Shown: positions 1 to 64,000 of the stretch, one piece after another | Layout: each line of letters opens with the position of its first letter | How positions within the stretch are numbered: the stretch's first letter is position 1 | Virus record (IMG/VR): IMGVR_UViG_3300007790_000161 | Span: 5,809 to 69,808 of that record | Source: a virus | DNA: 64,000 bases | Strand: one strand, 5' to 3' | Program-made: the position numbers and the translations under genes | The notes under the pieces: model-generated | What the model was told of the DNA's origin: nothing | Seen by the model: the letters and a program-made list of their open reading frames with translations, nothing else | Database searches by the model: none

Positions 1-963
1 GCCTGGCACGACCTGGGGACGGTTTTCGACAAGCCGGTTTCCACTGCTGAGATGCTGGAGCTTGCCCACATGGCCGGTTGGAATCTGCGATTTGAGGATG
101 CGTCCGACTGGATGCCTGGCTTCAACTTCGTTGACGAGACTTTTCACGTGGTTCGTGACAATCCGTTCATTCCAGGCCAGAAGGATGTTCTCGGAACTGT
201 CGGTGGTCGGTATAACATCTTCTCGAATGAGCAGATTTTCGACTTTGCCGACACTCTGACGGATGGTCGTCGTAGGTGGGAAACGGCCGGTAGCATTAAG
301 AATGGTCAGAAGGTTTTCGCTACCCTTGTGGCAACCGATGACCTTGTTCTGGACCCGAATGGTTCCGCTGACACTATCCGTCGATACATCATGCTGGTTT
401 CCTCTCACGATGGTTCTACCACCATGATTGTCAAGATGGTGAATACCCGAGTGGTTTGTCAGAACACTCTGAATATCGCTCTCGGTGAAAAGGGTGCTGA
501 GTTCAAGATTCGGCACACTCAGGGAATGGAAACCAAGATTCAGGATGCAAAGAAGGCTCTTGGTCTGGCTACCATCTACGATGAGGTTTTCGAGACTGAG
601 ATGCAGGCTCTTTTCGAGAAGGAGATGACGCTTACTGAATTCGAGAAGATTGTCATGGACATCTTCCCGGAGCCGGAAGAGGATGTTCGTGGAAGTCAGA
701 AGAAGTGGGATGACAAGATGGACACCATCCTGAATGTCTGGCAGAATTCCACTGGTTCGGTTGAGAATCTTCCGAACAATGCTTACAAGGGTCTTCAGGT
801 TCTCACTGAACACAATCAGTGGTTCCGTGGAATTCGCAAGAGTTCCAAGACTGGTGAGCCGAACACCGAAAACTTCCTTGCGGCTGGTGCAGGTTTCGAC
901 CTGAAGACCACCGAATTCCGCACCGAGGTTTTTGAGCGAATGAAGGAATTCGCAATGGCGTAA
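1..963 (+). CDS. DUF932/DUF945-family phage protein, 5' end outside the window
   Basis: Frame is open from base 1 (AWHDLG...). Motifs WETAGSIKNG..VF, LVSSHDGS, RVVCQNTL and IRHT are typical of the family. Confidence 0.8.
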   Translation, partial: AWHDLGTVFDKPVSTAEMLELAHMAGWNLRFEDASDWMPGFNFVDETFHVVRDNPFIPGQKDVLGTVGGRYNIFSNEQIFDFADTLTDGRRRWETAGSIKNGQKVFATLVATDDLVLDPNGSADTIRRYIMLVSSHDGSTTMIVKMVNTRVVCQNTLNIALGEKGAEFKIRHTQGMETKIQDAKKALGLATIYDEVFETEMQALFEKEMTLTEFEKIVMDIFPEPEEDVRGSQKKWDDKMDTILNVWQNSTGSVENLPNNAYKGLQVLTEHNQWFRGIRKSSKTGEPNTENFLAAGAGFDLKTTEFRTEVFERMKEFAMA

Positions 964-1012
964 CACTTAGCGGCCCCTTCGGGGGCCGCAAGCTTTTTCC
1001 TAAGGAGGGAAA

Positions 1013-1195
1013 ATGAGGGAACTGTTTTGGTCTGTATTCGGTTCGCTTGTGGTCGGCGGCGGAATTTGTATTGCTGCTGATTCTATGTGGGACAAGCATT
1101 GGAATTTCTGGCTTGTCTCTGGAATTGTATTTGTTGTGTACTGGCTTCTCCGTCTTGGTTTTGGAGATGATGCACTAGATATTTCATTTGATTAA
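1013..1195 (+). CDS. small membrane protein
   Basis: RBS AGGAGG; two hydrophobic segments. Confidence 0.65.
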   Translation: MRELFWSVFGSLVVGGGICIAADSMWDKHWNFWLVSGIVFVVYWLLRLGFGDDALDISFD

Positions 1196-1234
1196 AAAGT
1201 GGGGCGCAATGCCCCAAGCTTGTAAGGAGGTAAC

Positions 1235-1528
1235 ATGGAAAACATGGCTTTGCCAAAAGCCTTGAGAACAAAGGTTGTTGATGGTCGAGTGTATTTCGAC
1301 CTTGAACAATTGCTTGAGATTATGTATGATGTATGCAATAAGACATCGGTCCTGGCAACACAGCTCATGGACCCTGCCCTAGGCACCATGACGCTAGGCG
1401 TAGCGAACATGTGCAAGGCTCTGGACGACGTTCTAACGGTCCATAAGGCTGCGCATGGGCTGTTGGGTCAGCGTGACTCTGGCAGCGGCTCACAGAGCGA
1501 TTCTAACGGGGTTGCTGAGCAGGACTAA
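1235..1528 (+). CDS. hypothetical protein
   Basis: RBS AAGGAGG; 97-aa ORF with phage-typical codons. Confidence 0.7.
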   Translation: MENMALPKALRTKVVDGRVYFDLEQLLEIMYDVCNKTSVLATQLMDPALGTMTLGVANMCKALDDVLTVHKAAHGLLGQRDSGSGSQSDSNGVAEQD

Positions 1529-1700
1529 ATCTGCTACACTAATTACATGTTCGTTAGGTGATAGGACACCTTTTCTCTTAGGATTCCGGTACCTCTATCA
1601 GTCAGGTCAGGCGAGAGGCTAAGTAACAGTCGGCAGTTATGCCGGAATCCCTTCACAATTAGATATGTAAGAATGTCCAATTAACAGAAGGAGATTAAAG

Positions 1701-1805
1701 ATGCCCGAGGTTTACGATTACGATGATGAGTCGCAGGATGTTTTCGTTGAGTCGGATTCTCCTGTGGACAGTGTTTACATCCGAGATGGACTGACCGATT
1801 TTTAG
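1701..1805 (+). CDS. 34-aa acidic peptide (not in the ORF track)
   Basis: RBS AAGGAG then MPEVYDYDDESQDVFVESDSPVDSVYIRDGLTDF*. Confidence 0.55.
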   Translation: MPEVYDYDDESQDVFVESDSPVDSVYIRDGLTDF

Positions 1806-1815
1806 GAGTTGACTT

Positions 1816-2085
1816 ATGCGCACTGGACTTGAGAACACTAAGCAAGAAACGCTTGAAATCTTGATTACTAACCTTAAGTCCGGTGTGCTTAAGGTTATTG
1901 AAATGGGTCCGGCTGCTTTGGTTTCCGACAATCCAAAGGAATGCCCTCCCGCTGCTGCTTTTGAAACCAACATGATGATTCTTCAAGCCTTTGAGGCAGA
2001 ATGTCTCAAGCGTGGAATCGACTTTGATTCCATTGGTCCTGATATTCGAGAGATTGAGGACCGGTGGCTTGAAGCCCGACAATAA
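1816..2085 (+). CDS. hypothetical protein
   Basis: RBS AGGAG; in operon. Confidence 0.65.
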   Translation: MRTGLENTKQETLEILITNLKSGVLKVIEMGPAALVSDNPKECPPAAAFETNMMILQAFEAECLKRGIDFDSIGPDIREIEDRWLEARQ

Positions 2086-2101
2086 GGAATAGGTAAAGAC
2101 A

Positions 2102-2311
2102 TTGGCAATTGTTCGTATCAGCACTGTACTTAAGAATGCTCCGTCCGTAGGTATTCAGGCTTGTGTTTATGGTGTCGAATGTGAAACCATTGAGTCTAAG
2201 GACCCGGCCGGAATTGTTTTTGAACTGATGGGTTCCAAGGAAAAGATTGCCAACGTCGTTGGCCGTACTGGTTCCCGCATTCTAAGTATTGCTGAGCCTG
2301 TAGGAAAGTGA
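2102..2311 (+). CDS. hypothetical protein
   Basis: TTG start; in operon; followed by a terminator hairpin. Confidence 0.6.
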   Translation: MAIVRISTVLKNAPSVGIQACVYGVECETIESKDPAGIVFELMGSKEKIANVVGRTGSRILSIAEPVGK

Positions 2312-2316
2312 GTCTG

Positions 2317-2340
2317 CCCCGCCATTTTGGCGGGGTTTTC
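2317..2340 (+). terminator. intrinsic terminator
   Basis: CCCCGCC-ATTTT-GGCGGGG followed by TTTTC. Confidence 0.65.
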
Positions 2341-2357
2341 TCGTCTCTGGTAGCTGC

Positions 2358-2387
2358 TTGACAGGGCTACCAAGCTTGCTGTAGAGT
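2358..2387 (+). promoter_or_regulatory. sigma70/HrdB-type promoter
   Basis: TTGACA-N18-TAGAGT. Confidence 0.7.
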
Positions 2388-2412
2388 TCTTACCAGAACG
2401 AAGGGAGACAGA

Positions 2413-3087
2413 GTGTCCAAGGCAACGTATCCTATCAAGCGTCTGATGACCCGTGACAGGGGCATCTGCTGGCTTTGCCGGAAGCTTGTTTCAAGGGAGC
2501 ACGCCACGCGTGACCACGTAATTCCTTATTCTCATGGTGGACCGAACCATGAGGCGAATCTTAAGCTTGCTCATCGGAAGTGCAACGAAAAGCGCGAGAA
2601 CAAGAATTTGATTTCTAAGGCTGAAAGCCTTAAGATTCTGCTGAAGTGCCAAAGCCACCGGTGCTTCCGCTGCCTTGTTGTTCTTCATAGCGATGATGCA
2701 ATGATTTCCCAGGATTGCCCGCGCGGGTCTCTTAGGGAAATTCGGGTGGCTATTTGTAAGTCTGGATGCGAAAAGAAGCTGCTTATTCCTTTTCAGAAGA
2801 GGAAGAGTGAGAAGCGCATCACCAAGAGAATTGAATCTAGGAAGAATAGGATTCCAATGGAAATGATTGTTGCTGATTCCCTGTATGCTGACCAGCTTCA
2901 GGATGGGGATTATGTAAGGTTCTACGCTGAGGGTGCTCTTCGTTTCGGAATTGTCCGAGACGTTGTAGACAATGATGAATTCTTCACCATTACCCTTGAG
3001 GATGATGTTGAGGGAGACGTTCAGGAATACAGCGCTGGTCCCGACACTGTGTATTCTCTTCTTATTCACGAGGCTGTTTCTGTTTAA
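2413..3087 (+). CDS. HNH endonuclease with extra Cys-rich and acidic C-terminal regions
   Basis: RDRGICWLC...TRDHVIPYSHGG.NHEANLKLAHRKCN is a canonical HNH motif. Confidence 0.8.
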   Translation: MSKATYPIKRLMTRDRGICWLCRKLVSREHATRDHVIPYSHGGPNHEANLKLAHRKCNEKRENKNLISKAESLKILLKCQSHRCFRCLVVLHSDDAMISQDCPRGSLREIRVAICKSGCEKKLLIPFQKRKSEKRITKRIESRKNRIPMEMIVADSLYADQLQDGDYVRFYAEGALRFGIVRDVVDNDEFFTITLEDDVEGDVQEYSAGPDTVYSLLIHEAVSV

Positions 3088-3100
3088 TTGAATGGGCGGG

Positions 3101-3130
3101 TTGACAAAACCCGCCCAAGCTTGTTAGTCT
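3101..3130 (+). promoter_or_regulatory. sigma70-type promoter embedded in an inverted repeat
   Basis: TTGACA-N18-TAGTCT. Confidence 0.65.
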
Positions 3131-3174
3131 TCTTTTAAGTGACCCTATTGAAGGGAGAAAACTAGGAGAAGACT

Positions 3175-3561
3175 ATGGAAAAGAAGTGGTATCTAGGAAT
3201 CGCAGCATTTGCGATTGCTCTAGCTACTCTGGTTATTGTAGTGGTGTCTAGTATGGATACTACCCAGAGTAAGTTTGAGGAGTATGAAAGTTACGCTAAG
3301 CAAGTAAACATCGTTGATTGGTCAATTAGCGAGGATACTGCTAAGAGTTTTGCTGAGGCCAATTGTGATAAGCTCGCAACAGGAGAGATGCCAGCAATCA
3401 GATTTCAAAGCACGGACCATGTAAAGTCAAGTGCGTCTGTATTGGCAGCGTATTGCCCCGCCTCATTTGATAATTTTTTGGCGGGTATTATCATGAAGTA
3501 TCCAGAATACAGGAGTACAGCAATGTACCTGAACGAAAGGCTCAAGGTTGGTTCTGATTGA
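3175..3561 (+). CDS. membrane-anchored protein, DUF732-like
   Basis: N-terminal TM helix; Cys pattern ANCDKLATG...LAAYCP. Confidence 0.55.
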   Translation: MEKKWYLGIAAFAIALATLVIVVVSSMDTTQSKFEEYESYAKQVNIVDWSISEDTAKSFAEANCDKLATGEMPAIRFQSTDHVKSSASVLAAYCPASFDNFLAGIIMKYPEYRSTAMYLNERLKVGSD

Positions 3562-3664
3562 GTGGCTGGTAAAGTGCCTGCTCATGGGTGTTGCATGTTG
3601 TGCCGGTGCTGCGCTAGGGTTGTATCTAGGTTTTCTGATGGCAGTGAACGGATGGTTTGGATAA

Positions 3665-3802
3665 ATGGCTAAGAAATACCGAGACCCGGTTGAAGATTTG
3701 TTCAACGAGATTGCGGGCGGATGTGCTTTAATCTTCGCAGCAATCTTTTTCCTACCCTTCGTGGGGCTAGGAATCGGCATCGGATACTGGATTTGGGGCT
3801 GA
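3665..3802 (+). CDS. small membrane protein containing an in-frame TTA codon
   Basis: MAKKYRDPVEDLFNEIAGGCALIFAAIFFLPFVGLGIGIGYWIWG*; TTA at 3728-3730. Confidence 0.55.
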   Translation: MAKKYRDPVEDLFNEIAGGCALIFAAIFFLPFVGLGIGIGYWIWG

Positions 3803-3814
3803 TGCCCTGGGGGG

Positions 3815-3844
3815 TTGACTCTGACCCCCAAGCTTTGCTAAGGT
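3815..3844 (+). promoter_or_regulatory. sigma70-type promoter
   Basis: TTGACT-N18-TAAGGT. Confidence 0.65.
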
Positions 3845-3869
3845 TGTCTCACAACGAAGGGAGACGGAC

Positions 3870-4280
3870 ATGAAGTCCACGGAAGGTTACAAGCTCGCTC
3901 TGTCGAAGCACGCAAAGGAACAGCTCATTAAGAAGACCGGAGAGCTGGGAATTACGCGGGCACAGCAGGCATTCGAAACCCCGGATAAGGTTTATCCGAA
4001 TAAGAAGTACAAGGGTCAGTTCCGGATTGTCGGTAAGGGTCTTTGCCTTATCGGTCGTCCTACTGCCAATGGCCTTTTCCGAGTGTTCACGGTTTACGAG
4101 GATGGTGTTATGACTCCTCCCCGTGAAGACCAGATGGATACAGAGGAAGGCAGGGCGTATGCTGAGCTTTATCGAAAGGCTCAGGTCACTGGGAAGGTCG
4201 CTCGAAACAATGAGTATTACCCGCGCGCAAAGAAGCGCCGTGATGCTCCGAGTGATATACGTCACACGTATATTCGATAA
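3870..4280 (+). CDS. hypothetical protein, DUF4258/RelE-like fold candidate
   Basis: N-terminal LSKHAKEQL and a late VFTVY strand resemble DUF4258. The CDS is secure; the fold is tentative. Confidence 0.5.
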   Translation: MKSTEGYKLALSKHAKEQLIKKTGELGITRAQQAFETPDKVYPNKKYKGQFRIVGKGLCLIGRPTANGLFRVFTVYEDGVMTPPREDQMDTEEGRAYAELYRKAQVTGKVARNNEYYPRAKKRRDAPSDIRHTYIR

Positions 4281-4360
4281 ATAAATATATGGTACCCTGG
4301 TGAAATCCGCCGCCCTCAATTCCGGGGGCGGCGCGTACTAAACTTAGGAGATTTGATTTT

Positions 4361-4846
4361 ATGTATAAGAAGACTGCGGCTATCGGAACGCTTCTTGCTT
4401 CGATGACTCTAGTAGTAGGCATTTCTACAAATGCTGAGGCTGCAACAATCAGAGGTAAGGCGTACAACGTAGCCAAGGCTCAGCTTGGGGACAGATATTG
4501 TGGAGACAATAAGAAGTCCTGTGGTGGAAGCGTCGGACCGAATAGTTTCGATTGCTCTGGTCTTGTACAGTATTCATACAAGAAGGCTGGAAAGACAGTT
4601 CCACGAACAACTCAAAGCCAGTTTAAGGCTTCAAAGGATATTACGGTAAATCAGCGTCAGCTTGGTGATGTGATTTACTTCAGTCACAAGGGCACTCGTG
4701 ACCACTTTCATGTCGGCATCTATGCTGGCAACGGGTATATGATTCATGCGAATGCAGGGTCCTACTACGGAAAGAAGGTAATCAAGGAAAAGATTTCTTC
4801 TTACTGGGGAAAGAACTATAACGCAGATTATCGTAGGCTCGGTTGA
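4361..4846 (+). CDS. secreted NlpC/P60 peptidoglycan hydrolase
   Basis: Signal peptide; motifs FDCSGLV, PRTT..Q and HVGIYAGNGYMIHA. Confidence 0.9.
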   Translation: MYKKTAAIGTLLASMTLVVGISTNAEAATIRGKAYNVAKAQLGDRYCGDNKKSCGGSVGPNSFDCSGLVQYSYKKAGKTVPRTTQSQFKASKDITVNQRQLGDVIYFSHKGTRDHFHVGIYAGNGYMIHANAGSYYGKKVIKEKISSYWGKNYNADYRRLG

Positions 4847-4907
4847 TTGTGGCAGGGTGCCAATTTTGCTTTAAGGCACCCTGCAAGCTTGTAATAAAAG
4901 GAGTAGC

Positions 4908-5081
4908 ATGACAATCAAGTTTGGTGTAGTATTTCTAGCAATTGCAGTATTGCTCACTATATTGTCTATGTGGCATGAATGGCTGTCGGGTGCTTGCGTA
5001 TTCTTCTGGGGATGTGCAGCAGCTTGCATCATCATCGGGAAGGTTCCCGATGGGGTTGACACAGACCAGCCAGTCAGGTAG
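4908..5081 (+). CDS. small membrane protein (57 aa, not in the ORF track)
   Basis: RBS AAGGAG; two hydrophobic stretches. Confidence 0.55.
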   Translation: MTIKFGVVFLAIAVLLTILSMWHEWLSGACVFFWGCAAACIIIGKVPDGVDTDQPVR

Positions 5082-5138
5082 ATTAGTTGTTGTCAGGGCG
5101 GGCCAACAACCCGCTAGCTTCCCACAAAAGGAGAGAAC

Positions 5139-5438
5139 ATGCCGAAGGTTCGTGCGAAGAATGACCGTAGCGGTATTGCTGACCTGGGTGCTCACCACCT
5201 TTACAAGGCTCCGCGATTTCCTGCTCCGCGAATTTCTACGGAGGACTTTTGCCCGGCCTATCACCGACTTCAGCTCGGACTCAAGAACAGTGAGTCGAAT
5301 CTGAAGTTTGCCGGAAAGGCTGTAGTCAAGAAGCAGACTCCGGAAAACATCGAAAAGCTGAAGACTGCTAGGGAGAACATTCGTCAGACCAAGGAGATTA
5401 TCTTTACTCATCTGAGTGAGTGTGAAGACTGTAAGTGA
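5139..5438 (+). CDS. hypothetical protein with C-terminal HxxxCxxC
   Basis: RBS AAGGAG; basic coiled-coil region. Confidence 0.7.
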   Translation: MPKVRAKNDRSGIADLGAHHLYKAPRFPAPRISTEDFCPAYHRLQLGLKNSESNLKFAGKAVVKKQTPENIEKLKTARENIRQTKEIIFTHLSECEDCK

Positions 5439-5487
5439 TGTATTGCCCCCGAAAGGGGGCAAAGCTTCCATAATTAAGGAGAAGGAA

Positions 5488-5670
5488 ATGGAAGACTTTG
5501 GACTGGGAATGTTTCTTGGTGCCATGATTGGTGTCTTTATCTCGACTTTGATTTTCCTCGGAGTGAGTGAGGATATGGAAAGCGATTCCAAGAATGAACA
5601 GAAGCGTTTCGAGTTGTGTCTCAAGCGTGATATGCAGTGGGTTGACCAAAACTGCATCGGCAATAAGTAA
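5488..5670 (+). CDS. small membrane protein
   Basis: RBS-supported ATG at 5488; one TM helix and two Cys. Confidence 0.6.
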   Translation: MEDFGLGMFLGAMIGVFISTLIFLGVSEDMESDSKNEQKRFELCLKRDMQWVDQNCIGNK

Positions 5671-5714
5671 TACCGGGCGGACTTCGGTCCGCCAAGCTTT
5701 CCAACACAAGGAGA

Positions 5715-5903
5715 ATGATGAAGCGACACTTCAGTAATTGGTGGCCGGGATATGTCATGGGAACCTTTCTTGTGGCAATTGTAATTTTTGCGGGAATGGG
5801 AATTACTTATGACGCTAAGCAAGAAAAGCGATGTCTGAAGGCAGGATATCAGTACATCGATGGTACTTGCTTCAAGAAGGCTATTTTTGCTGAATGGGAG
5901 TAG
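5715..5903 (+). CDS. small membrane protein
   Basis: RBS AAGGAG; TM helix plus CLKAG...C, the same architecture as the preceding gene. Confidence 0.6.
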   Translation: MMKRHFSNWWPGYVMGTFLVAIVIFAGMGITYDAKQEKRCLKAGYQYIDGTCFKKAIFAEWE

Positions 5904-5950
5904 CCTTTCTGCCCACGAAAGTGGGCAAGCTTCCTGACATAGGAGATTAT

Positions 5951-6226
5951 ATGAGTATTCATGGCGGGGTTGAGAGAGAAATGACCCTTCTTTCATTCAG
6001 GTGGAAGAAGAACATTGACGAATATGACGGAACACTTGATGAGACATGGCATCTTACCATTGTACTAGGATGGTGGGATATCACAATTGAAAGGATTCCG
6101 AACCGCAAGCACTTCAGCCTGAAGTATGGTATCTGTGGATTCGGATACTGGATTAGCGCCAATAGGAATTTCGAAACGATGGAAAAGCGAACATTCGGAG
6201 ACGCAAGCGAAAGGTTGCTGAAGTGA
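5951..6226 (+). CDS. hypothetical protein
   Basis: RBS AGGAG before ATG 5951. Confidence 0.6.
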   Translation: MSIHGGVEREMTLLSFRWKKNIDEYDGTLDETWHLTIVLGWWDITIERIPNRKHFSLKYGICGFGYWISANRNFETMEKRTFGDASERLLK

Positions 6227-6438
6227 TGGATGACAATGACATGCACCCCGGTTCTTGCCTTCTGTGGCTCATAGCTATAGGGTTGGTCTTGTGGTTGGTA
6301 ATTGATTCGGTGGCAAACTGATGAGCGACGAGAGAAACAGAAAGGTTCTCCTCTGGATGCTTCGCCTAAGCCCAATCGGCGCACTTGCCATGATTGCAAT
6401 GGTAGTGTACGCTATCACTCAACAGTAAAGGAGATAAC

Positions 6439-6618
6439 ATGACAAACGGTGAGCTGATTGAGTATCTGAGCACGTTTCCGAAGGATGCTCAGGTTGATGG
6501 ACTTCTGGTTACTGAGCATGGTAAGATGTTTCCTGTACTTGAGAGCAGCACGCTAGACTCTCAGGATGGAGAGATTTCTTGGGAGCTTTACACTGGTGAA
6601 GAATACGACTGTTCGTAA
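6439..6618 (+). CDS. hypothetical protein (59 aa)
   Basis: RBS AAGGAG; begins MTNGELIEYLSTFPKDAQV, a common phage N-terminal pattern. Confidence 0.6.
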   Translation: MTNGELIEYLSTFPKDAQVDGLLVTEHGKMFPVLESSTLDSQDGEISWELYTGEEYDCS

Positions 6619-6689
6619 TCCAAACCCGCCCGGATTTCCGGGCAAGCTTTCCTTCTAGACTATAAGGGTATAGAAACTAGGAGGATGAA

Positions 6690-6845
6690 ATGAATGTTTG
6701 GGTAGTAACAGAAGGAAATTGCACTTGCTGTAACTGGTATGTTGGCGGGGTTTTCTCAACAGAAGAGAAGGCCAACGCCTATGTATCAAAGAGTGAGTAC
6801 AAGTATTCTGAAATTGACGAAGCAATAATTGACGAAGAGGATTAA
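6690..6845 (+). CDS. hypothetical protein (51 aa)
   Basis: RBS AGGAGG; MNVWVVTEG...GGVFSTEEKANAY. Confidence 0.6.
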   Translation: MNVWVVTEGNCTCCNWYVGGVFSTEEKANAYVSKSEYKYSEIDEAIIDEED

Positions 6846-6846
6846 A

Positions 6847-7416
6847 ATGGCAACGTTCTTCACGAGTGACACGCATTTCGGTCATCAGCGTATCATCGAG
6901 CTGTGCGAGCGGCCTTTCGATTCGGTTGATGAGATGAATGAGGCAATGATTGAGCGCTGGAATGAGACGGTAAAGCAGAGTGACACCGTTTACCATCTTG
7001 GTGATGTGGCACTCGGTAAGATTGCCGAGTCTCTTCCCCTCGTTGGTCGTCTGAATGGTTACAAGATTCTTGTTCCTGGTAACCATGACCGCATTTTCTC
7101 AGGCGAGAAGGAAAAGCAGCGTCTCAGGTTCGGTCCGGAGTACGATAAGGTCTTTCAGTACACGCTCCCTGAGAGCTTCCGTACGACCCTGGGAGGCTTT
7201 GATGTGATGCTGAGCCACTTCCCCTACGTTGGGGACTCTCACGGGGCAGACAGACACGCTGACAAGCGTCCCAAGGATGAGGGTCTGCCTATCATTCACG
7301 GTCACGTGCATGACGAGTGGGCAGAAAACGGCCGGATGTTCAATGCAGGTGTTGACGTTCGAGACTTCCGCCCCGTTCATGAGGATGTGGTGGTTGACTG
7401 GCTCAAGAGCCTGTAG
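6847..7416 (+). CDS. calcineurin-like metallophosphoesterase
   Basis: Motifs SDTHFGH, YHLGD, PGNHD, SHFP and HGHVH. Confidence 0.9.
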   Translation: MATFFTSDTHFGHQRIIELCERPFDSVDEMNEAMIERWNETVKQSDTVYHLGDVALGKIAESLPLVGRLNGYKILVPGNHDRIFSGEKEKQRLRFGPEYDKVFQYTLPESFRTTLGGFDVMLSHFPYVGDSHGADRHADKRPKDEGLPIIHGHVHDEWAENGRMFNAGVDVRDFRPVHEDVVVDWLKSL

Positions 7417-7474
7417 TAAGGTGGGGACTGTTCGAAAGGGGCAGTCCCCAAGCTTCCCTGATTGAGGAGAGACA

Positions 7475-7780
7475 ATGGAATTGTTTCATTTCGTATGGGC
7501 TGATGTAATCGCTCTGGGAATCATTGCAATTGGTTTCTGGCGGGCTTTGTATCGTTGTCCTGTTGGTATGAATCCCGATAGGATAATGTATTGGTACATG
7601 GGATGTGGATGGACCACGCTTGGTGTCATCAGAACATATGAGGGATTTTATGTTTCTGCTGCTATTGATGCTGGGTTCGCCGCATATGACTTCTACCGCT
7701 GGTGGAATGCTGGTGGTGGAGATGGCATCAAGAACTTCCTTCAGAGCCTTGTCATGAAGCCTGCTCATGCTGTAAGGTAG
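7475..7780 (+). CDS. membrane protein
   Basis: RBS GAGGAG; three hydrophobic segments. Confidence 0.65.
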   Translation: MELFHFVWADVIALGIIAIGFWRALYRCPVGMNPDRIMYWYMGCGWTTLGVIRTYEGFYVSAAIDAGFAAYDFYRWWNAGGGDGIKNFLQSLVMKPAHAVR

Positions 7781-7838
7781 TACCACAAGCGGGGGCGAAA
7801 GTCTCCGCAAGCTTCCTCCCTAGACCTTAAGGAGAACG

Positions 7839-8294
7839 ATGGACCTGTTTAACGCAGAACGTCAGGCAAAGCTGCTTATGGCTGCGCATGGATTGATTGA
7901 CAAGGGGTGGCGTTTCGAATGGGATAATGCCGCGCGTCGATTCGGTCAGTGCCGCTATAGCACTAAGACAATTTCAATGTCTCGTCAGTTGACTGTTCAG
8001 CGTAGTGCTGACGCTGTTCGGAATACAATGCTTCACGAAATTGCACATGCGCTTACTCCTGGCAGTGGGCACAATGCGATTTGGCGGGCTAAGGCAATTT
8101 CCATTGGCTGTGATGGAAACCGCTGCTCTGATGATAAGGTTGAGGTTGATTACAAGTATGTAGCAAAGTGCCCGAATGGGCATGTTTCAAAGAAGTACCT
8201 TCGTAAGCCTCGGGCATCTGCTAGGCCCCGCTCTTGTGGTACTTGTAGTCCTGTTTACAATGCAAGATATGCAATTAAGGTGTACGCTATCTAG
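7839..8294 (+). CDS. SprT-like zinc metalloprotease
   Basis: Motifs RFGQC, MLHEIAHAL and GH...W, plus a C-terminal Zn knuckle. Confidence 0.88.
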   Translation: MDLFNAERQAKLLMAAHGLIDKGWRFEWDNAARRFGQCRYSTKTISMSRQLTVQRSADAVRNTMLHEIAHALTPGSGHNAIWRAKAISIGCDGNRCSDDKVEVDYKYVAKCPNGHVSKKYLRKPRASARPRSCGTCSPVYNARYAIKVYAI

Positions 8295-8403
8295 AATGGA
8301 CTGGTTCCCCATTCTGTGAATGGTTCGGGCGGGGAGAAATCCCCGCCAAGCTTGCTACAACAGATGGTACAAGAAACCTCTGTGTGGCTGTGTAGGAGGG
8401 CGT

Positions 8404-8586
8404 ATGAACGTGGCTAGGGAGTTGCGTCGGAAAGAGCATTCTAGGCCCGGACATGAGCTTAGAGACGCTACGGATGACGTATTTAGAAGCAACATGGACA
8501 CTGTGACCAGAAGGTTTCACAGATGTTCGTGCGGGTGGTTTGGATGGTTGACAGTCAAGGCGGAAGGCGGTAAGGTAAAGCCATGA
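8404..8586 (+). CDS. hypothetical protein (His/Cys motif)
   Basis: RBS AGGAGG; GHEL...CSCGW. Confidence 0.6.
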   Translation: MNVARELRRKEHSRPGHELRDATDDVFRSNMDTVTRRFHRCSCGWFGWLTVKAEGGKVKP

Positions 8587-8810
8587 ACGTTGAGGTGAAC
8601 AGCCTGTTCTCCCCACTTTTCTGGAAGTCTGTTGCAAGACGACAGGAGGATGGAGAGCGATATGGTCAGGCAGTATTCAATTCTGCCTATGGATTGTTTC
8701 CAGAAGAAGTTGGTGAGCTAGTTGCAACAGAGCTTGACCCGTTCTACAATGATGGGGTTGTCAAGCTTTTCCTTGCAGCACTGACCAGCAAGATTGGGGA
8801 AGTTCGATGA
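8583..8810 (+). CDS. hypothetical protein
   Basis: Overlapping stop/start; RYGQAVFN...DPFY motif. Confidence 0.65.
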   Translation: MNVEVNSLFSPLFWKSVARRQEDGERYGQAVFNSAYGLFPEEVGELVATELDPFYNDGVVKLFLAALTSKIGEVR

Positions 8811-9172
8811 CCCATTTCAAGGAAGTCTGCAAGTGTGGTAAGGTAATCATGCAATGTAGGTGTCCCGGACAGAAGGAGATTCGCGTGACTGACAAGTGTG
8901 AGCATGACTGGAGTCAGGCTCTTGTGGATGAGTTGGATGAGCAGTACGATGTTCCCGCAAGTGTTGAGGGAAACATCGTAAAGAAGGTTGAGATTGACCT
9001 TCCCGGACGGCACTACCTTGACGTTACGAATCACAACCTCTACGGTTTCATTGTCACGCTGACCATTTGTGACGAGACTGGCGGGGTTATCGCTGAAAAG
9101 GACCTGCTTGTTGGTGTTAAGCAGGAGAATCTTGCCAGTGATGTGGCAGGAATTTACAATTCCTACGAATGA
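8807..9172 (+). CDS. hypothetical protein with N-terminal Cys cluster
   Basis: ATGA overlap; CKCG...CRC. Confidence 0.65.
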   Translation: MTHFKEVCKCGKVIMQCRCPGQKEIRVTDKCEHDWSQALVDELDEQYDVPASVEGNIVKKVEIDLPGRHYLDVTNHNLYGFIVTLTICDETGGVIAEKDLLVGVKQENLASDVAGIYNSYE

Positions 9173-9178
9173 GGGGTA

Positions 9179-9370
9179 ATGGGAATCAAAAAGTGGACAG
9201 ACTTAACTCCATCTGAAAAGATGCAGTGGTTTGACAATTCAATACGAATTCATGAGGACCTTCCTATTCAGAAGAAGCGTAAGATTTGGGCGCGGATTGA
9301 AAAGGAACGTAAGAAGGCTGAGCAAAGAGCCAAGAGGCGTAAGCCTAAGTGGTGGCAGCGTAAAAAGTAA
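9179..9370 (+). CDS. small basic protein
   Basis: RBS GAGGGG; Lys/Arg-rich. Confidence 0.6.
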   Translation: MGIKKWTDLTPSEKMQWFDNSIRIHEDLPIQKKRKIWARIEKERKKAEQRAKRRKPKWWQRKK

Positions 9371-9383
9371 CAAACGGGAGGGG

Positions 9384-9412
9384 TTGACAGACCCCTCCCA
9401 AGCTTGTAAGGT
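9384..9412 (+). promoter_or_regulatory. sigma70-type promoter embedded in an inverted repeat
   Basis: TTGACA-N17-TAAGGT. Confidence 0.72.
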
Positions 9413-9434
9413 AATGACCAACAAAGGAGAAGAA

Positions 9435-9671
9435 ATGTTCGGTCGTAAGAAGTACCGCAAGGGTCGTAAGTATGTGCTTGTCATTGCGGCACTGGACCTT
9501 CGCAATCAAGCTAGGCTGTACACTCTCAGGAAGCGTGTTTGGTTTAGTAAGCATGTTTCCGAGATTGACGCAATGGACATGATGATTGATATGCTGTGTG
9601 AAACTTCAGGTGATGAGACTTTCACCAAGCATGAGGCTATGGTTGTCTTTTACCGTCTTGTTCGAGACTAG
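9435..9671 (+). CDS. hypothetical protein
   Basis: RBS AAGGAG before ATG 9435. Confidence 0.65.
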   Translation: MFGRKKYRKGRKYVLVIAALDLRNQARLYTLRKRVWFSKHVSEIDAMDMMIDMLCETSGDETFTKHEAMVVFYRLVRD

Positions 9672-9727
9672 GACTTGACAGGCAGGCGCAAGTCTGCCAA
9701 GCTTGTAACACAACGAAGGGACAGAAG

Positions 9728-9934
9728 GTGCTTCCATCAGGCCACAAGCCGGTATGCAGGTCATGTTACAATTTCGATTGCGACAATTGTGCTGACAAAA
9801 TTGCAAAGAATACTGAATGGGAAGGGGTATTTCCTAAGTGCGAATGCGGATGCTCGGTAAGCGTGGACAGCCGTTCTGTGGAAGCAAGTGCTGTGGAGAA
9901 AAGCGTGCGAAGAAGAAGCACACGCGCCGAATGA
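9728..9934 (+). CDS. Cys-rich (Zn-finger-like) hypothetical protein
   Basis: CRSC...CDNC...CECGC. Confidence 0.6.
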   Translation: MLPSGHKPVCRSCYNFDCDNCADKIAKNTEWEGVFPKCECGCSVSVDSRSVEASAVEKSVRRRSTRAE

Positions 9935-9986
9935 AGCGTCGGGAGCGTGGTTCCCGAGCGTGGCGTAGCTTCTAGAAAATCGGGGG

Positions 9987-10015
9987 TTGACAGAAAAACC
10001 CTCTAGCTGTAAGGT
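9987..10015 (+). promoter_or_regulatory. sigma70-type promoter driving a non-coding region
   Basis: TTGACA-N17-TAAGGT. Confidence 0.72.
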
Positions 10016-10021
10016 AATACC

Positions 10022-10345
10022 AACGCAAGACGGTGAGGGAAGGCGCACTAAGACTCCCGACTCTCACCAAGCTTTGAAGGGTAGAATTACCTCCGTAATG
10101 AGTCCGTGGGTAAGAGTCCATCACGAGTGGAACGAATGGTAACCTACTGCGGCTAACCTTTCTCTTAGACGCCTGATGACCCCCGGATTACGGCTCTTTG
10201 TTTCTAGAGCTTAGATGACCGTAACATCGGTTGCAAACGATAAAGGGGTGAGGGGTGCGCTATAGTGAAAATGGCAAACACACTCGTAAGAGGGGTTCCG
10301 GTTCGAATCCAGATAGCGTACTGGTGTGGGATACCATAAAATCCC
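10022..10345 (+). ncRNA. candidate structured non-coding RNA
   Basis: About 360 nt without a plausible ORF downstream of a promoter. Several stems: 10032-10068, 10076-10162, 10182-10230, a tRNA-like domain, and 10328-10345. Confidence 0.55.
10256..10321 (+). ncRNA. tRNA-like structure lacking an anticodon loop
   Basis: 7-bp acceptor stem TGCGCTA/TAGCGTA, U8A9, D-arm GTG-AAAATGGCAAA-CAC and T-loop TTCGAAT. A CTC-GTAA-GAG hairpin replaces the anticodon arm. Confidence 0.65.
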
Positions 10346-10386
10346 AATCAATAACCGGCTAATCTGCTTAATTAAGGGAGTTTTAC

Positions 10387-10671
10387 ATGCGCCTCAAGGA
10401 TGTAGACCTTACTGGCTGGACCCTGAACATTGAAAAGCATCCGGGATTTAAGGTGATGGGTCAAAATCTGTATTGGTGTTATGTTACCCCGCCCGGAAAG
10501 GAAAAGCCTCTCGAATTCGTTTCCTTCCAGTTTGGGTTGATGATTAATGACCATCTCAGTCTTTATGCCTGGACTGATAAGGGTGCCGAACGTAAGTTCA
10601 TGAAGAAGGTTCGTAAGATGGTTCGAGACGAAATCGTTGAAGCCGAAAGCAAGAAGACCATTTCCCTCTAA
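10387..10671 (+). CDS. hypothetical protein
   Basis: RBS AAGGGAG. Confidence 0.65.
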   Translation: MRLKDVDLTGWTLNIEKHPGFKVMGQNLYWCYVTPPGKEKPLEFVSFQFGLMINDHLSLYAWTDKGAERKFMKKVRKMVRDEIVEAESKKTISL

Positions 10672-10684
10672 GGAGACTGACAAC

Positions 10685-10864
10685 ATGATGATTCCCGCTC
10701 CCCGAGTCGAGTCGTTCCCGTGCCGTGAGACCGGCTGTGATGGCTTCTACGTGCCTTACAGCGACGGTCTGATGGTTTGCTACGACGGACACGTTTCTAG
10801 CCTCTCTGTGGACGACGTAGACGTTCCGGTCGGTGCGCTTGTTCCTGTCCTGGAAGAGTGCTAA
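10685..10864 (+). CDS. hypothetical protein (Cys motif)
   Basis: RBS AAGGAG; CRETGC...CYDGH. Confidence 0.6.
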   Translation: MMIPAPRVESFPCRETGCDGFYVPYSDGLMVCYDGHVSSLSVDDVDVPVGALVPVLEEC

Positions 10865-10917
10865 GATTCTTCTAGCTGGGGACGAAAGTCTCCAGCAAGC
10901 TTCCCTAAGGAGGGGTT

Positions 10918-11151
10918 ATGCAGTACACTATTACTGAGATTCTGCCCAAGAAGTATATGGAAGACCCTACTGACCTTCAGTTTGTTACTGAGGTTGAGGA
11001 TGAATTCCTTCCGAGAATTGGTGATAATCTCGTATATAACAGTCAAGAATATCGAGTTAAGGACGTTGAACGTAATCTTGACACTCGCACTACTATAGTG
11101 TACGTTAGTGTACCTGAACCCGAGCTTGACTTTGGTTATATCGATTGCTGA
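10918..11151 (+). CDS. hypothetical protein
   Basis: RBS AAGGAGG; FLPRIGD motif. Confidence 0.65.
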   Translation: MQYTITEILPKKYMEDPTDLQFVTEVEDEFLPRIGDNLVYNSQEYRVKDVERNLDTRTTIVYVSVPEPELDFGYIDC

Positions 11152-11207
11152 AATCCGGGCGGGTTTTCCCGCCCAAGCTTCCCAACTATCTAATCAAAGG
11201 AAAAGTC

Positions 11208-11708
11208 ATGGTTGGAAATGAAGAGGAAGCTCGTATCATTGCACTCTGGGAATTCGATGAAGTGGATGAATACGAGTATCAACCCCCCGATGGTTTTGAG
11301 TATATCGGGGAGGGAGCTAGCAGGATTGCATTCCGCAGTCTTGCGACTGGAGTAGTGTATAAGCGACACTACTACTCGGATGATGACACTAACGAATTCG
11401 AATACAAGGCAATTGAGAGAATCAAGAGAATTCCTCTCAAGGGCTGGAGGGTTCCCGACGCTACTCTTTATGTGGTTGAGGAACAGCAAATTATAGCAAT
11501 GGAATTTGTTGAGGGTGGAATGGATGTCCATTGTCAGCGTTCCTACTCATTCTGGAACAAGCCGTGCAATTGTGGTAAGCCTCTGGGAATGTGCAGCGCA
11601 GAAGCGTGGGAGCAGCCTCAAGGAAAGTGGCGGGTTTCAGATTTGCATGTTGGCAATATCGTAATCGATGATAACGGCATCAGGGTCTTGATTGACCTCG
11701 GTGCTTGA
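11208..11708 (+). CDS. protein-kinase-like protein (paralog 1)
   Basis: Gly loop GEGASR, VVYK, helix-C Glu, IAMEFVEG hinge, DLHVGN catalytic loop and IDLG. Confidence 0.82.
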   Translation: MVGNEEEARIIALWEFDEVDEYEYQPPDGFEYIGEGASRIAFRSLATGVVYKRHYYSDDDTNEFEYKAIERIKRIPLKGWRVPDATLYVVEEQQIIAMEFVEGGMDVHCQRSYSFWNKPCNCGKPLGMCSAEAWEQPQGKWRVSDLHVGNIVIDDNGIRVLIDLGA

Positions 11709-11762
11709 CCATCACTGCTCAGTCATGATAGGCTGAGCAAGCTTCGGAACAAAGGAGAAAGA

Positions 11763-11903
11763 ATGCCTAAGCGTCAGATGCCCAAGCCTCGTAACCCTCG
11801 TATGAACAAGACGATGGAGTATCGTAAGGGCTCTGGTGATTTTCCGACAATGAGTAAGCCTCGCTACTCTCGTAAGGTCAAGTACATTCGAAAGGAATCG
11901 TAA
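11763..11903 (+). CDS. small basic peptide (46 aa)
   Basis: RBS AAGGAG; MPKRQMPKPRNPRM... Confidence 0.55.
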   Translation: MPKRQMPKPRNPRMNKTMEYRKGSGDFPTMSKPRYSRKVKYIRKES

Positions 11904-12073
11904 TGGAATCCTGGCGGGCTTTCAGAGATAGCAAGTCTCGTGTAAGATATGTAAGGGAAGTTAAGGAAACGGAAGAGAAGTTTGTTCTTCCGTTGTGGAT
12001 TACAATTCCATTTATCATTGCAATGCTTCCCATTATATTTGTTGAAGTTAGATTTCTCTGGGAGGTTATGTAA
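11903..12073 (+). CDS. small membrane protein
   Basis: TAATG overlap; C-terminal TM helix. Confidence 0.5.
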   Translation: MESWRAFRDSKSRVRYVREVKETEEKFVLPLWITIPFIIAMLPIIFVEVRFLWEVM

Positions 12074-12126
12074 TGAATGGTCACTGCTGGTGTGGTGCTG
12101 AGTATCCTTGCCTCAAGCACTGAGGG

Positions 12127-12155
12127 TTGACACCCTACAGGGGGGTAGGGTAAGG
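12127..12155 (+). promoter_or_regulatory. sigma70-type promoter
   Basis: TTGACA-N17-TAAGGT. Confidence 0.7.
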
Positions 12156-12246
12156 TTGTAGTCACAAGGGCAGGGGGCGGAAACAAACCCTGCCAAGCTA
12201 GGAAGGCCAACGGGTCCTCCGGAAAATATTCTAGGGAGAATGCATT

Positions 12247-12630
12247 ATGCGTAAGCTTCACTTCACTGACCCTGAGCTTAAGAACTTCGCCCTTCGTGGT
12301 ACGCATTCGATTCGCGGAGGTATGGAGCTTCTTCACGTGCACTCTCGTAAGGAGCGATTCGGCTCTTACGCTACTCGAATGGACAGTCTGACTCAGGCTT
12401 ACGAGCTTCCCGCTCACGTGATTCACAAGATGATTACGGGCGGGGATTCGGATAAGACGGAAATGCAGTGGATTTACTTTACGAACAAGTACGGCAAGAT
12501 TCGCCCCACCTATCTCTCTGACTCTGGTGTGATTCCCTACGTCGGCTCTGGTGGTTCGGCTCTCAACGACACGAATTTCCTTCTTGACCTCGGTGCCCTT
12601 CGTAAGTTTGGGATTGAGGTTGACTACTGA
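12247..12630 (+). CDS. hypothetical protein
   Basis: 127-aa ORF with phage codon usage. Confidence 0.7.
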   Translation: MRKLHFTDPELKNFALRGTHSIRGGMELLHVHSRKERFGSYATRMDSLTQAYELPAHVIHKMITGGDSDKTEMQWIYFTNKYGKIRPTYLSDSGVIPYVGSGGSALNDTNFLLDLGALRKFGIEVDY

Positions 12631-12702
12631 GGTAGTCATGGGCTACAGTAGAAGCGTAGCCCAAGCTTGCAACACCCCATCGTAAACCAACACTAAGGAT
12701 GA

Positions 12703-13098
12703 ATGATGAACAAGGGTCTCAAGGTCGCTGGTCTCGCTGTTGCTGGTGTGGTTGCTCTGACTGCCTGTGAGGGTGGTTCGAGTACGGTTCACTACAAGAG
12801 TGGTAAGGCTGGCACTGTTGTCGGAAAGTCTTCCAAGGGTGGTACGTACAAACTGACTACCAAGAGCGGCGGTAAGAAGAAGACGTTTGAGGTTTTCTCC
12901 TCTGTCTACTTTGACTGCGGAATGTACAGCTACTACCCCACTTGTGTCAAGTCGGCAAAGCCGGTTTCCACTCCCACCAAGAATGGCGGTGTGAATGGTA
13001 CTCCCAAGTCTAAGAAGACTTCTGGTACTAAGTCCGACTCTAACAAGAAGAGTGGCGGATTTAAGAGTGGTGGCTTCTCTTCCAGCAAGAAGCGCTAA
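12703..13098 (+). CDS. lipoprotein with Lys/Ser/Gly-rich tail
   Basis: Signal peptide with lipobox LTA-C; low-complexity C-terminus. Confidence 0.7.
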   Translation: MMNKGLKVAGLAVAGVVALTACEGGSSTVHYKSGKAGTVVGKSSKGGTYKLTTKSGGKKKTFEVFSSVYFDCGMYSYYPTCVKSAKPVSTPTKNGGVNGTPKSKKTSGTKSDSNKKSGGFKSGGFSSSKKR

Positions 13099-13155
13099 TA
13101 TCCGGCAAAAATAAAGATTATCGTAAACAGAATAAACTAATAGATAATAAATATC

Positions 13156-13193
13156 TCCCCTCTGGCTTCGGCCAGAGGGGATTTTTGTGTTTT
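13156..13193 (+). terminator. strong intrinsic terminator ending the rightward arm
   Basis: TCCCCTCTGGC-TTCG-GCCAGAGGGGA then TTTTTGTGTTTT. Confidence 0.88.
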
Positions 13194-13210
13194 AATTTCA
13201 AAAAATTCAA

Positions 13211-13290
13211 AAATTTTGTGGCAAAATTTTGAACCATCGTAAAGGGAATTCTGAAATTTTTGTGGCATTTTTTATGACCATCGTAAAGGG
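13211..13290 (+). repeat. imperfect direct repeat with A/T tracts
   Basis: AAATTTT(T)GTGGC-N8-..ACCATCGTAAAGGG at 13211-13246 and 13254-13290. Confidence 0.8.
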
Positions 13291-13708
13291 GCTTCTGCCG
13301 GAATCGGACATGTCGGGCTCGCCCCGCTTCGCGGGGCTTCGCCCTCTTTTATACCAAATTGTACCAATTTGGTAGTGTTTGCCCTGGTCTGTACTGAAAT
13401 GTACCCGAATGTCCGATTTTCCCGAATCCCCAGTCGGCACAGAAGATTTTACCTCCTGAGGGGTTGACTAATTGCCAGGGCATAGGGTACGCGCGGGAAT
13501 TCCGGGCCTGCCTGGTTTCGAGCGTCCGGCCGAGCCGTGCCGACACGCGCAGCGCACCCGAGCAGCCGGATAGTTTAACTCTAAACATTTAGGCCGGCAA
13601 ATCATTTCATTAGCTAACTAAATAGTTAGACAGCCTAAGCTGTTACATTCCGGCCGGACGATTGTACCAATCAGTGTAGCAATACAGACGTTGATACAAT
13701 CCGAGATT

Positions 13709-13752
13709 GTTGAACACTCAACAATCAGAGTCTAAGAGGTTGAGTGTTCAAC
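13709..13752. repeat. perfect 14-bp inverted repeat
   Basis: GTTGAACACTCAAC-N16-GTTGAGTGTTCAAC. Confidence 0.9.
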
Positions 13753-13838
13753 CAAAATTTGTAGCATAGATTGTAGCAATACGAAGAGCGCTACAAAGCC
13801 AGTCGGCAAGGATGGTTGAAATCTGTACTTCCACAGGC

Positions 13839-14114
13839 TGTGGATAAACCTGTGGATAACTTCGCTACTCTGTGCAATGTTACTTCACAGTATGTGAGAA
13901 AAGCTCTGTACGCCTTTCTAAGAGCCTCCCAGCACTGCCCATAGGCAACCACCCCAGGGCACCCGCGAAAGGCCGTTAGACGCGATTTTCACGCTGCGTA
14001 GTATCTGACGGACCGTTGGGAAACCCTAGAAAACCGCAGGTCAGACTATGTTTCGGCATTTATGAAGGGTTGTTGAATAACTGCGCACGGTTACTCTCTG
14101 TTGACTGTGGATAA
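13839..14114 (-). promoter_or_regulatory. three perfect DnaA boxes (TTATCCACA)
   Basis: TGTGGATAA at 13839-13847, 13851-13859 and 14106-14114. Confidence 0.7.
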
Positions 14115-14317
14115 CTATTCTTTACCAAGTTGTTACCAAAAAGGTCTTGACAACGAAGCAAAAATTTGCCTACCGGGGGCGGCCGGCCAATCAGGTAAAA
14201 TTTTGGTAACGATTCCTGAAAAGCCTTGACAACTGACCAGCGGGAAGCTATTTACGCGCAGCGTGCACGCTCCGGGTGTGATGGGAACGGCATAGGTTAC
14301 TCGCCGGTTAACTAACT

Positions 14318-14335
14318 GTGTGACGCACGTCACAC
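14318..14335. promoter_or_regulatory. perfect palindrome matching the Crp/GlxR consensus TGTGA-N6-TCACA
   Basis: GTGTGACG-CA-CGTCACAC, 11 bp upstream of TTGCAA. Confidence 0.55.
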
Positions 14336-14340
14336 GAGAA

Positions 14341-14535
14341 AGGGACTTGCAATCCGGGCCGGTTTCCTGGAGAGTCTTCCTTGTCAGAACGGAACGGCGG
14401 AACGGGAAACCGGGAAGTCGGGAAGGGAAGACAAGCGGTAACCGACTCTGATAGAGTCGGAGACGCACCGGAGGAAAACCCGAAAGGGCCAGTACAAAGG
14501 AATGCGCGGTTCCTTGAGAATTCAATAGTGGGTAC
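14341..14535 (+). promoter_or_regulatory. rRNA-operon-like tandem promoter and leader with boxA
   Basis: TTGCAA-N17-GAGAGT; extended -10 TG-A-TAGAGT (14449-14457); CCC-GAAA-GGG hairpin (14479-14488); GTTCCTTGAGAATTCAATAG (14509-14528), which matches actinobacterial rrn boxA as recalled. Confidence 0.72.
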
Positions 14536-14878
14536 AGAAACACATTACGCACCATAGAGCGCTAAAGCGTCCCTAGTCCGTGAATTCTGCGGGGAATACG
14601 CCAATACATTGTTAGCGCGAATCGGTATTCTCGGCACTTTGCCAGAATTAGCGAAAAGACACCCTCTCCCTGTCATGGCAAGACATATCGGGTGTGGCGG
14701 ATATCCGGGCGGTAGACCGGGTGTGAATATCCAATCTGAGTAGCGAAATTCAGCGGGTGTTTTGTTTATTGGTCAATGGTGTAACCGTCCCGATTATCTA
14801 GGGACTGTGGCTTTAGACGCTTACCCTTTCGAGCGTCTAGTGTCCACATGTGATTAGGGGAAGAAAGCTGAGGCGAAA
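14536..14878 (+). ncRNA. highly structured leader of about 340 nt or ncRNA
   Basis: Stems include AATTCTG/CAGAATT, GGGAATAC/GTATTCTC, ACACC/GGTGT, GGATAT/ATATCC, GTCCC/GGGAC and TAGACGCT/AGCGTCTA. Confidence 0.55.
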
Positions 14879-15184
14879 ATGACCACTGCCAAGAGCACTG
14901 CCAAGCGTCCGGCGCGCAAGGTTGCCGAGACTGCCGAGAGTGACCCTCAGAACGTCGCAGGATGGACGTTCACGGCCCCCCGGAAGGTTCGGGGGTGGAA
15001 GAGTGCCGGTACCGTCTCTCTGACGCGTCAGACGCCGGATGAGCCGTCCGGCGGGTGGCATAAGGTGTGCCGTGCCCTGTGGAACATGGGTGAGGCGGCC
15101 GAAACCGCAACGGGCGGGAATGCGTATTACGCCCGTCGCCGTGACGCGATTGTCTCGCGTCTGGAATCCTTCCTTTCCAAGTAG
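14879..15184 (+). CDS. hypothetical protein, first gene of the putative early block
   Basis: First ORF after the leader; Ala/Lys-rich N-terminus. Confidence 0.7.
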   Translation: MTTAKSTAKRPARKVAETAESDPQNVAGWTFTAPRKVRGWKSAGTVSLTRQTPDEPSGGWHKVCRALWNMGEAAETATGGNAYYARRRDAIVSRLESFLSK

Positions 15185-15281
15185 CTAAACCGTCTCTTCC
15201 GGTAATGCCGGATTGAGGCAAGGGAAACCCAACAAACCGAATTCCCCTAATCACTTGCGGACACTAGAAAGGAGAAAATCA

Positions 15282-15773
15282 GTGTTCCGACTTTCGGTGA
15301 ATGGCAAAACCTACAACCCGACTTCCGTTAAGGATTTTTGGCCGCGTGCCAATCGTTCTGACGGATACGACGGAAGTTGGGTTGAATTCCCGGATTTCTA
15401 TTACTGCGTTTGGATGACCATTGACGGCAAGACTTTTGCCGTTGACGGAAATGCTTCGCGGTATGAGCTTGCCCGGCACATTCGGAATTCCCGCAAGATT
15501 GCGGCGAGTAATCCGGATGTTCCCTTTTCCATCGGCTATCAGAAGATTTGGACAACGCGACGGGAATTGCTTTGCCCGTGGTGTGGCGTCCGGCCGGACC
15601 AATGGGAATGGGACTGTGACGGACAGTTTCCCATGTCCACATGTGGCAGCGAACAGTGTGACAAGCTGAATCGCTGTCAGGGGTGCGGACGCGACGGGGA
15701 GGCACGCATTAACCATCTGTGTGATGAGTGCTACGTCATGGAATACAAGCGACCACTACCGGGCCGGAAGTAA
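15282..15773 (+). CDS. hypothetical protein with C-terminal Zn fingers
   Basis: RBS AAAGGAG with GTG at 15282; CPWC, CxxxxC, CQGC and CDEC. Confidence 0.7.
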   Translation: MFRLSVNGKTYNPTSVKDFWPRANRSDGYDGSWVEFPDFYYCVWMTIDGKTFAVDGNASRYELARHIRNSRKIAASNPDVPFSIGYQKIWTTRRELLCPWCGVRPDQWEWDCDGQFPMSTCGSEQCDKLNRCQGCGRDGEARINHLCDECYVMEYKRPLPGRK

Positions 15774-15870
15774 TTCAGCTAGTAGTTTGGGGGTCTGCCT
15801 TTCCCGAAAGGGAAAGGCATTCCACCCCAATCCGCTAGACGAAAAGCGGTGTCCTGAAAGGGAAAAGGAA

Positions 15871-16545
15871 ATGTCCGAAACCATCGGCACTCAGGCTGAG
15901 GCGGAAGAGATTTTCAGTTTCGTTCTGCGCTATAACGCGTGGAAGCAAATGGAGCGGAACAACGAATTCGCGGCGTACGAATTCAGCCATCACGCAGAAA
16001 TGCTGCGGCTGCACCGACAGTTCCCGGATGACCCTTGGTACCGGCACCCCGGCCCGCTCCGTTGCCACTACGCCTACGGGCCGAACATCGAAAAGCCGGA
16101 ACTTCCGGAAGGTTGGAAGTTCCTTGCGGCCGGTGTCTCCCGTCGCGCTTACCTCTCCCCTTCCGGGGTGGTTTACAAGGTGCAGCGCAACCCTGAGAGC
16201 GACTATCAGGGGAACAAGGGAGAGCACGAAACGGCGGAGCGTGTGCGCAAGTCCGGGGATGTCCGGGGCGCGTACATTCCCCGGACGTCGCTTTACAAGG
16301 TTCCGGGGTCATGGGTAATCGCCCTGGAATACATGAACGGCATTCGCGGTGACGACCATTGGGAAATGTACTGCTATCCCGGTGAACGGTGCCGTTGCGC
16401 ATTCCCCGGATACGTCCGGTGCGCGTCCGCTATCAAGCGGGAATTGCAGAACAAGTTGGGCCTTTCCGACTTGCACAACGAAAACGTTTTGTGGGTTCCC
16501 TCACAACGCGTTTGGGCGGTCGTTGACTTGGGATTGGCCAACTAA
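15871..16545 (+). CDS. protein-kinase-like protein (paralog 2)
   Basis: AAGVSRRAY, VVYK, NKGE, IALEYMNG, DLHNEN and VVDLG. Confidence 0.82.
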   Translation: MSETIGTQAEAEEIFSFVLRYNAWKQMERNNEFAAYEFSHHAEMLRLHRQFPDDPWYRHPGPLRCHYAYGPNIEKPELPEGWKFLAAGVSRRAYLSPSGVVYKVQRNPESDYQGNKGEHETAERVRKSGDVRGAYIPRTSLYKVPGSWVIALEYMNGIRGDDHWEMYCYPGERCRCAFPGYVRCASAIKRELQNKLGLSDLHNENVLWVPSQRVWAVVDLGLAN

Positions 16546-16615
16546 GCCATTCTGTGGCTTTAGGGGTGCTCACTCGAAAGGGTGAGCACACCCTATGGAC
16601 TCACAGAAAGGATGA

Positions 16616-17080
16616 ATGACAGTGAGTTTCAATCCGGCTGAGAAAGTCAGTCAGTGGAATTACGCCGTAGAAATCGAGTATTCGGAAGGGACTAGCACTC
16701 TCATCCGTTCGGCTTTCTTCGGTACGGCAAAGGATGCGGCTGCATTCCTTGACGGTTTCGACTACACAAACGGTGACGTTTTCGGGTGGTCGGGTGATTC
16801 CGCAACGATGGAAGCAATCCAGAGTTACCGAAAGGGTGACGACGTGCGAGCGGTTCCGGAATTCATCACGGAATACGACGTTGACGACGAAACCGATTCG
16901 GGTAAGGCAATCGGAGCGGACGAATTCAATCGTCTGTTTCTCGCCTTCCACCGAAAGGACGGTTTCACGGTGCGCCGTTGGGCCGTTCCGAACGGACACG
17001 TTTACGCCGTTATGTATAACGGTGAGCTGTCCGGCGCGGCATGGCACGTTCCGACGGATGCGGATTCCGTCATCATGTAA
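16616..17080 (+). CDS. hypothetical protein
   Basis: RBS GAAAGGA; acidic. Confidence 0.7.
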   Translation: MTVSFNPAEKVSQWNYAVEIEYSEGTSTLIRSAFFGTAKDAAAFLDGFDYTNGDVFGWSGDSATMEAIQSYRKGDDVRAVPEFITEYDVDDETDSGKAIGADEFNRLFLAFHRKDGFTVRRWAVPNGHVYAVMYNGELSGAAWHVPTDADSVIM

Positions 17081-17168
17081 GAGCCTTTCAGTCTCTATAG
17101 GGAAAGGGGGTGGTTACCTTGCGACGTAGGCGCAAGCGCAAATTACCCAACGGCTGAAAGGAAAAGGA

Positions 17169-17405
17169 ATGCGGGAATATCTGGTCTGGAATGAATCCGG
17201 CGACTTGCTTTCGGGACCACACCGGAAGAGAGAAACGGCGGAAAGGATGGAAGCTAAGTTCATGGCGGAATGTGCGGCGGAATGCGGTACAGACGGTATG
17301 GACGAAAACGGAAACGGTAATTTCGCGTGCGGAGTGCTTTCCCCGCACGGAATCCACATTCAAGTGACGGAAGGTGGATACGACATTACCGGGCACGATT
17401 ACTGA
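17169..17405 (+). CDS. hypothetical protein
   Basis: RBS AAGGA. Confidence 0.65.
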   Translation: MREYLVWNESGDLLSGPHRKRETAERMEAKFMAECAAECGTDGMDENGNGNFACGVLSPHGIHIQVTEGGYDITGHDY

Positions 17406-17486
17406 CGCTAGGGCGTCCGGGCATTCGCAACTGTCGTTGTGAGTGTCCGAATGTCCTAAGGGTTAGGGCATTGAAAGGGGTATGAA

Positions 17487-17660
17487 ATGCGTACGGTCAA
17501 GGTTGACGGTAAGTCGGGCATCATCGCTGCGCGCGGTATGGGTCCGAACGATGGCAACGTGTTCGTTCTGTTCGATGGGGACGGCACGGCGGAAGAGTCG
17601 GCCCGTTGGGTGTCGGTGGAGTCGGTCACGGTGACCGGAACCCTTCCCGCATCGTTCTAG
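17487..17660 (+). CDS. hypothetical protein (57 aa, SH3-like beta pattern; not in the ORF track)
   Basis: RBS AAAGGGG; MRTVKVDGKSGIIAARG...VFVLFDG...WVSVESV. Confidence 0.6.
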   Translation: MRTVKVDGKSGIIAARGMGPNDGNVFVLFDGDGTAEESARWVSVESVTVTGTLPASF

Positions 17661-17763
17661 GCCCGTGGGGGCCGTTCTGAGAGGCTTTGGAACGCCCCCC
17701 GGCCCGTTTCCCCAACCAAGCTGAGTACGGCCGTTAGAGCGGCGTACAGGAGGTTTTTGTAGC

Positions 17764-18027
17764 ATGGAACGTAGCACGGTGTCCCTGTCCACTCCGCGCG
17801 GGGAACTGATTCGGTTTGAGATTCCGGGATTCGGTTTGGTGCACATGCGCCCCGGAAATCTCGCGGAATGCATGACGCGCACTGAGGAAATGACGATTCC
17901 GGAAATTCGGCAGTCGCTCATTTCGGAAGGGTGGAGCTTGGGAATCCTTGACGGTCCGTCCGATGCAATTTCCCGAATCTCTTGGGTTGCGGTTTGGGGA
18001 GAGTGCCACGGACACGGCATTTTCTGA
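17764..18027 (+). CDS. hypothetical protein
   Basis: RBS AGGAGG. Confidence 0.65.
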   Translation: MERSTVSLSTPRGELIRFEIPGFGLVHMRPGNLAECMTRTEEMTIPEIRQSLISEGWSLGILDGPSDAISRISWVAVWGECHGHGIF

Positions 18028-18122
18028 TATGAGCGTTTAGCCGCTCTAGTCATTCTCAGGATTCCTGAGTTTGGCTAAATCGGCTGAAAGCAAAGTCGAG
18101 AATTCCACGAAAGGGAATTACC

Positions 18123-18680
18123 GTGATTGGCAATGCACGTGACGCGGAAATGATTCGTGATTACGTCGTTAACTCGCGGATTGTCCGGGAAGAGCGTTCG
18201 AATTACGAATGTGGCTATTTCATCGGCCCCGTTCGCAATCGACCGGCCCGACCGGAAGGATGGAAGCGCGTAGGCGGCGGGTGTTTTCGTTCCGCGTGGC
18301 TTTCCCCGGACGGTGTGATTTACAAGGTGGAACACGCTTACGGGAATGGCGGGCAGTCGAATTCGGAGGAATACGAAAACGTCGTCCGAATCCTCACGGG
18401 GAACAAGTCGCACCCTTACGTGTCCATTCCGCGAGTCACCTATTACGCCCTTGACGGGCGGGGGGTCATCGCAATGGAGTACGTGAACGGGGAAGAGCCG
18501 GGATACTGCCACGGGTGCGGAAGTGGTTACCGGCACTGCACCACAAAGGTTCGGGGGAAGTGCATTAACCACATTTACGCGGAAATCGAAAAGGAATTCG
18601 GCCTTTTCGATATGCACTCCGGAAACGTGATGTTCATTCCCGAACAAGAGCGTTTCGTCGTTATCGACATTGGCGCTTAG
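18123..18680 (+). CDS. protein-kinase-like protein (paralog 3)
   Basis: GGGCFRSAW, VIYK, NSEE, IAMEYVNG, DMHSGN and VIDIG. Confidence 0.82.
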   Translation: MIGNARDAEMIRDYVVNSRIVREERSNYECGYFIGPVRNRPARPEGWKRVGGGCFRSAWLSPDGVIYKVEHAYGNGGQSNSEEYENVVRILTGNKSHPYVSIPRVTYYALDGRGVIAMEYVNGEEPGYCHGCGSGYRHCTTKVRGKCINHIYAEIEKEFGLFDMHSGNVMFIPEQERFVVIDIGA

Positions 18681-18759
18681 ACGTCTAGTGATTGGCAGGC
18701 TTGTTTAGCTGCCTTTCGCTAAATGCCTAAGGGTTAGGCAGGAAAAGGGGAAATGCAGA

Positions 18760-19098
18760 ATGACGGTAAAGCTTGGCATGTACGGCAAGGGTCGCACTTC
18801 CTGGATTGACTTCCGGGATGTGATTCTGTCGGGTGAGGCTTTCACCATTTCTTCCGGCACGTTCTACGGTGGTCCGGTCAAGCCCGGTTATGCGGCCCAT
18901 TTGGAAATGGGCCGGATGCCGAATAACGAGCGTGAGATTTTCCGCGCGCTCGCGCCGGAAATCGATTACGTGATTTACAGCTATGCGACTCCGATTGCAT
19001 GGCACGAAAGGGGTGCGGACGTTTGGCACCTTACGGAAGCGGGTCACAGCAATTCCACAAAGCGGCACAAGGGTAAGCTTTGTGGTCTGCCGTTCTAA
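18760..19098 (+). CDS. hypothetical protein (YSYxTPIAW motif)
   Basis: RBS AAGGGG; recurrent phage motif. Confidence 0.7.
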   Translation: MTVKLGMYGKGRTSWIDFRDVILSGEAFTISSGTFYGGPVKPGYAAHLEMGRMPNNEREIFRALAPEIDYVIYSYATPIAWHERGADVWHLTEAGHSNSTKRHKGKLCGLPF

Positions 19099-19183
19099 AC
19101 GGTTCGGGTTGCGGTATTCCGGGCGGGTGTTCGGAATACCGTTTTCCCAATCCGCTTAGGGTGAGTGGATTAGAAAGGAAATC

Positions 19184-19393
19184 ATGGTTATTCTTGCGTT
19201 GCTCGGAATGTTCGCTATTTCGCTCGTGTTCGGAGCGATTGCGGCTGTCCCTATCGCATGGCTTGTCATGCTGATTATGGGAGCGCTGCATAGCGTATTC
19301 CCGTCCGTGGAAAACCTTTCCTTCCTTTCGGCATGGGTGGCAACTTGGCTTGTTGCCATTATCGCCGGGGTGTTTGTGCAGAACCGAAGCTAA
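19184..19393 (+). CDS. membrane protein
   Basis: RBS AAAGGA; almost entirely hydrophobic. Confidence 0.7.
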   Translation: MVILALLGMFAISLVFGAIAAVPIAWLVMLIMGALHSVFPSVENLSFLSAWVATWLVAIIAGVFVQNRS

Positions 19394-19477
19394 CGGTTCG
19401 GGTGATTGGCAATGGAGAGTTTGCCAATTGCTCAATCCGCTAGATTCAAAAAGCGGTGACCGAAAGGGTAAAAGCTA

Positions 19478-19858
19478 ATGGGACACATTTTCGCTTTCAT
19501 GACCGGTACCGCCGTTTCGCTTGACGGTGGGGAGGACGAAAGGGAAGAGCGTCACGGCTGGATTGACAAGGAATGGAGCATGACCGTTCTGCACGATTCC
19601 CGGAACGACGTTTCTCCGCTGGTTTCCGTTGACGAATCGGACACGGAAACCCTCACGGACGAAATCCGGGATGTGTTGGGAGACGGTTCCCTGTGGGATG
19701 ACAACGGGGACGGCTCTTTCTATGCACAGGGTGAGTCCGTGGAAGATGGTTACGCATGGACGTACGCCGTGCATTTCAAGCGCAAGGGTGGCGCGTCTGA
19801 GGGGTTCGCGGAGACGGATTGGCACCCTGAGACGGACGGCGGTATTTCTCTCGTCTGA
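19478..19858 (+). CDS. acidic hypothetical protein
   Basis: RBS AAAGGG. Confidence 0.7.
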   Translation: MGHIFAFMTGTAVSLDGGEDEREERHGWIDKEWSMTVLHDSRNDVSPLVSVDESDTETLTDEIRDVLGDGSLWDDNGDGSFYAQGESVEDGYAWTYAVHFKRKGGASEGFAETDWHPETDGGISLV

Positions 19859-19916
19859 GAGGCATACAGCCGCTAGGCGGTAGGTTGGTACATAGCGTGC
19901 AACAAAAAGGTGCTGT

Positions 19917-20393
19917 GTGCCTTCCTACGGCACCGGGAAACCGTTCCCGGTGTCTGGCTTAGGGAAGGGGTTACAAGTGGCTCTAACGGGCGTACACGCG
20001 TGCATGGACGGTATCCGGCACGGCAACGGGGAGTGTGGTTTCAGTCCGTTGTCTGTCCGGGGTGCGACGTGCTGTCAGTGCAAGGGGTATCCGGCCACTA
20101 CCGCACAGGGTGACTGCACTGTGTGCGGGGGCGGGTATTACGAATCGATGGACGATTTCCGGGCCGATATTCCCCCGGTAGATTCCGGGCGGGTAGTGAG
20201 TGAATTCCCCATTACCATTACCGCCTATAGAGGAAACAAGGAAGTAAAGGTAAGTGGAGTAAGGGAAGATTCGGTAAAGGCCAATACGGATAGGGAAGGG
20301 AATGTGTTCCTTTCCTTTGAATTCAAGGATGACCCGGACCGAATCGGGTACATTCCTTGCGTGGATTGGTACGCAACCGAATGTGAATGGTAG
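19917..20393 (+). CDS. hypothetical protein; the true start may be GTG 20196
   Basis: The C-terminal 65 aa look like a discrete protein. The 5' part competes with ORF 19910-20113. Confidence 0.45.
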   Translation: MPSYGTGKPFPVSGLGKGLQVALTGVHACMDGIRHGNGECGFSPLSVRGATCCQCKGYPATTAQGDCTVCGGGYYESMDDFRADIPPVDSGRVVSEFPITITAYRGNKEVKVSGVREDSVKANTDREGNVFLSFEFKDDPDRIGYIPCVDWYATECEW

Positions 20394-20622
20394 AAAAGCA
20401 CTACACACTAGGAAGAAAGGACAGCCTATCGATTGTCGATAGATTTAGAGGGTAATAGTGCGGCAATTCAAAAGGCCGCATTTAATAGGTAATTCGGCTA
20501 AAAAGCCTGCAAATGCAAGGGAAAAGGCATGAAAACGGCTGCATTTCTCGCAATTCTCGGTGTTTCTCTGTGCATCCTGTATATCAGGGGCGCATATACG
20601 GTAATTACAGGAGGGTAGATAT

Positions 20623-20904
20623 ATGGGTTGTGCTATTCAGTGGGTATCTAGGAAGGGAAATGGGGGTGTTATCTATGGTGGGTATGTAGTGAATGACGGT
20701 ACACACATTGTCTTTGTGGATACCCGGTCAAAGGGGAATACCCGCCCGCTCTATCTCTACCTAGGAAAGGGGGATGACCTAAAGGGTATGGCTGTATATA
20801 GGGAATCGGCATTCATCATGCCGGATGTTCTCTTGAATGCAGCTCAATACAATACCCTTGTTGCCTCTATGGATGACTATAAGACTAGGTCATTCAAAGG
20901 GTAA
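20623..20904 (+). CDS. hypothetical protein
   Basis: RBS AGGAGG. Confidence 0.6.
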   Translation: MGCAIQWVSRKGNGGVIYGGYVVNDGTHIVFVDTRSKGNTRPLYLYLGKGDDLKGMAVYRESAFIMPDVLLNAAQYNTLVASMDDYKTRSFKG

Positions 20905-21112
20905 TCAGTCGGAAGAAAACCCGCGAGAAATCCGGGCGGAAAAGATTCAGCATTATGGAGAGGTTGCATCCTTTGCGGGTAGGGGTGTTCTTTTCGTCGG
21001 CACAATGGGAATTGCTGCGGTATCGGCAATCGCAATCGCTCTAGCTGGATTGTTCTTTGTCCTGGGAATTGTGTTCCAAGCTTTCTCGGTATTCTAGAGA
21101 GGAATTCTTTTA

Positions 21113-21156
21113 GGGGACCCGGCGATAATCTCAATGGGTCCCCCGGAATTCTTTTT
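21113..21156 (+). terminator. terminator ending the early block
   Basis: GGGGACCC...GGGTCCCC followed by a T tract. Confidence 0.6.
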
Positions 21157-21310
21157 CAATTGCGAAAGCAATTGTTTATGGGCGCACTAATTGCGAATGC
21201 AAATTCGAATTGCCGGCCTATATCATACATCACAAAAAATTTGTGACATTTTGAATCTGGAAATAGGTTACTTTAAGTTGATTGTAGCTAACGGAGAGTA
21301 TTCGGCCCTA

Positions 21311-21344
21311 AACACAAAAATGCCCCTCCCCGAAGGGAGAGGCA
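21311..21344 (-). terminator. intrinsic terminator ending the leftward arm
   Basis: Minus strand reads TGCC-TCTCCC-TTCG-GGGAGG-GGCA then TTTTTGTGTTT. Confidence 0.85.
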
Positions 21345-21349
21345 AATTC

Positions 21350-21556
21350 TTATTCTTCTTCTACTTCAATAGAAAATGCCGGAGCAGGAGTAAATGTCTG
21401 TCCTTGCTCGTGCATTTCTGCTAGTTGGGCTGCCTTATGAGGACTTTCTACTGCAAGTAGGGCAAGTAGAATATCGTAGACTCTCATCATTTGAATCAGA
21501 AGAACGACATTAAAGTTTTCTGGCGCAAATGCGTCTTCAGAGGGATTGTGGTTCAT
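21350..21556 (-). CDS. hypothetical protein
   Basis: Last gene of the leftward operon. Confidence 0.55.
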   Translation of the reverse strand: MNHNPSEDAFAPENFNVVLLIQMMRVYDILLALLAVESPHKAAQLAEMHEQGQTFTPAPAFSIEVEEE

Positions 21557-21725
21557 CTAGTCTTCTTTCTACAGAAGTAATTCTGTCTTCTTCTAGGGTT
21601 ACTTTCCACTCTTCCACCAAAAACCCGCCGTCGATTTCCTCAACCGCAATGCTGTTCTTCTTTGCCCAGTACACAAGCTCTTCTCTTGTGCCTAGTCTTT
21701 CCAGTACATCCTTTTGTGTTGCCAT
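21537..21725 (-). CDS. hypothetical protein
   Basis: In operon. Confidence 0.6.
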   Translation of the reverse strand: MATQKDVLERLGTREELVYWAKKNSIAVEEIDGGFLVEEWKVTLEEDRITSVERRLDEPQSL

Positions 21726-21734
21726 ACTTACATT

Positions 21735-21893
21735 TTACTTGATATAGCTGAACTTGTCACCATTGAATACGCAAGTCCAACCGCCCACGATAATCTCGCT
21801 CCCACTCTCACGAATGGGCAGGCTGTGCTTTGCCGCAAATGCACGAACCTGAGCCTTGGTCTTACACTTCAAAAGGTCCTTTTGCTTAGCCAT
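21735..21893 (-). CDS. hypothetical protein (52 aa, not in the ORF track)
   Basis: RBS AAGGAG; MAKQKDLLKCKTKAQVRAFAAKH... Confidence 0.6.
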   Translation of the reverse strand: MAKQKDLLKCKTKAQVRAFAAKHSLPIRESGSEIIVGGWTCVFNGDKFSYIK

Positions 21894-22110
21894 TATCAAT
21901 CTCCTTTTCGTATTCGTCGTATAGTCTCATAATGAGGTTTGATAGGTTTGTATTAGCCAAACCCGCCGCAGAAGTCAGCGGCGAGTACATTACCTTATCA
22001 GACATATGAAGCTTTGCATTAGCTTCATTCTGAGTCTCCAGATAATCAACCACGCTGTCAAGAACGTCGAAAATCTTCTGAAGCTCTCTAATCAAATCTG
22101 CCTTTTCCAT
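21886..22110 (-). CDS. hypothetical protein
   Basis: In operon. Confidence 0.6.
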   Translation of the reverse strand: MEKADLIRELQKIFDVLDSVVDYLETQNEANAKLHMSDKVMYSPLTSAAGLANTNLSNLIMRLYDEYEKEIDNG

Positions 22111-22739
22111 TCTTCTCCTACATACTTTGTATAGGCTGGTGGAATTGATTCATTGATTTCCTTGTGAATCATCCAGTCAATACCCATCGCTTTACGCTTT
22201 TCTGCAATAGGTGCATTTCCGCCTCCTGTGACTTGAACAAACATGTCCTCTGTCAGCTTGCGTCCAAAATGGTGCTTCCTCTTGTCGTATGTATAAACAA
22301 GCGCTGTGTGCTTGGGGTGTTGCGGAGCTTCAAATTTCCACCCGCCCGGCTCGAAGAGCCGATGTCTGTATACCCTCAAACCGTCGAACATACTACCGCA
22401 TAGCATAACACCATCCAGCGGGGCTGTGTCAACGTTCTCAATTACATAAGGTAGTCCAGAGTCCTGAAGCATTTCTCGAACCGGCCCAATTAGGTCAGGA
22501 TAGTCTTTACCCGTTCTCTTTTGCAAGTCGCTGTACTTTTGACATGGCGGGCTTGCGTGAACAAAATCAAACCGCCCGCTCATCATCATACGCCAACCTA
22601 CAGAAAGCGCGTCACCCAATACAAAATTGAAAGGATAACGCGTCTGTATCTTGTTGTCTACTCCGACAACTTCAAATCCAGCTTGGTGGTAGCCCATACT
22701 AGCTCCACCAGCGCCACAAAATAGGTCCAATACTCTCAC
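22092..22739 (-). CDS. DNA (cytosine-5)-methyltransferase, short form
   Basis: Motif I VLDLFCGAGG, motif IV SPPCQ and motif VI IENV. Confidence 0.85.
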   Translation of the reverse strand: MRVLDLFCGAGGASMGYHQAGFEVVGVDNKIQTRYPFNFVLGDALSVGWRMMMSGRFDFVHASPPCQKYSDLQKRTGKDYPDLIGPVREMLQDSGLPYVIENVDTAPLDGVMLCGSMFDGLRVYRHRLFEPGGWKFEAPQHPKHTALVYTYDKRKHHFGRKLTEDMFVQVTGGGNAPIAEKRKAMGIDWMIHKEINESIPPAYTKYVGEEWKRQI

Positions 22740-22755
22740 AGACTCATTGTAGCAC

Positions 22756-23529
22756 TTACTGCTTCTTAATTGTATCCATACATACGGGGAACTTCTCGTG
22801 GGTCAACTCCCAAACTGCCTTGGCAAATTCTTGAATCTCAAGTTGCGCGTCATGCTCAAGTCGCTGATGAAGGAAATGAGTTAGAGCACCAAGAGAACAA
22901 GTCCAGCGCCAACGAACATAAAGTCCATAAGCCGGGAGAAATAGACGAGCCTGCTCAGCACAAACACCATTAGCCATTGCGGAGTCATAAAGGTCAATGC
23001 TTTTACGAGCAAGTTCTGTAAGCTCATCTGACCAAAAGTTTCCATATTCCTCAGCAAAATCGTCCCTTACATCAAGAGCGTATCCGTTGTATCTCCAAGC
23101 GCCCCATTCGACATCATCAAGTGACTTAAGCGGAGCACCAGAACCCTGCTTCTTATTCTCGGGAGCAGAACGCCATTCGTTCGGAGCAGGAACGTAAAAC
23201 TCTGGAATTTCAGTTACATAACGACGGGAACTCTCGTTCCATCCGTTCTGGTCATCAAGGTGGGTGCTTGCAACTGCGTACTTCCACCACTGTCTTGCAA
23301 CGAAGAGTGGTGCATAAACCTCAAAAGTGAGAGCGGAATGACGGAACACTGAGGAGTGCTCTTCACGTTGAAGAAAGGCAAGAAGACGTGCTTCTCTATC
23401 CCCAAACTCTTCTGACTCCTTCATGAAAGAAACCTTTGCCGAGTTAATCGGGTCAAGGTCGTCTCCCATGTGCTTTACCATTCGCACATAGCCCTTATCA
23501 AGGACTTCAATCTTCTCCGTCATACGCAT
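22756..23529 (-). CDS. thyX: FAD-dependent thymidylate synthase
   Basis: H.SVFRH, APLFVARQW, NESSRRY, EQARLFLP and AQLEIQ. Confidence 0.93.
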   Translation of the reverse strand: MRMTEKIEVLDKGYVRMVKHMGDDLDPINSAKVSFMKESEEFGDREARLLAFLQREEHSSVFRHSALTFEVYAPLFVARQWWKYAVASTHLDDQNGWNESSRRYVTEIPEFYVPAPNEWRSAPENKKQGSGAPLKSLDDVEWGAWRYNGYALDVRDDFAEEYGNFWSDELTELARKSIDLYDSAMANGVCAEQARLFLPAYGLYVRWRWTCSLGALTHFLHQRLEHDAQLEIQEFAKAVWELTHEKFPVCMDTIKKQ

Positions 23530-23731
23530 CTCCCAAAACGTGTCTCATCGTTGCCTCGTGGGCATTTGTCATTTCATATTTGCGGCGGGCCTCATCATAA
23601 CCCGCCATAATAGCATTGGCAAACCAGCCAAGCATCATATCTTCATCCATGATGTCAATAGGCTCGTTCTCCCATACCTTCATGAATTCCTTTGCCCATA
23701 CTTGAGCATCTGTTGTACTAGTATCAAACAA
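23507..23731 (-). CDS. hypothetical protein
   Basis: DAQVWAKEF...WFANAIMAGYD, a recurrent phage motif. Confidence 0.7.
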   Translation of the reverse strand: MFDTSTTDAQVWAKEFMKVWENEPIDIMDEDMMLGWFANAIMAGYDEARRKYEMTNAHEATMRHVLGDAYDGED

Positions 23732-23879
23732 GGCGTCTCAACTCTTCCTCATGCTCTCGAATCTTTCGAGAAACCCTTGCGGCTCCAATTTCATTCTTTT
23801 CCTTTAGAAATTTAGCACGAATCTTCTTCTGAGATTCAATTTGTTCCTGAAGCCATTCAACCCTCTTGATTGGGTCCAT
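23724..23879 (-). CDS. hypothetical coiled-coil protein (51 aa, not in the ORF track)
   Basis: MDPIKRVEWLQEQIESQKK... Confidence 0.55.
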   Translation of the reverse strand: MDPIKRVEWLQEQIESQKKIRAKFLKEKNEIGAARVSRKIREHEEELRRLV

Positions 23880-23994
23880 TGACAATCTCCTCAAACTCAG
23901 CGCTTACGTCTGCCTTCTCTTGGGTTACGTAGAATGCTCCATCGTCGTCTTGCTCGATTGGAACTCCGTCCGACCCAATGTAGAAATTTCCCAT
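23857..23994 (-). CDS. small acidic protein
   Basis: RBS AAGGAG before MGNFYIGSDG. Confidence 0.5.
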   Translation of the reverse strand: MGNFYIGSDGVPIEQDDDGAFYVTQEKADVSAEFEEIVNGPNQEG

Positions 23995-24156
23995 TATCTC
24001 TCCTTTTCGTAACAATCCAACCATCCTCCTGGCATTCCCAGCAGGGTTGGAATACATAATTCTGCATGTCCAAAACAGACTTTCTAAGTGAACATACAGC
24101 ACAGGCATGGTCATGTTGTGCAAATAGGCCATCTGTGTAAATCTTTGGCTTATGCA
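23897..24156 (-). CDS. Zn-finger-like hypothetical protein
   Basis: CAVC...CWEC; overlaps the next gene. Confidence 0.5.
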
Positions 24157-24159
24157 TTC

Positions 24160-24321
24160 TCACTTATTAGGGTCCGTCCCGTCAAACTTCCCATTCGTCA
24201 GTCTTTCGAGCTTCTTAGCAGCTCGTCTCATTCCTACAACATCCTTGCGGTCTCTGGCCTGCAAATACTTTGTAAACCAGAGCTTTCTGTCCTGGTAATA
24301 CTTTTCCTCTCTACTAGGCAT
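24160..24321 (-). CDS. small basic protein (53 aa, not in the ORF track)
   Basis: MPSREEKYYQDRKLWFTKY... Confidence 0.55.
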   Translation of the reverse strand: MPSREEKYYQDRKLWFTKYLQARDRKDVVGMRRAAKKLERLTNGKFDGTDPNK

Positions 24322-24526
24322 TGTGCTCCTTTACTACCGCCCGAATTTGGTCATAAACGTCTAGACCGGGCTTAATAAGCGTATCACAAACTGCACACCA
24401 AAATACCGGCTCATCGCCGGTTCCGAGTACAGTCGTTAGCTTATTGTTACAATCAGGGCATGAAAGATGCTTTACCTTACCCTCTTCAGAGAGTCTACGA
24501 TATTCGTGAAAATAATGCCATTCCAT
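24314..24526 (-). CDS. Zn-ribbon protein
   Basis: CPDC...WCAVC. Confidence 0.65.
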   Translation of the reverse strand: MEWHYFHEYRRLSEEGKVKHLSCPDCNNKLTTVLGTGDEPVFWCAVCDTLIKPGLDVYDQIRAVVKEHNA

Positions 24527-24582
24527 ATGCAAAAAGCCGCTGACAAATAGCAGCGGCTAGTCTCCTTTTCTATTTGTTTGAG

Positions 24583-24655
24583 AGCCTAGTGTGGGAATCG
24601 AACCCACGACCTTTTCCGTACCAAGGAAATGTTCTACCACTGTCACTAACTAGGC
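24583..24655 (-). tRNA. tRNA-Thr(GGU)
   Basis: Cloverleaf GCCTAGT/ACTAGGC, anticodon loop TT-GGT-AC, T-loop TTCGATT; CCA not encoded. Confidence 0.9.
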
Positions 24656-24756
24656 GCAGCCCCGAGAGGCGCAATGCAGGCAGCCGTTAAACTAGTATAA
24701 GCCGTCCGCGAGCTTGGCGGTTCCGAAAAAGGAGAAGGAAAACGAAACCGCCTAAG

Positions 24757-24828
24757 AGCCAGATAACGGAATCGAACCGTTGACTTGTCAGTACGAAAGA
24801 CATGTGTTTCCACTACAACTAATCTGGC
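24757..24828 (-). tRNA. tRNA-Thr(CGU)
   Basis: Cloverleaf GCCAGAT/ATCTGGC, loop TT-CGT-AC; one U-U mismatch in the anticodon stem. Confidence 0.85.
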
Positions 24829-24938
24829 ATATAGTCTGCCTCCCCTGCAACTAGGTACTACAGACAAGCCCCGAAGGACATTTCCTCGGGGGCAGAGGTA
24901 CGGGTCGGTCGCATTCTCGCCGCACGTACCCCCAATTG

Positions 24939-25012
24939 AGCCGGTTATCGGATTCGAACCGATGACCTATCGCTTACAAGGCGATTGCTCTGGCCAACTG
25001 AGCTAAACCGGC
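24939..25012 (-). tRNA. tRNA-Thr(UGU)
   Basis: Canonical cloverleaf GCCGGTT/AACCGGC, loop CT-TGT-AA. Confidence 0.93.
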
Positions 25013-25013
25013 A

Positions 25014-25085
25014 GTGCACCCCCAAGGACTTGAACCTCAGATTACCACTAAATCAGAGTGGCGTACTACGTTGTACTAGAGTGCA
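25014..25085 (-). tRNA. atypical tRNA-Ile(GAU)
   Basis: Acceptor TGCACTC/GGGTGCA, loop CT-GAT-TT. The D-loop lacks GG and the T-stem is irregular. Confidence 0.6.
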
Positions 25086-25168
25086 TGGTGACCAAGGTAA
25101 GAATAGAGGGAACAACCTTGGTCAAGCTTAGGATAGTATTTATAGCCCCATCCCAAGGCGATAGAATC

Positions 25169-25198
25169 ATCTTAGCACGCGCTTGATGTGCTTGTCAA
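25169..25198 (-). promoter_or_regulatory. promoter for the tRNA cluster
   Basis: Minus strand TTGACA-N18-TAAGAT overlapping the dps stop. Confidence 0.7.
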
Positions 25199-25593
25199 GA
25201 AAGTGATTCGTTGAACATCCATACCCACTTGTCCAAACCGCGCTGGATTTCGATAAGAACATCCTGCGTAGCAAGGTCGCTTTCATAACTATCTAGAGCG
25301 TTCTTGATGTGAACACTAATAGTATTCAAGTGGCTGGATAGTTCGTCCACTGCTTCATCGAAACGGATAGGTTCAGACGTATAACTGTACTCTACACTAC
25401 CCGTGACGTGTTGTCCAATAGCCCGCGCTCGTTCAGCTAGTGTGTCTGAATACTCATTAAGCTCAGAGTATAGCTCATCTAGCATCGGATGCAGGTAAAG
25501 AAATTCACGTCCTCGAAGATTCCAATGGAAATCCTTTGTCTGTAGCTGAGCTGTGATTAGCCCGCCCAGAATCTCTTCAAGGTTTGCATTCAT
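25195..25593 (-). CDS. dps: Dps/ferritin-like protein
   Basis: FHWNLRG..F..LH...DE......D..AER ferroxidase-centre signature; C-terminal DLATQD...DKWVW. Confidence 0.88.
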   Translation of the reverse strand: MNANLEEILGGLITAQLQTKDFHWNLRGREFLYLHPMLDELYSELNEYSDTLAERARAIGQHVTGSVEYSYTSEPIRFDEAVDELSSHLNTISVHIKNALDSYESDLATQDVLIEIQRGLDKWVWMFNESLS

Positions 25594-25611
25594 ATGCTTG
25601 CCTCCTAATGG

Positions 25612-26301
25612 TTAGTAGCCGCACTTCGGGGCGGTAACCCAATGAGATGCGCCTCTACCATTATTCCACAACTTCCAGAATGCTGCATCTTGCTGTGCTG
25701 GCGAATAGTTCATCGCCTTACCTGGAAGTCCGGTCACACTTTGCCAAGTTCCGTCCATGAACTGATATGCTCCTGACGCTCCCGAGCTAGGATTTAGCGC
25801 TCGATAGTTTCCACCTGACTCATACTTCCGGATACATGCAGCAATCCCACCGGGCGCTACATGGTTATTACTGTTGTTCGTATTTGCTCTTGGCTGTTGG
25901 ACCTTCGGCTTATATACGCGAGGCTTAGAATTTGCCTCACGCTGCTTCCTGGCCTTCTCAGCAGCAGCGGCTAGCTCAATTCTTCGTTGCACTTCCGCCT
26001 TTCGGGCTGCTTCCTTTCGAGCCGCTTCTTCCTTAGCTCGCTTTTCTGCTGCAATTCTCTCTCGCTCAAGCTTCTCAGCCTGAGCTTTCTGCATGGCCCG
26101 CTTCATTTGCGCCATTTCTTCTGCTGGAGAAGTCAATGGCTGCCGCGTTTCGTTTCGGGAAGCCCTATGGTCTTCCTCTCCACGGTCCGACTGGCTGTCG
26201 GCTGCTACGACAGGTCTTTCTGTATTACTCTCCACTACTACAAAAGATGTAGTTCCTGCTACTGCAAGGATAGTGGCTAGTGTTGCGAATGTTCTCTTCA
26301 T
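25612..26301 (-). CDS. secreted Rpf-like/lysozyme-like transglycosylase
   Basis: Signal peptide, charged coiled coil, then CIRKYESGGNY...GAYQF...TW...QQD...W...C. Confidence 0.82.
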   Translation of the reverse strand: MKRTFATLATILAVAGTTSFVVVESNTERPVVAADSQSDRGEEDHRASRNETRQPLTSPAEEMAQMKRAMQKAQAEKLERERIAAEKRAKEEAARKEAARKAEVQRRIELAAAAEKARKQREANSKPRVYKPKVQQPRANTNNSNNHVAPGGIAACIRKYESGGNYRALNPSSGASGAYQFMDGTWQSVTGLPGKAMNYSPAQQDAAFWKLWNNGRGASHWVTAPKCGY

Positions 26302-26331
26302 GAGACCTCCTTTGTCAGCAACGATTCATCT

Positions 26332-26424
26332 AATGTATCAGAAGTGTCACAGCTTTGCAACTATGATGTTGCAGAAATAATTTAGGCAAAGCACTTGACA
26401 GCAAAGAGAGTCAGATGCTAGGGT
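26332..26424. promoter_or_regulatory. divergent promoters
   Basis: Minus strand TTGCAA-N17-TACATT (26360 to 26332); plus strand TTGACA-N18-TAGGGT (26395-26424). Confidence 0.68.
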
Positions 26425-26463
26425 ATTAATTACACTAGAAACAAAAGGAAGAAGAGTAAACAA

Positions 26464-27462
26464 TTGAGAGTAAGTTTCTATACAGTTAGAAGTAACTTGA
26501 AGACTGACAACGGTTACGGCTATGCAGGTCATAACATCCGTAACAGTCTAGAAAAGCTTGGACATACTGTTAATTTTCATGATGAGCAGGCTGATGTACA
26601 GCTTGATTTCTGTCAACCCCCGCTTTATGCGCACTTTCCGCGTCAATACAAGATTGGTTATACGCCCTGGGAGTCCACCTCTTTGCCAGAGGGATGGCTT
26701 GAGGGCTTTTCTTCTGTTGATGAGGTATGGACTACATCACAAAAGTGTAAAGAATGGTATTCGGCCGCCGGGCTTTCTAAGCCAATTCATGTTTTTGAAC
26801 ATGGAATTGAAGACATTTGGTCTCCAAAAAAGAGAACTGTACGCAACAAACTGAAATTCCTTCATATTGGTGAACCAGCACCAAGAAAGGGTGGACAAAT
26901 GGCTCTGGAAGCCTTCCGACTTGCCTTTGGCAATCAAAATGATGTACATTTGACTATTAAGAGCAATGGAGAAAGCTCAGTTCGAGTTTACGCATCCAAC
27001 TTTCATCGTGGAGGACCACGCAATATTCTTGGTCTACCCCATCAGGTTTATCAAAACGTTACAGTTCTTACGGAATCATTGTCTCTTGATGAGCTTGTAG
27101 GACTCTATCACAGTCATCATGCCCTTGTCTACCCATCCTGGGGTGAAGGGTTCGGCCTGATTCCACTACAGGGCCTTGCGACTGGTATGCCTACTGTTTG
27201 TACTGCTGCATGGGCACCATATGAGAGGTTTTTGGGGGATTTGAGTCTTGATTCCAGTCTTGTTGACAGTAGATGGCCAGGGATTCATCCCGGAAAGATG
27301 TATGAACCGAATATTGACCATCTTGTAGAGCTTTATAGAAAGATTTATGATAATTATTCAGAATTGTCTGATACATTTTATAGAAATTCTGAAAGAGTGC
27401 ATTCGGAATACAATTGGGACACTCTTACAAAGAATGCTTTTGAACATTTGGAGAATAAATGA
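26464..27462 (+). CDS. GT-B glycosyltransferase
   Basis: IGYTPWES, RKGG and LVYPSWGEGFGLIPLQGLATGMP (EX7E-type motif). Confidence 0.9.
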   Translation: MRVSFYTVRSNLKTDNGYGYAGHNIRNSLEKLGHTVNFHDEQADVQLDFCQPPLYAHFPRQYKIGYTPWESTSLPEGWLEGFSSVDEVWTTSQKCKEWYSAAGLSKPIHVFEHGIEDIWSPKKRTVRNKLKFLHIGEPAPRKGGQMALEAFRLAFGNQNDVHLTIKSNGESSVRVYASNFHRGGPRNILGLPHQVYQNVTVLTESLSLDELVGLYHSHHALVYPSWGEGFGLIPLQGLATGMPTVCTAAWAPYERFLGDLSLDSSLVDSRWPGIHPGKMYEPNIDHLVELYRKIYDNYSELSDTFYRNSERVHSEYNWDTLTKNAFEHLENK

Positions 27463-28442
27463 AGATTTCCTTTCATACGATTAAGGAAAACCTAGATACA
27501 ACTCGCGGATATGGAACAGCAGGCTTCAGAATGGTCACTTCTCTCCAGGAACTTGGTCATGAAGTACCTTTTGATGATGCTAGTGCACCTGTACAGATTT
27601 CTTGGAACCCGCCGCATTGGTACAAGTTCAACGAAGGACAGTACCGTATCGGATATACCCCGTGGGAGTCAACTGAGCTTCCAGACGGATGGCTCAAGGC
27701 CATGAACGAATGCGATGAAGTTTGGGCAACATCAGAATGGGTTGCAAACGTCTATGAAATGGCCGGGGTTAGAAAGCCTATCCACGTATATGAGCATGGG
27801 CTAGACAAAAGATGGAAGCCCAGAAGGAGACAGACAGGAGAAGTCATCAAGTTCCTTCACGTTGGTGAACCAGCTTTGCGCAAGGGTGGCCAGATGGCTG
27901 TAGAAGCCTTCCGAGAAGTATTCGGTGATAGAGAAGATGTTCACCTTACTGTAAAGGCTTATCACCAACATTTCTTGAGAGTATGGGATAGCGGTAAGAT
28001 TACAACTCCAGACAAGGCATATAATAATGTAACTGTAATTACTGAACAGATGCATTTCGATGAACTGTTGGATTTGTATTATGAGCACGATGTTCTTGTA
28101 TATCCCTCTTATGGAGAAGGATTTGGATTCATTCCTTTGCAGGCTTTGGGGACTGGAATGCCAGTCATTTCAACTCATGCATGGGCACCTTATGACAGAC
28201 ATTTGAAGGAGTATTCAATTGGTGCGAGATACGACAGAAGCATTTGGGCTCTACATCCTGGGAATGTTCTATATCCAAACTACGATGACCTCAAGGCTAC
28301 TCTCAAGCTCATTGCAGATAGGGAAGAGCTTGAATTTGCTCAGAATCTCTACTATCTCAGGGCTGAAGAGGTTCACCAAGAATACGATTGGGTGAAGAAG
28401 ACCGAAAAGGCTTTCGAGCACATCGTCTCCATGTTTACATAA
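27459..28442 (+). CDS. GT-B glycosyltransferase, paralog of the upstream gene
   Basis: IGYTPWES, RKGG and LVYPSYGEGFGFIPLQALGTGMP. Confidence 0.9.
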   Translation: MKISFHTIKENLDTTRGYGTAGFRMVTSLQELGHEVPFDDASAPVQISWNPPHWYKFNEGQYRIGYTPWESTELPDGWLKAMNECDEVWATSEWVANVYEMAGVRKPIHVYEHGLDKRWKPRRRQTGEVIKFLHVGEPALRKGGQMAVEAFREVFGDREDVHLTVKAYHQHFLRVWDSGKITTPDKAYNNVTVITEQMHFDELLDLYYEHDVLVYPSYGEGFGFIPLQALGTGMPVISTHAWAPYDRHLKEYSIGARYDRSIWALHPGNVLYPNYDDLKATLKLIADREELEFAQNLYYLRAEEVHQEYDWVKKTEKAFEHIVSMFT

Positions 28443-28549
28443 CTGTGACAAAAAACTTCCTGTAAACCCCCGCATACTAACTGCGGGGGTGTTACTATAG
28501 AATAACCACAACATATTGATACAGGCCCGGATAGGGGTCAGAAGGAGTT

Positions 28550-30502
28550 TTGTTTTTTATGGATTTCATTGACGCCGAGGGCCGTATTACCGACCCTTAT
28601 CGTAACTTTATTCACTTGTCTCGCTACTCTAGGTGGCTAGAAGACAAGGGACGACGAGAGACTTGGGTTGAGACAGTCGATAGATATATTGACTTCATGC
28701 TCAACCACCTACAGAAGAATAATGGATACACTCCACCGGATGAGCACGTATTGCTTGTTCGGAACTTTATTCTAGAGCACCGAGCGCTTCCGTCCATGCG
28801 TGCTTTGATGACCGCAGGACCAGCCCTTGAGCGTAACAATATTGCTGGATACAACTGTTCTTATGTCGTTGTTGATAATCCCGTCGCATTTGACGAGATT
28901 CTTTACATCCTCATGAATGGAACCGGAGTCGGTTTCTCTTGCGAAGAGCAGTACGTTTCTCAGCTTCCTGTAATTCCTCAGCTTCATGAATCAGACAATG
29001 TTATTGTAGTTGAAGACTCAAAGGAAGGATGGGCGCACGCTTATCACGACCTTGTTCATGGGCTTTACAATGGAGTAATTCAGAAGTGGGATGTCAGCAA
29101 GGTTCGTCCTGCTGGTGCACGTCTTAAGACATTCGGTGGTCGTGCTTCTGGACCAGACCCTCTAGTTGAGCTATTTGAATTTACTGTTTCGACATTCCTT
29201 AAGGCACAGGGGCGCAAGCTAACTGACCTAGAGGCTCACGACATTGTTTGTGAAATTGCAAGCGTCGTAGTTGTTGGCGGGGTTCGTCGTTCAGCTCTTA
29301 TTTCCCTCGGTGACCTTGGCTCTGACGGACATCGTTCAGCAAAGTCGGGTGCTTGGTGGGAAAAGAATGGGCAGCGTGCTCTAGCAAATAACTCAGCCGT
29401 GTTTGACTCAAAGCCTTCACGTGAGGTGTTCGACAATGAGTGGCAGGCTCTAATTGATTCTGGCTCGGGTGAGAGAGGTATCTTCAATCGTGAGGCTTCT
29501 CGCAAGCAGGCAGCGAAGTTTGGTCGTCGTTCACACGATGTTGAGTATGGAACTAATCCATGTTCGGAAATCATTCTTCGCCCAAATCAGTTCTGTAATC
29601 TGTCAACAGTCGTAGTTGATTCTGATGACACATACATTATGCTTGCTGCAAAGGTGCGCGCGGCTACGATTCTTGGAACGTGGCAGTCCACAATGACTAA
29701 CTTCAAGTATCTTCGACCACTATGGAAGCAGAACACTGAAGAGGAAAGGCTTTTGGGAGTTTCAATGACTGGCCCATTTGGCAATAAGTTGCTTAATGGA
29801 ACCATTTCATTCCAGAAGACAGAGGATATTCTCGTTTCACTTCGTTATGAGGCTATCAAGATGAATCAGATTGTTGCAGACGAGATTGGGATTCCTCGCG
29901 CAGCAGCAATCACATGTGTTAAGCCAGAGGGAACAACTTCTCAGCTTACGCTAACCTCATCTGGTCTTCATGCCTGGCACAATGAGCACTACATTCGTAC
30001 TGTTCGAGGTGACAGGAAGGACCCTCTAAGTCAGTTCCTTATTGATTCTGGATTTCCATATGAGCCGGACGTTATGAATCCTGAGAATACTGTTGTATTC
30101 TCGTTCCCAATCAAGGCTCCAGAGGGAGCGATTGTTCGTCGTGAACTTGATGCAAAGAGGCATCTTGACCTCTGGCTTCTGTACCAGCGTGCATGGTGCG
30201 AGCACAAGCCTTCAGTGACAATCTATGTTCGTCCTGAAGAGTGGGCTGAGGTTGGAGATTGGGTATATGAGAACTTTGACGAGGTTTCAGGAATTTCATT
30301 CCTTCCTTTGTCAGAGCACACATACCAGCAGGCTCCATATCAGGACATCACGATTGATGAATATAACGAATGGGTAACTAGAATTCCTCAGGATGTCGAT
30401 TGGGACATGCTTTCATCGTATGAGCTTGAGGACACAACAACTGGTACTCAGGAACTTGCTTGCTCAGCAGGCAACTGTGACGTAGTTGATATTTCAAAGT
30501 AA
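28550..30502 (+). CDS. nrdJ: class II (adenosylcobalamin-dependent) ribonucleotide reductase
   Basis: LPSMR, YNCS, GTNPCSEI, CNL, TCVKPEGT and C-terminal CSAGNC; no NrdB gene nearby. Confidence 0.92.
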   Translation: MFFMDFIDAEGRITDPYRNFIHLSRYSRWLEDKGRRETWVETVDRYIDFMLNHLQKNNGYTPPDEHVLLVRNFILEHRALPSMRALMTAGPALERNNIAGYNCSYVVVDNPVAFDEILYILMNGTGVGFSCEEQYVSQLPVIPQLHESDNVIVVEDSKEGWAHAYHDLVHGLYNGVIQKWDVSKVRPAGARLKTFGGRASGPDPLVELFEFTVSTFLKAQGRKLTDLEAHDIVCEIASVVVVGGVRRSALISLGDLGSDGHRSAKSGAWWEKNGQRALANNSAVFDSKPSREVFDNEWQALIDSGSGERGIFNREASRKQAAKFGRRSHDVEYGTNPCSEIILRPNQFCNLSTVVVDSDDTYIMLAAKVRAATILGTWQSTMTNFKYLRPLWKQNTEEERLLGVSMTGPFGNKLLNGTISFQKTEDILVSLRYEAIKMNQIVADEIGIPRAAAITCVKPEGTTSQLTLTSSGLHAWHNEHYIRTVRGDRKDPLSQFLIDSGFPYEPDVMNPENTVVFSFPIKAPEGAIVRRELDAKRHLDLWLLYQRAWCEHKPSVTIYVRPEEWAEVGDWVYENFDEVSGISFLPLSEHTYQQAPYQDITIDEYNEWVTRIPQDVDWDMLSSYELEDTTTGTQELACSAGNCDVVDISK

Positions 30503-30514
30503 AAATTAGCTTAG

Positions 30515-30569
30515 AACCCCGCCAAATCGGCGGGGTTTCTTTGCGTTTATGAGCTGTACCCCTTATACT
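30515..30569 (+). terminator. terminator overlapping the lysin promoter
   Basis: AACCCCGCC-AAATC-GGCGGGGTT-TCTTT, then TTGCGT-N17-TATACT (30541-30569). Confidence 0.72.
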
Positions 30570-30592
30570 ATACAAAGGAGGTGAAAGACAAA

Positions 30593-31609
30593 ATGGCAAC
30601 ACCTATGACATCCTCACAGATTGTAGCTCAGCTAAAGAAGTGGGGAATCAAGTATGCAGAGTACAAGAATTGGGAGACTCACAATCGTAACCATATGGGA
30701 AAGTGGGGTCCGGTAAACGGATTCATGGTTCACCATACTGGTAGCGATTCAAAGGACCAAAGAGCACTACTTTATGATGGCATTAGCGGCCTGCCAGGCC
30801 CCCTATGTCATTTCGGTCTTGCTCAGGACGGAACCGTTCATCTAGTTGGATGGGGACGAGCAAATCATGCTGGTTCTGGTGACCCAGACGTTCTGAATGC
30901 AGTTATTAATGAGAGTTACGGAGCAAATCCGCCGGTGGACAATCAGTCTACTGTTGATGGAAATGCGCGTTTCTACGGTGTAGAGATTTGGTATTCTGGT
31001 AGTCACAAGATGACAGATGCGCAGTACGCAACGCTTCGTAAGCTTGCTGCCGCTATTTGTGATTTCCACGGATGGTCAGAAAAGAGTGTAATTGGTCATG
31101 GTGAATGGGGAAGCCCAGGAAAGTGGGACCCAGGTATTTCATCTGGAAAGATGATGAATATGGCTGAGGTTCGTGCCGACATCAAGGCAACACTTGGTGG
31201 AAGCAAGACTCCTGACCCAGTTCCATCTAAGCCAGCAGAGTCAGCATCTACACATACAGTTGTTAAGGGAGAAACTCTATGGGCTATCGCTAACAAGTAT
31301 AAGGTAAGTGTTGACAATCTAAAGAAGTGGAATAGTCTTAAGTCTGATGAGCTATCTGTTGGACAGAAGCTACAGGTAAAGGCTCCAGCTTCTTCAGGAG
31401 GAGGAACATCTACAGTGGCAAAGAAGGACGCAACATACAAGTCTGTTTGGGACCTTGATGTAGCTACCCCACCAAAGGGGCGCGAAACCAAGGAGAACCC
31501 AACTTGGGCTCCAGCCAGTATTCTTCGTGGAATTTACGAAAACCTTGATGCATTGACAAAGAAGGTTGACGAGCTTTCCAAGAAGATTGACGCACTAGAG
31601 TCTAAGTGA
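30593..31609 (+). CDS. endolysin: N-acetylmuramoyl-L-alanine amidase plus LysM
   Basis: MVHHTG, GRANHAG, GVEI, GHGEW and KWDPG; LysM HTVVKGETLWAIANKY...LKKWN. Confidence 0.9.
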   Translation: MATPMTSSQIVAQLKKWGIKYAEYKNWETHNRNHMGKWGPVNGFMVHHTGSDSKDQRALLYDGISGLPGPLCHFGLAQDGTVHLVGWGRANHAGSGDPDVLNAVINESYGANPPVDNQSTVDGNARFYGVEIWYSGSHKMTDAQYATLRKLAAAICDFHGWSEKSVIGHGEWGSPGKWDPGISSGKMMNMAEVRADIKATLGGSKTPDPVPSKPAESASTHTVVKGETLWAIANKYKVSVDNLKKWNSLKSDELSVGQKLQVKAPASSGGGTSTVAKKDATYKSVWDLDVATPPKGRETKENPTWAPASILRGIYENLDALTKKVDELSKKIDALESK

Positions 31610-31616
31610 TACAATC

Positions 31617-31720
31617 TAAGTACAGCCTATGGAAATGAGTCCGGGTTGTCTTGGGCGCTGAGTGCAGCGCTACTTAGGATGTTTATATTACCGTCATCGG
31701 CCCCATCTTCGGATGGGGCC
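31617..31720 (+). ncRNA. candidate sRNA of about 100 nt with its own promoter and hairpin end
   Basis: TTGACG-N17-TACAAT with TGn (31587-31615); internal stems; C-TTCG-G hairpin at 31699-31720. Confidence 0.45.
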
Positions 31721-31760
31721 ATTGGCGTTTTCCGGGGGATTCCGGTATAATTCAAATACA

Positions 31761-33455
31761 ATGACTTATATTTACCATGTAAAAAGTGAAGGCCCTATCG
31801 GTCTATGGTCTTTTGATTCACTTCCACTCAATGATGACTCTGGATATGGCAATAACGCTACATATTCAGGAACACCTACCACAACCCGCCCAATTGTCGC
31901 GGGTGGTGTTGCTGCGCAATCAATCACTTCAGATGACACAGTAAATTACCCAATCAGCTCGGTAATGATTGCTGGCAGGGAGACTAGAGCTTTTTCATTG
32001 GAAGCCTGGATTAAGCCTCAGGCTGGTGACGTAGCTATCATTGCACGAGATAACAGCGGCCTTTTCCTTGACGGCATGAACATCAGATTCTCTCTAGCTT
32101 TTGGAACAACAATTAGTGCAGAATACAAGCATTTGAATGCAGGAAATGTCTATCACGTTGTCGGAGCTTATGATGGAGCTTCTATTTCTCTTTACGTTAA
32201 CGGCGAAGTTGTGGCTAGTTCTGAAATCGACATTTCTGTCATTAATACAGGATTTTCAGATACAGCAGCAAATCTAAAGACGACTGCTACATCATCAATT
32301 GTTATTGATACCCCTGCCGTATACAATTATGCACTAGATTCTTTTGCTATTAACAGGCATTACTATAAGGGAATCGATTATCCAGAGATTATTAATCTTT
32401 CCCTGAACAATGGTGGAAAGTATTACGAATTCTCTGATGAGCATACATCAATTTATGGCCGGGTCTCTTTTGGGGAAACAGACTCATGGAGCACCGGTTT
32501 GATGGATAGCACTCTATCCGAAGTTGATAACAGATTGGTAAATCTATATGATGAAGCTTCTGACTCTTACCTAGGTGGAACTTGGACGTATCAGTATTCT
32601 GTTGATTCCGAAACGGGCTCCGGAATTACACTCAATGGTTCAAGAATCACATGGAAGTCGCTTGGTTCAGTAGTTGTTGAAACTTCATTGGATGATGTAA
32701 CTTGGACTCCAGTGACAAGCGGTTCTTCAATTGTTGGTACAGAAGATTTGTCAGATGGATATGCTGTATCTGTGCGAATTACCATTCCGACAACGACTGA
32801 GCAAACCTATGTAGACAATCTTAAGATTGTATTTTATACAAATAAGACAATCATCGGAAGTGATGAGTCTTTGCCAGCAACGTTTGTTAATCCATTGACA
32901 GTTACGTTGTCCGAGGAATCTTTCGACCCTGCAAGTTTTAACGATAATGTTGGAGTTCTATTGCCAGCAAATAATGGTTTGTCAATTCCAGCAGATACAG
33001 ATTTTGACCCATATACAGCAGTCGAAATGACGGTGAGATTCGAGTCCAGCACTGCTAGCAAGACTGTTCTTTCTGTAGGCTCAGCCTCTATTACTACCAA
33101 TGGAAGTGGTCAATGGGTATTTTCTGGCCTCACTGCGCTTTATGTAGATGGTGTTGCGGTCACATCCCCAGCAACCCTGACACCAGGATTGTGGCACCAC
33201 GTTCTTGCTGTATTTTCTGCAACAACCTCCCAAGTCTATGTAGGCAATGATTCTGGAGGAACGGCGGGTTACCCAATGAGACTCGGCTACCTTGCTTTGT
33301 ATGCAGACCCTATCACAGCTACGATGGCAGACGCAATTTTTGATACTTGGGTTGGTACAGCAGCAATTCGAGTGACTGAATCTGCTGTCGCAAATGTTAC
33401 AGAGAGCGGATATAGAGGATATTCATTCGACTGGTCTATTACTGGAGCGGGATGA
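31761..33455 (+). CDS. LamG/concanavalin-like virion protein
   Basis: FSLEAWIK, YHVVGAYDG.SISLYVNG and a second WHHVLAVF; own promoter at 31722-31751. Confidence 0.78.
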   Translation: MTYIYHVKSEGPIGLWSFDSLPLNDDSGYGNNATYSGTPTTTRPIVAGGVAAQSITSDDTVNYPISSVMIAGRETRAFSLEAWIKPQAGDVAIIARDNSGLFLDGMNIRFSLAFGTTISAEYKHLNAGNVYHVVGAYDGASISLYVNGEVVASSEIDISVINTGFSDTAANLKTTATSSIVIDTPAVYNYALDSFAINRHYYKGIDYPEIINLSLNNGGKYYEFSDEHTSIYGRVSFGETDSWSTGLMDSTLSEVDNRLVNLYDEASDSYLGGTWTYQYSVDSETGSGITLNGSRITWKSLGSVVVETSLDDVTWTPVTSGSSIVGTEDLSDGYAVSVRITIPTTTEQTYVDNLKIVFYTNKTIIGSDESLPATFVNPLTVTLSEESFDPASFNDNVGVLLPANNGLSIPADTDFDPYTAVEMTVRFESSTASKTVLSVGSASITTNGSGQWVFSGLTALYVDGVAVTSPATLTPGLWHHVLAVFSATTSQVYVGNDSGGTAGYPMRLGYLALYADPITATMADAIFDTWVGTAAIRVTESAVANVTESGYRGYSFDWSITGAG

Positions 33456-33541
33456 TGACAAAAATCGATGCTAACTTTGATTTTTGACGCATTTCGAACC
33501 ATAATTTGCCCTTAAGTAAAGGTAAAGGTATAATTCTAATC

Positions 33542-33859
33542 ATGAAGACTACAAGAAAGCAAATCGTAGAAGAGGTCCCCTGGGGCGTATATGTCTGGGA
33601 AATGCCTGATGGTCGCTGGATTGGTGACGATGAGGGTAATTTCTTGAATATTGCCTCTATGAAGGGTGACCGAAAGCGACTTCAGCAGCTTAAGGATGCT
33701 GTTCGCTCTTACGGCATTACGGAAGGTAAGCCGTTTTTCCTGTCTGGTCACAGGCAGGTAGATGATGAAGAATTTGAAAACCAGAAGCGCCGCATGGCAT
33801 TTGGCCTAGTTCCAGATGAGCTTGATGTGGCTGCTTTCAGAGAGGGTCAGGCTAAGTAA
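33542..33859 (+). CDS. conserved hypothetical protein upstream of portal
   Basis: ATG 7 nt after TATAAT of promoter TTGCCC-N17-TATAAT (33506-33534). Confidence 0.7.
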   Translation: MKTTRKQIVEEVPWGVYVWEMPDGRWIGDDEGNFLNIASMKGDRKRLQQLKDAVRSYGITEGKPFFLSGHRQVDDEEFENQKRRMAFGLVPDELDVAAFREGQAK

Positions 33860-35442
33860 TGGCACATAAGGTTGTATCAGCCGAAGATGAGCCTCAGGAA
33901 ATTGAGGTAAAGGTCGGCTCAATTGTTGAGTATGCTGCATCTTCAAGAGAGATTGATGTTTTCTCAAAGCCAGCCGATGAAGTCCGAAAGATGGACGGAA
34001 TTACTGCTGCCCTAAAGCGTAAGACTACAAGGGAGATTCAGAAGTTCCAGCGGGGAACTGGTGGCGCAAAGACAAAGCGCGAAGAGCGCGATGAAATCAC
34101 CGGATACAACCTGTTTGAGGTGGTTATGCCACCATATAATCTCGATTACTTGGCTGCTCTTTTTGAGAAGTCTAGTCCTCACGCAGCAGCAGTAAAGGCT
34201 AAGGTAAAGAATATTGCCGGATTGGGATACCAATTCGTAGAATCAGAGCTTACAAAGGAAAAGCTCGATTCAGCAGATGGTGATGAAGAAAAGCTATCTC
34301 GTATTAGAAGGAAGCTGTCCAAGGGCAGAAGAGAGCTTAATGATTGGCTCGACTCTTGTAACGAAGAGGACGAATTTGATGAGACATTGGCCAAGCTTTG
34401 GACAGATTACGAAACGACGGGAAATGCTTATCTAGAGATTGGTCGAAAGACAACTGGAGAGATTGGTTATGTTGGTCATATTCCATCAACCACTCTTCGC
34501 ATTAGAAAGCAGCGAGATGGATTTATTCAGATTATTTCCAATCGAGCAGTTTTCTTCAGAAACTTTGGGGACATGGAGACTCCCGACCCAATTGGTCATG
34601 ACCCACGTCCTAACGAGATTATTCATTTCAAGAAGTATTCTCCAACACATGGATATTATGGAGTTCCAGATATTGTTGCTGCCATGAATGCCGTGACTGG
34701 TAATGAATTTTCTGCACGCTTCAATCTTGATTATTTTGAGAATAAGGCCGTTCCTCGTTACGTTATCGTTATCAAGGGTGGTAATCTCTCAGCAAGGTCA
34801 GAGCAGCAGATTCTAGAATTTTTCCAGGCGTCACTCAAGGGTAAGAATCACAGGACACTCTATGTTCCGTTGCCTGCGGATGAAGAAGGTAAGAAGGTTT
34901 CATTCGAAATGAAGCCTGTTGAAACTGGAACACAGGACTCTTCATTCAACAACTACCGCAAGGGTAACTTGAATGAAATTCTTATGGCTCACGGTGTGCC
35001 AATTTCAAAGATTTCTCTCGGTGAGGGTATTTCTTTGGCGGCTGCTCGTGATGCTGATAAGACATTTAAGGAGCAGGTATGTCGTCCAGACCAGAGAATT
35101 CTAGAAAAGAAGTTGAATAAGATTATCAAGGAATTGACAGACGTCTTTGTCCTAAAGTTGAACGAGCTTTCTTTGACTGATGAAGATACTCAGTCAAAGA
35201 TTGATGAGCGTTACCTACGTCTTGGAACCTACCTTCCAAATGAAGTCCGTGCACGTCAGGGTCTTCCTGGAATTAAGGGTGGAGACAAGCCTGTGGAACT
35301 TAAGCCTCAGCAGGCGGCAGAGCAAAAGACTCAGGCTTCAGGTAATAGGAGAAGGGACCAGGAGCGAGAAGCAAATTCAACTGACTCGGCCTCTTCAACT
35401 AATTCAAGAAATCCTCAAGGAGAGGGGAGACAGTCCGCCTAA
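33859..35442 (+). CDS. portal protein
   Basis: HK97/PBSX-like motifs TGNAYLE, YYGVPD, FENKAVPR and HGVP; position in the head module. Confidence 0.9.
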   Translation: MAHKVVSAEDEPQEIEVKVGSIVEYAASSREIDVFSKPADEVRKMDGITAALKRKTTREIQKFQRGTGGAKTKREERDEITGYNLFEVVMPPYNLDYLAALFEKSSPHAAAVKAKVKNIAGLGYQFVESELTKEKLDSADGDEEKLSRIRRKLSKGRRELNDWLDSCNEEDEFDETLAKLWTDYETTGNAYLEIGRKTTGEIGYVGHIPSTTLRIRKQRDGFIQIISNRAVFFRNFGDMETPDPIGHDPRPNEIIHFKKYSPTHGYYGVPDIVAAMNAVTGNEFSARFNLDYFENKAVPRYVIVIKGGNLSARSEQQILEFFQASLKGKNHRTLYVPLPADEEGKKVSFEMKPVETGTQDSSFNNYRKGNLNEILMAHGVPISKISLGEGISLAAARDADKTFKEQVCRPDQRILEKKLNKIIKELTDVFVLKLNELSLTDEDTQSKIDERYLRLGTYLPNEVRARQGLPGIKGGDKPVELKPQQAAEQKTQASGNRRRDQEREANSTDSASSTNSRNPQGEGRQSA

Positions 35443-35447
35443 TATAG

Positions 35448-35906
35448 ATGATTAATTTCCTAAGAAGAGCTTGGGAGGGTTTGGCACTAGCATTGTCAAG
35501 ACCCGTAAACAAAGTAGCCGCAGCAACGCTGTCAGTGTATACATTTCTTTGGGGGTTGTGGCTAGTAAGCCCCTTCTGGGAAGTGTTCAGCGGAGCACAC
35601 GTCTATTCTTGGTTGGACTCAGTTGCGTCCGAAACAATCTGGGGAATTTTGGCTATGGCCGTAGGAGCAGCAATGACCTACGGCCTTGTCAAAGGCTCAG
35701 AGAATTCACTAACGATTGGAGCATTTGTCGGATTCCTTCACTGGCTTGTCATCGGAATGGGATATTTTGCTGGAGATTGGCATAACACCGGAGGACTAAC
35801 ATCTTCTGCTATGGCTATTTTCTGTGCAGCTATCTATCTAAACATGCGATTCCTACATTTTAGACAGAATGATTTGGCTTTTGAAAAGGACTCTGATATT
35901 ATTTAG
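35448..35906 (+). CDS. membrane protein (4 TM)
   Basis: Four hydrophobic helices. Confidence 0.7.
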   Translation: MINFLRRAWEGLALALSRPVNKVAAATLSVYTFLWGLWLVSPFWEVFSGAHVYSWLDSVASETIWGILAMAVGAAMTYGLVKGSENSLTIGAFVGFLHWLVIGMGYFAGDWHNTGGLTSSAMAIFCAAIYLNMRFLHFRQNDLAFEKDSDII

Positions 35907-35908
35907 CT

Positions 35909-37243
35909 ATGGAGATTAAGAAGGCTCAATGGGCTTCAGACGGCGATAATGTTCGTCTAATGATGCCACTTTCTAAGGTTGATAAGGAGAACCGCCTGGT
36001 TTCAGGTTGGGCTTCTCTTGACAACGCTGATTCCCAGGGGGATGTCGTCCTCAAGGAAGCTAATCAGCGCGCTTTCAGCCGTTTCCGTGGAAACATCCGT
36101 GAAATGCATCAGCCTATTGCTGTTGGACGAATGGTTGATTTCAAGGAAGACTCCTACTTCGACCAGGAGACACAGAAGTTCTATAACGGAATTTTCGTTA
36201 CAGTCTATGTCTCTAAGGGTGCACAGGATACTTGGGAGAAGGTTCTTGATGGAACGCTCCAGGGATTTTCTATCGGTGGTGCCATCATTGATGCCGAAAC
36301 ACAGTGGGTAAAGGACGCAGGTCGTGCAATCCGCTTTGTTAAGGACTATGAATTGGTGGAACTAAGTTTGGTAGATTCTCCAGCAAACCAGCTTGCTAAT
36401 GTATTCTCAATTACAAAGGCTGCCGATGGTAGTCAAGTAATGAAGGGAATGGTGGCAGACACTCATTCAGAGAATGTCTTCTACTGTGAGGCAGATGGTA
36501 TTGCCAAGACTTCCACCGAGGAATCTGTTTCTTGTGGAAACTGTGGTTCCGCGATGCAGAACATCGGATGGTTTGAGTACGAAAGCGATGAAGAGAAGAC
36601 TGAAAAGGTGTCCACGCTTATCGCTAATCGTAATTCTTCTACTACGAGCGGTTCAGAGGAACCAATCGCTAAGCAGGAAACTGCACATAACGAAGGAGGT
36701 GTAATCGTGGCAGAAGAGAACAAGACTCCTGAGACTGAGGTTGATGCCGGTTCTACTGCAACAGTCGTTGACGAGGTTGCTGAAGAGGGTAAGGCTGAGA
36801 CTGAGGTTGAGTCAAGCACAGAGGAAGTAGCAAAGGAAGAGCAGACAGAGAACGAGGATAAGTCTGACGAGGAAAAGGCTACTGAGACTGAGAACGCTTC
36901 TGAGGAGGACCCAGATATCGCAAAGATGTTTGGTGACCTACAGACAGCTATCGAGTCTGGCCTTGAGAAGAATGCTAAGCAGGCTGACGAAGCAATTGCT
37001 AAGGCAACTGAAGCATTTGAGAACAAGGTAGAAGAGCTTGTAAAGAAGCACGACGAGCTTGTAACTAAGTTTGAGTCTCTAAAGACTGACATTGGTGGCG
37101 TTGAGAAGCGCCTCGGTGTTGTAGAGTCTGAGACTGCTATTAAGAAGTCCGGCGACCTAGGCGGGTCAACGGAGGAAACCCTACAGAAGAGTAAGGGTTC
37201 TACGTGGGGCGGGCGCTTCCTCGGCCTTTCCGACCTACACTAA
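35909..37243 (+). CDS. capsid maturation protease fused to a scaffold region
   Basis: REMHQ..AVG, GFSIGG and ELSLVDSPAN, followed by an acidic linker and coiled coil. Confidence 0.88.
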   Translation: MEIKKAQWASDGDNVRLMMPLSKVDKENRLVSGWASLDNADSQGDVVLKEANQRAFSRFRGNIREMHQPIAVGRMVDFKEDSYFDQETQKFYNGIFVTVYVSKGAQDTWEKVLDGTLQGFSIGGAIIDAETQWVKDAGRAIRFVKDYELVELSLVDSPANQLANVFSITKAADGSQVMKGMVADTHSENVFYCEADGIAKTSTEESVSCGNCGSAMQNIGWFEYESDEEKTEKVSTLIANRNSSTTSGSEEPIAKQETAHNEGGVIVAEENKTPETEVDAGSTATVVDEVAEEGKAETEVESSTEEVAKEEQTENEDKSDEEKATETENASEEDPDIAKMFGDLQTAIESGLEKNAKQADEAIAKATEAFENKVEELVKKHDELVTKFESLKTDIGGVEKRLGVVESETAIKKSGDLGGSTEETLQKSKGSTWGGRFLGLSDLH

Positions 37244-37279
37244 TTTATTCCTAGGAAATATGGAGGTGACACAAACAGA

Positions 37280-38275
37280 ATGAGTAATGAATTGCTAGAG
37301 AAGGTTATCCGTACCACCGAAGTTGGTGCTGGTGGCGGTGGTCTTCTAAACGCTGAGCAGGCAGACCGCTTCATTGATTACATGTGGGATTCTACGGTAC
37401 TTGGTTCACAGGTTCGTACAATTCGTATGCGTTCAACTGAGGTGGATATTGACAAGGTTGGTGTTGGTGAGCGTCTAATGCGTGTGGCTACCGAGGCTGT
37501 TGACGATGGTGTCAACGCTGGAGCAGTCTTCACGAAGATTTCTCTTACCACAAAGAAGTTGCGTCTCGACTGGGAGCTTTCAACCGAGTCCCTTGAGGAC
37601 AACCTTGAGGGTGAGGCTCTTGAGGACCACATTGCGCGCCTTATGGCAACGCAGGCTGGTAACGACATTGAGGATGTTGCTATTAACGGTAACACCGCGC
37701 TTACTTCCGACCCGCTAATGAAGGCATTCGATGGTTGGCGTAAGCTAGCCCTTGCCGGTGGACACGTTGTTGACCACGCGGGACAGCCACTTAACCGTGC
37801 TGCTGCGAACAAGGCTCTTAAGGCAATGCCACGTAAGTACATGCAGCGCCGTAACGGTCTTAAGTTCTTCACAGGTTCAAACCTAATTCAGGATTACCTA
37901 TACGGTCTAACCCAGACCGCTTCAGGTCTAATCTCACTTGAGAACGTCGCAGAGGGAGTTACACGTAATGGTGTACGCACCGAGGGACCTGCTGGATTTA
38001 CCAGCACCCCAATGTTCGGTATCCCAACTCAGGAGGTTCCACTATTCCTTGAGACAGTGGACGGTGACTATTCAGGTGCTACAGGTGACCACGGTGACCT
38101 CTGGCTCACATTCCCTCAGAACATGCTCTGGGGTGTAAAGCGTGAGATTCAGGTTTACCGCGAGTTCAAGCCAAAGAAGGACACCATCGAGTACACAATG
38201 TACTGCCGTGTTGGTACGCAGATTGAGAATGCTGATGCTTTTGTTGTTGTAAAGAACATCAAGGTTTCTGCCTAA
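37280..38275 (+). CDS. major capsid protein
   Basis: HK97-fold size and position; GGLLNAEQADRFI; strongly biased codons; terminator follows. Confidence 0.9.
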   Translation: MSNELLEKVIRTTEVGAGGGGLLNAEQADRFIDYMWDSTVLGSQVRTIRMRSTEVDIDKVGVGERLMRVATEAVDDGVNAGAVFTKISLTTKKLRLDWELSTESLEDNLEGEALEDHIARLMATQAGNDIEDVAINGNTALTSDPLMKAFDGWRKLALAGGHVVDHAGQPLNRAAANKALKAMPRKYMQRRNGLKFFTGSNLIQDYLYGLTQTASGLISLENVAEGVTRNGVRTEGPAGFTSTPMFGIPTQEVPLFLETVDGDYSGATGDHGDLWLTFPQNMLWGVKREIQVYREFKPKKDTIEYTMYCRVGTQIENADAFVVVKNIKVSA

Positions 38276-38289
38276 TATTCTGTTTGACG

Positions 38290-38342
38290 AACCCCCGCTT
38301 TCGAGCGGGGGTTTTGTCGTTGAACGAAGCTTCTGCTATAAT
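38290..38342 (+). terminator. terminator with overlapping promoter
   Basis: AACCCCCGCT-TTCG-AGCGGGGGTT-TT; TTGTCG-N17-TATAAT (38314-38342). Confidence 0.78.
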
Positions 38343-38372
38343 GAAAACACAATAGGAGGAATATCAAATACT

Positions 38373-38774
38373 ATGAGTTTCGATACACTAAAGAAGGAAG
38401 ACCTTCTTAAGATTGCCGACGATTACGGCGTAGACGTAAAGCCTAGCGACACCAAGGCTGTCATCATCGCTGCTTTTGCTGAGGATGGCGTCAATTGGGA
38501 GGATGTTGCTAAGATGGATAAGACTGTAGCTGAAATCGATGCAGAAATCAAGGAGGAGCAGGCTGATAAGGACGCCGCCGAGAAGGCAGCACAGCCAAAG
38601 GCTCTTTTGAAGATGCTTCGTGCGAATGGTACATTTGAGATTCGCGGTTATGTATTTAAGCGTGAGCACCCATTTGCACTCGTTGCTGAGGATGACGCAG
38701 AGTTCATTGTAGAGAATGACCCTGAGGGATTCCGTTATGCAACTCCAAAGGAAGCACAGGCTTTCTACGGATGA
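38373..38774 (+). CDS. hypothetical head-associated protein (Rho-N/SAP-like N-terminus)
   Basis: LKKEDLLKIADDYGVDV...KAVII. Confidence 0.65.
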   Translation: MSFDTLKKEDLLKIADDYGVDVKPSDTKAVIIAAFAEDGVNWEDVAKMDKTVAEIDAEIKEEQADKDAAEKAAQPKALLKMLRANGTFEIRGYVFKREHPFALVAEDDAEFIVENDPEGFRYATPKEAQAFYG

Positions 38775-38839
38775 TTTGCAGCCCCGGAAACGGGGCAAGC
38801 TGGTTATGAAAATAACATACTGGAGTATATAATTAAAAC

Positions 38840-39745
38840 ATGGAAATTTACAGAAACGACCTAGCTAATATTGAATTGAAGGTGCCAGTCACCGCAATCA
38901 ATGGAACCTTCGAGGTGAAAGCCTACGATGGTGATACAGTGCTGTACACATTTCCAACTCCTACTACAATTTCTGGCGGGTACAGTGTAACCCTGCCATT
39001 CAGTCTAGTAGATAATGACGGAAGCTTTGTTATTAAGTGGAAGTTCAATTATCTAGAAGGCTCAACAACTCAGACATATCAGAGTAGCACAATGATTTCT
39101 GTTGTTACGCCATACGCGACAATCGATGAAATCAGAAGCTCTACCGGACTTGCTGTTGATGCGGTTTCAGATGCAGAGCTTGTTAGGGTAGAGAGGCGAA
39201 TCCGTGGGGTTATTGATAATTACACAGGACAGTCCTTTGGCCGGTATGCAGGAACCAAGCAGGTTATTGGTTCTGGAGATAGAGAGCTTAAGGTTCAAGA
39301 AAGGCTGGTAAGACTGGATAACATTACTGGAGCGAACATTGTTTATTCAGATGTTGACGTAGCTTCTCCTGGATTGTACACAGTCAGAGGAGATGGTTGG
39401 TATGTTGGATTCTCAGCTCCAACTCCATCGGGAGATTACGTATTTGAAAACGTAATTAGAGACCCTGATTCTGTTTATACGCGCGGGTTCAGAGATAACT
39501 TCGTATACAGTGTCACAGGAGTATGGGGATGGGAAGACGTTCCTTCTCAGGTAAAGGAAGCCGCTTTGATTCTTATTGAAGATGAGCTGTGCCCTCAGGC
39601 TGAATATAGGGACAGATATCTAAAGAGTATTTCCGGAGATGGCTGGAGATACGAATACAATCCAAATGCATACTATGGAACTGGAAGCGTTATTGCTGAC
39701 CAGATTCTGTCACCATTTAGATATAGTACAATGACGGTGATTTGA
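38840..39745 (+). CDS. head-to-tail adaptor
   Basis: YATIDEIR, IDNYTGQSF, WGWEDVPSQVKEAALIL and position. Confidence 0.75.
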   Translation: MEIYRNDLANIELKVPVTAINGTFEVKAYDGDTVLYTFPTPTTISGGYSVTLPFSLVDNDGSFVIKWKFNYLEGSTTQTYQSSTMISVVTPYATIDEIRSSTGLAVDAVSDAELVRVERRIRGVIDNYTGQSFGRYAGTKQVIGSGDRELKVQERLVRLDNITGANIVYSDVDVASPGLYTVRGDGWYVGFSAPTPSGDYVFENVIRDPDSVYTRGFRDNFVYSVTGVWGWEDVPSQVKEAALILIEDELCPQAEYRDRYLKSISGDGWRYEYNPNAYYGTGSVIADQILSPFRYSTMTVI

Positions 39746-39746
39746 T

Positions 39747-40235
39747 ATGATGAGATGTCTCTCAAGTGCTAAGTTCAGTATGCTTGCTGATATCATCAAG
39801 CCTGCCGGTGCTCCAGCAGATTCATCATCATCTGATGGTCATTGGACATGGGTTCAGGACCCAGATACAGGAGCTTTCTCTGAGGTTTGGGTAACTGATG
39901 ACCCAGACACCACTCCTGTTGAAGGAGATACCAGAACAATTAAGTGTCGAGCAAAGGCGGCTATGACTGGAAGCATTAGAGCCGCTGAGCAATTCGGAGC
40001 ACAATATCTAAATGACGAATGGGTAAAGCTAGAGATTCCTTACAATGCAGATGTCACACTCAGGGATAGGGTAACAAACATTCGCACTCTAAATGGCCAG
40101 ACTCTTTGGTCGGAGGAAGAATCCAGCGGAAATCCACCAACGACATTCGAGGTATTCAGGGTGTCACCAGAAATTGACGGATTTGGAAATCTAATCGGAA
40201 AGATTGCTCTTATCAAGAGGGCGGTGGTTCAGTAA
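39747..40235 (+). CDS. head-to-tail stopper
   Basis: Size, position and beta-rich pattern. Confidence 0.6.
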   Translation: MMRCLSSAKFSMLADIIKPAGAPADSSSSDGHWTWVQDPDTGAFSEVWVTDDPDTTPVEGDTRTIKCRAKAAMTGSIRAAEQFGAQYLNDEWVKLEIPYNADVTLRDRVTNIRTLNGQTLWSEEESSGNPPTTFEVFRVSPEIDGFGNLIGKIALIKRAVVQ

Positions 40236-41059
40236 TGGCAAGGCAATACGTTGGATTCAATGTAGATTTTGCTGAGGCTGCTGCCCTTTCGGGCTTTTTG
40301 AAGACACTCTCTACCGAGATTAAGACAACCAGACACATCGGTCCGGTATTGAAGTATGTTCATTCTGTTATGTCTCAGGAATTCACCGAGTACATGTCAG
40401 TCCTTGCAGCTTCAGCACCTTCTAGATTCCATCATGTTTATGAATGGGGTGAGGCTGGAAATCCTGGTGCCCGTCTTTGGGAGGATGTTCTAATTGGTGG
40501 TGGAAATAACAGAACTGCTACATTTAGATGGAAGGCATCCAAGCAGCTTGTTCCGGTTAGAGACGATTTTAAGGCGGGTGGCGTAAAGCAAATCCACGTC
40601 TTTGTGTGGAAGGCTCCAATTATGGAATACAACAACGCTCTAACAATTGCCCCGAAGAGAGGGAAGTTCCTTGCTTACTTCACTGGACCAACAACGCCAG
40701 AAGGCAAATACAAGATGCAGTTCACACAAAAGCCTATCACAGTAACTAATCCGGGCGGTAAAGCAACCACTGGAGCATTTACAAGAGAGTACGTTTCTTG
40801 GTGGGGAGGCTCAGGTTCTCAAGGAGTTTTCGAGTCCAGACTAAGAAAGGTTCTGGAAGAAGACCTTGGAAAGATGCCCATTGAAGCTGCAACAAAGAAG
40901 TTTCGTAGACCAACTACCAAGACTTTTAAGCTGCAAACTCTAGGTTCTGCTGCTCAAGCAGAAGCTTACGGTTCGGCAGCAGCCAGAAAGTATCTTGGGG
41001 CAAGGTCTAACAAATACATTGAGGCAGCAAGAGCCCGAGAAAGGATTATTTACGGATGA
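40235..41059 (+). CDS. neck or tail-completion protein
   Basis: Position between stopper and terminator. Confidence 0.55.
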   Translation: MARQYVGFNVDFAEAAALSGFLKTLSTEIKTTRHIGPVLKYVHSVMSQEFTEYMSVLAASAPSRFHHVYEWGEAGNPGARLWEDVLIGGGNNRTATFRWKASKQLVPVRDDFKAGGVKQIHVFVWKAPIMEYNNALTIAPKRGKFLAYFTGPTTPEGKYKMQFTQKPITVTNPGGKATTGAFTREYVSWWGGSGSQGVFESRLRKVLEEDLGKMPIEAATKKFRRPTTKTFKLQTLGSAAQAEAYGSAAARKYLGARSNKYIEAARARERIIYG

Positions 41060-41610
41060 CAGATTACAAGCTTGTTGGTGCACATCAAATTAACAAGTGG
41101 CTCTGGTCTAAGCTCAAGGATTTTGAGTATAAGCCGGGGGTTAAGGCATTTGGTGCATATGTAGGTTCCGGAAATACGTCTGGATATCCAGCGATTCCGA
41201 TTATTCCTGGTGCCCAATCAGTGCCATTTTACAATATGACTCAGGGAAAGGCACCATTCCTAGTCTACAACTACATCACTAGTGGATACAATTCTGAGTG
41301 GTGGATTTGTCGAGAACAATGTGCCTATGTGATTTATGATAATGGAGAGGATGCTGACCAGAGGTTGGTTTCCATTCTTCATTATATGACCGACCTTTTG
41401 AAGCGAATGGACTGGACAGCCAGAAACATCAACTACAGTGGATTGACAGACCCCCGCTTTGATATCAAGTTTGTTCAGCTTACCAGCTCTTCTGGACCAG
41501 ATGACTTCCAGCTAACGGAAGACAAGAGTCTCAGGGGAGTAATGGTGGTAATCAACTATGAGTACACAGTTGATATGGACACTCTTGAAGGTAGTGGCCT
41601 AAGAGTATAA
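41056..41610 (+). CDS. tail terminator (putative)
   Basis: Position directly upstream of the major tail gene. Confidence 0.55.
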   Translation: MTDYKLVGAHQINKWLWSKLKDFEYKPGVKAFGAYVGSGNTSGYPAIPIIPGAQSVPFYNMTQGKAPFLVYNYITSGYNSEWWICREQCAYVIYDNGEDADQRLVSILHYMTDLLKRMDWTARNINYSGLTDPRFDIKFVQLTSSSGPDDFQLTEDKSLRGVMVVINYEYTVDMDTLEGSGLRV

Positions 41611-41714
41611 TTTGGGAATTTGGCTTTTTGAACCAAATCACGATAATATACTTTAAGAGGAAGTGCCTAGCCAGCACACAAACTTTTTAACCTAAATGGA
41701 GGTGACATTCAAAG

Positions 41715-42344
41715 ATGGCATATCAGGTACGTAATATTATCATCGGTGCAGCGGCTCTTTACATTTCAGCAAAGGACAGCACTGATGCAGGTTGGGGCAG
41801 CGGTCCAGCGCTACCAGCAGCACCAGGAGCAGGAAGTTCATTCACAACTGTTCTAGACGGTTCCGCTGATTGGCGTCACGCTGGTTTTACAACGGAAGGT
41901 CTTGAGGTTTCTTACGAGCCAGACTACGGAGACGTTGAGGTTGACCAGCTTCTTGACTCAGCTAAGCTCTTCAAGCAGTCTATGCGAGTAACAATCAACA
42001 CGACTCTTGCTGAGGCAGCCCTAGAGAATCTTCTAGTTGCTTGGGGCCAGCAGTCTGCAACCCTTACTTCAACTTCAAGCACGACTGAGCTTGGAATTGC
42101 GGCGGGTGCTCTAGGTGATGAGCCTGTAGAGCGCGCTCTTGTAGCCGTTGGTCCAGGACCAAAGACAGCAGCAGGAGCAAAGCGTGAGCGTCTATACCAC
42201 GCACGTCGTGTTCTTTCTGTAGAGTCTTCAGCTCACAGCGTTCGTCGTAATGAGGCTACGGTATTCCCAGTTGCATTCCGACTTCTACCAGACCCTAACT
42301 TCAGCGGTTCTGAGTACGGTGTAATTCGAGACCGTAACGTCTGA
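41715..42344 (+). CDS. major tail protein
   Basis: GFTTEGLEVSYE, VDQLLD and position; strong RBS, promoter at 41620-41649 and downstream terminator. Confidence 0.85.
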   Translation: MAYQVRNIIIGAAALYISAKDSTDAGWGSGPALPAAPGAGSSFTTVLDGSADWRHAGFTTEGLEVSYEPDYGDVEVDQLLDSAKLFKQSMRVTINTTLAEAALENLLVAWGQQSATLTSTSSTTELGIAAGALGDEPVERALVAVGPGPKTAAGAKRERLYHARRVLSVESSAHSVRRNEATVFPVAFRLLPDPNFSGSEYGVIRDRNV

Positions 42345-42452
42345 TTTTGATTTTATGAAAGTGCCCCGCAGAAATGCGGGGTCTTTCATTTTGTGTTCTT
42401 CAAGATTCATGGTAAACTAGAATCACTAATGGAAGGAAAGGTTTACCAATAA

Positions 42453-42803
42453 ATGGCAACTACAGTATATACAACCGAAGAGGTCGAGCTTCAGGACGGC
42501 ACAACGGTTACACTTAAGCCACTCACAATTAAGAATCTCCGAAAGTTCATGAAGACTATGGAGGCTTTTGCTGAGGCAGAGACAGAAGAGGATGGTCTTG
42601 AGGTAATGCTCGATTCAGCCGCTCTTTGTTTGAAGACTCAGCGTCCAGAGTTCTGGAATGAGAAGACAAACAAGCACGCCGAAGATTTTGAGGATGCAAT
42701 TGATATTCCAACAATTTACAAGGTTCTTGATGTCTGCGGAGGTATTAAGTTGAACGACCCAAATCTTCTAGCGGCGGCAGCGGAGGCTCTTGGGAAGAAC
42801 TGA
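42453..42803 (+). CDS. tail assembly chaperone (G)
   Basis: Position between the major tail and tape measure genes. Confidence 0.8.
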   Translation: MATTVYTTEEVELQDGTTVTLKPLTIKNLRKFMKTMEAFAEAETEEDGLEVMLDSAALCLKTQRPEFWNEKTNKHAEDFEDAIDIPTIYKVLDVCGGIKLNDPNLLAAAAEALGKN

Positions 42804-43099
42804 ACCTCGCCCAACTAGAGGCAGAGGCTTTTCTCCTAGGTCACTGGAAAAACTTCGATGAGATTGAGGAATCCCTCAGTCTAGAAGAGCTTCAAGCTAT
42901 TCTTGAAGCCGCAAGAGAAAAAGAGTATAGAGGACAAAGATTTGCAGCAGCTCTAAAGGGTATCGACCTTGATGAAAAGGTCGGTAAGACAGATACTTCA
43001 TTTGATGATGTGAAGAGACGTGCAGAGGCTAAATTGCACGGGGTATCCGAGGAAGAGTTGGAGTTCGCTGATATTGGCATTGCAGTAATTGAAGAATAA
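42758..43099 (+). CDS. tail assembly chaperone -1 frameshift extension (GT)
   Basis: Slippery heptamer C CCA AAT at 42758-42764; the -1 frame is open from 42749 to 43099 (WEELNLAQLEAEAFLLGHWKNF...). Confidence 0.72.
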   Translation, partial: PKSSSGGSGGSWEELNLAQLEAEAFLLGHWKNFDEIEESLSLEELQAILEAAREKEYRGQRFAAALKGIDLDEKVGKTDTSFDDVKRRAEAKLHGVSEEELEFADIGIAVIEE

Positions 43100-43111
43100 G
43101 GACTGATTGAA

Positions 43112-46100
43112 ATAGAAAATATCCAGATTCGCTTTAGTGGTTCCGCAAACTTTAGAGAAGTTTACGGAGAAGTAACCCGTCTGAACCAGCAGTTGCAGAT
43201 TATGCAGCGTAGCATGGCAGCGGGCGCTTTGTCTATGGCGGATGTCAATACTGCAAGGGCCGGATTTTCACGTGCTGTCAATGATACTGGACAGCTAGCA
43301 ACGCAGGCGGTACGTGCTCGCACAGAAATGTCAATGCTTACTGAGGCAATTACAAAGCAAGACCTCAGTTTCCGACAGTCTATGCGAGTACGTTCGCAGT
43401 TCAATAACATTCTGAGAGAACAGTATCAGCTTCAGAGAGCTACTGCTGTACAGTGGACTCAAAGCACAAATGGCCGAATGACGGCTGACCTTATCGTTCC
43501 CCGCACTGCCACAGCCGCAATGAATGCCTACACAGGTTCAATTGCGGCTAATTCTCGTGCTCTAATTACCAATATTGGTAACATGGCCGAATGGTCAGCA
43601 GCCGCACGGGTTATGCAGATGAGAGTCGGACTTGCTTCGGCAGCAATGGTAGCTTCATCAGAGGCAATGATTAAGTGGGGTAAGAATACTCAGTGGGCTG
43701 GTCGTCAGCTCATGGTTGGTTTCACAGTTCCTCTCATGGCTTTTGGTGCGGTTGCTGGTAAGGCCGCCTACGATGTAGATTCAGCAATGACCCGTATTCA
43801 GAAGGTTTATGATACAACTGCTACTTCTGTGGCGGGTAAGCAGCGAGAGCTTGACATGCTTCGCTCCGAGTCAATGAGTATGGCTACTCAGGTTGCTAAG
43901 AAGTATGGCCAGGCTGTCAAGGATACTCTGGACATTGAAGCTCAGCTAGCCGCTACTGGTCTTAAGGGTCAGGAGCTACAGCAATCTACTGTAGCTGTTA
44001 CCCGAGCCGCAACTCTCGGTGAGCTTGACCGACAGGATGCCATTAAAGCTACCATTTCTGTTCAGTCAGTTTACAACGAAGAATGGAAGAAGACCGGCGG
44101 TATTGCAAAGAATACAGCCGAAGCTTTTGATTACATGAATGCTATGGAAAACGCAACAAGCCTTTCCATGCAAGACTTTGTAGACGCAATTCCTAGAGGT
44201 GCTGGAGTTCTTAAGGGACTCGGCGTTGGCCTTAAGGAAATGGGTCCACTCCTTGTTGCTCTAAAGCAGCAGGGTATTTCTGCGGCTGAGGGTATGAATG
44301 GTCTACGTTCATCTGCACAGAGACTTCTATTGATTACTCCACAGGCAGAAGAAATGTGGAGCAAGTACCTTCCAGATGGTGGTAAGCTACAGAGCCTTGT
44401 TGATTCAACAGAGGGCCAATTCATTCCTACCCTACAGAAGATGGCAGATGCTATGGAAGGTCTTAAGCCTTACCAGCGTCAGCAGATTCTAACCAAGGTA
44501 TTCAACGTTTATCAGAACAACAAGATGCTAGCTGTTCTTGACGGTCTTACGAATAAGACTGGTCAGGTAGCGACTGCTTTTAAGGTAATGGAAAAGGACG
44601 CTGCTGCAAATGCACTAACCGCACAGCAAGAGCTTGACAGGATGGCTGAATCAGCTTCGGGTAAGTTCAAGCGAGCCCTTGAGGGGCTTAAGGCTCAGAT
44701 GGCCGAACTTGGAGAGCCTTTCCTTGAGGCAGCTTCGGAGATTATTGGATTCATTTCCAAGCTTGTTGATTTCTTTAATGCTATGCCGGGACCTCTAAAG
44801 AAGTTCTTCTCATATATGGTCCTATTCGGTGCCATTGTTGGTCCTATCATTATGCTTGTCGGTTTGTTTGCTAACTTGATTGGTAACATCTTCAAGCTTG
44901 CCGGAAGTGTTGGAGTTCTCCTTTCAAGATTCCGCCCGCTAACGATGGAGCAGCGTGCACAGCAGTTGCTAGCTAATCAGTCATCTATGGCATGGAATAA
45001 CCAGGCCCGTGCCGCTCAGGCACTTTCTGTACAGCTAGGAATTTTGCAGACACAGCTTGAGCGTACCGCTATCGCTCAGACGAACCTTGTTACTGGTCGT
45101 GGAATTACAGGATTTGGACCTACAACTCCATCAGCTAATGTAATTGGTGGAATTGGTCCAGCAGCACCACCAACAACTCAGAGATATCAGCAGACTGCCA
45201 ATGGTCGTTATCGAGACGTAACCACTGGAAGATTTGTAAGTGCGGCTGAAGCGAACGCTTATGCTCAGGCTCAGGCAGCGGCAGCTAGGTCATCTGCACA
45301 GACTGCTGCTAATTCTACAACAACTCAGAGAAACTGGGGTAGAATTGCTACTTCTGTTGGTGTAGCTGGAGCCGGTGTTGCCCTATTTGCGGCGGCTGCC
45401 GATGATTCCGGAAAGATTATGAATTACCTTAGCATGGCATTGCTATCAGCTTCATTGCTTGGTCCAATGCTTGTTAGGGCATTTCGTAATGCCGGAATCG
45501 CCGCTGCTGCATCCAATGTTGCTACAATGTTTGGGACTGGTGCAAGAGCTGGTTCAATTGCCGGACGTGGTGGTGCTGGAAGGCTTGCCTCTGGATTGAG
45601 TGCTGCTCTTCCCGCCGCTGGACGACTTGGAATGCTTATTGCTAGATTCGCAGGTCCAGCCGGTCTTTTGGCTACTGGTGCATACATGGCTTTCAAGCTT
45701 TATGGAAACATGAAGAAGGGTATTGAGACTCAGAAGAGAATCAATGAATCTGCAAAGGATTGGGCCGACGTTCTTGGATTCGTTTATTCTGAGGCTGGTC
45801 AGGTTACTGACCAGGAAGGTAAGACTCAGAGCACCCTTGATGCTCAGGTTTCTAAGCTGAAGGAAAAGAACAAGCAGCTTGTAAAGAGTCTTCAGCTTGC
45901 TAAGGCTGCCGGTGATGAAGAGAAGGCAATCAATCTAGCTATTGCTGAGGGACTAAAGGTTCGTAATCACGGTGGTTCAGCTATCGATGCAATGAATGCA
46001 GCAAAGCTATCACTTCGTGCCGCTGGATACAAGTCTCAGGAAATTGCCGAGATGGTTGTTAAGATTAAGGCTCAGGTTGATTTTGAAGATGCCAAGAGCA

Positions 46101-49100
46101 CTCTTGACAGGCAAATGGAAGAATTCAAGACTACCTTTAATAAGGTTGCCAACAACAAGTTTGGTCAGGGAACTTGGGAGGGTCTAGGTCGTGCATTCTC
46201 TGGACGTGGAGAAATCAATAATAATGCTGCTGAAAAGGGTAAGGGTATGGCCAATGAATTCTGGACGGGATTCCAGAAGGAGACCGACCTTGCCTCTCGA
46301 AAGAATTACTTTGACAAGTTCTACGCTCAGATTGCTAGGGAGCAGAAGGTAGCTTGGGGACGCCTAGGAAATGACAATAGAGAAGACCTAAAGAAGGTTG
46401 GTATTGAGTCATGGGAACAGTTTGCTGAGGCTTATCGTGATGCTCAAGAACAGACTCCAGCAGAATTCCGCATGAAGTGGGGTGCTGGTGACCAAGAGCA
46501 GGCGCAAAAGGTTTTGCAGGCTCTTCGTGGTCTAGGTGGAGAAACAACTCGATACGCAGAAAAGCACATTGATGCAGAGCGGTTTATTGCACGTGAGATT
46601 GCCAAGAAGAACAACATGTCAGAGGAAGATATCAAGAATGTTCATACTCTAAAGGATTTGTATGGTCAGCTTGATATGGCAACAATGACTGTTGCTCAGG
46701 CTCAGGACGCTTATGCAAATGCTATGATGCAGGCTTCTTATCACATGGGTGATATGAGTAAGAAGGAGAAGGAAGCTTACACGCTAAAGATTCTCAATCA
46801 GTATCGTGTAGCTGCTGGTCTAAGCAAGGCCAAGACTTCTGAGCAGGGATTTAAGGATTCTGTTGACAAGAGCACCAAGTCTTTGCTTGATAATGCCGAT
46901 GCTGCTGAAGAGGCTGCTGCTTCTGCTGATGATTGGAATGGTGCACGTCAGAAGGCATTCTCTGGTGCTCAGGACTATGTTTTGCAGGAAGCTGACAGTA
47001 TTTGGCAGGAGCGCGCTGATGCGGAAATTCAGGGAATTGAAGACCGTGGTCAGCGTCGTGAAGATGCTCTAGATGCTGCTGCTGAAAGACAGGAAAAGCG
47101 TTTTGATAATCGTCAAGAGGCTGCTGATAAGCGATTTGATAAGCGTTCCAAGGCTTTGGATAAGCGTTGGGACAATATCATGGAAAACTTCGATAATAGA
47201 TGGGATACCCGTCTAAAGAAGGAAGAAGCCGCTTACAACAAGAAGATTGACAATATCAAGAAGGCTATTGAGGCTGAGGAAAAGGCTGAAGAAAAGCGCC
47301 AGAAGATTTTCGAGGCAGAAAAGACACGTCTCGAAAGAATGGCGCAGATGGCCAATTCTCAGATTGATTTCAATGTCGCTGTCAATACAGGTAATCTTGA
47401 TGAGGCTGCTAAGATTGCTAACAACATGCAGTCAACCGAGGCTGGATGGTCCCTTGACGATGCTGCTGCATCAAGCCAGACTGCTTCAGACGCTCGTAAG
47501 GAAAAGATGGAGGGTCAGATTAACTCTCTTGAAAAGGCCCGAGACAAGCGTTTGGAAGACCTTAAGAAGATTGAAGAGGCTGAAAGAAAGGCTCTTGAGG
47601 CAAAGAAGGTCCGTGAGCAGGAAGCCCTTCAGGCTGAACGTGAGCGTTACAATAAGGCTCTAGAGGCTGAAAGAGAGCGTTATCGTAAGGGTATTGAGGC
47701 TCAGAAGAAGGCTATTCAGGAGCAGACCAGACGAGACACTGAAGCTAAGCGCAAGGAACTTGAGAGAATGAAGAAGACTCTTGAGCTTGAGCTTTTGGCT
47801 GTCCGTGCATCAATTCCTCGTAACAAGAAGGAATACCAGAAGCAGATTTCTACAATTGAAGAGCTTTACAAGAAGTACGGAGTAAATCTTAAGACTCAGG
47901 GTAACAAGTGGGCAAACACTGTTGGAGATGCCCTAACCAAGCATGTCAAGGAAGCGTCTGCTGACATTCAGAATAAGATTGCTTGGGGAACTGTTGCCAA
48001 CAAGGTAACCCAGAGCATGGTTGATGGTGGATTTAATCTTTCAACCTCACAGTTCATGAAGTGGGTTACTACTGGTGAGCTTCCTAAGAATTACAAGGCT
48101 CCAGGAAAGCCAAAGACACGTCACACTGGTGGTCCGGTAAACGGTTCATCAAAGTACGACAACCGTGGTGGTCGTCATTGGGGTGCAGGAATGCGCCGAG
48201 ACGAGTCTATGATGCTTCTAAAGAACGACGAATACGTTCTTAATGGAAAGGCTCACAAGGCCCTTGGAACAAGAAATCTTGACAAGCTAAACCAGACTGG
48301 TGGAAGATATGGTATTGGTGGTGCTTCTGATGGCCTAGGTCTACTTGGTGTATTCGCGGCGGGTATGGAAGGTATGTATGAAGCTGCTGCCGATATGGCA
48401 ATTCAGGCTGCCGGAAACAATGCTATGGGATTTGGTATTGACGGAATGGGAATTCCAGGTCAGGCAGGAATGTATGGCGGAATCAAGCTGAATTCTGAGC
48501 AGATGAAGAATGCCGCAACCATTATCGGTGTTGGTAAGGGAATGGGAGCAACAACATCCGACCTTGTTGTTTCTATTATGACTGCTATGCAGGAGTCAAC
48601 TCTTAGAAACCTCCGATATGGTGACCGTGACTCTCTTGGTCTATTCCAGCAGCGTCCTTCACAGGGTTGGGGTACTCCTGAGCAGATTCTAAATCCTTCA
48701 TATGCCGCTCGCAAGTTCTTTGAGGGCTTGCTTGCAATGAAGGGACGACACAAGCTAAGTCTAACTCAGCAGGCGCAGGCAGTCCAGCGCTCTGCATTCC
48801 CAGACGCTTATGCAAAGTGGCAAGCAATGGCTCAGCAGGTTGTTGCTGCTACCGGATTCCAGCCATTTGGCGGGGTTGGTAGTGGAAAGAAGCAGCGTCC
48901 TGTAAGTTCAGCAGTTTATCGTTCATATGCTAACCACACAAATACTCCTAGAGGTACTGACTTTGCCTCTCCTGTAGGAACACCCGTACGTTCTGCGATG
49001 AATGGTATGGTTACTGTTTCCAAGGACCTTCGTGGACCAGGAGGATATTATTCATATGGTAAGTACATTGCTGTTGAAGGAAATGGCGAGAAGACATTGT

Positions 49101-49516
49101 ATGCTCACCTTTCTGGAAGAAATGTTAGGGCAGGTCAGCAAGTCCGTGCGGGTCAGCTAATTGGTTACTCTGGTAACACAGGTAATTCATCTGGACCTCA
49201 CCTTCACTTTGAGACATGGCGTGGGGGAAGAACAGTTTCCCCAGGTGCGTTTGGTATTCCTGGAATGAAGACCGGTGGCTTTACCTTGAATGATGGTTTG
49301 GCGATGCTTCACAAGAATGAAACAGTCCTTACAGCCCCACTTTCAGAGCAGCTTAAGTCTGGAATTCAGAATATTGACCAGGGTGTAAACAATGAGTACA
49401 ATGTAAGTATTACATTTGCTGGCCCTGTCAATTCAGAACTAGACATTGAGCGTGCCGTAACAAAGGCTATTAACAAGCGAGAAAGTAAGCTAGGACGAAA
49501 TAGGAGTATCACATGA
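43112..49516 (+). CDS. tape measure protein with C-terminal transglycosylase-like and M23 peptidase domains
   Basis: More than 2100 aa, Ala-rich and helical; QES...GLFQQ and YAHL...HLHFE motifs. Frame is open from 43100; the ORF track start is TTG 43193. Confidence 0.93.
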   Translation: MENIQIRFSGSANFREVYGEVTRLNQQLQIMQRSMAAGALSMADVNTARAGFSRAVNDTGQLATQAVRARTEMSMLTEAITKQDLSFRQSMRVRSQFNNILREQYQLQRATAVQWTQSTNGRMTADLIVPRTATAAMNAYTGSIAANSRALITNIGNMAEWSAAARVMQMRVGLASAAMVASSEAMIKWGKNTQWAGRQLMVGFTVPLMAFGAVAGKAAYDVDSAMTRIQKVYDTTATSVAGKQRELDMLRSESMSMATQVAKKYGQAVKDTLDIEAQLAATGLKGQELQQSTVAVTRAATLGELDRQDAIKATISVQSVYNEEWKKTGGIAKNTAEAFDYMNAMENATSLSMQDFVDAIPRGAGVLKGLGVGLKEMGPLLVALKQQGISAAEGMNGLRSSAQRLLLITPQAEEMWSKYLPDGGKLQSLVDSTEGQFIPTLQKMADAMEGLKPYQRQQILTKVFNVYQNNKMLAVLDGLTNKTGQVATAFKVMEKDAAANALTAQQELDRMAESASGKFKRALEGLKAQMAELGEPFLEAASEIIGFISKLVDFFNAMPGPLKKFFSYMVLFGAIVGPIIMLVGLFANLIGNIFKLAGSVGVLLSRFRPLTMEQRAQQLLANQSSMAWNNQARAAQALSVQLGILQTQLERTAIAQTNLVTGRGITGFGPTTPSANVIGGIGPAAPPTTQRYQQTANGRYRDVTTGRFVSAAEANAYAQAQAAAARSSAQTAANSTTTQRNWGRIATSVGVAGAGVALFAAAADDSGKIMNYLSMALLSASLLGPMLVRAFRNAGIAAAASNVATMFGTGARAGSIAGRGGAGRLASGLSAALPAAGRLGMLIARFAGPAGLLATGAYMAFKLYGNMKKGIETQKRINESAKDWADVLGFVYSEAGQVTDQEGKTQSTLDAQVSKLKEKNKQLVKSLQLAKAAGDEEKAINLAIAEGLKVRNHGGSAIDAMNAAKLSLRAAGYKSQEIAEMVVKIKAQVDFEDAKSTLDRQMEEFKTTFNKVANNKFGQGTWEGLGRAFSGRGEINNNAAEKGKGMANEFWTGFQKETDLASRKNYFDKFYAQIAREQKVAWGRLGNDNREDLKKVGIESWEQFAEAYRDAQEQTPAEFRMKWGAGDQEQAQKVLQALRGLGGETTRYAEKHIDAERFIAREIAKKNNMSEEDIKNVHTLKDLYGQLDMATMTVAQAQDAYANAMMQASYHMGDMSKKEKEAYTLKILNQYRVAAGLSKAKTSEQGFKDSVDKSTKSLLDNADAAEEAAASADDWNGARQKAFSGAQDYVLQEADSIWQERADAEIQGIEDRGQRREDALDAAAERQEKRFDNRQEAADKRFDKRSKALDKRWDNIMENFDNRWDTRLKKEEAAYNKKIDNIKKAIEAEEKAEEKRQKIFEAEKTRLERMAQMANSQIDFNVAVNTGNLDEAAKIANNMQSTEAGWSLDDAAASSQTASDARKEKMEGQINSLEKARDKRLEDLKKIEEAERKALEAKKVREQEALQAERERYNKALEAERERYRKGIEAQKKAIQEQTRRDTEAKRKELERMKKTLELELLAVRASIPRNKKEYQKQISTIEELYKKYGVNLKTQGNKWANTVGDALTKHVKEASADIQNKIAWGTVANKVTQSMVDGGFNLSTSQFMKWVTTGELPKNYKAPGKPKTRHTGGPVNGSSKYDNRGGRHWGAGMRRDESMMLLKNDEYVLNGKAHKALGTRNLDKLNQTGGRYGIGGASDGLGLLGVFAAGMEGMYEAAADMAIQAAGNNAMGFGIDGMGIPGQAGMYGGIKLNSEQMKNAATIIGVGKGMGATTSDLVVSIMTAMQESTLRNLRYGDRDSLGLFQQRPSQGWGTPEQILNPSYAARKFFEGLLAMKGRHKLSLTQQAQAVQRSAFPDAYAKWQAMAQQVVAATGFQPFGGVGSGKKQRPVSSAVYRSYANHTNTPRGTDFASPVGTPVRSAMNGMVTVSKDLRGPGGYYSYGKYIAVEGNGEKTLYAHLSGRNVRAGQQVRAGQLIGYSGNTGNSSGPHLHFETWRGGRTVSPGAFGIPGMKTGGFTLNDGLAMLHKNETVLTAPLSEQLKSGIQNIDQGVNNEYNVSITFAGPVNSELDIERAVTKAINKRESKLGRNRSIT

Positions 49517-49914
49517 TTTTGACACTTCCTCGCCCGCGCCTAATGCGCTGGAATGGAAATGCGATTACAGACCATAATCGTCAGCCACTAAACATTGATG
49601 TCGAGAGGCTTGAGAAGAAGCAAAGAATGGCTAATGGAACTTTGAGAAAGTACATTGTAGCCGATAAGCGCAACTTCTCAACCTCTTGGCAGATGCTTCC
49701 AAAGCTGTCTAATCAGACTGCTGATGGATTTTGGGGTGCTGACGCAATTGAACAGTTTTACAATACAGTCAGTGGTTCATTTAATCTTGAATTGACTGAT
49801 GGTGATGGTGAAGTTTACGATTTCACTGTTATGTTTTCAGATTTCTCAAAGACAATTTCCAAGCGTGGAAGTGTGGATTTTTGGGAAGTCTCTGTAAGTA
49901 TGGAAGAGGTATAA
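49513..49914 (+). CDS. minor tail (distal tail-like) protein
   Basis: Follows the tape measure gene; RMANGTLRKY motif. Confidence 0.72.
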   Translation: MILTLPRPRLMRWNGNAITDHNRQPLNIDVERLEKKQRMANGTLRKYIVADKRNFSTSWQMLPKLSNQTADGFWGADAIEQFYNTVSGSFNLELTDGDGEVYDFTVMFSDFSKTISKRGSVDFWEVSVSMEEV

Positions 49915-49915
49915 C

Positions 49916-52900
49916 ATGCAGAGTTCAACATCGTTTCTTCAGAACGCACTGAAGCAGGGTGAAGACCTCCGTCCATTAGTCAGAGTAATTGCTGAATGGA
50001 ACCATAATAGGTACACGACAGTTACGACGGTAGATAATTACCAGTACCCTGAAAAGGACAATGGGTACGACCTTGACATGTATCCAATCGAGACCATCAT
50101 TGACCCCGTTCGTCCAACGGCAGGGTTGCTTAAGGCTCGTGCTGGAGAAGGTGCCGTTGTGCAAGGATACGCTGACACGGTTCGTGGATATAGAACCTAT
50201 ACAGCGGACCCAGATGCAAAGTACAAGTATTGGACGAGTCCAGCTCAGGCTAACACAACGCCATATTCGGGCGGTGGCTACACGCTGCCTGAACCAGTTA
50301 GACCTCACATTGTATATGCTAGTCCAGTAGTAACAAACAAGATTTATATTTGTGTCGAGAATTCTTGGGCACGTCCACAGAAGTATGATATTCAGATTAC
50401 TACGAATGGAACCACTTGGACTACGGTAGCTTCTGACATTGTTACTAATGACAAGGGTCAGGTCATTCTTTACTTGCAGAACAATGGTACATGGTCATCA
50501 ACAAAGAACCTAAACAATGTAACATCAATTAGAGGAATTAAGCTCGATGTTAAGTCCATGAATAGAAACAATTCATGGTTCAATCTCATCGAGCTAGGAG
50601 CACGCCTTGAAAAGGATTTGTCTGATAGAGTAATCGATTTTTCGGTTAACAATGAAATGGGAGATTCTGATTTCATTACGCCAATTGGTGCCGTTAGCTC
50701 GAATACTGCAAACATCAGTCTATCTAATATTGATGGAATTTTTAATTACGACAATGCATCTTCACCATACAGGGGTTTGATTGACGCCAACACAAAGTTT
50801 ACAATTGATTTTGGTGTTGATGTTTCTAGCTGGGGTGGCTCTGGAGTCGAGTACATTAGAGTTGCGACAATGTATGCAGAAGTTTGGGGCGGTGGAGAAG
50901 AGCAGATTGAAGTATCCCTAAAGGATGCCTCAAAGTTTCTTCAGGAAGTAAAGCCTCTGCCAGAACTTATGCAGGATGTCACAATTGGCATGGCAATCTG
51001 GAGAATGCTTGATTCTGTCGGGTTTATTGATTATGAATATACAAGGTCGGCAGAGATTGCTTCTAATAAGATTCCATTCTTTTGGACGGATGACGAGAAA
51101 ACTGTTTGGGATAATATTCAGGACCTTTGTAAGGTAACTCAGTCGGCTGCGTATTTCGATGAGCACGGAATTCTTCAAATTAAGACAAGAGACTCAGCTT
51201 TCAATAAGTCTGCTCCAGTGTCATGGACATTTGATTACGCTCAGAATGGTTCAAAGATGCCAGACATCGTTGACCTTGATGTCGGAAGCAGCTATGAGGC
51301 AAATAAGGTAACCGTCAAGTATCAGACAACAACCCTAGCACAAGATGCTCAGGGCCGTCCAATTTCTGAGGTTATCTGGCAGCCAGACGATACAATCACA
51401 TTGCGCAGCTCAGCTTTGACTACGGCAATGACAAAGACAGATACCCGTTTTTGGATTGACAAGAAGGATGTCACATCATGGCCTTACGAGGGTATGATGA
51501 ACATTCGCGGTGAGCTAATCAGGTATAAGGGTAAGGGATACAGATACTATCCAAAGGGTGGTTCTTACACCGGAAACATTGATAATGATACTGTTTTCAA
51601 GGTAATTTACAGTAGCGATGAGAAGTTGCAGATTGACAATGAGCTATCTAGTGAATTCCACGGATGGAGAAATTATTTCACTGGATATATCCGAGTGGAA
51701 GAGCGCGGCTTTGATAAGACTGCTCCAACAGACCATCCGCTAGTTCAGAATGTCTGGTTGACCAACGGTTCATACTTCGGTTTGACTGGTGGAACGCAGA
51801 AGCTCTGGAATGGCGGAACCAAGTTCATGCCAACAGACTCCATTCTGCGCCTTCAGTCTACAGGAAAGAAGGCTGGTGGAAGTCATTGGTACACCGCCCG
51901 CCGTGGCGCATGGACTGGTGAATCTCCAAAGTTTATTGGTACCAGAATGAAGTTCCCTTCAAATCCGAAGGGTAAGCACACTGCTGCCGGAATTTGGGTT
52001 TGGGGAAATACAGCTCAGAACAACATGTATGGAATCGATATCAAATGTACAAAAAACATTGACCGAAAGACTCATAATGAGGTTCGAGTAATTAAGCGTG
52101 TTGGTGGAAAGGTATACAACATTGGTGGAAAGGGAGCCACTGTAGCAGTTGACTACAATAAGTGGTACGACATTGATGTTGTTGTTACCAGCACTGCTAG
52201 ATTTACTGTTTATATCAACGGCGTAAAGGTTCTTAATGTAATGGATGGTGCTGATGGAAATGGTGGTGACCTGCCGATTTCAGGACGCGCTGGACTTTAT
52301 GTTAGAGGAGATTGTGTTGCTGATTTCGAATACTTCTACATGATGGCAGATGGTGGAATTCAGGAAACCGACCTTGACAATTCTTCATACCTTGATTTGA
52401 TTCGCGGCGGGTACTACTCAAATCAGTATTACCGGGACTTTGTAACACGAACAAGAGTGGTACAGAAGCGTAGAGGAAAGAAGACTGTAAAGCAGGAACT
52501 TTGGTATGACCAGCGCTACTTTGATGAATTTGGTCAGCAGGTTCATGAATATAGACCTTACGATATCACTTTTGATAAGAAGCCAGTTTTGTATTCTAGC
52601 CTATATGTAAGTAATGATTCTCAGGTAGTTATTGATGAATATGTCCATAATCCATTTGGAGCACATTTCATCATCGCCAACGCTTCAAGAATCAACTCTG
52701 TGGTAAACGGAGAAGACACCCTGACCTATGGTGCTGACAATCCGGTGGACCAGAAGATTATGATTACTGGTCGTACTATCCAACAAGCAGAGGCAAAGGA
52801 TTATGAAGTCAAGAATGAACAGGCTATTCGTGCTCGGGGAGAGATTTCACTAGAATTCTCTTCTGGATGGATTCAGTCAGAATCAGCAGCAAAGGCTCTT

Positions 52901-53116
52901 GGTGACTGGATTGTCGCAAACTGGTCTCAGCCATGTGACGAAGTTCAGATGGAGGTTTTTGGTAATCCGCTTATCCAAATTGGAGATGTGGTAGCTATCA
53001 ATTATCCGCCAAAGAATATGTCTGCATCAACGCATAAATACTTCGTTATCGGTGTTGACCAGGCTTGGGACAATGGCTTGACAACCAATCTGACTCTTAG
53101 AAGAGCCAGAATTTAA
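49916..53116 (+). CDS. minor tail (hub) protein
   Basis: 1066 aa; AYFDEHGILQ, GNPLIQIGDVV and position. Confidence 0.78.
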   Translation: MQSSTSFLQNALKQGEDLRPLVRVIAEWNHNRYTTVTTVDNYQYPEKDNGYDLDMYPIETIIDPVRPTAGLLKARAGEGAVVQGYADTVRGYRTYTADPDAKYKYWTSPAQANTTPYSGGGYTLPEPVRPHIVYASPVVTNKIYICVENSWARPQKYDIQITTNGTTWTTVASDIVTNDKGQVILYLQNNGTWSSTKNLNNVTSIRGIKLDVKSMNRNNSWFNLIELGARLEKDLSDRVIDFSVNNEMGDSDFITPIGAVSSNTANISLSNIDGIFNYDNASSPYRGLIDANTKFTIDFGVDVSSWGGSGVEYIRVATMYAEVWGGGEEQIEVSLKDASKFLQEVKPLPELMQDVTIGMAIWRMLDSVGFIDYEYTRSAEIASNKIPFFWTDDEKTVWDNIQDLCKVTQSAAYFDEHGILQIKTRDSAFNKSAPVSWTFDYAQNGSKMPDIVDLDVGSSYEANKVTVKYQTTTLAQDAQGRPISEVIWQPDDTITLRSSALTTAMTKTDTRFWIDKKDVTSWPYEGMMNIRGELIRYKGKGYRYYPKGGSYTGNIDNDTVFKVIYSSDEKLQIDNELSSEFHGWRNYFTGYIRVEERGFDKTAPTDHPLVQNVWLTNGSYFGLTGGTQKLWNGGTKFMPTDSILRLQSTGKKAGGSHWYTARRGAWTGESPKFIGTRMKFPSNPKGKHTAAGIWVWGNTAQNNMYGIDIKCTKNIDRKTHNEVRVIKRVGGKVYNIGGKGATVAVDYNKWYDIDVVVTSTARFTVYINGVKVLNVMDGADGNGGDLPISGRAGLYVRGDCVADFEYFYMMADGGIQETDLDNSSYLDLIRGGYYSNQYYRDFVTRTRVVQKRRGKKTVKQELWYDQRYFDEFGQQVHEYRPYDITFDKKPVLYSSLYVSNDSQVVIDEYVHNPFGAHFIIANASRINSVVNGEDTLTYGADNPVDQKIMITGRTIQQAEAKDYEVKNEQAIRARGEISLEFSSGWIQSESAAKALGDWIVANWSQPCDEVQMEVFGNPLIQIGDVVAINYPPKNMSASTHKYFVIGVDQAWDNGLTTNLTLRRARI

Positions 53117-53160
53117 TCTGATATTTGACTTTCACTTGACCGAAAGATATAATTATCAAT

Positions 53161-53541
53161 ATGGACCAAATCAAAAGCACTAACGTCATTAAGGCACCTG
53201 AAGTGGTGCTCAATCCGGCTTTCTTTCTACCGCCGGATGTTATTGACGTGCGCGTGGGTAATACCTCAGAGCCGGTAGAAGAAGATGGCATTACCTATGA
53301 TGATGTCATTGATGCCGATGATGTTATTACCGATGAAGATTTGGCCACGGACCCAGGACCCGAAGTTCCTGTTGATGACGATGGGGAGGGAGCAGAAGTG
53401 CTCCCTACACCCCAGTGGATGAACATTATCGACCAGCAGGTTAGAATTGCCCCGGATGGTAAGGCTGTCGTTGATGTTGTTATTGAGCTTGAGGATGTTT
53501 CAGGCGCAACCGAATACGACGTTAGGATTACCAAGTCATGA
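53161..53541 (+). CDS. acidic hypothetical tail-region protein
   Basis: ATG 7 nt after TATAAT of TTGACT-N17-TATAAT (53125-53153). Confidence 0.7.
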   Translation: MDQIKSTNVIKAPEVVLNPAFFLPPDVIDVRVGNTSEPVEEDGITYDDVIDADDVITDEDLATDPGPEVPVDDDGEGAEVLPTPQWMNIIDQQVRIAPDGKAVVDVVIELEDVSGATEYDVRITKS

Positions 53542-54434
53542 GAGGCATTTATCGTTTTTATCAGAATGGCGAACTAATCGCAGAACAGCCCAACCTCATT
53601 ACAATAGAGGGACAGAGGCTTATTTTGCGCTACCTTGCCGGACAGTCTCCTTCCCTTGGAGCTGCAATTGGTGCCGGGGTTTCTTCTGTAGCTGCTACAG
53701 TCAATGACACATATCTTGGATTTGAAGTTGAGAGGGTTGCCGTTAATTTGCGCAATGCAGATTATACAAATGGCATGGTCATTTTCAAGGGAACAGTTGA
53801 GCAGGATGTTGTAATGAATATCTATGAGATGGGTCTCTGGTCTTCTGCCGAGAACAATCTCAATAGTGAATTCGGCTCTAGACTGCTTACAACATTTGAC
53901 CTAGAGCTTGAAGAGTGGACTGAGGTTGTTGCTGACACTACAGCAAATCGCACAAGTGCTGATGCGATTAAGGTTTCTGCTGGAGCAAGCGCGACGATTT
54001 CCCCTCGTCTAGATGTTGATATGGACCTTTCTGGATATTCAGCAAACGACACTTTCTTGCTCGCATTCAGTAAGCCAAACAACAACATCAATACCATTAA
54101 GCTTATTTTTGAAGATGTTGTCGGGGGAGGAAATGCTTCATTGACTAAGACAGTCTCAAGCCTTCCTTCTGGATACAACATTCTTCAGTTCCGAAAGGGA
54201 GACTTTACTGTATCAGGAACTTTCAGTTGGGAAACCATTACCCGAATGGGATTCGATGTAACCGCAGGAGGAACGGCGGGTTATGTCATTCTAGATGGAC
54301 TTCGAGTAGAAGACCTAGATACCCCAAACCAGGACTTTGTTCTCGTTTCTCACGCTATCCTTGGAAGCCCAATTCAAAAGACAAATGTGGCTCCAATGGA
54401 TGTAGAATATGCATTGGACTTTAACGTAACATGA
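53538..54434 (+). CDS. minor tail protein
   Basis: NLITIEG...YLAG and EMGL pattern typical of tail-fibre-base proteins. Confidence 0.7.
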   Translation: MRGIYRFYQNGELIAEQPNLITIEGQRLILRYLAGQSPSLGAAIGAGVSSVAATVNDTYLGFEVERVAVNLRNADYTNGMVIFKGTVEQDVVMNIYEMGLWSSAENNLNSEFGSRLLTTFDLELEEWTEVVADTTANRTSADAIKVSAGASATISPRLDVDMDLSGYSANDTFLLAFSKPNNNINTIKLIFEDVVGGGNASLTKTVSSLPSGYNILQFRKGDFTVSGTFSWETITRMGFDVTAGGTAGYVILDGLRVEDLDTPNQDFVLVSHAILGSPIQKTNVAPMDVEYALDFNVT

Positions 54435-57400
54435 GTAGAATTCTTCTAAGAGACCTAGAGCCAGGAAGACTGTATCACATTCAGGCGAGAGCCACAAATG
54501 GTGAGCAGTCTTCTCAGTGGTCCCAGCTTTGGGACCTTCAGACAACTAGCGACATTATGCCACCAGCCGCACCTACCAGCCTTTCATGGACTGTCGAAGG
54601 TACGGCTTTTAAGGCTACCTGGGCTGGACCAACCCTTAATCAGGATGGGACTCCACTTATGGATTTCAAGGATTTTCAGGTTAAGCTTTATTCTCCAGCA
54701 GCCCCATCTACGATTGTTACATATTACACGACAGCTCCGAGATTTGATTTCCCGTTTGAACTGAACGTGAATTCATTCACGACACCGCGTGCTCAGGTAA
54801 CAATTGAAGTGCGAGCGCGAGACAACACCGGAAATCTATCAACGGCTGCAACGGCTACAGCAACAAATCCACCACCAGCAAATGTAACTGGATTCACGGC
54901 AACTGGAATTACAGATGCTATTGCTTTGAAGTGGAATGCAAATGCCGACACAGACCTAAAGCATTACAAGGTTTGGCAAGGGACTGCGGCGGGTTCTGAA
55001 AATACTCTCGTATATACAGGACTAGCTACTTCTTTCGTATTTGATACTAATTCTACAAATCCGCAGTATTTCAAGATTGTAGCGGTTGACGTTTTTAATA
55101 CAGAGTCAGCAACTGCGGCAACAGCCAGCGCAACCGCAAAGTCTTCCCTTGCCGTAGACGTTAATCCACCAAATGCCCCGACCGGAGTGACTGTTAGTTC
55201 AGCTCTAGATTCATCAGACCCTTCTGGTGGTAGGGCTTACATTGACGTGTCTTGGACCGGGGTTGCCGATACAGACCTACAAAATTACAGTGTTCGATAC
55301 AGTACAGGAACAACTTGGGAGTACATCAATGTTCCAGAGGGCGTTACAACTGCGCGCATCAACGGTCTTAGCCCTAACACAAACTACAATGTTGCCGTGG
55401 CCTCTGTTGATTATTCTGGAAATTCAAGTGCTTACACGAATGCCGGAACATACCCAATTCTAACAGCAAAGGACACTACCGCACCTGCGGCGGTTTCTGG
55501 AGTTACTATGGGAGCCGGTATTACAACGGTGACAGTTGCTTGGACAGAAAGCACAGAAAATGATGTAAAGAATGGTATTGGAAGTTATGAAATTCAGCTT
55601 GATACAGCCAATACATTCAACACGGCTAATCTACTTACTAAGCAGAATTCTGGAACCATTGTATCCTTCTCCAATCTGACATCTAACACAACCTACTACA
55701 CAAGGGTTCGTGCAATTGATGCTACAGGAAATGCGGGAGCTTGGTCTTCTATCGTATCTGGAACACCACGTTACGTAGCCAATGCTGATATTCAGGCGGG
55801 TACAATCAATGGTGACAAGATTACCGCAGCTAGTCTTAACGGTGACAGAGTAGTAGCCAACAGCCTTGATGCAAATACCATCAAGGCCAATTCGACATTT
55901 TCACAGAACCTCACGGTTGGCTCTACCTTCACAATGGGCACCAGCGGAATTATGCAGAGCGCAAATTATGCTGCTGGCTCAACCGGATGGCGTCTAACAA
56001 ATAATACACTTGAAATTAATCAGGGTACCATTAGGGCTTCTGCACTTCAGCTTCAGAATGGTCACAACATGCTTCACCCTGCTTACGCCGACTTTGAGTT
56101 TGTAAAGTCATGGTACACAAGCAACCTTATCACCTTCAATGATGGTGGAGTTTCAACCTGGGCCATTTCTGATGCAACCGACGTTACTGGAAAGTATAAT
56201 ACTCAGTGCATCAAGACTTCATGGACCGGTGTAGGTACATTTTCAAGGACATATCTTGGTCCGACATTCACTAGCTACAATGTTCAGCTAGAGGCCAATA
56301 CCGATTACATTTTCTCTGGATGGGTTTACGTAAAGACCGGAGCTGGTGCAAAGACAGCCGCGCTTGGAATCAAGCTAGCGGATGCTACATTCCCAGGTCC
56401 AGTTGGAAATACCTCAATTCCTGCAACAGGGGTGTGGACAAGGATTTGGGGTACATTCAATTCTGGTACACAAACAAGTGCAGAGCTTTACCTATCTCAA
56501 TATACTGCTGGAGATATGTATTGGGATGGTCTACAGCTTGAAAAGAAGGTTACTGCTGATACGGGTCCTTCACAGTGGAAGCCACCTGCCTCAACATCTA
56601 TCGATGGCGGAATTATTCGCACAGGTGAAATTCGCTCAACGGCTTCAGCAAGTGGTCTGGCAGGGCAGCCAGCATGGTCAATTAATATGCAGGGTAATGC
56701 CCAACTTGGCGATGCTAATATTCGTGGACGCCTTGTTGTTGGTGATGTAAACAATCCATCGGCTGATGGTGCTAATTCCAAGATTCAGTCAGCTAACTAT
56801 TCTGCTGGAACAACGGGTTGGGTTATTCGAAATGACGGATATGCCGAGTTCCGTCAACTAGCCGTAAACTCAATCAAGGTAACTGCGTTCGACTCTCCAT
56901 TCCAGAACACAGCAAATGCTAAGTTGTTCGACTACATGCAGGATGCAAACCTATGGCTACAGAGCGGTTCTGTTCAGCAGAAGATTGACCCTGGTGCTTA
57001 CTCTGCCGAATCTCTGTTCGAGTTTACCGGGCCGGGTCTGGTATTGAGAAATGGTACTGGTGTCAAGCCTATTGCTTATGACCCAACCATTCTTTATCGT
57101 ATTTCTGCCCGTGTTCGAGCCTTCACCGTTTCTACGTTGAATAGCAATGGTACCTTTGAGAGTAACAATACAACTGGTTGGACAGTAGACGCAACAAATG
57201 GTGCAACCATTGCAGCAAGTAACACCTATGCAAGCACAGGAACATATTCGATGAGAATGACTTCTGGTGCTTCAACTGGTGCTTCTTATCGTGCATGGAC
57301 TAATGTTCTTGTAAAGCCTGGATACAATTACACAATCAATGCCAAGATTAAGGCAATGATTCAGGCTGCATACTACAATGCAACGAATTATGGAAACATT

Positions 57401-60400
57401 GAGCTTAGAGTCACTTGGTTTGGAACTAGCGGGTATCTTGATGAGAGTATTCAGCTTATCACCCCACCGGTAGATACTAATGGTGTAATCTTGACAGCCC
57501 CAACAGATTGGTTCTCTGTCGGTGCAACATTTACTGCACCAGCCAATGCAACAAATGCAAACTTTATTATTCGCCTTGCACGTTATGATAACGTAACTGC
57601 TGGAACTGTAATCGGATACATTGATGATGTTGCCGTTACCACACCACCAAGAATTAAGCTTGGTCTATTTGGTATGGATAACGCCAATAACTTCATCGAT
57701 TATGACTTCATTGATGATGCCACAACGCCAACAAAGAAGCATCCTATGCCGACAGATTACAGCACTTTGGCCGGGTATTCTTCAAATCAGTATATGCTTG
57801 TTGCTGATAATGTTGAAGTTCCTATTGCTACTGGTGGCTCAGGCACTACGTCTGACTGGATTACCCTAACAGGTTACATGAAGGGCCGTGGTGGTTCTGG
57901 TGCAACTGGTAAATTCGGTAAGGCTGGAATGTTCCTTGATGAATACAATCCTTCATCATTTAACCAGGAAGTTAGATTCATGGTTCCTTACGTTGAATTT
58001 GATACCGCCCCAGGTTCTATCGCTCAGCTTGACCAGTTCTCTATTGAATCATATGAATCTGGAGCTGTAGCCAAGGTTGACACGACCGGTAATAGCGAAA
58101 GCATGAAATCTGTATCCATTGAGAATATTCAGGATGGTACAGAATTTGACCATGCCCTTAGATTCTACACCGGAGAAATTGACGAAAAGAAGCCGGGTCT
58201 GATTGGTCATATTACAGATGGTGAGACCAACGATGCAGCACACCTAAGAATTGTTCCACCACTTCTCAATAGCTTGAGTGGTTACAATGAAGGTCCATAC
58301 ATTGGTATTTGGGACCAGAACCCTAACTATCTATATGATGCATCATTCCAGACTGGAATTTCTGGTTGGACTGGAATGGCAAACACAACCCTTTCTTGGA
58401 ATGAAACGGTTGGTCGTGAGGATAATTCGTGTCTTCAGATTCAGGCAACAGGAACAATCTCTAGCCCATCAACTACAGAGCTTTTGGGTAAGTATCAAGT
58501 ATCTGTTCTTGGTAATCAGGAATTGGTTGGCCAGAAGGTAACTGTTTCTGGTTATGCAATGATGGGAACTGCTACAGGTAGGAATGTTCGTTTGGTAGTG
58601 AAGTTCCTTGATGAAGCTGGAGCAATGCTTAATGGATACTTCATTGAAAAGGCAATCACCAATAATGACTGGACATACTATGCATTTGTAACTCCGATTG
58701 TTGTTCCAGATACTTGTTACACAATTGAATTTTCATTCAGTTGGTTCAATGGAGCAACTGGCGATATCGTTTATGTAGAAGATGTCCAGCTTGAGGCCAA
58801 TGACAAGAAGACGGATTTCCGTTCTGCTTCAGCAAGCAAAATTGATTTGAATGCTGAAGTCGTTCGTAGCCGTGGTCCAATTATCATTGCTGAGAATGAC
58901 TTCCAGCTTCCTTCTGCGGTAATTGGTGGAACTGGAAAGCCTGATGCGCCAGGATACAAGGGTGTAATTCTTCAGAATGAAGCGGGTACTGGTGGACTGA
59001 GACTCATCAATTATACTGACACTAATGGCTCTAGAGTTTCACTTACAACATCATTCTTCAGTTCAGAAGGTGTTGAAGAATCTAGAATTGCTATTTATGG
59101 TATGGCAGATGGTGCATTCCCAGGAAGAATGGCTCTAACGAGTCCTAACGGCTCTTGGGCGCTGTCTACCCAGCCTGCGGCTGATGGCAATTATCCATAT
59201 GATGTTCACGTTCATGGTTCACTTATCGTTGATGGTCCACTACAGTGGGTTCCGCTTACCTCAAGCGTACTGACCCCATTTGACGCCGGTCGTGCACTAG
59301 GTGTAGCAAAGATTAACAACATGCTAGTATTCCGTGGTGCTGGCTCATGGACTGGTACGGCTGGTGCCACAGGAAGCGTTATCTTTACTCTTCCTTCTGG
59401 ATATCGACCATCGAGTCCTCAGTATATGTGTGCATTGATGTGGAATGGTAACTCTTGGTCATCTGGTGTGGCTTTCCACGTCAAGACCAGTGGGGAATGT
59501 ATTCTTTGGTCACCTCCTGAGGGTGCTGGACTAGGTACCTCCCTCTCAATTGAGGGATTGCAGATGAACTTGTCAGCAATGCCTACGACAAGTACGCCGG
59601 GAACTGACACGACTGCTCCATCAGCCCCTACTGGATTTACAATTTCTGCGGTATCGTCTGGAACGTCAACAGGTTCCTACAAGCTTGCTTGGACGAACCC
59701 TAGCGCTTCTGATACAGCAGGTGTTAAGGTTATCTGGAGGTCTGACCGCTACCCAACAGTAACAATTGCGAGTTCCGGTACAAAGACCTTGACAACCGAT
59801 GGTACAGTGATTACGGTTACTGGTTCTGCATCACAGGCAAAGACCTACACACACTCGGGTCTTCCAGTCAACAAGACAATTTACTACCGCGTGGTTTCTT
59901 ATGACAAGTCTGGTAACCATTCCTCATATGTGAGCGCGTCTAGATATCTTCTGGCAAGTCCTATCACCATTTCTCCATCTAGCTCTGGTTCATACCGACT
60001 AGGTTACGGCGGTATGTGGAGAAATGATGGTGATGAAGTTTACCAGGGTGACTGGACTGGAAACGACAACCACCGTGGTTTGTACTTCTACGGTAGCAAC
60101 ATTTACAGCAAGTTGGCAACTGGTGGTGTTGTTCGTACTCCAACCAAGATGACTATTTACCTGAAGAGACTTAATACCTCTCACGGTAATAACGCCGGGG
60201 TTGGAATCAATCTTCGTGGTCACAAGTATCAAACGAAGCCTTCTGGAGACCCAGTTGGTTCTATGACAAACGAAGGAAGTTCTGGAGACAATATCGTTTA
60301 TCTAAGTCGTGGTGAGGCGGCTACGGTAACGATTCCATCTTCATGGTACAATAACTTTGTTGTTGCTGACCCGAACAATACCGACCGACTTGAGGGTATC

Positions 60401-60496
60401 GGTGTGTATGGTAGTTCGACCTCAGATTATGCCGTTTTGTACGGTAAGTCAAGCGGGTCTAGTTACGGAAAGCTAACTATCTACCACAAGGGTTGA
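54431..60496 (+). CDS. large tail fibre or host-specificity protein with FN3 and carbohydrate-binding repeats
   Basis: 2021 aa; repeated PPxAPTG...W...Y FN3 units and NxxFE...GW CBM-like modules. Confidence 0.82.
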   Translation: MSRILLRDLEPGRLYHIQARATNGEQSSQWSQLWDLQTTSDIMPPAAPTSLSWTVEGTAFKATWAGPTLNQDGTPLMDFKDFQVKLYSPAAPSTIVTYYTTAPRFDFPFELNVNSFTTPRAQVTIEVRARDNTGNLSTAATATATNPPPANVTGFTATGITDAIALKWNANADTDLKHYKVWQGTAAGSENTLVYTGLATSFVFDTNSTNPQYFKIVAVDVFNTESATAATASATAKSSLAVDVNPPNAPTGVTVSSALDSSDPSGGRAYIDVSWTGVADTDLQNYSVRYSTGTTWEYINVPEGVTTARINGLSPNTNYNVAVASVDYSGNSSAYTNAGTYPILTAKDTTAPAAVSGVTMGAGITTVTVAWTESTENDVKNGIGSYEIQLDTANTFNTANLLTKQNSGTIVSFSNLTSNTTYYTRVRAIDATGNAGAWSSIVSGTPRYVANADIQAGTINGDKITAASLNGDRVVANSLDANTIKANSTFSQNLTVGSTFTMGTSGIMQSANYAAGSTGWRLTNNTLEINQGTIRASALQLQNGHNMLHPAYADFEFVKSWYTSNLITFNDGGVSTWAISDATDVTGKYNTQCIKTSWTGVGTFSRTYLGPTFTSYNVQLEANTDYIFSGWVYVKTGAGAKTAALGIKLADATFPGPVGNTSIPATGVWTRIWGTFNSGTQTSAELYLSQYTAGDMYWDGLQLEKKVTADTGPSQWKPPASTSIDGGIIRTGEIRSTASASGLAGQPAWSINMQGNAQLGDANIRGRLVVGDVNNPSADGANSKIQSANYSAGTTGWVIRNDGYAEFRQLAVNSIKVTAFDSPFQNTANAKLFDYMQDANLWLQSGSVQQKIDPGAYSAESLFEFTGPGLVLRNGTGVKPIAYDPTILYRISARVRAFTVSTLNSNGTFESNNTTGWTVDATNGATIAASNTYASTGTYSMRMTSGASTGASYRAWTNVLVKPGYNYTINAKIKAMIQAAYYNATNYGNIELRVTWFGTSGYLDESIQLITPPVDTNGVILTAPTDWFSVGATFTAPANATNANFIIRLARYDNVTAGTVIGYIDDVAVTTPPRIKLGLFGMDNANNFIDYDFIDDATTPTKKHPMPTDYSTLAGYSSNQYMLVADNVEVPIATGGSGTTSDWITLTGYMKGRGGSGATGKFGKAGMFLDEYNPSSFNQEVRFMVPYVEFDTAPGSIAQLDQFSIESYESGAVAKVDTTGNSESMKSVSIENIQDGTEFDHALRFYTGEIDEKKPGLIGHITDGETNDAAHLRIVPPLLNSLSGYNEGPYIGIWDQNPNYLYDASFQTGISGWTGMANTTLSWNETVGREDNSCLQIQATGTISSPSTTELLGKYQVSVLGNQELVGQKVTVSGYAMMGTATGRNVRLVVKFLDEAGAMLNGYFIEKAITNNDWTYYAFVTPIVVPDTCYTIEFSFSWFNGATGDIVYVEDVQLEANDKKTDFRSASASKIDLNAEVVRSRGPIIIAENDFQLPSAVIGGTGKPDAPGYKGVILQNEAGTGGLRLINYTDTNGSRVSLTTSFFSSEGVEESRIAIYGMADGAFPGRMALTSPNGSWALSTQPAADGNYPYDVHVHGSLIVDGPLQWVPLTSSVLTPFDAGRALGVAKINNMLVFRGAGSWTGTAGATGSVIFTLPSGYRPSSPQYMCALMWNGNSWSSGVAFHVKTSGECILWSPPEGAGLGTSLSIEGLQMNLSAMPTTSTPGTDTTAPSAPTGFTISAVSSGTSTGSYKLAWTNPSASDTAGVKVIWRSDRYPTVTIASSGTKTLTTDGTVITVTGSASQAKTYTHSGLPVNKTIYYRVVSYDKSGNHSSYVSASRYLLASPITISPSSSGSYRLGYGGMWRNDGDEVYQGDWTGNDNHRGLYFYGSNIYSKLATGGVVRTPTKMTIYLKRLNTSHGNNAGVGINLRGHKYQTKPSGDPVGSMTNEGSSGDNIVYLSRGEAATVTIPSSWYNNFVVADPNNTDRLEGIGVYGSSTSDYAVLYGKSSGSSYGKLTIYHKG

Positions 60497-60553
60497 CAAG
60501 ACCGAGTGGTCTGTGTATATAATATTCAAAGAGAGAAAGAAGTTAAAGAAATT

Positions 60554-60781
60554 ATGGATAATACAAAGAGACTAGAACTAACTATTACTGCTCTTAAGCA
60601 GAGTCTAGGAAAGAAGATTGCTGATGCTGAAGAGGAAATTGCCAGCATCAGAGCCGAGGCTTCTCTCTTGCTTGAGGATAACGCTAAGCGAATTGGCGAG
60701 CTTGAGCAGGAGAATGCTGAGCTGAAAAGTCGCCTTGAGGAGACGAATGAGAATGTGGCCGTTTCGTCGGAAGACGCCTGA
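60554..60781 (+). CDS. coiled-coil hypothetical protein
   Basis: Heptad pattern. Confidence 0.65.
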   Translation: MDNTKRLELTITALKQSLGKKIADAEEEIASIRAEASLLLEDNAKRIGELEQENAELKSRLEETNENVAVSSEDA

Positions 60782-61157
60782 GCTTAACATTCCAACTACT
60801 AAGACGGATTACCCTTACGGCCTCTTTGTCGTTACAGAGGCCGGGTATTTCCTCATTAGGGATGGCTACCGTGTTGGCGTAAAGTCTGATAGAGTTGTTT
60901 CTTCATGGCACGCTCACATCTCTTTGTCCAGTGAAGCGGCAGTTGCTCACATTCCTGTTAAGGGATATATTGGTTTTAGAGATGGTACGCTGATTAGAAA
61001 TCAAGCCGATAAGAAGGACTATCTGATTTCTCGCGGGTTGAAGAGGCACATTGTCTCTCCAGATGTATTCAGTAAGTACGGTCTTGATGAGAAAAGCATC
61101 ATTGTAGTTTCTGAAGAAGAAACCAATTTTCACAGTGATGGGGAGGTGTTGAGTTAA
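60747..61157 (+). CDS. hypothetical protein
   Basis: In operon. Confidence 0.65.
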   Translation: MRMWPFRRKTPELNIPTTKTDYPYGLFVVTEAGYFLIRDGYRVGVKSDRVVSSWHAHISLSSEAAVAHIPVKGYIGFRDGTLIRNQADKKDYLISRGLKRHIVSPDVFSKYGLDEKSIIVVSEEETNFHSDGEVLS

Positions 61158-61598
61158 TTGGCCGTTTCAGCGTTTAAGGATGTTAATTGGGCTCCAAATG
61201 AATATCTAGCAACTGATAAGTTGAATACGATGGTATCGAATACACGATACCTCTTTGAAAGAGCACCGAAGTTGTATTACAATTCTTATTCCATTAAGAA
61301 GGATTCTGGAATTAAGATTGCATGTGGTACCGCAACAATTGCACCAAGTAAGGCGCACTATTACAAGAAGACTATCAATTTCGGAAGCTTCTTTACTGCT
61401 GGCTCTAAGCCGGTAATTGTTACAAGTGTGACTTCTCCATATAACAGAAGAATTATTCTTTCACATTATGGAATTCAAGGAGAAGGATACGTTCCAGACC
61501 ACAGGGGATTTATTGTGGTTGGTGCTACAGCTACTCTTGAGAAGTCTCACTATTTGGCAAAGCAAATCTATATCAACTGGATTGCGATGGGATACTAA
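61158..61598 (+). CDS. hypothetical protein with a gp53-like or tail-tip beta domain
   Basis: GIKIACG...INF...F...PVIV...YINWIAMGY. Confidence 0.6.
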   Translation: MAVSAFKDVNWAPNEYLATDKLNTMVSNTRYLFERAPKLYYNSYSIKKDSGIKIACGTATIAPSKAHYYKKTINFGSFFTAGSKPVIVTSVTSPYNRRIILSHYGIQGEGYVPDHRGFIVVGATATLEKSHYLAKQIYINWIAMGY

Positions 61599-61619
61599 AA
61601 TTTGGAAGGAGGCGTGTCT

Positions 61620-61907
61620 ATGAAGTATACTCCACTACAGAAGTGGCATAGACGCGACCGCCGCCTAAATCCTAACGGTTATGTTTTGGTTTGGGTGCCT
61701 GAGCATCCGAAAAGTTTTTCGGGCGGGTGGTATTATGAACACAGACTTGCAGCAGAAAGGAGCATGGGACGAATCCTTAAATCATGGGAAACAGTTCACC
61801 ACATTTCTGGCGACAAGACGGATAACTCGTGGTACAATCTGTTCGTATGCACAAGGAAAGAACATGACCGGGCTGACCGGTTGACAACTCAGCTAGTGTT
61901 GAGGTAA
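61620..61907 (+). CDS. HNH endonuclease (HNH_3 type)
   Basis: YEHRL, VHHISGDKTDNSWYNL and H. Confidence 0.85.
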   Translation: MKYTPLQKWHRRDRRLNPNGYVLVWVPEHPKSFSGGWYYEHRLAAERSMGRILKSWETVHHISGDKTDNSWYNLFVCTRKEHDRADRLTTQLVLR

Positions 61908-61970
61908 GGTTAAGTAATTGTCCAGGAGGGCCGGGGAAACTCGGTCCTCACTGTTTTGATAGGAGAATAT

Positions 61971-62786
61971 ATGAAGTGGGCTTTTGTAGGTGACCTACAG
62001 ATTCCATATCACGATAAGCGAGCGGTAGACCTTTTCTTTAAGGCTATGAAGTGGTGGAAGCCAGATGCGATGGACTTCCTTGGGGACATCGATGACCAGC
62101 TAGAATATAGTAGGTTCTCTGATGGAACTACAGACGAATTCTTCAGTCAGCTAAAGAAGGAAAAGAAGATTGATGAAGAGACCGACGAGCAGTTTCGTGG
62201 CCGGGTTTCTCCTCTTCCATTCATAAAGAAGAATGCAGAGGGAGCAAGGGAGCTTTACACCTTTGCTCGGAATCAGCATAAGGACGCTGACATGCACGCG
62301 AGTTTGGGTAATCATGATATTCGTGCAAAGGGATACATGGATAAGAAGTTTCCTGAGTACGTGGACGAAGTTACTCCAAATATGCTGTGGGGTCTCGATG
62401 ACCTTGGGATTGCATGGCGTCCATATGAACTTCCGCCAATCGAGAGATTTGGCGGGATTTACGTTCATCACGGAAATACAACTACAACTACCGGTCTAGC
62501 AGTAAAGAGTGATATCGAGAATTACAACATCTCTCTTGCACGTGGACACGACCATCGTGGTGGTGTAGTATATAAGTCATATCCAATGACAGGGACCACA
62601 CTGGTTGGTCTAGGCACCGGTCATCTTTGTGACCCGAGTGCATACGGATTGAGATACACTACAAATCCGTCGTGGGAACTTGGTTTTGGAATTGGGCATG
62701 TTATTGATAATGTTCCGTTTCTTCAGTTCGTTCCCATCTCTCCAGACTATGTTTGTGTAGTTGATGGAAAGGTTTTCAAGGGCTAG
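61971..62786 (+). CDS. metallophosphoesterase
   Basis: GDLQIPYHD, LGD, GNHD, HHG and GHDH. Confidence 0.85.
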   Translation: MKWAFVGDLQIPYHDKRAVDLFFKAMKWWKPDAMDFLGDIDDQLEYSRFSDGTTDEFFSQLKKEKKIDEETDEQFRGRVSPLPFIKKNAEGARELYTFARNQHKDADMHASLGNHDIRAKGYMDKKFPEYVDEVTPNMLWGLDDLGIAWRPYELPPIERFGGIYVHHGNTTTTTGLAVKSDIENYNISLARGHDHRGGVVYKSYPMTGTTLVGLGTGHLCDPSAYGLRYTTNPSWELGFGIGHVIDNVPFLQFVPISPDYVCVVDGKVFKG

Positions 62787-62861
62787 TCAACTTAAAATTG
62801 CCCTTGAATCTCGGCTCTGCTATAATGAGCTTAGATAAAAAGTGAAGGAGGTATAACCTAT

Positions 62862-63206
62862 ATGGCTTATGCCAAGTCTCTGCTAGCAGTTCTCGTAACC
62901 GTTATTTCTGCGGTTGTTGCTGCTCTTACTGACAACACTGTGACCAACGTAGAGTGGATTAACGTTGCCATTGCTGGTGCCGGTGCTGCTGCTGTTTTTG
63001 CTGCACCTAACGTTCCTGGCTCTCGTTACACAAAGGCTATTCTCGCTATTGTTACCGCAGTTCTTACATTCCTCGTGACTGTAATTACCGACGGTATCAC
63101 GGCATCTGAGTGGCTACAGGTTCTTGTTATTGCTGCTGGTGCTCTCGGAGTTTATGCAGTTCCTAACAAGCCTACGACCACGATTGGTCAGCCTAGTGTA
63201 CTGTAA
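62862..63206 (+). CDS. holin (putative), internally duplicated membrane protein
   Basis: Four TM helices in two repeats (YAK/YTK...EW...AVPN); promoter TTGCCC-N17-TATAAT at 62798-62826. Confidence 0.68.
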   Translation: MAYAKSLLAVLVTVISAVVAALTDNTVTNVEWINVAIAGAGAAAVFAAPNVPGSRYTKAILAIVTAVLTFLVTVITDGITASEWLQVLVIAAGALGVYAVPNKPTTTIGQPSVL

Positions 63207-63387
63207 TAAGTGTAACGGTCGAGTGATGTTTGACCGTGTGTTTTCAGAAAAGAAGCACGTAGAACTGTTTTGCATCATCTGCGGTAAGCGATGGATGCTA
63301 GATAAGACAAAGAATAGGTTTGCTGCATGGCTATGGAAAACGGAACAAAGCCACGCCACCGCCGCAAGCGACGCAAGGCCCGTCTGA
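63196..63387 (+). CDS. Zn-ribbon protein
   Basis: GTG start; CNKC...CIICG. Confidence 0.65.
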   Translation: MYCNKCNGRVMFDRVFSEKKHVELFCIICGKRWMLDKTKNRFAAWLWKTEQSHATAASDARPV

Positions 63388-63866
63388 GGTACTTTTACTT
63401 GAACGGGGATTTGCACAAAGTCCTCAGTGTTAATCGACCTGAGGACTTTGTTATTTGCTGGAACTTTCCGCAAGGAAAGCGGGTCGGTTATGTCTGGTCC
63501 GATGTCAGAAAAAATCATGGTAAGGCTTTCAAGATGAAGCAGGTTAGTGCTATGATTGGAAGGCATCGGGTCAACATTGAGCGTGATATTTTGGCGGGTA
63601 AGATTAAGACCCCCCAAAGAACATACACTCTAGATGAAAAAAGAAGGCCACTGTTTTACATGTTCTCTGAAGAAAACATGTTTGATTTGCATGACTATCT
63701 TCTCACAGTCCATATTGGAAGACCTCGTAAGGATGGTAAGATTAGACCTAGACAGTCTCTTCCTTCAAAGGCTGAATTGAGAGCTATGATGCGTCATGAC
63801 CTTGTAACATACGTTAAGACCGAAGGCGGAGAGTTCGTTCCCGTCTGGAAGGAGCAAGATTGGTAA
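63327..63866 (+). CDS. helix-turn-helix DNA-binding protein (putative)
   Basis: MKQVSAMIGRHRVNIERDI is HTH-like; basic N-terminus. Confidence 0.6.
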   Translation: MAMENGTKPRHRRKRRKARLRYFYLNGDLHKVLSVNRPEDFVICWNFPQGKRVGYVWSDVRKNHGKAFKMKQVSAMIGRHRVNIERDILAGKIKTPQRTYTLDEKRRPLFYMFSEENMFDLHDYLLTVHIGRPRKDGKIRPRQSLPSKAELRAMMRHDLVTYVKTEGGEFVPVWKEQDW

Positions 63867-64000
63867 AGGTTAAGCCCGTCACCTATGAACCTATTGATGA
63901 CGAGTTGAATGGTAGCGTCGCCCTTTTGCAGGCAGCGGCGGCCCTTGACGCAGCAGTGTACCTTGCTGTAGAGTCAAAGAATGTTGAAAAGTTGATGGAT
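63860..64000 (+). CDS. hypothetical protein truncated by the window edge
   Basis: RBS AAGGAG; TTG start; open to the end of the window. Confidence 0.55.
   Translation, partial: MVKVKPVTYEPIDDELNGSVALLQAAAALDAAVYLAVESKNVEKLMD

What the first reader, a model, noticed from the sequence alone, without database searches (positions are those of the whole stretch)
14341..14535. The phage mimics the Streptomyces rRNA-operon promoter, leader and boxA to drive its early operon
Seen: purine-rich tandem promoter spacers, then CTGATAGAGTCGGA, CCGGAGGAAAACCCGAAAGGGCCAGTACAAAGGAATGCGCGGTTCCTTGAGAATTCAATAG. From memory (not a search), Streptomyces rrn leaders read ...TCTGATAGAGTCGGAAAC...CCGGAGGAAAGCCCGAGAGGGTGAGTACAAAGGAAGCGTCCGTTCCTTGAGAACTCAACAG. 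That is colinear through the last promoter, a GNRA hairpin and boxA. No 16S gene follows; phage genes do. Established: rrn boxA recruits NusB/NusE(S10) with NusA, NusG and SuhB to give fast, termination-resistant transcription, and lambda nut sites use the same machinery with N protein. Inference: a captured host rrn leader gives phage-protein-independent antitermination and rRNA-level promoter strength for first-entering genes. It may also titrate Nus factors away from host rrn operons.
Basis: partly seen in the sequence, partly recalled or inferred. Interest (0 to 1): 0.88.

Follow-up and report, generated by a model that had tools for sequence, protein, structure and literature searches.

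The report
Phage copy of host rRNA-operon leader
A lytic Streptomyces phage carries, ahead of a block of small unknown genes near its genome end, a roughly 140-base copy of its host's ribosomal-RNA operon promoter and anti-termination leader, and similar copies sit behind the first promoter of many unrelated phages of Streptomyces and Mycobacterium, which suggests a common, so far undescribed way of borrowing the cell's rRNA transcription machinery.

Summary
Window 14390-14528 is colinear with the last promoter and leader of Streptomyces rrn operons. It hits exactly six places per complete Streptomyces genome (E 1e-10 to 1e-12), all 160-210 nt upstream of 16S, and 150 of 201 Streptomyces genomes (best E 6e-18). 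No 16S follows. Instead there is a 350-nt untranslated leader, folded and supported by covariation, then about 14 small orphan genes running to the genome end of a BK1-cluster (Gilson-like) phage.

The 8-nt boxA proper (GGTTCCTT, 14508-14515) is degenerate in sister phages. The part kept everywhere is the next element, TTGAGAAYTNAAYAG. It is invariant in actinobacterial rrn leaders and corresponds to the mycobacterial NusA-binding region.

The same leader lies behind the terminal inward-reading promoter of at least 94 Streptomyces phage records from three virus lineages. Its core lies behind the right-end promoter of cluster A mycobacteriophages.

Function is inferred, not shown: a host-type promoter plus Nus-factor loading that gives processive, Rho-resistant transcription. 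The claims about "first-entering genes" and Nus titration are untested. The nearest precedent is T7's boxA behind its early promoters. I found no paper describing this in actinophages.

The parts
14347..14375 (+). Upstream promoter-like site Pa: TTGCAA, 17-nt spacer, GAGAGT
   Evidence: Sequence. Position and spacing are conserved in 8 Loccivirinae, with -10 variants GATAGT, TATTGT and TAATGT. In Sham and TunaTartare this is the only promoter ahead of the conserved core.
14383..14434 (+). Purine-rich spacer (GGAAC/GGGAA repeats) between the two promoters, like the spacers between tandem host rrn promoters
   Evidence: The best host alignments run from 14390. Conserved in most Loccivirinae.
14428..14467 (+). 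Promoter Pb: AAGACA, 18-nt spacer, extended -10 TGaTAGAGT (14449-14457) and discriminator/start region. The block 14447-14467 is 20/21 identical to the host rrn last promoter. Predicted start about 14463-14465.
   Evidence: The start site is inferred from spacing only.
14468..14488 (+). CCGGAGGAAAA plus a CCC-GAAA-GGG tetraloop hairpin (boxB-like position, upstream of boxA as in rrn leaders)
   Evidence: Colinear with host CCCGGAGGAAAGCCCGAGAGGG. The stem covaries among phages and hosts: CCTGAGAAGG, CCCGGAGACGGG, CCTCGCAAGGGG and GCGGGGAAACCCGC. Fold.
14491..14502 (+). AGTACAAAGGAA linear motif shared with host leaders and most phage copies
14508..14515 (+). boxA proper, GGTTCCTT (host CGTTCCTT; 7/8 to my recollection of the Aquifex boxA, GGCUCCUU)
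   Evidence: The 8-nt definition comes from PMC3177189; the Aquifex string itself is recalled, not read here. Alignment. Degenerate in Annadreamyvirus, Faustvirus and some Likavirus copies.
14514..14549 (+). Conserved core TTGAGAATTCAATAG plus the phage-specific continuation to CACATTACG. The first 15 nt are the element invariant in actinobacterial rrn leaders.
   Evidence: 30 of the first 36 columns are invariant in 9 Loccivirinae. The core is found in 77 of 301 Actinomycetota genomes against about 9 hits for the reversed control, and lies 110-250 nt upstream of 16S. There is one copy only in the 64-kb window.
14548..14848 (+). Structured untranslated leader RNA. A multi-helix domain is closed by 14548-14553/14778-14783, followed by hairpins 14787-14805 and 14806-14848 (an invariant 45-nt block).
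   Evidence: RNAalifold on 9 phages gives 76 pairs, 95% of cells paired and 22 pairs with compensatory changes, against 3-6 in partner-slid controls. No Rfam match.
14836..14862 (+). 5' arm of a 27-nt long-range inverted repeat that encloses the first ORF
   Evidence: I1, 93% complementary. Conserved in 8 of 9 relatives, with three compensatory pairs.
14879..15184 (+). First ORF of the operon (101 aa, no family match)
15242..15268 (+). 3' arm of the long-range inverted repeat
15213..21100 (+). Rest of the rightward block of small orphan genes (Gilson genes 256-268), running to the physical genome end and terminal repeat
   Evidence: Gilson annotation. No Pfam hits; two paralogues in phrog_28435. 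No strong + strand intrinsic terminator inside.
21321..21344 (.). GC-rich hairpin with a T-run at the junction with the converging leftward genes; likely end of the unit

Best explanation
Window 14390-14530 is a host-derived rrn promoter-leader module. It contains a copy of the last promoter of the Streptomyces rRNA operon (extended -10 TGaTAGAGT and its start region), the leader hairpin, the 8-nt boxA and the downstream conserved element TTGAGAAYTCAAYAG. These steps are shown by sequence. Host RNA polymerase with the principal sigma factor is inferred to start at about 14463-14465. The nascent leader is then inferred to load host elongation factors: NusB/NusE(S10) on boxA, NusA on the downstream element, and NusG and partners. 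This would make the polymerase fast and resistant to Rho. It would then traverse about 415 nt of untranslated, highly folded leader RNA (14463-14878) and the roughly 6.4-kb block of small orphan genes without any phage protein. An upstream promoter (14347-14375) feeds the same leader. The module is probably an early or host-takeover control region: it has host-type promoters, orphan genes and a terminal location, and the same layout is seen in other phages. Timing is not shown.
For: Homology to rrn leaders:
- Six hits per complete genome, all at rrn.
- 150 of 201 Streptomyces genomes match, best E 6e-18 over about 140 nt.
- 16S lies 160-210 nt downstream in hosts.

Selection in phages:
- The core 14514-14549 is nearly invariant in nine phages whose intergenic DNA is otherwise 70-75% identical.
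- Sham and TunaTartare lost the second promoter and the hairpin but kept the core.
- The hairpin stem covaries.

Recurrence in the same context:
- 94 phage records, all Streptomyces phages, match the host leader: Loccivirinae, Arquatrovirinae, Beephvirinae and Ibantik.
- In the ~50-kb phages the match is 0.6-1.1 kb from the right end, behind TTGACA-N17-TAGAGT and ahead of the first inward gene.
- Cluster A mycobacteriophages have TTGACA-N18-TAGAGT followed 27 nt later by the core, at the equivalent position.

The core is the phylum-wide rrn leader element. boxC of the M. tuberculosis rrn leader is a specific NusA binding site (PMC2724277).

A long untranslated structured leader follows, which is the kind of RNA that rrn antitermination protects.

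Precedent: T7 has a boxA antitermination element behind its host-RNAP early promoters (PMC3709561).
Against: - There are no expression data. The only runs holding related sequence are contigs that show neither starts nor strand.
- boxA proper is degenerate in several sister phages, so NusB/NusE dependence cannot be general.
- No strong intrinsic terminator lies inside the operon for an antiterminator to overcome. Rho-dependent sites cannot be predicted here.
- Patelgo, a relative, keeps the upstream blocks and a TAGAGTCGG promoter but has no rrn core, so the leader is dispensable in at least one lineage.
- The leader's own fold is not more stable than shuffles.
- The E. coli-consensus promoter scan calls nothing here. 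This is expected for TAGAGT-type promoters.
Confidence: 0.6

Rival explanations
1. Promoter and RNA-handling element only. The phage copied a strong, growth-coupled host promoter. The transcribed leader serves as a 5' stabiliser, processing site or folding aid for the downstream structured RNA, with no effect on termination.
For: The promoter core is the best-preserved host-like stretch (20/21). The leader is followed by a covarying structured RNA and by a conserved long-range stem enclosing ORF1 that resembles rRNA processing stalks. No internal intrinsic terminators were found.
Against: In Sham and TunaTartare the rrn-like promoter is deleted yet the core is kept. In BD phages and mycobacteriophages the promoter context differs while the core is the same. 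So selection acts on the transcribed element that, in hosts, is the antitermination region.
Confidence: 0.2
2. Decoy. Abundant early leader RNA soaks up Nus factors or another rrn-leader-binding protein, which shuts down host rRNA synthesis.
For: The copy includes several host leader motifs beyond what boxA function is known to need (AGTACAAAGGAA, the hairpin). Tandem promoters suggest high output.
Against: Nothing supports it directly. There is one copy per genome. Many phage copies have a degenerate boxA, which is a poor design for titrating NusB/NusE.
Confidence: 0.07
3. Growth-state sensor. By copying the rrn -10/discriminator/start region, the phage ties its first transcription to the same inputs that control rRNA synthesis (initiating NTP, ppGpp, CarD/RbpA). 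It therefore fires only in actively growing hyphae. The leader is along for the ride.
For: Identity extends through the discriminator and start region (14447-14467). Extended -10 TGnTAGAGT is shared by host, BK1 and BD copies.
Against: It does not explain conservation of the transcribed core where the promoter is lost or different. It is compatible with, rather than alternative to, the main explanation.
Confidence: 0.1
4. Functionless relic of a past recombination with a host rrn operon.
For: Phage genomes are mosaic. One relative lacks the core.
Against: The core is nearly invariant across phages 70-75% identical elsewhere. The hairpin covaries. The placement is the same in three or more virus lineages and in mycobacteriophages.
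Confidence: 0.03

Closest known systems
Streptomyces rrn operon: last tandem promoter and nut-like leader (hairpin, boxA, downstream conserved element) upstream of 16S
   Same: Colinear sequence over about 140 nt: the purine-rich spacer, TGaTAGAGT and start region (20/21), the CCCGGAGGAAA-hairpin, AGTACAAAGGAA, the 8-nt boxA (7/8) and TTGAGAAYTCAAYAG (13/15 to the host). The order is hairpin then boxA, as in rrn and unlike lambda nut.
   Different: About 17-20 host nucleotides between the start region and the hairpin are absent. Two C-to-T changes in the core were seen in none of 120 host loci. Similarity ends after the core. No rRNA follows, only a different structured RNA and protein genes.
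Phage T7 boxA behind the early promoters A0-A3
   Same: A host-RNAP early promoter cluster followed by an rrn-type antitermination signal that needs no phage protein (PMC3709561, citing Savalia 2010).
   Different: As far as I know (own knowledge), T7 carries a short boxA motif, not a long homologue of the host promoter and leader. It has a different host phylum and different Nus-site sequences. The T7 element has genetic evidence; this one has none.
Lambda nutL/nutR (boxA-boxB with N protein)
   Same: An RNA signal in an early leader that assembles NusA/B/E/G on RNA polymerase (PMC2724277, PMC3177189).
   Different: Lambda needs phage N bound to boxB, and the order is boxA then boxB. Here the order and sequence are those of rrn, and no N-like requirement is implied. 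No candidate N gene was sought.
Mycobacterium tuberculosis rrn nut region, where boxC binds the NusA KH domains
   Same: The element conserved in all phage copies aligns with the mycobacterial leader TGTTGT-TTGAGAACTCAATAG-TGTGTTTGG seen in sampled genomes. boxC there is a specific NusA site, with an AUA trinucleotide critical (PMC2724277 intro). The window phage has AAUAG like mycobacteria, where Streptomyces has AACAG.
   Different: That the crystallised RNA was exactly GAACUCAAUAG is my recollection; the primary papers were not readable. Binding of Streptomyces NusA to the phage RNA is untested.
phiEco32-like coliphage 'rRNA-operon mimics' noted earlier in this scan (e1-137988, e1-1920517)
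   Same: Tandem host promoters, rrn-type boxA, then a conserved, heavily folded non-coding RNA before the early genes. This is the same architecture in another phylum.
   Different: Those carry short exact boxA copies behind each promoter and a 0.8-0.9-kb RNA. Here there is one long homologue of the host leader and a ~300-nt folded leader. These are AI notes, not publications.

Membership tests
Actinobacterial rrn promoter-leader (homology to the host element) | Significant, colinear sequence similarity to leaders that lie directly upstream of 16S genes, and to nothing else in the host genome | tested here: met
   Six hits per complete genome, all rrn. 150 of 201 genomes match, best E 6.4e-18 over about 140 nt. 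16S lies 160-210 nt downstream in host loci.
Actinobacterial rrn promoter-leader (homology to the host element) | Followed by a 16S rRNA gene (a true rrn operon) | tested here: not met
   No rRNA match in Rfam for 12500-16000. ORFs follow. So this is a copy of the control region, not an rrn operon.
rrn-type antitermination signal (boxB-boxA-boxC) | An 8-nt boxA matching the NusB/NusE-recognised sequence | tested here: met
   GGTTCCTT at 14508-14515, against host CGTTCCTT. The 8-nt, base-specific definition is from PMC3177189. The comparison strings GGCUCCUU (Aquifex; 7/8 match) and UGCUCUUU (E. coli rrn) are my recollection. In sister phages this feature is NOT met (ACACATT and others).
rrn-type antitermination signal (boxB-boxA-boxC) | A hairpin upstream of boxA and a conserved element downstream, in rrn order, within about 100 nt of the start site | tested here: met
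   Hairpin at 14479-14488, boxA at 14508-14515, downstream element at 14516-14528, predicted start about 14464. The start site is inferred.
rrn-type antitermination signal (boxB-boxA-boxC) | Binds NusB/NusE and NusA and renders RNA polymerase resistant to Rho-dependent termination | not testable with these tools
   Needs binding assays, reporters or factor depletion. No informative RNA data.
Sigma-70-family (HrdB-type) promoter | -35/-10 hexamers at 16-18 nt spacing, or an extended -10 | tested here: inconclusive
   AAGACA-N18-TAGAGT with TG at -15/-14 is identical to the host rrn promoter core. The E. coli-consensus scan calls nothing (8/12 is below its threshold). No start-site data.
Lambda-type nut site | boxA followed by a boxB hairpin bound by a phage N protein | tested here: not met
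   The order is hairpin then boxA. The hairpin is the host rrn one. Not filed as a nut site.
Described RNA family (Rfam) for the 14548-14848 leader | A match to a curated covariance model | tested here: not met
   No match at E<=10 in 14300-14900.

The most novel reading that the evidence does not exclude
Copying the host rRNA-operon control region is a general strategy of actinobacteriophages. Unrelated Streptomyces phage lineages (BK1, BD/R4-like, FlowerPower-like, Ibantik) and cluster A mycobacteriophages (behind their right-end leftward promoter) place the phylum-wide rrn leader element TTGAGAAYTNAAYAG right after their first promoter. In this way they enrol NusA-centred host antitermination machinery without any phage protein. 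In the Gilson-like phages this rrn mimicry goes further: the leader feeds a new ~300-nt folded RNA and a processing-stalk-like helix that encloses the first gene.
Probability: 0.4. Interest if true: 0.78.

Novelty: new variant of a known kind. Interest (0 to 1): 0.64.

Why it matters
Processive antitermination in phages is textbook for E. coli (lambda N/Q, T7 boxA, HK022 put). I found nothing comparable described for actinobacteriophages, although thousands are sequenced and some are used therapeutically and as genetic tools.

If the element works as inferred, it explains how these phages get long early transcripts out of a host whose Rho is active on untranslated RNA. It also gives a compact, portable 'promoter plus anti-termination leader' part for Streptomyces and Mycobacterium expression. 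And it points to the downstream TTGAGAAC...AG element, rather than boxA, as the functionally critical piece of the actinobacterial rrn leader. That question about host rRNA transcription becomes testable with natural phage variants.

Together with T7 and the phiEco32-like phages, it suggests that rRNA-operon mimicry is a convergent solution across phyla.

Tried and rejected
- Rfam at a permissive threshold over 12500-16000 gave nothing in the region.
- The E. coli-consensus promoter/terminator scan found no promoter call and no terminator in 13500-15300.
- Searches for a second copy of the core or of the -10 block in the 64-kb window found only chance-level near-matches.
- A coding reading of the overlapping ORFs (14381-14557 +, 14133-14555 -) is rejected. 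Relatives differ by indels of 8, 10 and about 78 nt that break any frame, and conservation follows RNA and promoter motifs.
- Expression evidence: RNA-kind run search and read laying found only wastewater 'RNA-Seq cDNA' contigs of relatives (probably DNA). They show no starts or strand and are not usable.
- Literature: ten full-text searches found no paper on rrn-leader or boxA elements in Streptomyces phages or mycobacteriophages. The phiJoe and Endor papers do not mention it. The primary M. tuberculosis NusA-RNA papers could not be read.
- The 18-mer scan of IMG/VR (66 contigs) contains chance hits. About 13 are low-GC contigs, and only 16 loci match a Streptomyces-leader profile at E<1e-3, so I do not use 66 as a count.
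- Integration or recombination with host rrn is rejected. These phages are lytic with no integrase (PMC10793280), and the identity is too low and too short.
- The phylum sample included three unpublished genomes (G320, G249, G288).

Full report
What the window is.
The window is part of a 72-kb IMG/VR contig of a Streptomyces phage. The flagged intergenic region is 90-93% identical over the 1.3-kb query, and 94-97% over the 231-nt element itself, to Kenrey, Phredrick, Emma1919 and Gilson (Stanwilliamsviridae, Loccivirinae). Phredrick is a BK1-cluster phage: lytic, about 129 kb, with a 765-bp direct terminal repeat, 35 tRNAs and a tmRNA (PMC10793280).

The flagged bases lie in a 1.3-kb ORF-free gap, 13600-14878. 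In Gilson the equivalent gap is 120291-122053 of 128338. It is followed by genes 255-268, all small, rightward and hypothetical, up to the right end. The next genes after the repeat (3-21) converge on them.

Checking the observation.
Nearly all were Streptomyces, Kitasatospora, Streptacidiphilus and a few other actinobacteria, and many sat at contig ends. Wherever DNA continues, the 16S 5' end lies 160-210 nt downstream.

Because those loci were chosen by a motif, I repeated the test without one.
- BLAST of window 14330-14560 against three complete Streptomyces genomes gives exactly six hits in each of two of them, E 1e-10 to 1.7e-12, 84-87% over 61 nt. In the third, whose hairpin differs, it gives paired promoter and boxA hits at six or seven sites.
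- In 201 Streptomyces genomes drawn evenly, 150 match at E<=1e-3 per genome. The best alignments (E 6.4e-18 to 1e-15) cover window 14390-14528, about 140-150 nt at 71-75%.

The alignment is colinear through these elements:
- the purine-rich spacer;
- TCTGATAGAGTCGGAGACGCA (20/21 identical to the host);
- CCGGAGGAAA plus a GNRA-loop hairpin;
- AGTACAAAGGAA;
- the boxA region;
- TTGAGAAYTCAAYAG.

The host has 17-20 extra bases between the start region and the hairpin. Similarity ends near 14530.

Anatomy.
- Pa: TTGCAA-N17-GAGAGT at 14347-14375.
- A purine-rich spacer.
- Pb: AAGACA-N18-TAGAGT with TG at -15/-14, at 14428-14457, with a predicted start at about 14464.
- Hairpin CCC-GAAA-GGG at 14479-14488.
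- A second weak hairpin, AAGGAA...TTCCTT, that would occlude boxA.
- boxA proper, GGTTCCTT, at 14508-14515.
- The downstream element at 14516-14528.

The crystal-structure paper defines boxA as 8 nt read base-specifically by NusB/NusE (PMC3177189). Against my recollection of the Aquifex boxA string, GGCUCCUU, the phage has a 7/8 match and the host 6/8.

What is conserved in phages.
I aligned eight Loccivirinae from three genera, whose intergenic DNA is otherwise 70-90% identical.
- The promoters keep their position while the -10 hexamers drift.
- The hairpin is replaced by a different stem in Beuffert and Faust.
- Sham and TunaTartare have lost Pb and the hairpin altogether.
- The 8-nt boxA is degenerate outside the Gilson group (ACACATT, AGACCTT, ACACTTT, ACCGATT).
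- TTGAGAAYTNAAYAG and the next 21 nt are essentially invariant: 30 of the first 36 columns in nine phages.

So the selected element is the one just downstream of boxA. In a 301-genome sample of the phylum, this 15-mer occurs in 77 genomes, against about nine hits for the reversed control. Where DNA allows the check, it lies 110-250 nt upstream of 16S. The boxA octamer in front of it varies between genera (CGTTCCTT, TGTTGTTT, CGATCCTT, GCTCTTT, CGCACCTT). The mycobacterial form reads TGTTGT-TTGAGAACTCAATAG-TGTGTTTGG.

The E. coli NusA paper states that boxC of the M. tuberculosis rrn leader is a specific NusA site bound by the KH domains, with an AUA trinucleotide critical (PMC2724277). My recollection is that the crystallised RNA is GAACUCAAUAG. 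I could not verify this.

Recurrence.
Using a host rrn leader as the query against 50,697 phage records returns 80-94 records, all of them Streptomyces phages. Besides the BK1 group they are:
- about 50-kb Arquatrovirinae (Likavirus and Camvirus: Hydra, Lannister, Zemlya, Izzy, Werner, Joe, Saftant, Endor1 and others);
- Beephvirinae (FlowerPower);
- Ibantik.

In each fetched case the match lies 0.5-1.1 kb from the right genome end on the minus strand. It sits behind TTGACA-N17-TAGAGT and ahead of the first inward-reading gene. The hairpin covaries among them: CCCGAGAGGG, CCTGAGAAGG, CCCGGAGACGGG and CCTCGCAAGGGG.

An IMG/VR scan for the core plus TGG found 66 contigs. About 50 are high-GC, about 13 are low-GC and probably chance hits, and only 16 match a Streptomyces-leader profile.

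Among the high-GC contigs:
- Cluster A mycobacteriophages (121 records matched the locus) carry TTGACA-N18-TAGAGT and, 27 nt later, TTGAGAACTAAATAGTGG, again roughly 0.6-1.2 kb from the right end on the minus strand.
- PegLeg/Bongo-type mycobacteriophages carry the core between tRNA-Trp and a sequence beginning like a tmRNA.

One relative, Patelgo, keeps the upstream blocks and a TAGAGTCGG promoter but has a different leader without the core.

What the module drives.
Between the core and the first start codon (14879) lie 350 nt without a credible ORF. RNAalifold on nine phages predicts 76 pairs, with 95% of cells paired. 22 pairs show compensatory double changes, against 3-6 when the 3' partners are slid by 1-3 columns. 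The structure has these parts:
- a multi-branch domain closed by 14548-14553/14778-14783;
- a hairpin with a conserved CCGG-GCGGTAGA-CCGG centre whose outer stem is rewritten three times (GGATAT/ATATCC, ACCCG/CGGGT, AATTCCTTT/AAAGGAATT);
- an invariant 45-nt hairpin just before the ribosome-binding site.

Rfam has nothing here.

In addition, a 27-nt inverted repeat (14836-14862 and 15242-15268) encloses ORF1. It is kept in eight of nine relatives with three compensatory pairs. Formally this resembles the stalks that enclose 16S in pre-rRNA. Whether it is cut by RNase III is unknown.

The downstream ORFs have no Pfam match. Two are paralogues in an unknown-function PHROG. There is no strong + strand intrinsic terminator until the hairpin at 21321-21344.

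Mechanism.
Shown: homology to the host rrn promoter-leader, purifying selection on the transcribed core, recurrent placement behind the terminal promoter, and a long structured untranslated RNA downstream.

Inferred from established rrn and lambda biology (PMC2724277, PMC3177189, PMC4807359 abstract):
- host RNA polymerase starts at Pb and Pa;
- the nascent leader recruits Nus factors;
- the modified polymerase resists Rho and elongates quickly through the untranslated leader and the operon.

T7 is a precedent for a protein-independent boxA behind host-RNAP early promoters (PMC3709561). Earlier notes of this scan describe the same architecture in phiEco32-like coliphages.

I put 0.6 on this reading. 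The rivals are partly compatible with it:
- promoter and RNA-handling element only (0.2);
- growth-state coupling through the copied promoter (0.1);
- Nus decoy (0.07);
- relic (0.03).

Limits.
- There are no transcription data.
- 'Early' and 'first-entering' are inferences from gene type and position.
- Host-to-phage direction is inferred from the element's universality in host rrn operons.
- Whether phage lineages captured it independently or exchanged it is unresolved.
- The literature search covers open-access text only.

Verdict.
The 'boxA' label should be split, and the emphasis moved to the downstream element. This is a new variant of a known kind (phage use of host rrn-type antitermination signals). 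It is of above-average interest because of its breadth across actinophages and the accompanying new structured leader.

Noticed in passing
window 13600-13870 and 14100-14116: An origin-like cluster. It has three TTATCCACAG-type DnaA-box matches (13838-13847, 13850-13859, 14105-14114), repeated GATTGTAGCAATAC iterons (13661-13782) and a perfect 14-nt inverted repeat GTTGAACACTCAAC (13709-13752). All are conserved across Loccivirinae.
   Followed up: partly
window 13872-13915 and 13976-14004: A 41-nt block invariant in eight phages (GCAATGTTACTTCACAGTATGTGAG...), followed by a good promoter-like site TTAGAC-N17-TAGTAT. Further conserved TTGACA boxes lie at 14148 and 14227. The gap therefore holds an array of four or five rightward promoters, not just the rrn-like pair.
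   Followed up: partly
window 14548-14848: A ~300-nt untranslated leader with a multi-helix fold supported by 22 compensatory pairs in nine phages. No Rfam family matches. It looks like a new structured phage RNA.
   Followed up: partly
window 14836-14862 and 15242-15268: A 27-nt long-range inverted repeat enclosing the first ORF. It is conserved with compensatory changes in 8 of 9 relatives and resembles the processing stalk around 16S in pre-rRNA.
   Followed up: partly
L174:13100-13250 (IMG/VR copy of Mycobacterium phage CloudWang3, 52873 bp): Cluster A mycobacteriophages carry TTGACA-N18-TAGAGT followed 27 nt later by TTGAGAACTAAATAGTGG, roughly 0.6-1.2 kb from the right genome end on the minus strand. 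This is an rrn-leader core behind what is probably their early leftward promoter.
   Followed up: partly
L194:5500-5620 (Mycobacterium phage Bongo/PegLeg type): The same core lies between tRNA-Trp and a sequence that starts like a tmRNA (…GGGGCTG), inside a non-coding RNA gene cluster.
   Followed up: no
L248:2150-2300 (Streptomyces phage Patelgo): A relative that shares the upstream blocks and a GCTAGAGTCGG promoter but has an unrelated leader without the rrn core. The leader is a swappable module.
   Followed up: partly
L125:400-470 and 890-945 (Streptomyces phage Hydra): Besides the rrn-like promoter, Hydra has two promoter-like sites of another type (TTGAC[A/C], 17-18 nt, TACCTT). It also has a second partial copy of GAACTCAACAG at 414-424.
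   Followed up: no
window 15721-16545 and 18123-18680: Two ORFs of the operon are paralogues: both hit phrog_28435 (unknown function) at E 1e-25.
   Followed up: no
Forrest and Jada records (hits H8, H9): In these close relatives an HNH endonuclease gene is inserted in the same intergenic gap, upstream of the rrn-like module.
   Followed up: no
window 24582-25084, minus strand: A cluster of three tRNA-Thr and one tRNA-Ile genes in the converging leftward unit.
   Followed up: no

What the first reader, a model, noticed from the sequence alone, without database searches (positions are those of the whole stretch)
14536..14878. Multi-hairpin leader of about 340 nt between boxA and the first early gene
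Seen: an ORF-free stretch almost entirely accounted for by stems, including a multibranch domain closed by AATTCTG/CAGAATT and a long interrupted hairpin TGTGG..TAGACGCT/AGCGTCTA..CCACA near the RBS. Established: cis-acting structured RNAs such as HK022 put modify RNA polymerase, and rrn leaders are RNase III substrates. Inference: an RNA-based antiterminator, processing module or stand-alone ncRNA.
Basis: partly seen in the sequence, partly recalled or inferred. Interest (0 to 1): 0.6.

Follow-up and report, generated by a model that had tools for sequence, protein, structure and literature searches.

The report
Structured phage leader RNA enclosing first gene
In a group of large Streptomyces phages the long untranslated start of an operon folds into a conserved RNA structure that matches no Rfam family, and it also pairs with sequence beyond the first gene, much as ribosomal RNA precursors do, which suggests the phage borrows the host's rRNA transcription-and-processing logic for its own genes.

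Summary
The window is a Gilsonvirus-like Streptomyces phage (Stanwilliamsviridae). Positions 14536-14878 are the distal part of an untranslated leader that begins at rrn-like promoters and carries an actinobacterial rrn-type boxA/boxC at 14514-14530.

Comparison of 12-16 phage and metagenomic relatives shows four things:
- **Closed domain.** A 236-nt multi-helix domain (14548-14783, P1-P6) has strong compensatory covariation: 31 of 77 model pairs on a plain MAFFT alignment and 39 of 58 on a model-fitted one.
- **Long-range helix.** A 27-bp helix (14836-14862 with 15242-15268) encloses the whole first ORF. It is kept in 16 sequences in about eight sequence versions, and 20 of its 27 pairs show changes on both sides.
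The hairpin near the RBS (14806-14848) exists but shares 13 nt with that helix, so the two are mutually exclusive. Every leader type keeps such a competing hairpin.
The AATTCTG/CAGAATT stem is not supported.

There is no Rfam match, and the domain model found nothing in 121 Streptomyces genomes. Best reading: an rrn-operon mimic, with boxA antitermination plus a leader-trailer helix that is probably an RNase III site. The function is inferred, not shown. The scan has not noted this on other DNA.

The parts
14147..14457 (+). Context: tandem host-type promoter-like sites. TTGACA at 14147-14152 and 14226-14231, TTGCAA at 14347-14352, and an rrn-like -10 TAGAGT at 14452-14457.
   Evidence: The positions are conserved in the alignment of 13 phages. 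CTCTGATAGAGTCGG matches CTCTGGTAGAGTCGG upstream of boxA in Streptomyces rrn leaders. The simple sigma-70 scan found none, so these are promoter-like by similarity only.
14479..14488 (+). Context: GNRA-capped hairpin CCC-GAAA-GGG upstream of boxA, in the boxB-like position of rrn leaders.
   Evidence: Read directly from the sequence. Conserved in type-A relatives. Host rrn and gntR-DTE loci carry a hairpin at the same place.
14504..14535 (+). Context: rrn-type boxA/boxC. The core TTGAGAATTCAATAGTG lies at 14514-14530.
   Evidence: It is the only match in the window. The same motif gave at least 120 loci in genome contigs, and nearly all of those listed by name are Actinomycetota. Of 121 occurrences, 55 have the 16S start 99-246 nt downstream and 54 are cut by a contig end. 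Rfam confirms 16S downstream in L067 and L053.
14548..14783 (+). Closed multi-helix leader domain:
- P1 14548-53/14778-83
- P1b 14559-65/14612-18
- P1c 14567-70/14598-601
- P2 14621-27/14767-73
- P3 14630-42/14753-64
- P4 14645-52/14743-51
- P5 14659-64/14690-95
- P5a 14672-74/14682-84
- P6 14700-08/14717-31
   Evidence: - RNAalifold recovers P1, P2-P4, P5 and P6.
- On the MAFFT alignment A2, the whole model (these helices plus P8 and the hairpin 14806-14848) is 91.5% paired, against 30-42% for slid controls. 31 pairs have changes on both sides, against 12.9 +/- 2.4 in shuffles.
- On model-fitted alignments 39 of 58 pairs covary.
- Covariance model R1 also finds the domain in two metagenomic contigs that were not in the seed.
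- Many G.U pairs fit only the + strand.
14664..14689 (+). Invariant single-stranded motifs CTCTCCCT (14664-14671) and ATATC (14685-14689). They flank the covarying mini-hairpin P5a inside P5.
   Evidence: These are invariant columns in A2, while the P5a stem changes GTC/GAC, GCGC/GCGC, TTCC/GGAA, GGT/ACC, GGG/CCC and GCC/GGC.
14787..14805 (+). Small hairpin P8 (GTCCC ... GGGAC).
   Evidence: Conserved in most relatives, and replaced by other hairpins at the same place in Ankus. Covariation is weak on the MAFFT alignment.
14806..14848 (+). Its loop TACCCTTTCG contains CCTTT, which is complementary to the AAAGG of the gene 2 ribosome-binding site.
   Evidence: It is identical in 10 of 12 phages. 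One metagenomic relative (L187) has a compensatory G-C to A-U change in the inner stem. Local dG is about -22 kcal/mol.
14836..14862 (+). Leader strand of the long-range (leader-trailer-type) helix. It overlaps the 3' arm of the local hairpin by 13 nt.
14879..15184 (+). ORF1: 101 aa, pI 10.3, with a basic N-terminus (MTTAK..RPARK). It is enclosed by the helix. The family has two alternative C-terminal modules.
   Evidence: There is no Pfam, PHROGs, PDB or Atlas match. The protein diverges faster than the leader.
15242..15268 (+). Trailer strand of the long-range helix. It is followed at once by the Shine-Dalgarno AAGGAG (15269-15274) and the GTG start (15282) of gene 2.
   Evidence: 25 of 27 positions pair in the window. 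The helix is kept in 16 sequences in about eight versions. 20 of 27 pairs have changes on both sides, and 87% of cells are paired against 33-45% when slid. Each phage's own arms give duplex dG of -44 to -56 kcal/mol, against about -17 to -34 between groups with unrelated arm sequences.

Best explanation
The stretch is the distal two thirds of a long untranslated leader RNA. The leader is about 415 nt from the last promoter-like site and longer from the upstream ones. It heads the operon of small orphan genes that runs to the right end of the phage genome.

Shown here:
- It is read on the + strand.
- It lies directly after a copy of the host rrn leader signal boxA/boxC.
- It folds into a closed 236-nt multi-helix domain (P1-P6).
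- It ends in a hairpin whose 3' arm can instead pair with sequence beyond ORF1, giving a 27-bp helix with two conserved 1x1 mismatches that encloses ORF1.

Inferred mechanism:
1. Host RNA polymerase starts at rrn-like promoters.
2. boxA/boxC load NusB/NusE and NusA, so the complex reads through the untranslated leader and the operon without Rho termination.
3. The domain folds co-transcriptionally, keeps the leader compact and may bind a factor.
4. The local hairpin holds the leader strand until the trailer strand is made.
5. The far more stable leader-trailer helix then forms, as around 16S rRNA. It is cut by RNase III, which separates the leader RNA, the ORF1 message and the downstream message. 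This changes access to the ribosome-binding site of gene 2, which abuts the helix.
For: Structure and strand:
- Covariation of P1-P6.
- The G.U-rich helices P2 and P3 fit only the + strand.
- Non-seed metagenomic members fit the model.

Long-range helix:
- Found as the only long inverted repeat in 13-22 kb.
- Own-pair duplex energies are -44 to -56 kcal/mol, against about -20 to -30 for shuffled trailers. Pairs between groups with unrelated arm sequences give about -17 to -34; groups that share part of an arm reach about -47.
- Per-sequence table and formal count: 20 of 27 pairs have double changes, 0 of 500 shuffles reach this, and mismatch positions are conserved.
- One-sided changes give G.U on the + strand in Sham and Gilson.
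- The helix is in the MFE and the centroid of the whole transcript, with z = -4.62.

Competing local hairpin:
- Present in every leader type.

rrn mimicry:
- The motif is the actinobacterial rrn leader element.
- It is colinear with Streptomyces rrn leaders from the -10 region to boxC.

Literature:
- rrn leaders have boxB-boxA-boxC followed by leader-trailer helices cleaved by RNase III, and a helix longer than 17 bp is required (PMC10250234).
- boxC is a specific NusA site in M. tuberculosis rrn (PMC2724277).

Selection:
- The leader is 73-96% identical across phages, while ORF1 protein is 56% identical or undetectable.
Against: - No transcript, 5' end or cleavage site was observed.
- A second group of relatives (Stigma, Belfort, Karp, Patelgo and metagenomic L185, L190, L191) and DekoNeimoidia keep the long-range helix but lack both boxA and the P1-P6 domain. 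The three elements are therefore separable, and the helix does not depend on boxA.
- Unlike E. coli rrn, boxC is not part of the helix, and 300 nt of phage-specific RNA lie in between.
- The invariant loops (CTCTCCCT, ATATC, CGGTAGA, AGTAGCGAAA) point to a specific partner that this explanation does not name.
- The shuffle test is inflated by the relatedness of the sequences, and the structure was derived from these same sequences.
Confidence: 0.5

Rival explanations
1. Stand-alone non-coding RNA. The 236-nt domain, with or without boxA, is the product. It is released from the primary transcript, for instance by cleavage at the helix, and acts in trans, for example by sequestering a host protein such as a Nus factor, a ribonuclease or RNA polymerase.
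For: The domain is closed by its own helix P1, so it is a self-contained unit. It has invariant single-stranded motifs typical of binding sites. It is better conserved than the gene it precedes. Cleavage at the helix would free it.
Against: No promoter-terminator pair delimits it, and no terminator-like site lies in 14300-14900 on the + strand. It always sits in the same leader position. Phages of the second leader type do without it. The apical part P5-P6 is replaced in Kenrey and absent in Muntaha.
Confidence: 0.2
2. Regulatory switch operated by a ligand or protein. The domain, or the hairpin next to it, binds a factor that decides between the local hairpin and the long-range helix. That choice sets translation or stability of ORF1 and gene 2. 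The factor could be the small basic ORF1 product, in a lambda N-like autoregulatory loop.
For: Two mutually exclusive, co-conserved structures share 13 nt in every leader type. The shared segment and both partners are invariant in 10 phages. The hairpin loop contains CCTTT, complementary to the gene 2 ribosome-binding site. ORF1 is small and has pI 9-11 in the 14 phages that keep the basic MTTAK-type start; the first gene of Circinus is unrelated, with pI 6.2. lambda N binds its own leader (own knowledge; the N-boxB relation is described in PMC10250234).
Against: There is no similarity of ORF1 to N or to any RNA-binding family. The predicted structure is of low confidence. The energy gap between hairpin (-22) and helix (-48 kcal/mol) favours simple replacement once the trailer is made. 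No known riboswitch matches.
Confidence: 0.17
3. DNA-level element. The 27-bp inverted repeats are recombination or transposition ends of an ORF1 cassette, or the region belongs to a replication origin next to the DnaA boxes. On this view the apparent RNA structure is incidental.
For: ORF1 is modular and varies between phages. Three perfect DnaA boxes lie 400-1000 bp upstream. Homing-type endonuclease genes are inserted upstream in Forrest and TunaTartare.
Against: One-sided changes yield G.U, not A.C, on the + strand. The two mismatches are conserved in position but never become pairs. ORF1 has the same orientation and place in all 16 sequences. No recombinase gene is adjacent. Helices P2 and P3 are rich in G.U and would be mismatched as DNA or on the other strand.
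Confidence: 0.03

Closest known systems
Bacterial rrn operon leader: boxB-boxA-boxC plus the leader-trailer helix around 16S rRNA (PMC10250234)
   Same: The order is the same: promoters, a GNRA hairpin, boxA, boxC, leader helices, then a long helix formed by sequences flanking the downstream cargo. The helix is longer than 17 bp. The boxA/boxC sequence matches the host group's rrn motif.
   Different: The cargo is a 101-codon protein gene, not 16S rRNA. A 236-nt phage-specific domain lies between boxC and the helix. boxC is not part of the helix. A competing local hairpin sequesters the leader strand. The domain was not found in the 121 Streptomyces genomes searched.
Phage lambda nutL - N leader
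   Same: It belongs to a phage early-type operon. boxA lies near the 5' end of a long structured leader. The first gene encodes a small, very basic, largely disordered protein. A double-stranded RNase III-type element sits just before its ribosome-binding site.
   Different: There is no boxB hairpin after boxA, and ORF1 has no detectable homology to N. The double-stranded element is long-range and encloses the gene. Nothing shows that ORF1 is an antiterminator.
Phage T7 early-region RNase III sites (own knowledge)
   Same: They are imperfect double-stranded RNA elements with internal loops between early genes of a polycistronic phage transcript.
   Different: T7 sites are local hairpins, whereas here the arms are 379 nt apart and bracket a whole ORF. 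Cleavage has not been tested here.
icaR mRNA 5'-3' UTR pairing in Staphylococcus aureus (PMC3868564, seen)
   Same: Sequences upstream and downstream of one ORF pair over a long range. That pairing touches a ribosome-binding site and creates an RNase III substrate.
   Different: Here the 3' arm lies in an intercistronic spacer of an operon and abuts the ribosome-binding site of the next gene. The setting is a phage.
HK022 put RNA
   Same: It is a cis-acting structured RNA downstream of early phage promoters.
   Different: By own knowledge, put is about 70 nt with two stem-loops. This is a 236-nt closed domain with two branch points. There is no sequence or model match, and a host-type boxA is present, which put-dependent antitermination does not need.
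gntR-DTE RNA (Rfam RF02989) of Streptomyces
   Same: In Streptomyces sp. locus L028 the same boxA/boxC-like motif is followed about 35 nt later by a structured RNA (112 bits). This is a host precedent for boxA followed by a structured non-rRNA leader.
   Different: The phage leader does not match RF02989 even at E <= 10.

Membership tests
rrn-type antitermination leader (boxA/boxC) | A boxA/boxC sequence like that of the host group's rrn leaders | tested here: met
   TTGAGAATTCAATAGTG at 14514-14530 fits the pattern found upstream of 16S in Actinomycetota. The 22-nt stretch GTTCCTTGAGAAYTCAAYAGTG is shared with Kitasatospora and Streptomyces loci. It lies just outside the finding's coordinates.
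rrn-type antitermination leader (boxA/boxC) | Binding of NusB/NusE and NusA, and resistance to Rho termination | not testable with these tools
   This needs binding assays or read-through reporters.
rrn leader-trailer helix | Complementary sequences flanking the cargo that form a helix of more than 17 bp | tested here: met
   The helix has 27 positions, of which 25 pair in the window. It is conserved with compensatory changes in 16 sequences.
rrn leader-trailer helix | The cargo is a ribosomal RNA | tested here: not met
   The enclosed segment is ORF1, 14879-15184. There is no rRNA in the window.
RNase III processing site | About two turns or more of double-stranded RNA | tested here: met
RNase III processing site | Cleavage by RNase III | not testable with these tools
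   No transcript ends could be read. The runs are contigs only and are probably DNA.
HK022 put-type polymerase-modifying RNA | Two adjacent stem-loops of about 70 nt directly after the promoter that act without Nus factors | tested here: not met
   Covariation supports a 236-nt closed domain with two branch points, preceded by a host-type boxA. The put features themselves are recalled from own knowledge.
Any Rfam family (release 15) | A score at or near the gathering threshold | tested here: not met
   Only four tRNAs were found in the window at gathering scores. Nothing relevant appeared in 13300-15300 at E <= 10.
lambda N / nut system | An N-like arginine-rich protein and a boxB hairpin 3' of boxA | tested here: inconclusive
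   ORF1 is basic and small but matches no family. The only GNRA hairpin lies 5' of boxA, as in rrn.

The most novel reading that the evidence does not exclude
The phage has copied the whole logic of a ribosomal RNA operon to express and excise a protein-coding message. That logic comprises the promoters, the boxA/boxC antitermination signal and a leader-trailer helix formed with help from the antitermination complex.

The added 236-nt domain would be a new class of cis-acting RNA. It would work with, or on, the Nus-modified polymerase or the processing enzymes. It might be controlled by the small basic ORF1 protein, as in an N-like feedback loop.
Probability: 0.25. Interest if true: 0.8.

Novelty: new variant of a known kind. 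Interest (0 to 1): 0.62.

Why it matters
Phage use of boxA and of RNase III sites is textbook for lambda and T7. All of that work is in enterobacteria and involves local hairpins.

Here an actinophage lineage combines three things:
- a faithful copy of the host rrn leader signal;
- a large RNA domain that is supported by covariation and matches no Rfam family;
- an rRNA-style leader-trailer helix placed around a protein gene, together with a conserved placeholder hairpin that competes with it.

If the inferred mechanism holds, it gives a compact natural system for asking how antitermination complexes help distant RNA strands find each other. That question is still open for rRNA biogenesis. It would also show how phages of Streptomyces schedule their gene expression, about which almost nothing is known.

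The domain is also a ready candidate for a new RNA family, with a seed alignment of 14 sequences.

Tried and rejected
**Searches that found nothing useful**
- Rfam at gathering scores and at E <= 10 gave nothing relevant.
- Single-sequence folding of the given coordinates was not significant.
- The IMG/VR scan with a 16-mer of the domain gave 35 hits. Only 3 are real, and they are the known phages Gilson, Blueeyedbeauty and Annadreamy.
- Covariance model R1 found no match in Patelgo, Stigma, DekoNeimoidia or Circinus, even with filters off.
- R1 found no match in the 121 Streptomyces genomes searched. That search had no positive control genome, so it is weak.
- A search for the exact boxC oligonucleotide in papers found none. 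PMC1276712 is not held.
- No paper on leaders of these phages was found.

**Expression**
- No RNA holder is listed.
- Four runs guessed to be RNA were laid. They are contigs, 'probably DNA', of related phages, so no statement on expression is possible.

**ORF1 protein**
- Pfam, PHROGs, PDB sequences and the Atlas gave nothing.
- The AlphaFold model was poor (pLDDT 59.8) and was not used.

**Structures and readings rejected**
- The local hairpin 14627-14648, which is favoured by single-sequence MFE in 6 of 12 phages, was rejected in favour of P3/P4. It has no compensatory change, and its variants are wobble or broken, whereas P2-P3 has seven pairs with double changes.
- In the full-transcript MFE the freed 5' arm of the hairpin pairs with 14558-14576. 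That partner is not conserved in Annadreamy or Faust, so the pairing was rejected.
- An invertible segment, transposon ends or an origin were considered and rejected (see rivals).
- The idea that the block is a long terminal repeat was rejected. Gilson's repeat is exactly 766 bp, and its single copy maps to about 20458-21223 of the window.

**Untestable**
- Repeats of TTAGACGC, CTCTCCCT or the P6 loop elsewhere in the window are not enriched enough to suggest a protein-binding site family.
- The second leader type is predicted to be structured, but it has too little variation to test.

Full report
**Where the stretch lies**

The window is a Streptomyces phage of the Stanwilliamsviridae (Loccivirinae, close to Gilsonvirus). 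A 1.8-kb query around the finding matches 43 phage records, all Streptomyces phages, and the nearest are 89-92% identical over that query. The source record is an IMG/VR contig of 71,960 bases.

In Gilson the homologous place is a 1762-bp gap without annotated genes, between genes 254 and 255. It is followed by about 6 kb of small hypothetical genes on the same strand that run to the genome end.

Gilson's terminal repeat is exactly 766 bp. Its single collapsed copy maps to about 20458-21223 of the window. The stretch therefore heads the last operon of the genome and is not inside a long terminal repeat. The eight downstream ORFs tested have no Pfam family, and only three have uninformative PHROGs matches.

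**Checking the observation**

The stretch is free of credible ORFs. The short frames listed are broken by 1- and 2-nt indels among relatives.

Folding the given coordinates alone is unremarkable, with z = -1.48 on the + strand and -2.19 on the - strand. Rfam gives nothing, either at gathering scores or at E <= 10. Single-sequence evidence therefore does not lift the observation above chance.

Comparative evidence does. The leader is 73-96% identical across phages whose ORF1 protein is only 56% identical (Sham) or not detectable at all by tblastn (Blueeyedbeauty, Annadreamy, TunaTartare, Faust).

**The upstream signal**

Positions 14514-14530 read TTGAGAATTCAATAGTG.
Nearly all of those listed by name are Actinomycetota.
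- Of 121 occurrences, 55 have the 16S rRNA start 99-246 nt downstream, and 54 are cut by a contig end, as collapsed rrn operons are.
- Rfam places 16S rRNA 155-160 nt downstream in two of the loci.
- In a Streptomyces genome all five copies sit in rrn leaders. The phage is colinear with them from CTCTG(G/A)TAGAGTCGG (the -10 region) through a hairpin to GTTC(T/C)TTGAGAAYTCAAYAGTG. The similarity stops there.

In rrn operons boxB-boxA-boxC nucleate the antitermination complex (PMC10250234). In M. tuberculosis boxC is a specific NusA site in which an AUA triplet is critical (PMC2724277).

**The domain**

I completed the model by eye and tested it.

On the plain MAFFT alignment, the full model has 77 pairs. 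They comprise the domain helices, the small hairpin P8 and the hairpin near the RBS:
- 91.5% of cells are paired, against 30-42% when the partners are slid by 1-3 columns.
- 31 pairs have changes on both sides, against 12.9 +/- 2.4 in shuffles (0 of 500 shuffles reach this).
- 66 cells have such changes, against 18.1 +/- 3.7.

A covariance model built from the domain has 243 positions and 58 pairs. It re-aligns the sequences to 93% paired, with 39 of 58 pairs covarying. It also recognises two metagenomic contigs that were not in the seed, at 135 and 261 bits. With these the figures hold.

Several helices show four to six different sequence versions, for example P1:
- CGCACC/GGTGTG
- CGCATC/GATGCG
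- CGCAAT/ATTGCG
- AGCGTC/GACGCT
- AGCGCT/AGCGCT
- CGAGC/GCTCG

P2 and P3 hold many G.U pairs, which fit only an RNA read from the + strand.

Results for specific stems:
- A local hairpin at 14627-14648 is favoured by energy in half of the single sequences. It has no compensatory change, and its variants weaken it. The same variants are compensated in P3.

Caveats:
- The sequences are related.
- The model was derived from these same sequences.
- The fitted alignments lean towards the model.
- The plain alignment and the non-seed members are the fairer tests.

**The long-range helix**

A self-search of the contig showed that 14836-14862 is complementary to 15242-15268. It is the only long inverted repeat in 13-22 kb, and the arms bracket ORF1 (14879-15184).
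- The same arrangement was found in all but two of the phages inspected with the repeat tool. Patelgo's helix then appeared in the duplex calculation, which leaves Circinus as the only phage without one.
- The duplex energy of each phage's own arms is -44 to -56 kcal/mol. Shuffled trailers give about -20 to -30, and arms from groups with unrelated sequences give about -17 to -34.
- On a MAFFT alignment of 16 sequences, 87% of cells pair (33-45% when slid). 20 of 27 pairs have changes on both sides, and 71 cells carry such changes against 23.6 +/- 3.8 in shuffles.
- The per-sequence table shows about eight sequence versions. Nearly every one has two 1x1 mismatches near positions 11 and 14; Kenrey has only one there. 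The mismatches change identity but do not become pairs. One-sided changes give G.U on the + strand.
- The trailer strand ends one base before the AAGGAG of gene 2.
- The whole transcript 14465-15300 folds with z = -4.62, and the helix is in both the MFE and the centroid.

The hairpin 14806-14848 is real. It is identical in 10 of 12 phages, and one metagenomic relative carries a compensatory G-C to A-U change in it.

Its 3' arm shares 13 nt with the leader strand of the long-range helix, so the two cannot coexist. Every leader type keeps a local hairpin of -21 to -30 kcal/mol whose 3' arm overlaps the leader strand, although the sequences differ. A segment that must pair with two partners would explain the invariance.

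**Distribution**

Two further leader forms exist. One group comprises Stigma, Belfort, Karp, Patelgo and three metagenomic contigs. Another comprises DekoNeimoidia and Circinus. These lack boxA and the P1-P6 domain. All of them except Circinus keep the long-range helix.

The domain model found nothing in 121 Streptomyces genomes, and IMG/VR added no new members.

**Reading**

The anatomy repeats that of an rrn operon: promoters, hairpin, boxA, boxC, leader helices and a helix enclosing the cargo. Here a protein gene stands in place of 16S rRNA.

The most economical mechanism is therefore antitermination at boxA, followed by formation and RNase III cleavage of the leader-trailer helix. The local hairpin would act as a placeholder for the leader strand.

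The steps from 'structure exists' to 'Nus factors bind' and 'RNase III cuts' are inference from the rrn, lambda and T7 precedents. The role of the 236-nt domain itself remains the least explained part. Its invariant loops suggest a specific partner.

No expression data could be obtained.

Noticed in passing
window 13839-13859 and 14106-14114: There are three perfect DnaA boxes (TGTGGATAA). Two are spaced 3 bp apart. They are conserved in relatives, in the same gene-free region upstream of the promoters.
   Followed up: partly
window 13877-14050: Blocks of near-perfect conservation across all 13 aligned phages lie upstream of the promoters, for example 13877-13925 and 13975-14010. They are more conserved than any neighbouring gene. 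Their function is unknown.
   Followed up: no
window about 13640-13800: Iteron-like repeats (TGTAGCAATAC and GGTTGAA..TTCAACC palindromes) lie in the distal part of the gene-free region.
   Followed up: no
L002 385-810 (Forrest) and L006 452-877 (TunaTartare): An HNH endonuclease gene (Forrest, Jada) and an endonuclease VII gene (TunaTartare) are inserted in the otherwise gene-free region upstream of the leader.
   Followed up: no
L028 564-734 (Streptomyces sp.) and L178 (Kitasatospora sp.): The same boxA/boxC-like motif occurs outside rrn operons. In the Streptomyces locus L028 it lies next to a gene read on the opposite strand that I did not identify. It is followed about 35 nt later by Rfam gntR-DTE RNA (RF02989, 112 bits). 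This suggests the motif is also used on non-rRNA leaders in the host group.
   Followed up: partly
window 14879-15184 and homologues: ORF1 proteins share a basic N-terminus. They carry one of two unrelated C-terminal modules (..RALWNMG..ATGGNAYY.. or ..LTPRALENLTELA..), shuffled among phages. Muntaha combines parts of both.
   Followed up: partly
window 14000-20000: The operon behind the leader has 53-57% G+C, against 43-49% in the rest of the window.
   Followed up: no
window 14656-14738; L004 (Kenrey); L139 (Muntaha): The apical part of the domain (P5-P6) behaves as an exchangeable module. It is replaced by other sequence in Kenrey and in one metagenomic contig (83 nt replaced by 105 nt). 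P6 is absent in Muntaha.
   Followed up: partly
window about 20458-21223: The window runs through the physical genome end. Gilson's 766-bp terminal repeat is present once here, so the source contig is a permuted or collapsed assembly.
   Followed up: yes

Follow-up and report, generated by a model that had tools for sequence, protein, structure and literature searches.

The early region of phage T7 is a unit of ~7 kb that is transcribed by the host RNA polymerase, carries a protein kinase gene and has bulged or looped hairpins between its cistrons (PMC4858673). Host RNase III cuts the early mRNA of phage SP82 in Bacillus subtilis, according to references cited in PMC4838370. In cluster K mycobacteriophages, a conserved box with the ribosome-binding site (start-associated sequence, SAS) stands before non-structural genes, with an imperfect inverted repeat just 5' of it (ESAS); these elements have no known function (PMC3203893). 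Also, the PeSL (promoter-early stem-loop) cassettes of T4-type phages have a stem-loop at each junction of small, mosaic and hyperplastic early genes, and it is in these junctions that breakpoints occur.

We examined here a 64-kb stretch of viral DNA (the window) from a lytic, Gilsonvirus-like Streptomyces phage (Loccivirinae, cluster BE-type). Positions 14879-20457 are the unique right genome end, immediately 5' of a 766-bp direct terminal repeat present as one collapsed copy (20458..21223). Because this repeat marks the physical end of the genome, the block of 12 small + strand genes at 14879..20393 abuts the right end. The block has a GC content of 53-57% (44-49% elsewhere), ribosome-binding sites of the GAAA(A)GG type at nine of its 12 genes, and two paralogous minimal kinase-like genes (15871-16545 and 18123-18680). 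In this ~6.7-kb block, a long RNA hairpin is present in nearly every intercistronic gap, and in most cases a short one that touches the ribosome-binding site comes after it; structured spacers of 75-105 nt occur in the same block in all 17 Loccivirinae phages compared.

These spacers are similar to the RNase III sites of T7 (R0.3, R0.5, R1, R1.1 and R1.3) in that intercistronic hairpins have internal loops or bulges and no U-tracts, and the two units are alike in size (~7 kb in T7) and in carrying kinase-like genes (PMC4858673). They differ, nonetheless, in having no sequence relation; in number, namely ~11 or nearly one per gene against five in T7; in the second short hairpin against the Shine-Dalgarno sequence, which together with an AAU linker is foreign to T7 sites; in one family with an invariant apical loop; and in the high-GC actinomycete host, with a promoter mimicking an rrn operon. 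Cleavage in the present block is, furthermore, a prediction. SP82, as cited, would be comparable as a large phage of a Gram-positive host with early messages cut by host RNase III. The SAS/ESAS elements share the placement near actinophage non-structural genes, but their sequences are different, the ESAS arms are conserved in sequence (17-bp consensus) whereas the present stems covary, and the additional long variable hairpin is found only here. Unlike in the PeSL cassettes, our scan detected no early promoter after the stem-loops, which also appear to be transcribed and selected as RNA. The accessory arm of this phage also has intergenic + strand hairpins after small genes, but there they are combined with AAGCTT (24 copies in 1-13100). 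As the initial annotation had stated, AAGCTT is absent from the block spacers (0 copies; AAGCT alone occurs in the block at 17718 and 19472), which are also longer (75-118 nt), mostly add the short hairpin, and use GAAAGG instead of AGGAG ribosome-binding sites.

Layout and stability of the spacer hairpins

The order in most spacers is stop codon, long hairpin (H1), AAT linker, short hairpin (H2), GAAAGG and start codon. H1 is variable in sequence, has 13-29 bp and starts 0-12 nt past the stop codon. H2 has 5-10 bp. In modules of type A and of the AATCCGCTTAG type it ends 0-2 nt 5' of GAAAGG, the gap being 4-6 nt in spacers 15774 and 19394. The median size of the largest hairpin domain is 22 bp, and this domain reaches at least 20 bp in 54 of 96 distinct spacers, a size that fits a double-strand RNase.

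When folding energies were scored against 200 dinucleotide shuffles, seven of the ten window spacers were found to fold far more stably (z of -2.9 to -7.9). The initial annotation placed hairpins at nine sites, eight of which are real and stable; the ninth, at ~15190, is not. Spacer 1 (15185..15281) has no stable or conserved hairpin (z -0.8), its counterparts in relatives are nearly unstructured (-5 to -14 kcal/mol), and it contains a conserved box, CCTAATCACTTGCGGACACTAGAAAGGAG, at 15246-15274. Two hairpin spacers, 17661-17763 and 19859-19976, had been overlooked. Both stems quoted in the annotation are present, as are its two types of small hairpin, namely type A at 17450-17472 and 18724-18740 and type B at 15832-15849, 19149-19171 and 19437-19456, although the first type B hairpin had been placed at 15819, ~13 nt off. 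Also, the hairpins do abut or include the GAAAGG site, as described, in spacers 16546, 17081, 17406, 18028, 18681 and 19099.

All of the following hairpins are on the + strand. In spacer 2 (15774; -40.8 kcal/mol, z -3.9), H1 (15789..15828) is GGGGG...CCCC around TGCCTTTCCC-GAAA-GGGAAAGGCA, and H2 (15832..15849; CCGCT-loop-AGCGG) is followed by GAAAGGG at 15856-15862. Spacer 3 (16546) is the most stable by z (-41.1 kcal/mol, z -7.9, or -8.45 by a second tool); its bulged 27-bp H1 (16547..16611), with compensatory changes in Comrade and Moab, sends the 3' arm into GAAAGG. Spacer 4 (17081; -31.7 kcal/mol, z -2.9) has at 17084..17161 an inner hairpin enclosed by an outer stem, CCTTTCAGTC/GGCTGAAAGG, in which the first GAAAGG is paired. 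In spacer 5 (17406; -34.9 kcal/mol, z -4.5, or -4.97 by the second tool), the 14-bp H1 (17418..17449) belongs to the R2 hairpin family but has diverged (27 bits), and H2 (17450..17472), AATGTCCTAA-GGG-TTAGGGCATT, lies directly 5' of GAAAGGGG, matching the R1 model with 40.3 bits and showing covariation. This H1 can be extended to 17410-17457 at the cost of H2; the extended TAGGGCGT.../...ATGTCCTA stem, one of the quoted examples, is the centroid fold of 17406-17486 (MFE -34.9 versus centroid -32.4).

Spacer 6 (17661-17763) has an H1 (17663..17702) with compensatory changes in Blueeyedbeauty and Annadreamy and an H2-like hairpin at 17725-17747, 5' of AGGAGG. Spacer 7 (18028; -36.9 kcal/mol, z -4.9) has a three-tier H1 with internal loops (18033..18091), compensatory changes in Comrade and Belfort, and an H2-like hairpin at 18101-18119 that contains the GAAAGGG site. 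Spacer 8 (18681) reaches a z of just -1.4, but its hairpins are maintained in relatives via compensatory changes: H1 (18686..18721) keeps the same fold from a different sequence in Comrade (AGTGA/TCGCT to GGGGA/TCCCC), and H2 (18724..18740; TGCCTAA-GGG-TTAGGCA; R1 model, 35.6 bits) lies directly 5' of GGAAAAGGGG. In spacer 9 (19099; -38.0 kcal/mol, z -4.4), H1 (19106..19148) is a 14-bp stem plus GGG/CCC and the sole window hairpin with TTTT after it, and H2 (19149..19171), AATCCGCTTA-GGG-TGAGTGGATT, stands directly 5' of AGAAAGGA (R1 model, 41 bits). Spacer 10 (19394; -28.3 kcal/mol, z -3.2) has a 13-bp, covarying H1 (19400..19433; R2 model, 61.6 bits) with the invariant loop TGGAGAGT and a basal extension to 19394-19439, followed by H2 (19437..19456) and GAAAGGG at 19461-19467. 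Spacer 11 (19859-19976) forms a two-hairpin domain within an outer closing stem (19873..19962; -55.4 kcal/mol, z -4.27), and in six relatives the corresponding spacer folds at -45 to -66 kcal/mol.

Selection on the fold

The initial annotation had proposed aligning the spacers for shared covariation, and such covariation is present, with counts that come from related phages and are inflated by shared descent. In the H1 family with the loop UGNRGAGU, two-sided changes are seen at ten of 13 pairs, and 92% of cells are paired (0/500 shuffles); when the basal extension is included, such changes affect 12 of 19 pairs, pair 7-49 being GC in seven rows, CG in four and broken in none, while T9-A47 is invariant. 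In H2, five of ten pairs change on both sides, giving a score of 0.427 against 0.146 in shuffles (0/500 as high) and at most 0.09 in slid controls. All 36 R1 matches and all strong R2 matches are on the + strand inside the block, and no such match fell in the rest of the 64-kb window, Kenrey's left end or the BE1 repeat. The spacers matched no Rfam family, and they are neither similar to the processing stems of host rRNA nor copies of them.

The loop of this H1 family is invariant (T18, G19, G22, A23, G24 and T25) above covarying stems, and the covarying stem of H2 lies between fixed flanks, AATGC...GCAGGAAAGG, mostly directly against the Shine-Dalgarno sequence. These features are what would be expected of operators at which a phage or host RNA-binding protein sets the translation or timing of early genes, in the manner of T4 translational operators or of SAS/ESAS, for which cluster K phages provide a precedent of unknown function (PMC3203893). 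We consider this rather improbable as the main role: the conserved loop is confined to one H1 family, the remaining H1 hairpins vary freely, as do the loops of H2, and no candidate binding protein was found. Such operators are, moreover, compatible with processing and not exclusive of it.

The + strand folds on average 5.9 kcal/mol more stably, and does so in 79 of 96 spacers. Single mismatches within helices are G.T in 75 cases and A.C in eight, which indicates that the fold is read on the + strand. Also, unrelated hairpins occupy the same place between the same genes in relatives, as with the inner part of H1 in spacer 2, which means that a hairpin as such is required. Selection of these hairpins as RNA structures of the coding (mRNA, +) strand is therefore supported. 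G.T is likewise the best-tolerated mismatch in DNA hairpins, nonetheless, and would fit a folded single DNA strand; the spacers might then be recombination or replication sites delimiting exchangeable cassettes behind one promoter, as in an integron-like array. Structure is kept while sequence varies, the cassettes are promoterless and served by one upstream promoter, hairpin apices are swapped or inverted (H1 of spacer 6 between MeganTheeKilla and Gilson), and the cassette 19179-19461, missing in Kenrey, is bordered by H2 modules. Gene content is indeed mosaic, with breakpoints enriched in spacers (19/49 vs 19% expected), but this enrichment is only about twofold, and mosaic phage genomes commonly have their breakpoints at gene borders. 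The portions of the relatives' records examined carry no annotation of an integron-type recombinase, and mRNA is indicated by the GNRA-type GAAA loops and by the fixed placement with respect to stop codons and Shine-Dalgarno sequences, leaving a DNA-level role very improbable.

Probable transcription and proposed processing of the block

Upstream of the block, the early transcript presumably starts at a copy of a Streptomyces rrn leader on the + strand (14444..14529; a TCTGATAGAGTCGG box followed by a boxA-like GTTCCTTGAGAATTCAATAG). This copy is 84% identical over 62 nt (E 8e-13) to an S. tritici leader sitting ~185 nt upstream of 16S rRNA, and the motif, which matches actinobacterial genomes, adjoins 16S in the three loci checked; the presence of a host rrn leader copy with boxA is confirmed. 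Just 5' of the first gene, a + strand leader hairpin, TAGACGCT/AGCGTCTA within GTGG/CCAC, can be folded (14807..14847), but the surrounding 89 nt is not significantly stable (z -1.03 vs shuffles). Positions 14800-14872 are ~92% identical even in phage Faust, a member of another genus.

The block hairpins are not canonical terminators, at least four T within 8 nt following only two of 95, and a scan for sigma-70-type consensus promoters gave no site within any spacer, the lone site in the block beginning where the 18123 gene has its GTG start codon. Could they be intrinsic terminators or attenuators without U-tracts, with a promoter in the spacer for each gene or gene pair? The layout would then match that of the BE1 terminal repeat, the T4 PeSL cassettes and the early region of phiC31, where a 1995 paper cited in PMC3993855 reports, by its title, rho-independent terminators that lack poly-U tails; in Jay2Jay, of the sister subfamily, every terminal-repeat spacer has a terminator-like hairpin and a TAGACT-type -10 box. 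The hairpins do begin right past stop codons, some H2 type B loops carry TAGA/TAGG strings, and mosaicism with breakpoints in spacers would suit such cassettes. We regard this as improbable, even more so than the operators. The true terminators of this genome, at the block ends (13156-13181 and 21344-21321), carry T-runs, and mycobacterial RNA polymerase, to judge from the title of PMC3993855, needs a U-tract at intrinsic terminators. A promoter in H2 would, furthermore, leave H2 untranscribed, yet H2 covaries with + strand G.U pairs, and the rrn-type boxA leader suggests read-through.

Most likely, in the manner of phage T7, the hairpins would be sites at which one long early message is cut and its pieces are capped. 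We infer the single transcript, the cleavage, the enzyme and the stabilising roles alike. Host RNA polymerase would start at the rrn-like promoter and boxA leader, ~14.45 kb, and proceed ~6.7 kb to the genome end. A host double-strand-specific endonuclease, with RNase III (AbsB) as the most likely candidate, may then cut within H1 or at its base, so that the upstream cistron would retain H1 as a cap against 3' exonucleases and the downstream cistron would begin a few nt 5' of H2, which may shield the new 5' end and keep the ribosome-binding site clear of upstream pairing. Since the H1 base and the first H2 pairs are mutually exclusive in several spacers, the long form of H1 could be the substrate and H2 the form after the cut.

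The assignment to RNase III in particular is tentative and somewhat doubtful. The UGNRGAGU loop, the AAT linker, H2 and H1 stems of just 13-14 bp (17418, 18686 and 19400) are unaccounted for by the pure RNase III reading of the initial annotation; these stems are short for classical substrates, unless the imperfect basal extension is counted, and the invariant loop is superfluous for RNase III and hints at another ligand. The processing model as a whole is weakened by spacer 1, which has no hairpin, and by the dissimilarity of the spacers to host rRNA processing stems and to Rfam families. Alternatively, though with lower probability, the hairpins might act without RNase III, either uncut, blocking exonucleases and uncoupling neighbouring ribosome-binding sites, or with RNase E/ES or RNase J, which are specific for single strands, cutting the AAU linker, so that H1 would cap the 3' end and H2 the 5' end. 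The short H1 stems, the position of H2 beside the Shine-Dalgarno sequence, the recurrent AAT between two hairpins (Y-N-AAT-B in 63 of 96 distinct spacers) and the lack of a phage-encoded RNase III in five complete relatives are in line with this. In the extended fold, however, part of the AAT pairs with sequence flanking H1 on its 5' side (T9-A47 and 7-49), so the linker may be conserved for pairing and not as a cut site; AAU(G/C)C is also unlike the reported preference of mycobacterial RNase E.

The reading of the initial annotation is supported in part: its single rrn-like transcript agrees with hairpins selected on the coding strand, the boxA leader upstream, and the absence of U-tracts and spacer promoters. 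Together, these make a single punctuated transcript the most economical reading, and there is about an even chance that the spacers of this phage serve as processing or stabilising punctuation of its polycistronic early mRNA.

The gene block and its leader

The block of 12 small genes on the plus strand at 14879–20457 has a GC content of 53–57%, as compared with 44–49% elsewhere. When the 5.1 kb around the hairpins described below was searched, 28 records of Streptomyces phages and no others were matched; the best matches were Kenrey, MeganTheeKilla, Gilson, and Phredrick (91–95% identity, 69–80% of the query covered), which belong to the genus Gilsonvirus (Stanwilliamsviridae, Loccivirinae). 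In the linear records of these phages (~129 kb), the region constitutes the final 6 kb. The direct terminal repeat of Kenrey is just 766 bp, and this repeat is found at 20458–21223 as a single copy, after which genes of the left arm follow; the window is hence considered to come from an end-joining assembly (a contig of 71,960 bases), in which the right and left genome ends are fused. We considered that the block might be located inside a long terminal repeat, but this was rejected, given that the repeat spans only 766 bp and is situated beyond the block. The block is thus the unique right genome end outside any long repeat, whereas terminal repeats reach ~11 kb in the sister subfamily of BE1 phages.

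All relatives have a gene-free stretch of 1.4–1.8 kb ahead of the block. In this stretch, three exact copies of the 9-mer TGTGGATAA, the complement of a DnaA box, were noticed at 13839–14114, two of them 3 bp apart. Also, two tandem 44-nt units beginning with AAAATTTTGTGGCAAAATTTTGAACCATCGTAAAGGG and 80% alike are located at 13210–13297, directly after a two-way terminator (13156–13181). Closer to the block, the sequence at 14444–14529 aligns with the rrn leader of Streptomyces over 62 nt at 84% identity (E 8e-13) and includes a boxA-like motif. The motif TTGAGAAYTCAAYAGYG is present in many actinobacterial genomes and, in three Streptomyces chromosomes, lies ~185 nt upstream of 16S rRNA on the same strand. 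With a copy of the rrn leader upstream, therefore, the block is probably read by the host polymerase from one strong promoter, and the sequence suggests that a single transcript with an anti-termination leader would probably run for ~6.7 kb to the genome end.

The block is also distinct in its ribosome-binding sites: GAAA(A)GG sites precede 9 of the 12 genes at 14879–20393, whereas just one of the 28 genes of the accessory arm (1–13100) has such a site; AGGAG sites precede 2 of the 12 and 19 of the 28, respectively. GAAAGG can pair with the extreme 3′ end of 16S rRNA (CCUUUC). Among the genes of the block, those at 15871–16545 and 18123–18680 are paralogous and encode proteins of ~185–224 aa that are 33% identical and retain kinase-like motifs (YKV, DxHxxN, and the terminal IDLG). 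Neither protein was matched in a Pfam search. The predicted fold of one paralogue (pLDDT 87.7) is a minimal protein-kinase-like domain; the PDB structures listed as similar to it comprise protein kinases, aminoglycoside phosphotransferases, and related enzymes, the best ones including the minimal kinase OspG (TM-score 0.47), APH(2″), and PknB. In MeganTheeKilla, 441 nt (4967–5407 of its locus, L002) are unannotated where the relatives have the second kinase-like gene, with just a 207-nt ORF called at the 3′ end; this gene may be broken.

Architecture of the intercistronic spacers

Ten spacers folded between 14879 and 19858 gave minimum free energies of −21 to −41 kcal/mol, and seven of them were more stable than 200 dinucleotide shuffles with z between −2.9 and −7.9. 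With the fold tool, z was −8.45 at 16546–16621, −4.97 at 17406–17486, and −4.27 at 19859–19976, the next spacer. The spacers at 17661 and 18681 were not significant in z, but their hairpins are retained through compensatory change. The initial annotation had described T7-style hairpins between the early genes, and both of its example stems were recovered by folding, as were its two types of small hairpin and their contact with the GAAAGG site; the motif AAGCTT, 24 copies of which occur in 1–13100, is indeed absent from the spacers of the block. The hairpin that it had placed at about 15190 was not borne out: the spacer at 15185 has a z of −0.8 and is near-unstructured in relatives. This spacer, the only one free of hairpins, carries a conserved box at 15246–15274, CCTAAT-N6-8-GCGGACACTAGAAAGGAG, which is found ahead of gene 2 in most relatives; GCGGACAC in this box is similar to CCCGGACA, a box in the repeat spacers of BE1 phages.

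The usual order in a spacer is the stop codon, 0–12 nt, a long variable hairpin (H1), a linker that is usually AAT, a short hairpin (H2), the GAAAGG Shine-Dalgarno sequence, and the start codon. H1 has 13–29 bp and often forms a bulged stem of two or three tiers, as at 16547, 17084, and 18033, while some H1 stems have merely 13–14 bp with an imperfect base. H2 has 5–10 bp and is either of type A (AATGC-stem-loop-stem-GCA) or of type B (AATCCGCT-loop-AGCGG or -AGTGGATT). The gap between H2 and GAAAGG is 0–2 nt in the type-A and AATCCGCTTAG-type modules and 4–6 nt in the spacers at 15774 and 19394; in those at 16546 and 17081, there is no H2, and the 3′ arm of H1 extends into the Shine-Dalgarno sequence. 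Structured spacers of 75–105 nt were found in the block of all 17 Loccivirinae phages compared (genera Gilsonvirus, Annadreamyvirus, and Faustvirus), and most of these spacers share this layout. Over the 96 distinct spacers, the median size of the largest hairpin domain is 22 bp; this domain reaches 12 bp or more in 86 spacers and 20 bp or more in 54.

In Comrade (2448–2480 of locus L007) and Phredrick (2461–2493 of locus L004), an H2 module lies within the annotated 5′ part of gene 253 (2414–2695) and gene 263 (2421–2693), respectively. In other records, the start codon of this gene is called at ~2499, and the extended versions in these two records are probably annotation errors.

Conservation of the structure and its strand

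Covariation was evident for H2 and for one family of H1, although the compared phages are related and the counts thus overstate the number of independent events. In H2 (20 distinct sequences), both sides change in 5 of 10 pairs, and the covariation score is 0.427 as compared with 0.146 in shuffles (0/500 as high) and at most 0.09 in slid controls; a model-based realignment of 36 matches gave the same result. The H1 family with the loop UGNRGAGU, in which six of the eight loop positions are invariant, occurs in 1–3 copies per genome; both sides change in 10 of 13 pairs, and 92% of the cells are paired (0/500). A bulge-allowing alignment revealed an imperfect basal extension of H1, where the pair 7–49 is GC in seven and CG in four cases and never broken. 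This extension draws on the AAT linker and on the 5′-most bases of H2, and the long H1 and H2 are hence partly mutually exclusive; at 17406–17486, the two forms differ by only 2.5 kcal/mol.

The hairpins are, furthermore, exchanged between phages. Between the same flanking genes, the inner H1 of Phredrick is unrelated to that of MeganTheeKilla, Gilson, and Emma1919, and likewise that of Stigma to that of Comrade. The apex of spacer 6, TTCCGAGTCGCTTAGAA, is an exact inversion between MeganTheeKilla (L002, 4621–4720) and Gilson (L003, 4621–4720), which are the same species, and the hairpin at 17418 has the lower stem common to the UGNRGAGU family under a different apex. For spacer 6, RNAalifold underestimates the helix because the 3′ arm was misplaced in the MAFFT alignment; compensatory changes are visible by eye. 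Given the covariation and the swapped hairpins, it is the hairpin as such that is kept.

The plus strand folds 5.9 kcal/mol more stably on average than the reverse complement and does so in 79 of the 96 spacers, and single mismatches within helices predicted from Watson-Crick pairs only are G·T in 75 and A·C in 8 cases. All 36 matches of the H2 model in the 136 kb searched and all strong matches of the H1 model are on the plus strand within the block, with none in the remainder of the 64-kb window, the left end of Kenrey, or the terminal repeat of Jay2Jay, a BE1 phage. In IMG/VR, a loose H2 pattern gave mostly chance matches, with only four weak matches of the H2 model (R1; best E 0.005) among the 80 listed loci searched, a result that does not bear on how far the modules extend beyond the subfamily. 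The strand results fit a structure of RNA read from the coding strand; a folded plus strand of DNA is, in a formal sense, still compatible with them.

Homology breakpoints between phages fall in spacers about twice as often as expected (19 of 49, p 0.002), and one gene cassette, at 19179–19461, has a type B H2 module at either end. The repeated modules are therefore probably also crossover points. As an account of the modules themselves, DNA-level cassette sites appear highly improbable. A cassette of the T4 PeSL type was rejected, since a consensus scan gave no promoter-like site within any spacer and H2 must be transcribed.

Proposed punctuation of an early transcript

The hairpins are located between cistrons, with the rrn-like leader upstream and no promoter or U-tract terminator in between. 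The likeliest reading, for which we judge the odds to be about even, is that the modules punctuate one polycistronic early mRNA by processing or stabilising it. A double-strand endonuclease would then cut H1, which would afterwards cap the 3′ end of the upstream message; H2 would form at the new 5′ end, shield it, and keep the ribosome-binding site clear of upstream pairing. More tentatively, and with some doubt, RNase III can be proposed as the enzyme. Hairpins of about two turns with an internal loop or bulges, as in T7, are present, and the hairpins and kinase-like genes of the block parallel the T7 early region. RNase III alone, nonetheless, does not account for the invariant loop, the AAT linker, H2, and the short stems. 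A domain of RNase III (PF14622) is absent from five complete genomes of related phages. BLAST of all spacers in the window against eight Streptomyces rrn loci gave nothing at E 0.05 or better, and the spacers are thus not copies of the host rRNA processing stems. Rfam models, among them those of self-cleaving ribozymes (hammerhead and twister), gave no credible match to the block with an E cut-off of 1, nor any match to 15 related loci at the gathering score. That the modules stabilise or insulate messages with no cut, or are cut in the linker by RNase E/J, seems rather unlikely.

Alternatively, the hairpins might be attenuators lacking U, with a promoter for each gene, a possibility for which the sister subfamily offers a precedent. 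The spacers in its 11-kb repeat each have a terminator and a TAGACT-type box; in Jay2Jay (900–10430 of locus L138, minus strand), a GC hairpin capped by a UUCG loop is followed by a T-run, a GGCCCGGACA box, a −10-like box (TAGACT/TAGAGT), and then often a hairpin containing GAAAGGG, and these spacers look like a terminator plus promoter per gene. In the Loccivirinae spacers compared, at least four T in the next 8 nt follow just 2 of 95 hairpins, which rules out canonical intrinsic terminators; a terminator scan detected none of the spacer hairpins, while it did detect the textbook hairpin-plus-T-run terminators at the block ends of this genome (13156–13181 and 21344–21321). Mycobacterial RNA polymerase is described in PMC3993855 as needing a U-tract at intrinsic terminators. 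A consensus scan found no sigma-70-type site within any spacer and no enrichment of promoters or terminators. A promoter inside H2, suggested by −10-like strings in its loop (TAGAC/TAGGGT) and by the layout of the BE1 repeat spacers, was rejected, since H2 would then go untranscribed, yet it covaries with G·U pairs on the plus strand. We thus regard attenuators with individual promoters as very unlikely.

Protein operators akin to the SAS/ESAS elements of cluster K phages are quite unlikely as well. Those elements have a 13-bp start-site box (GGGATAGGAGCCC) and optional inverted repeats of 17 bp conserved in sequence (PMC3203893); here, that box is absent, the stems covary, and the boxes in the modules are AATGC..GCAGGAAAGG and AATCCGCT..GAAAGG. 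It is unlikely, albeit slightly less so, that the modules are a dedicated recognition code bound by a specific early protein of the phage or host, and not generic double-stranded RNA. The elements of such a code may be the UGNRGAGU loop of H1 over a freely covarying stem and H2 with its fixed flanks against GAAAGG; the protein, together with the rrn promoter/boxA and the two minimal kinases, may run a self-contained post-transcriptional programme in the first minutes of infection, and the fixed GAAAGG flavour may separate the messages of the block from the AGGAG-type remainder of the genome.

Intercistronic hairpins that cut and cap phage early messages are already known in T7 and SP82; according to work referenced in PMC4838370, the early mRNA of phage SP82 is cut by the host RNase III in B. 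subtilis. No description of such punctuation in Streptomyces phages was found in the literature searched. Particular to the block are the H1-AAU-H2-SD grammar, the fixed-loop hairpin family, the free swapping of apices, the borrowed rrn leader, and a second, different punctuation in the same genome (a hairpin with AAGCTT, and AGGAG sites). The hairpin positions will aid in correcting start-codon calls in related phage records. If the hairpins are indeed processing and capping sites, they would provide ready-made substrates for the Streptomyces RNase III (AbsB), an enzyme of poorly defined specificity, and compact H1-H2-SD insulator parts for polycistronic expression in Streptomyces. The T7 early strategy, in which a transcript of the host polymerase is cut between genes and a phage kinase is encoded in that unit, would then have also arisen in large siphoviruses of high-GC actinomycetes, where it would be combined with the promoter and anti-termination leader borrowed from an rRNA operon.
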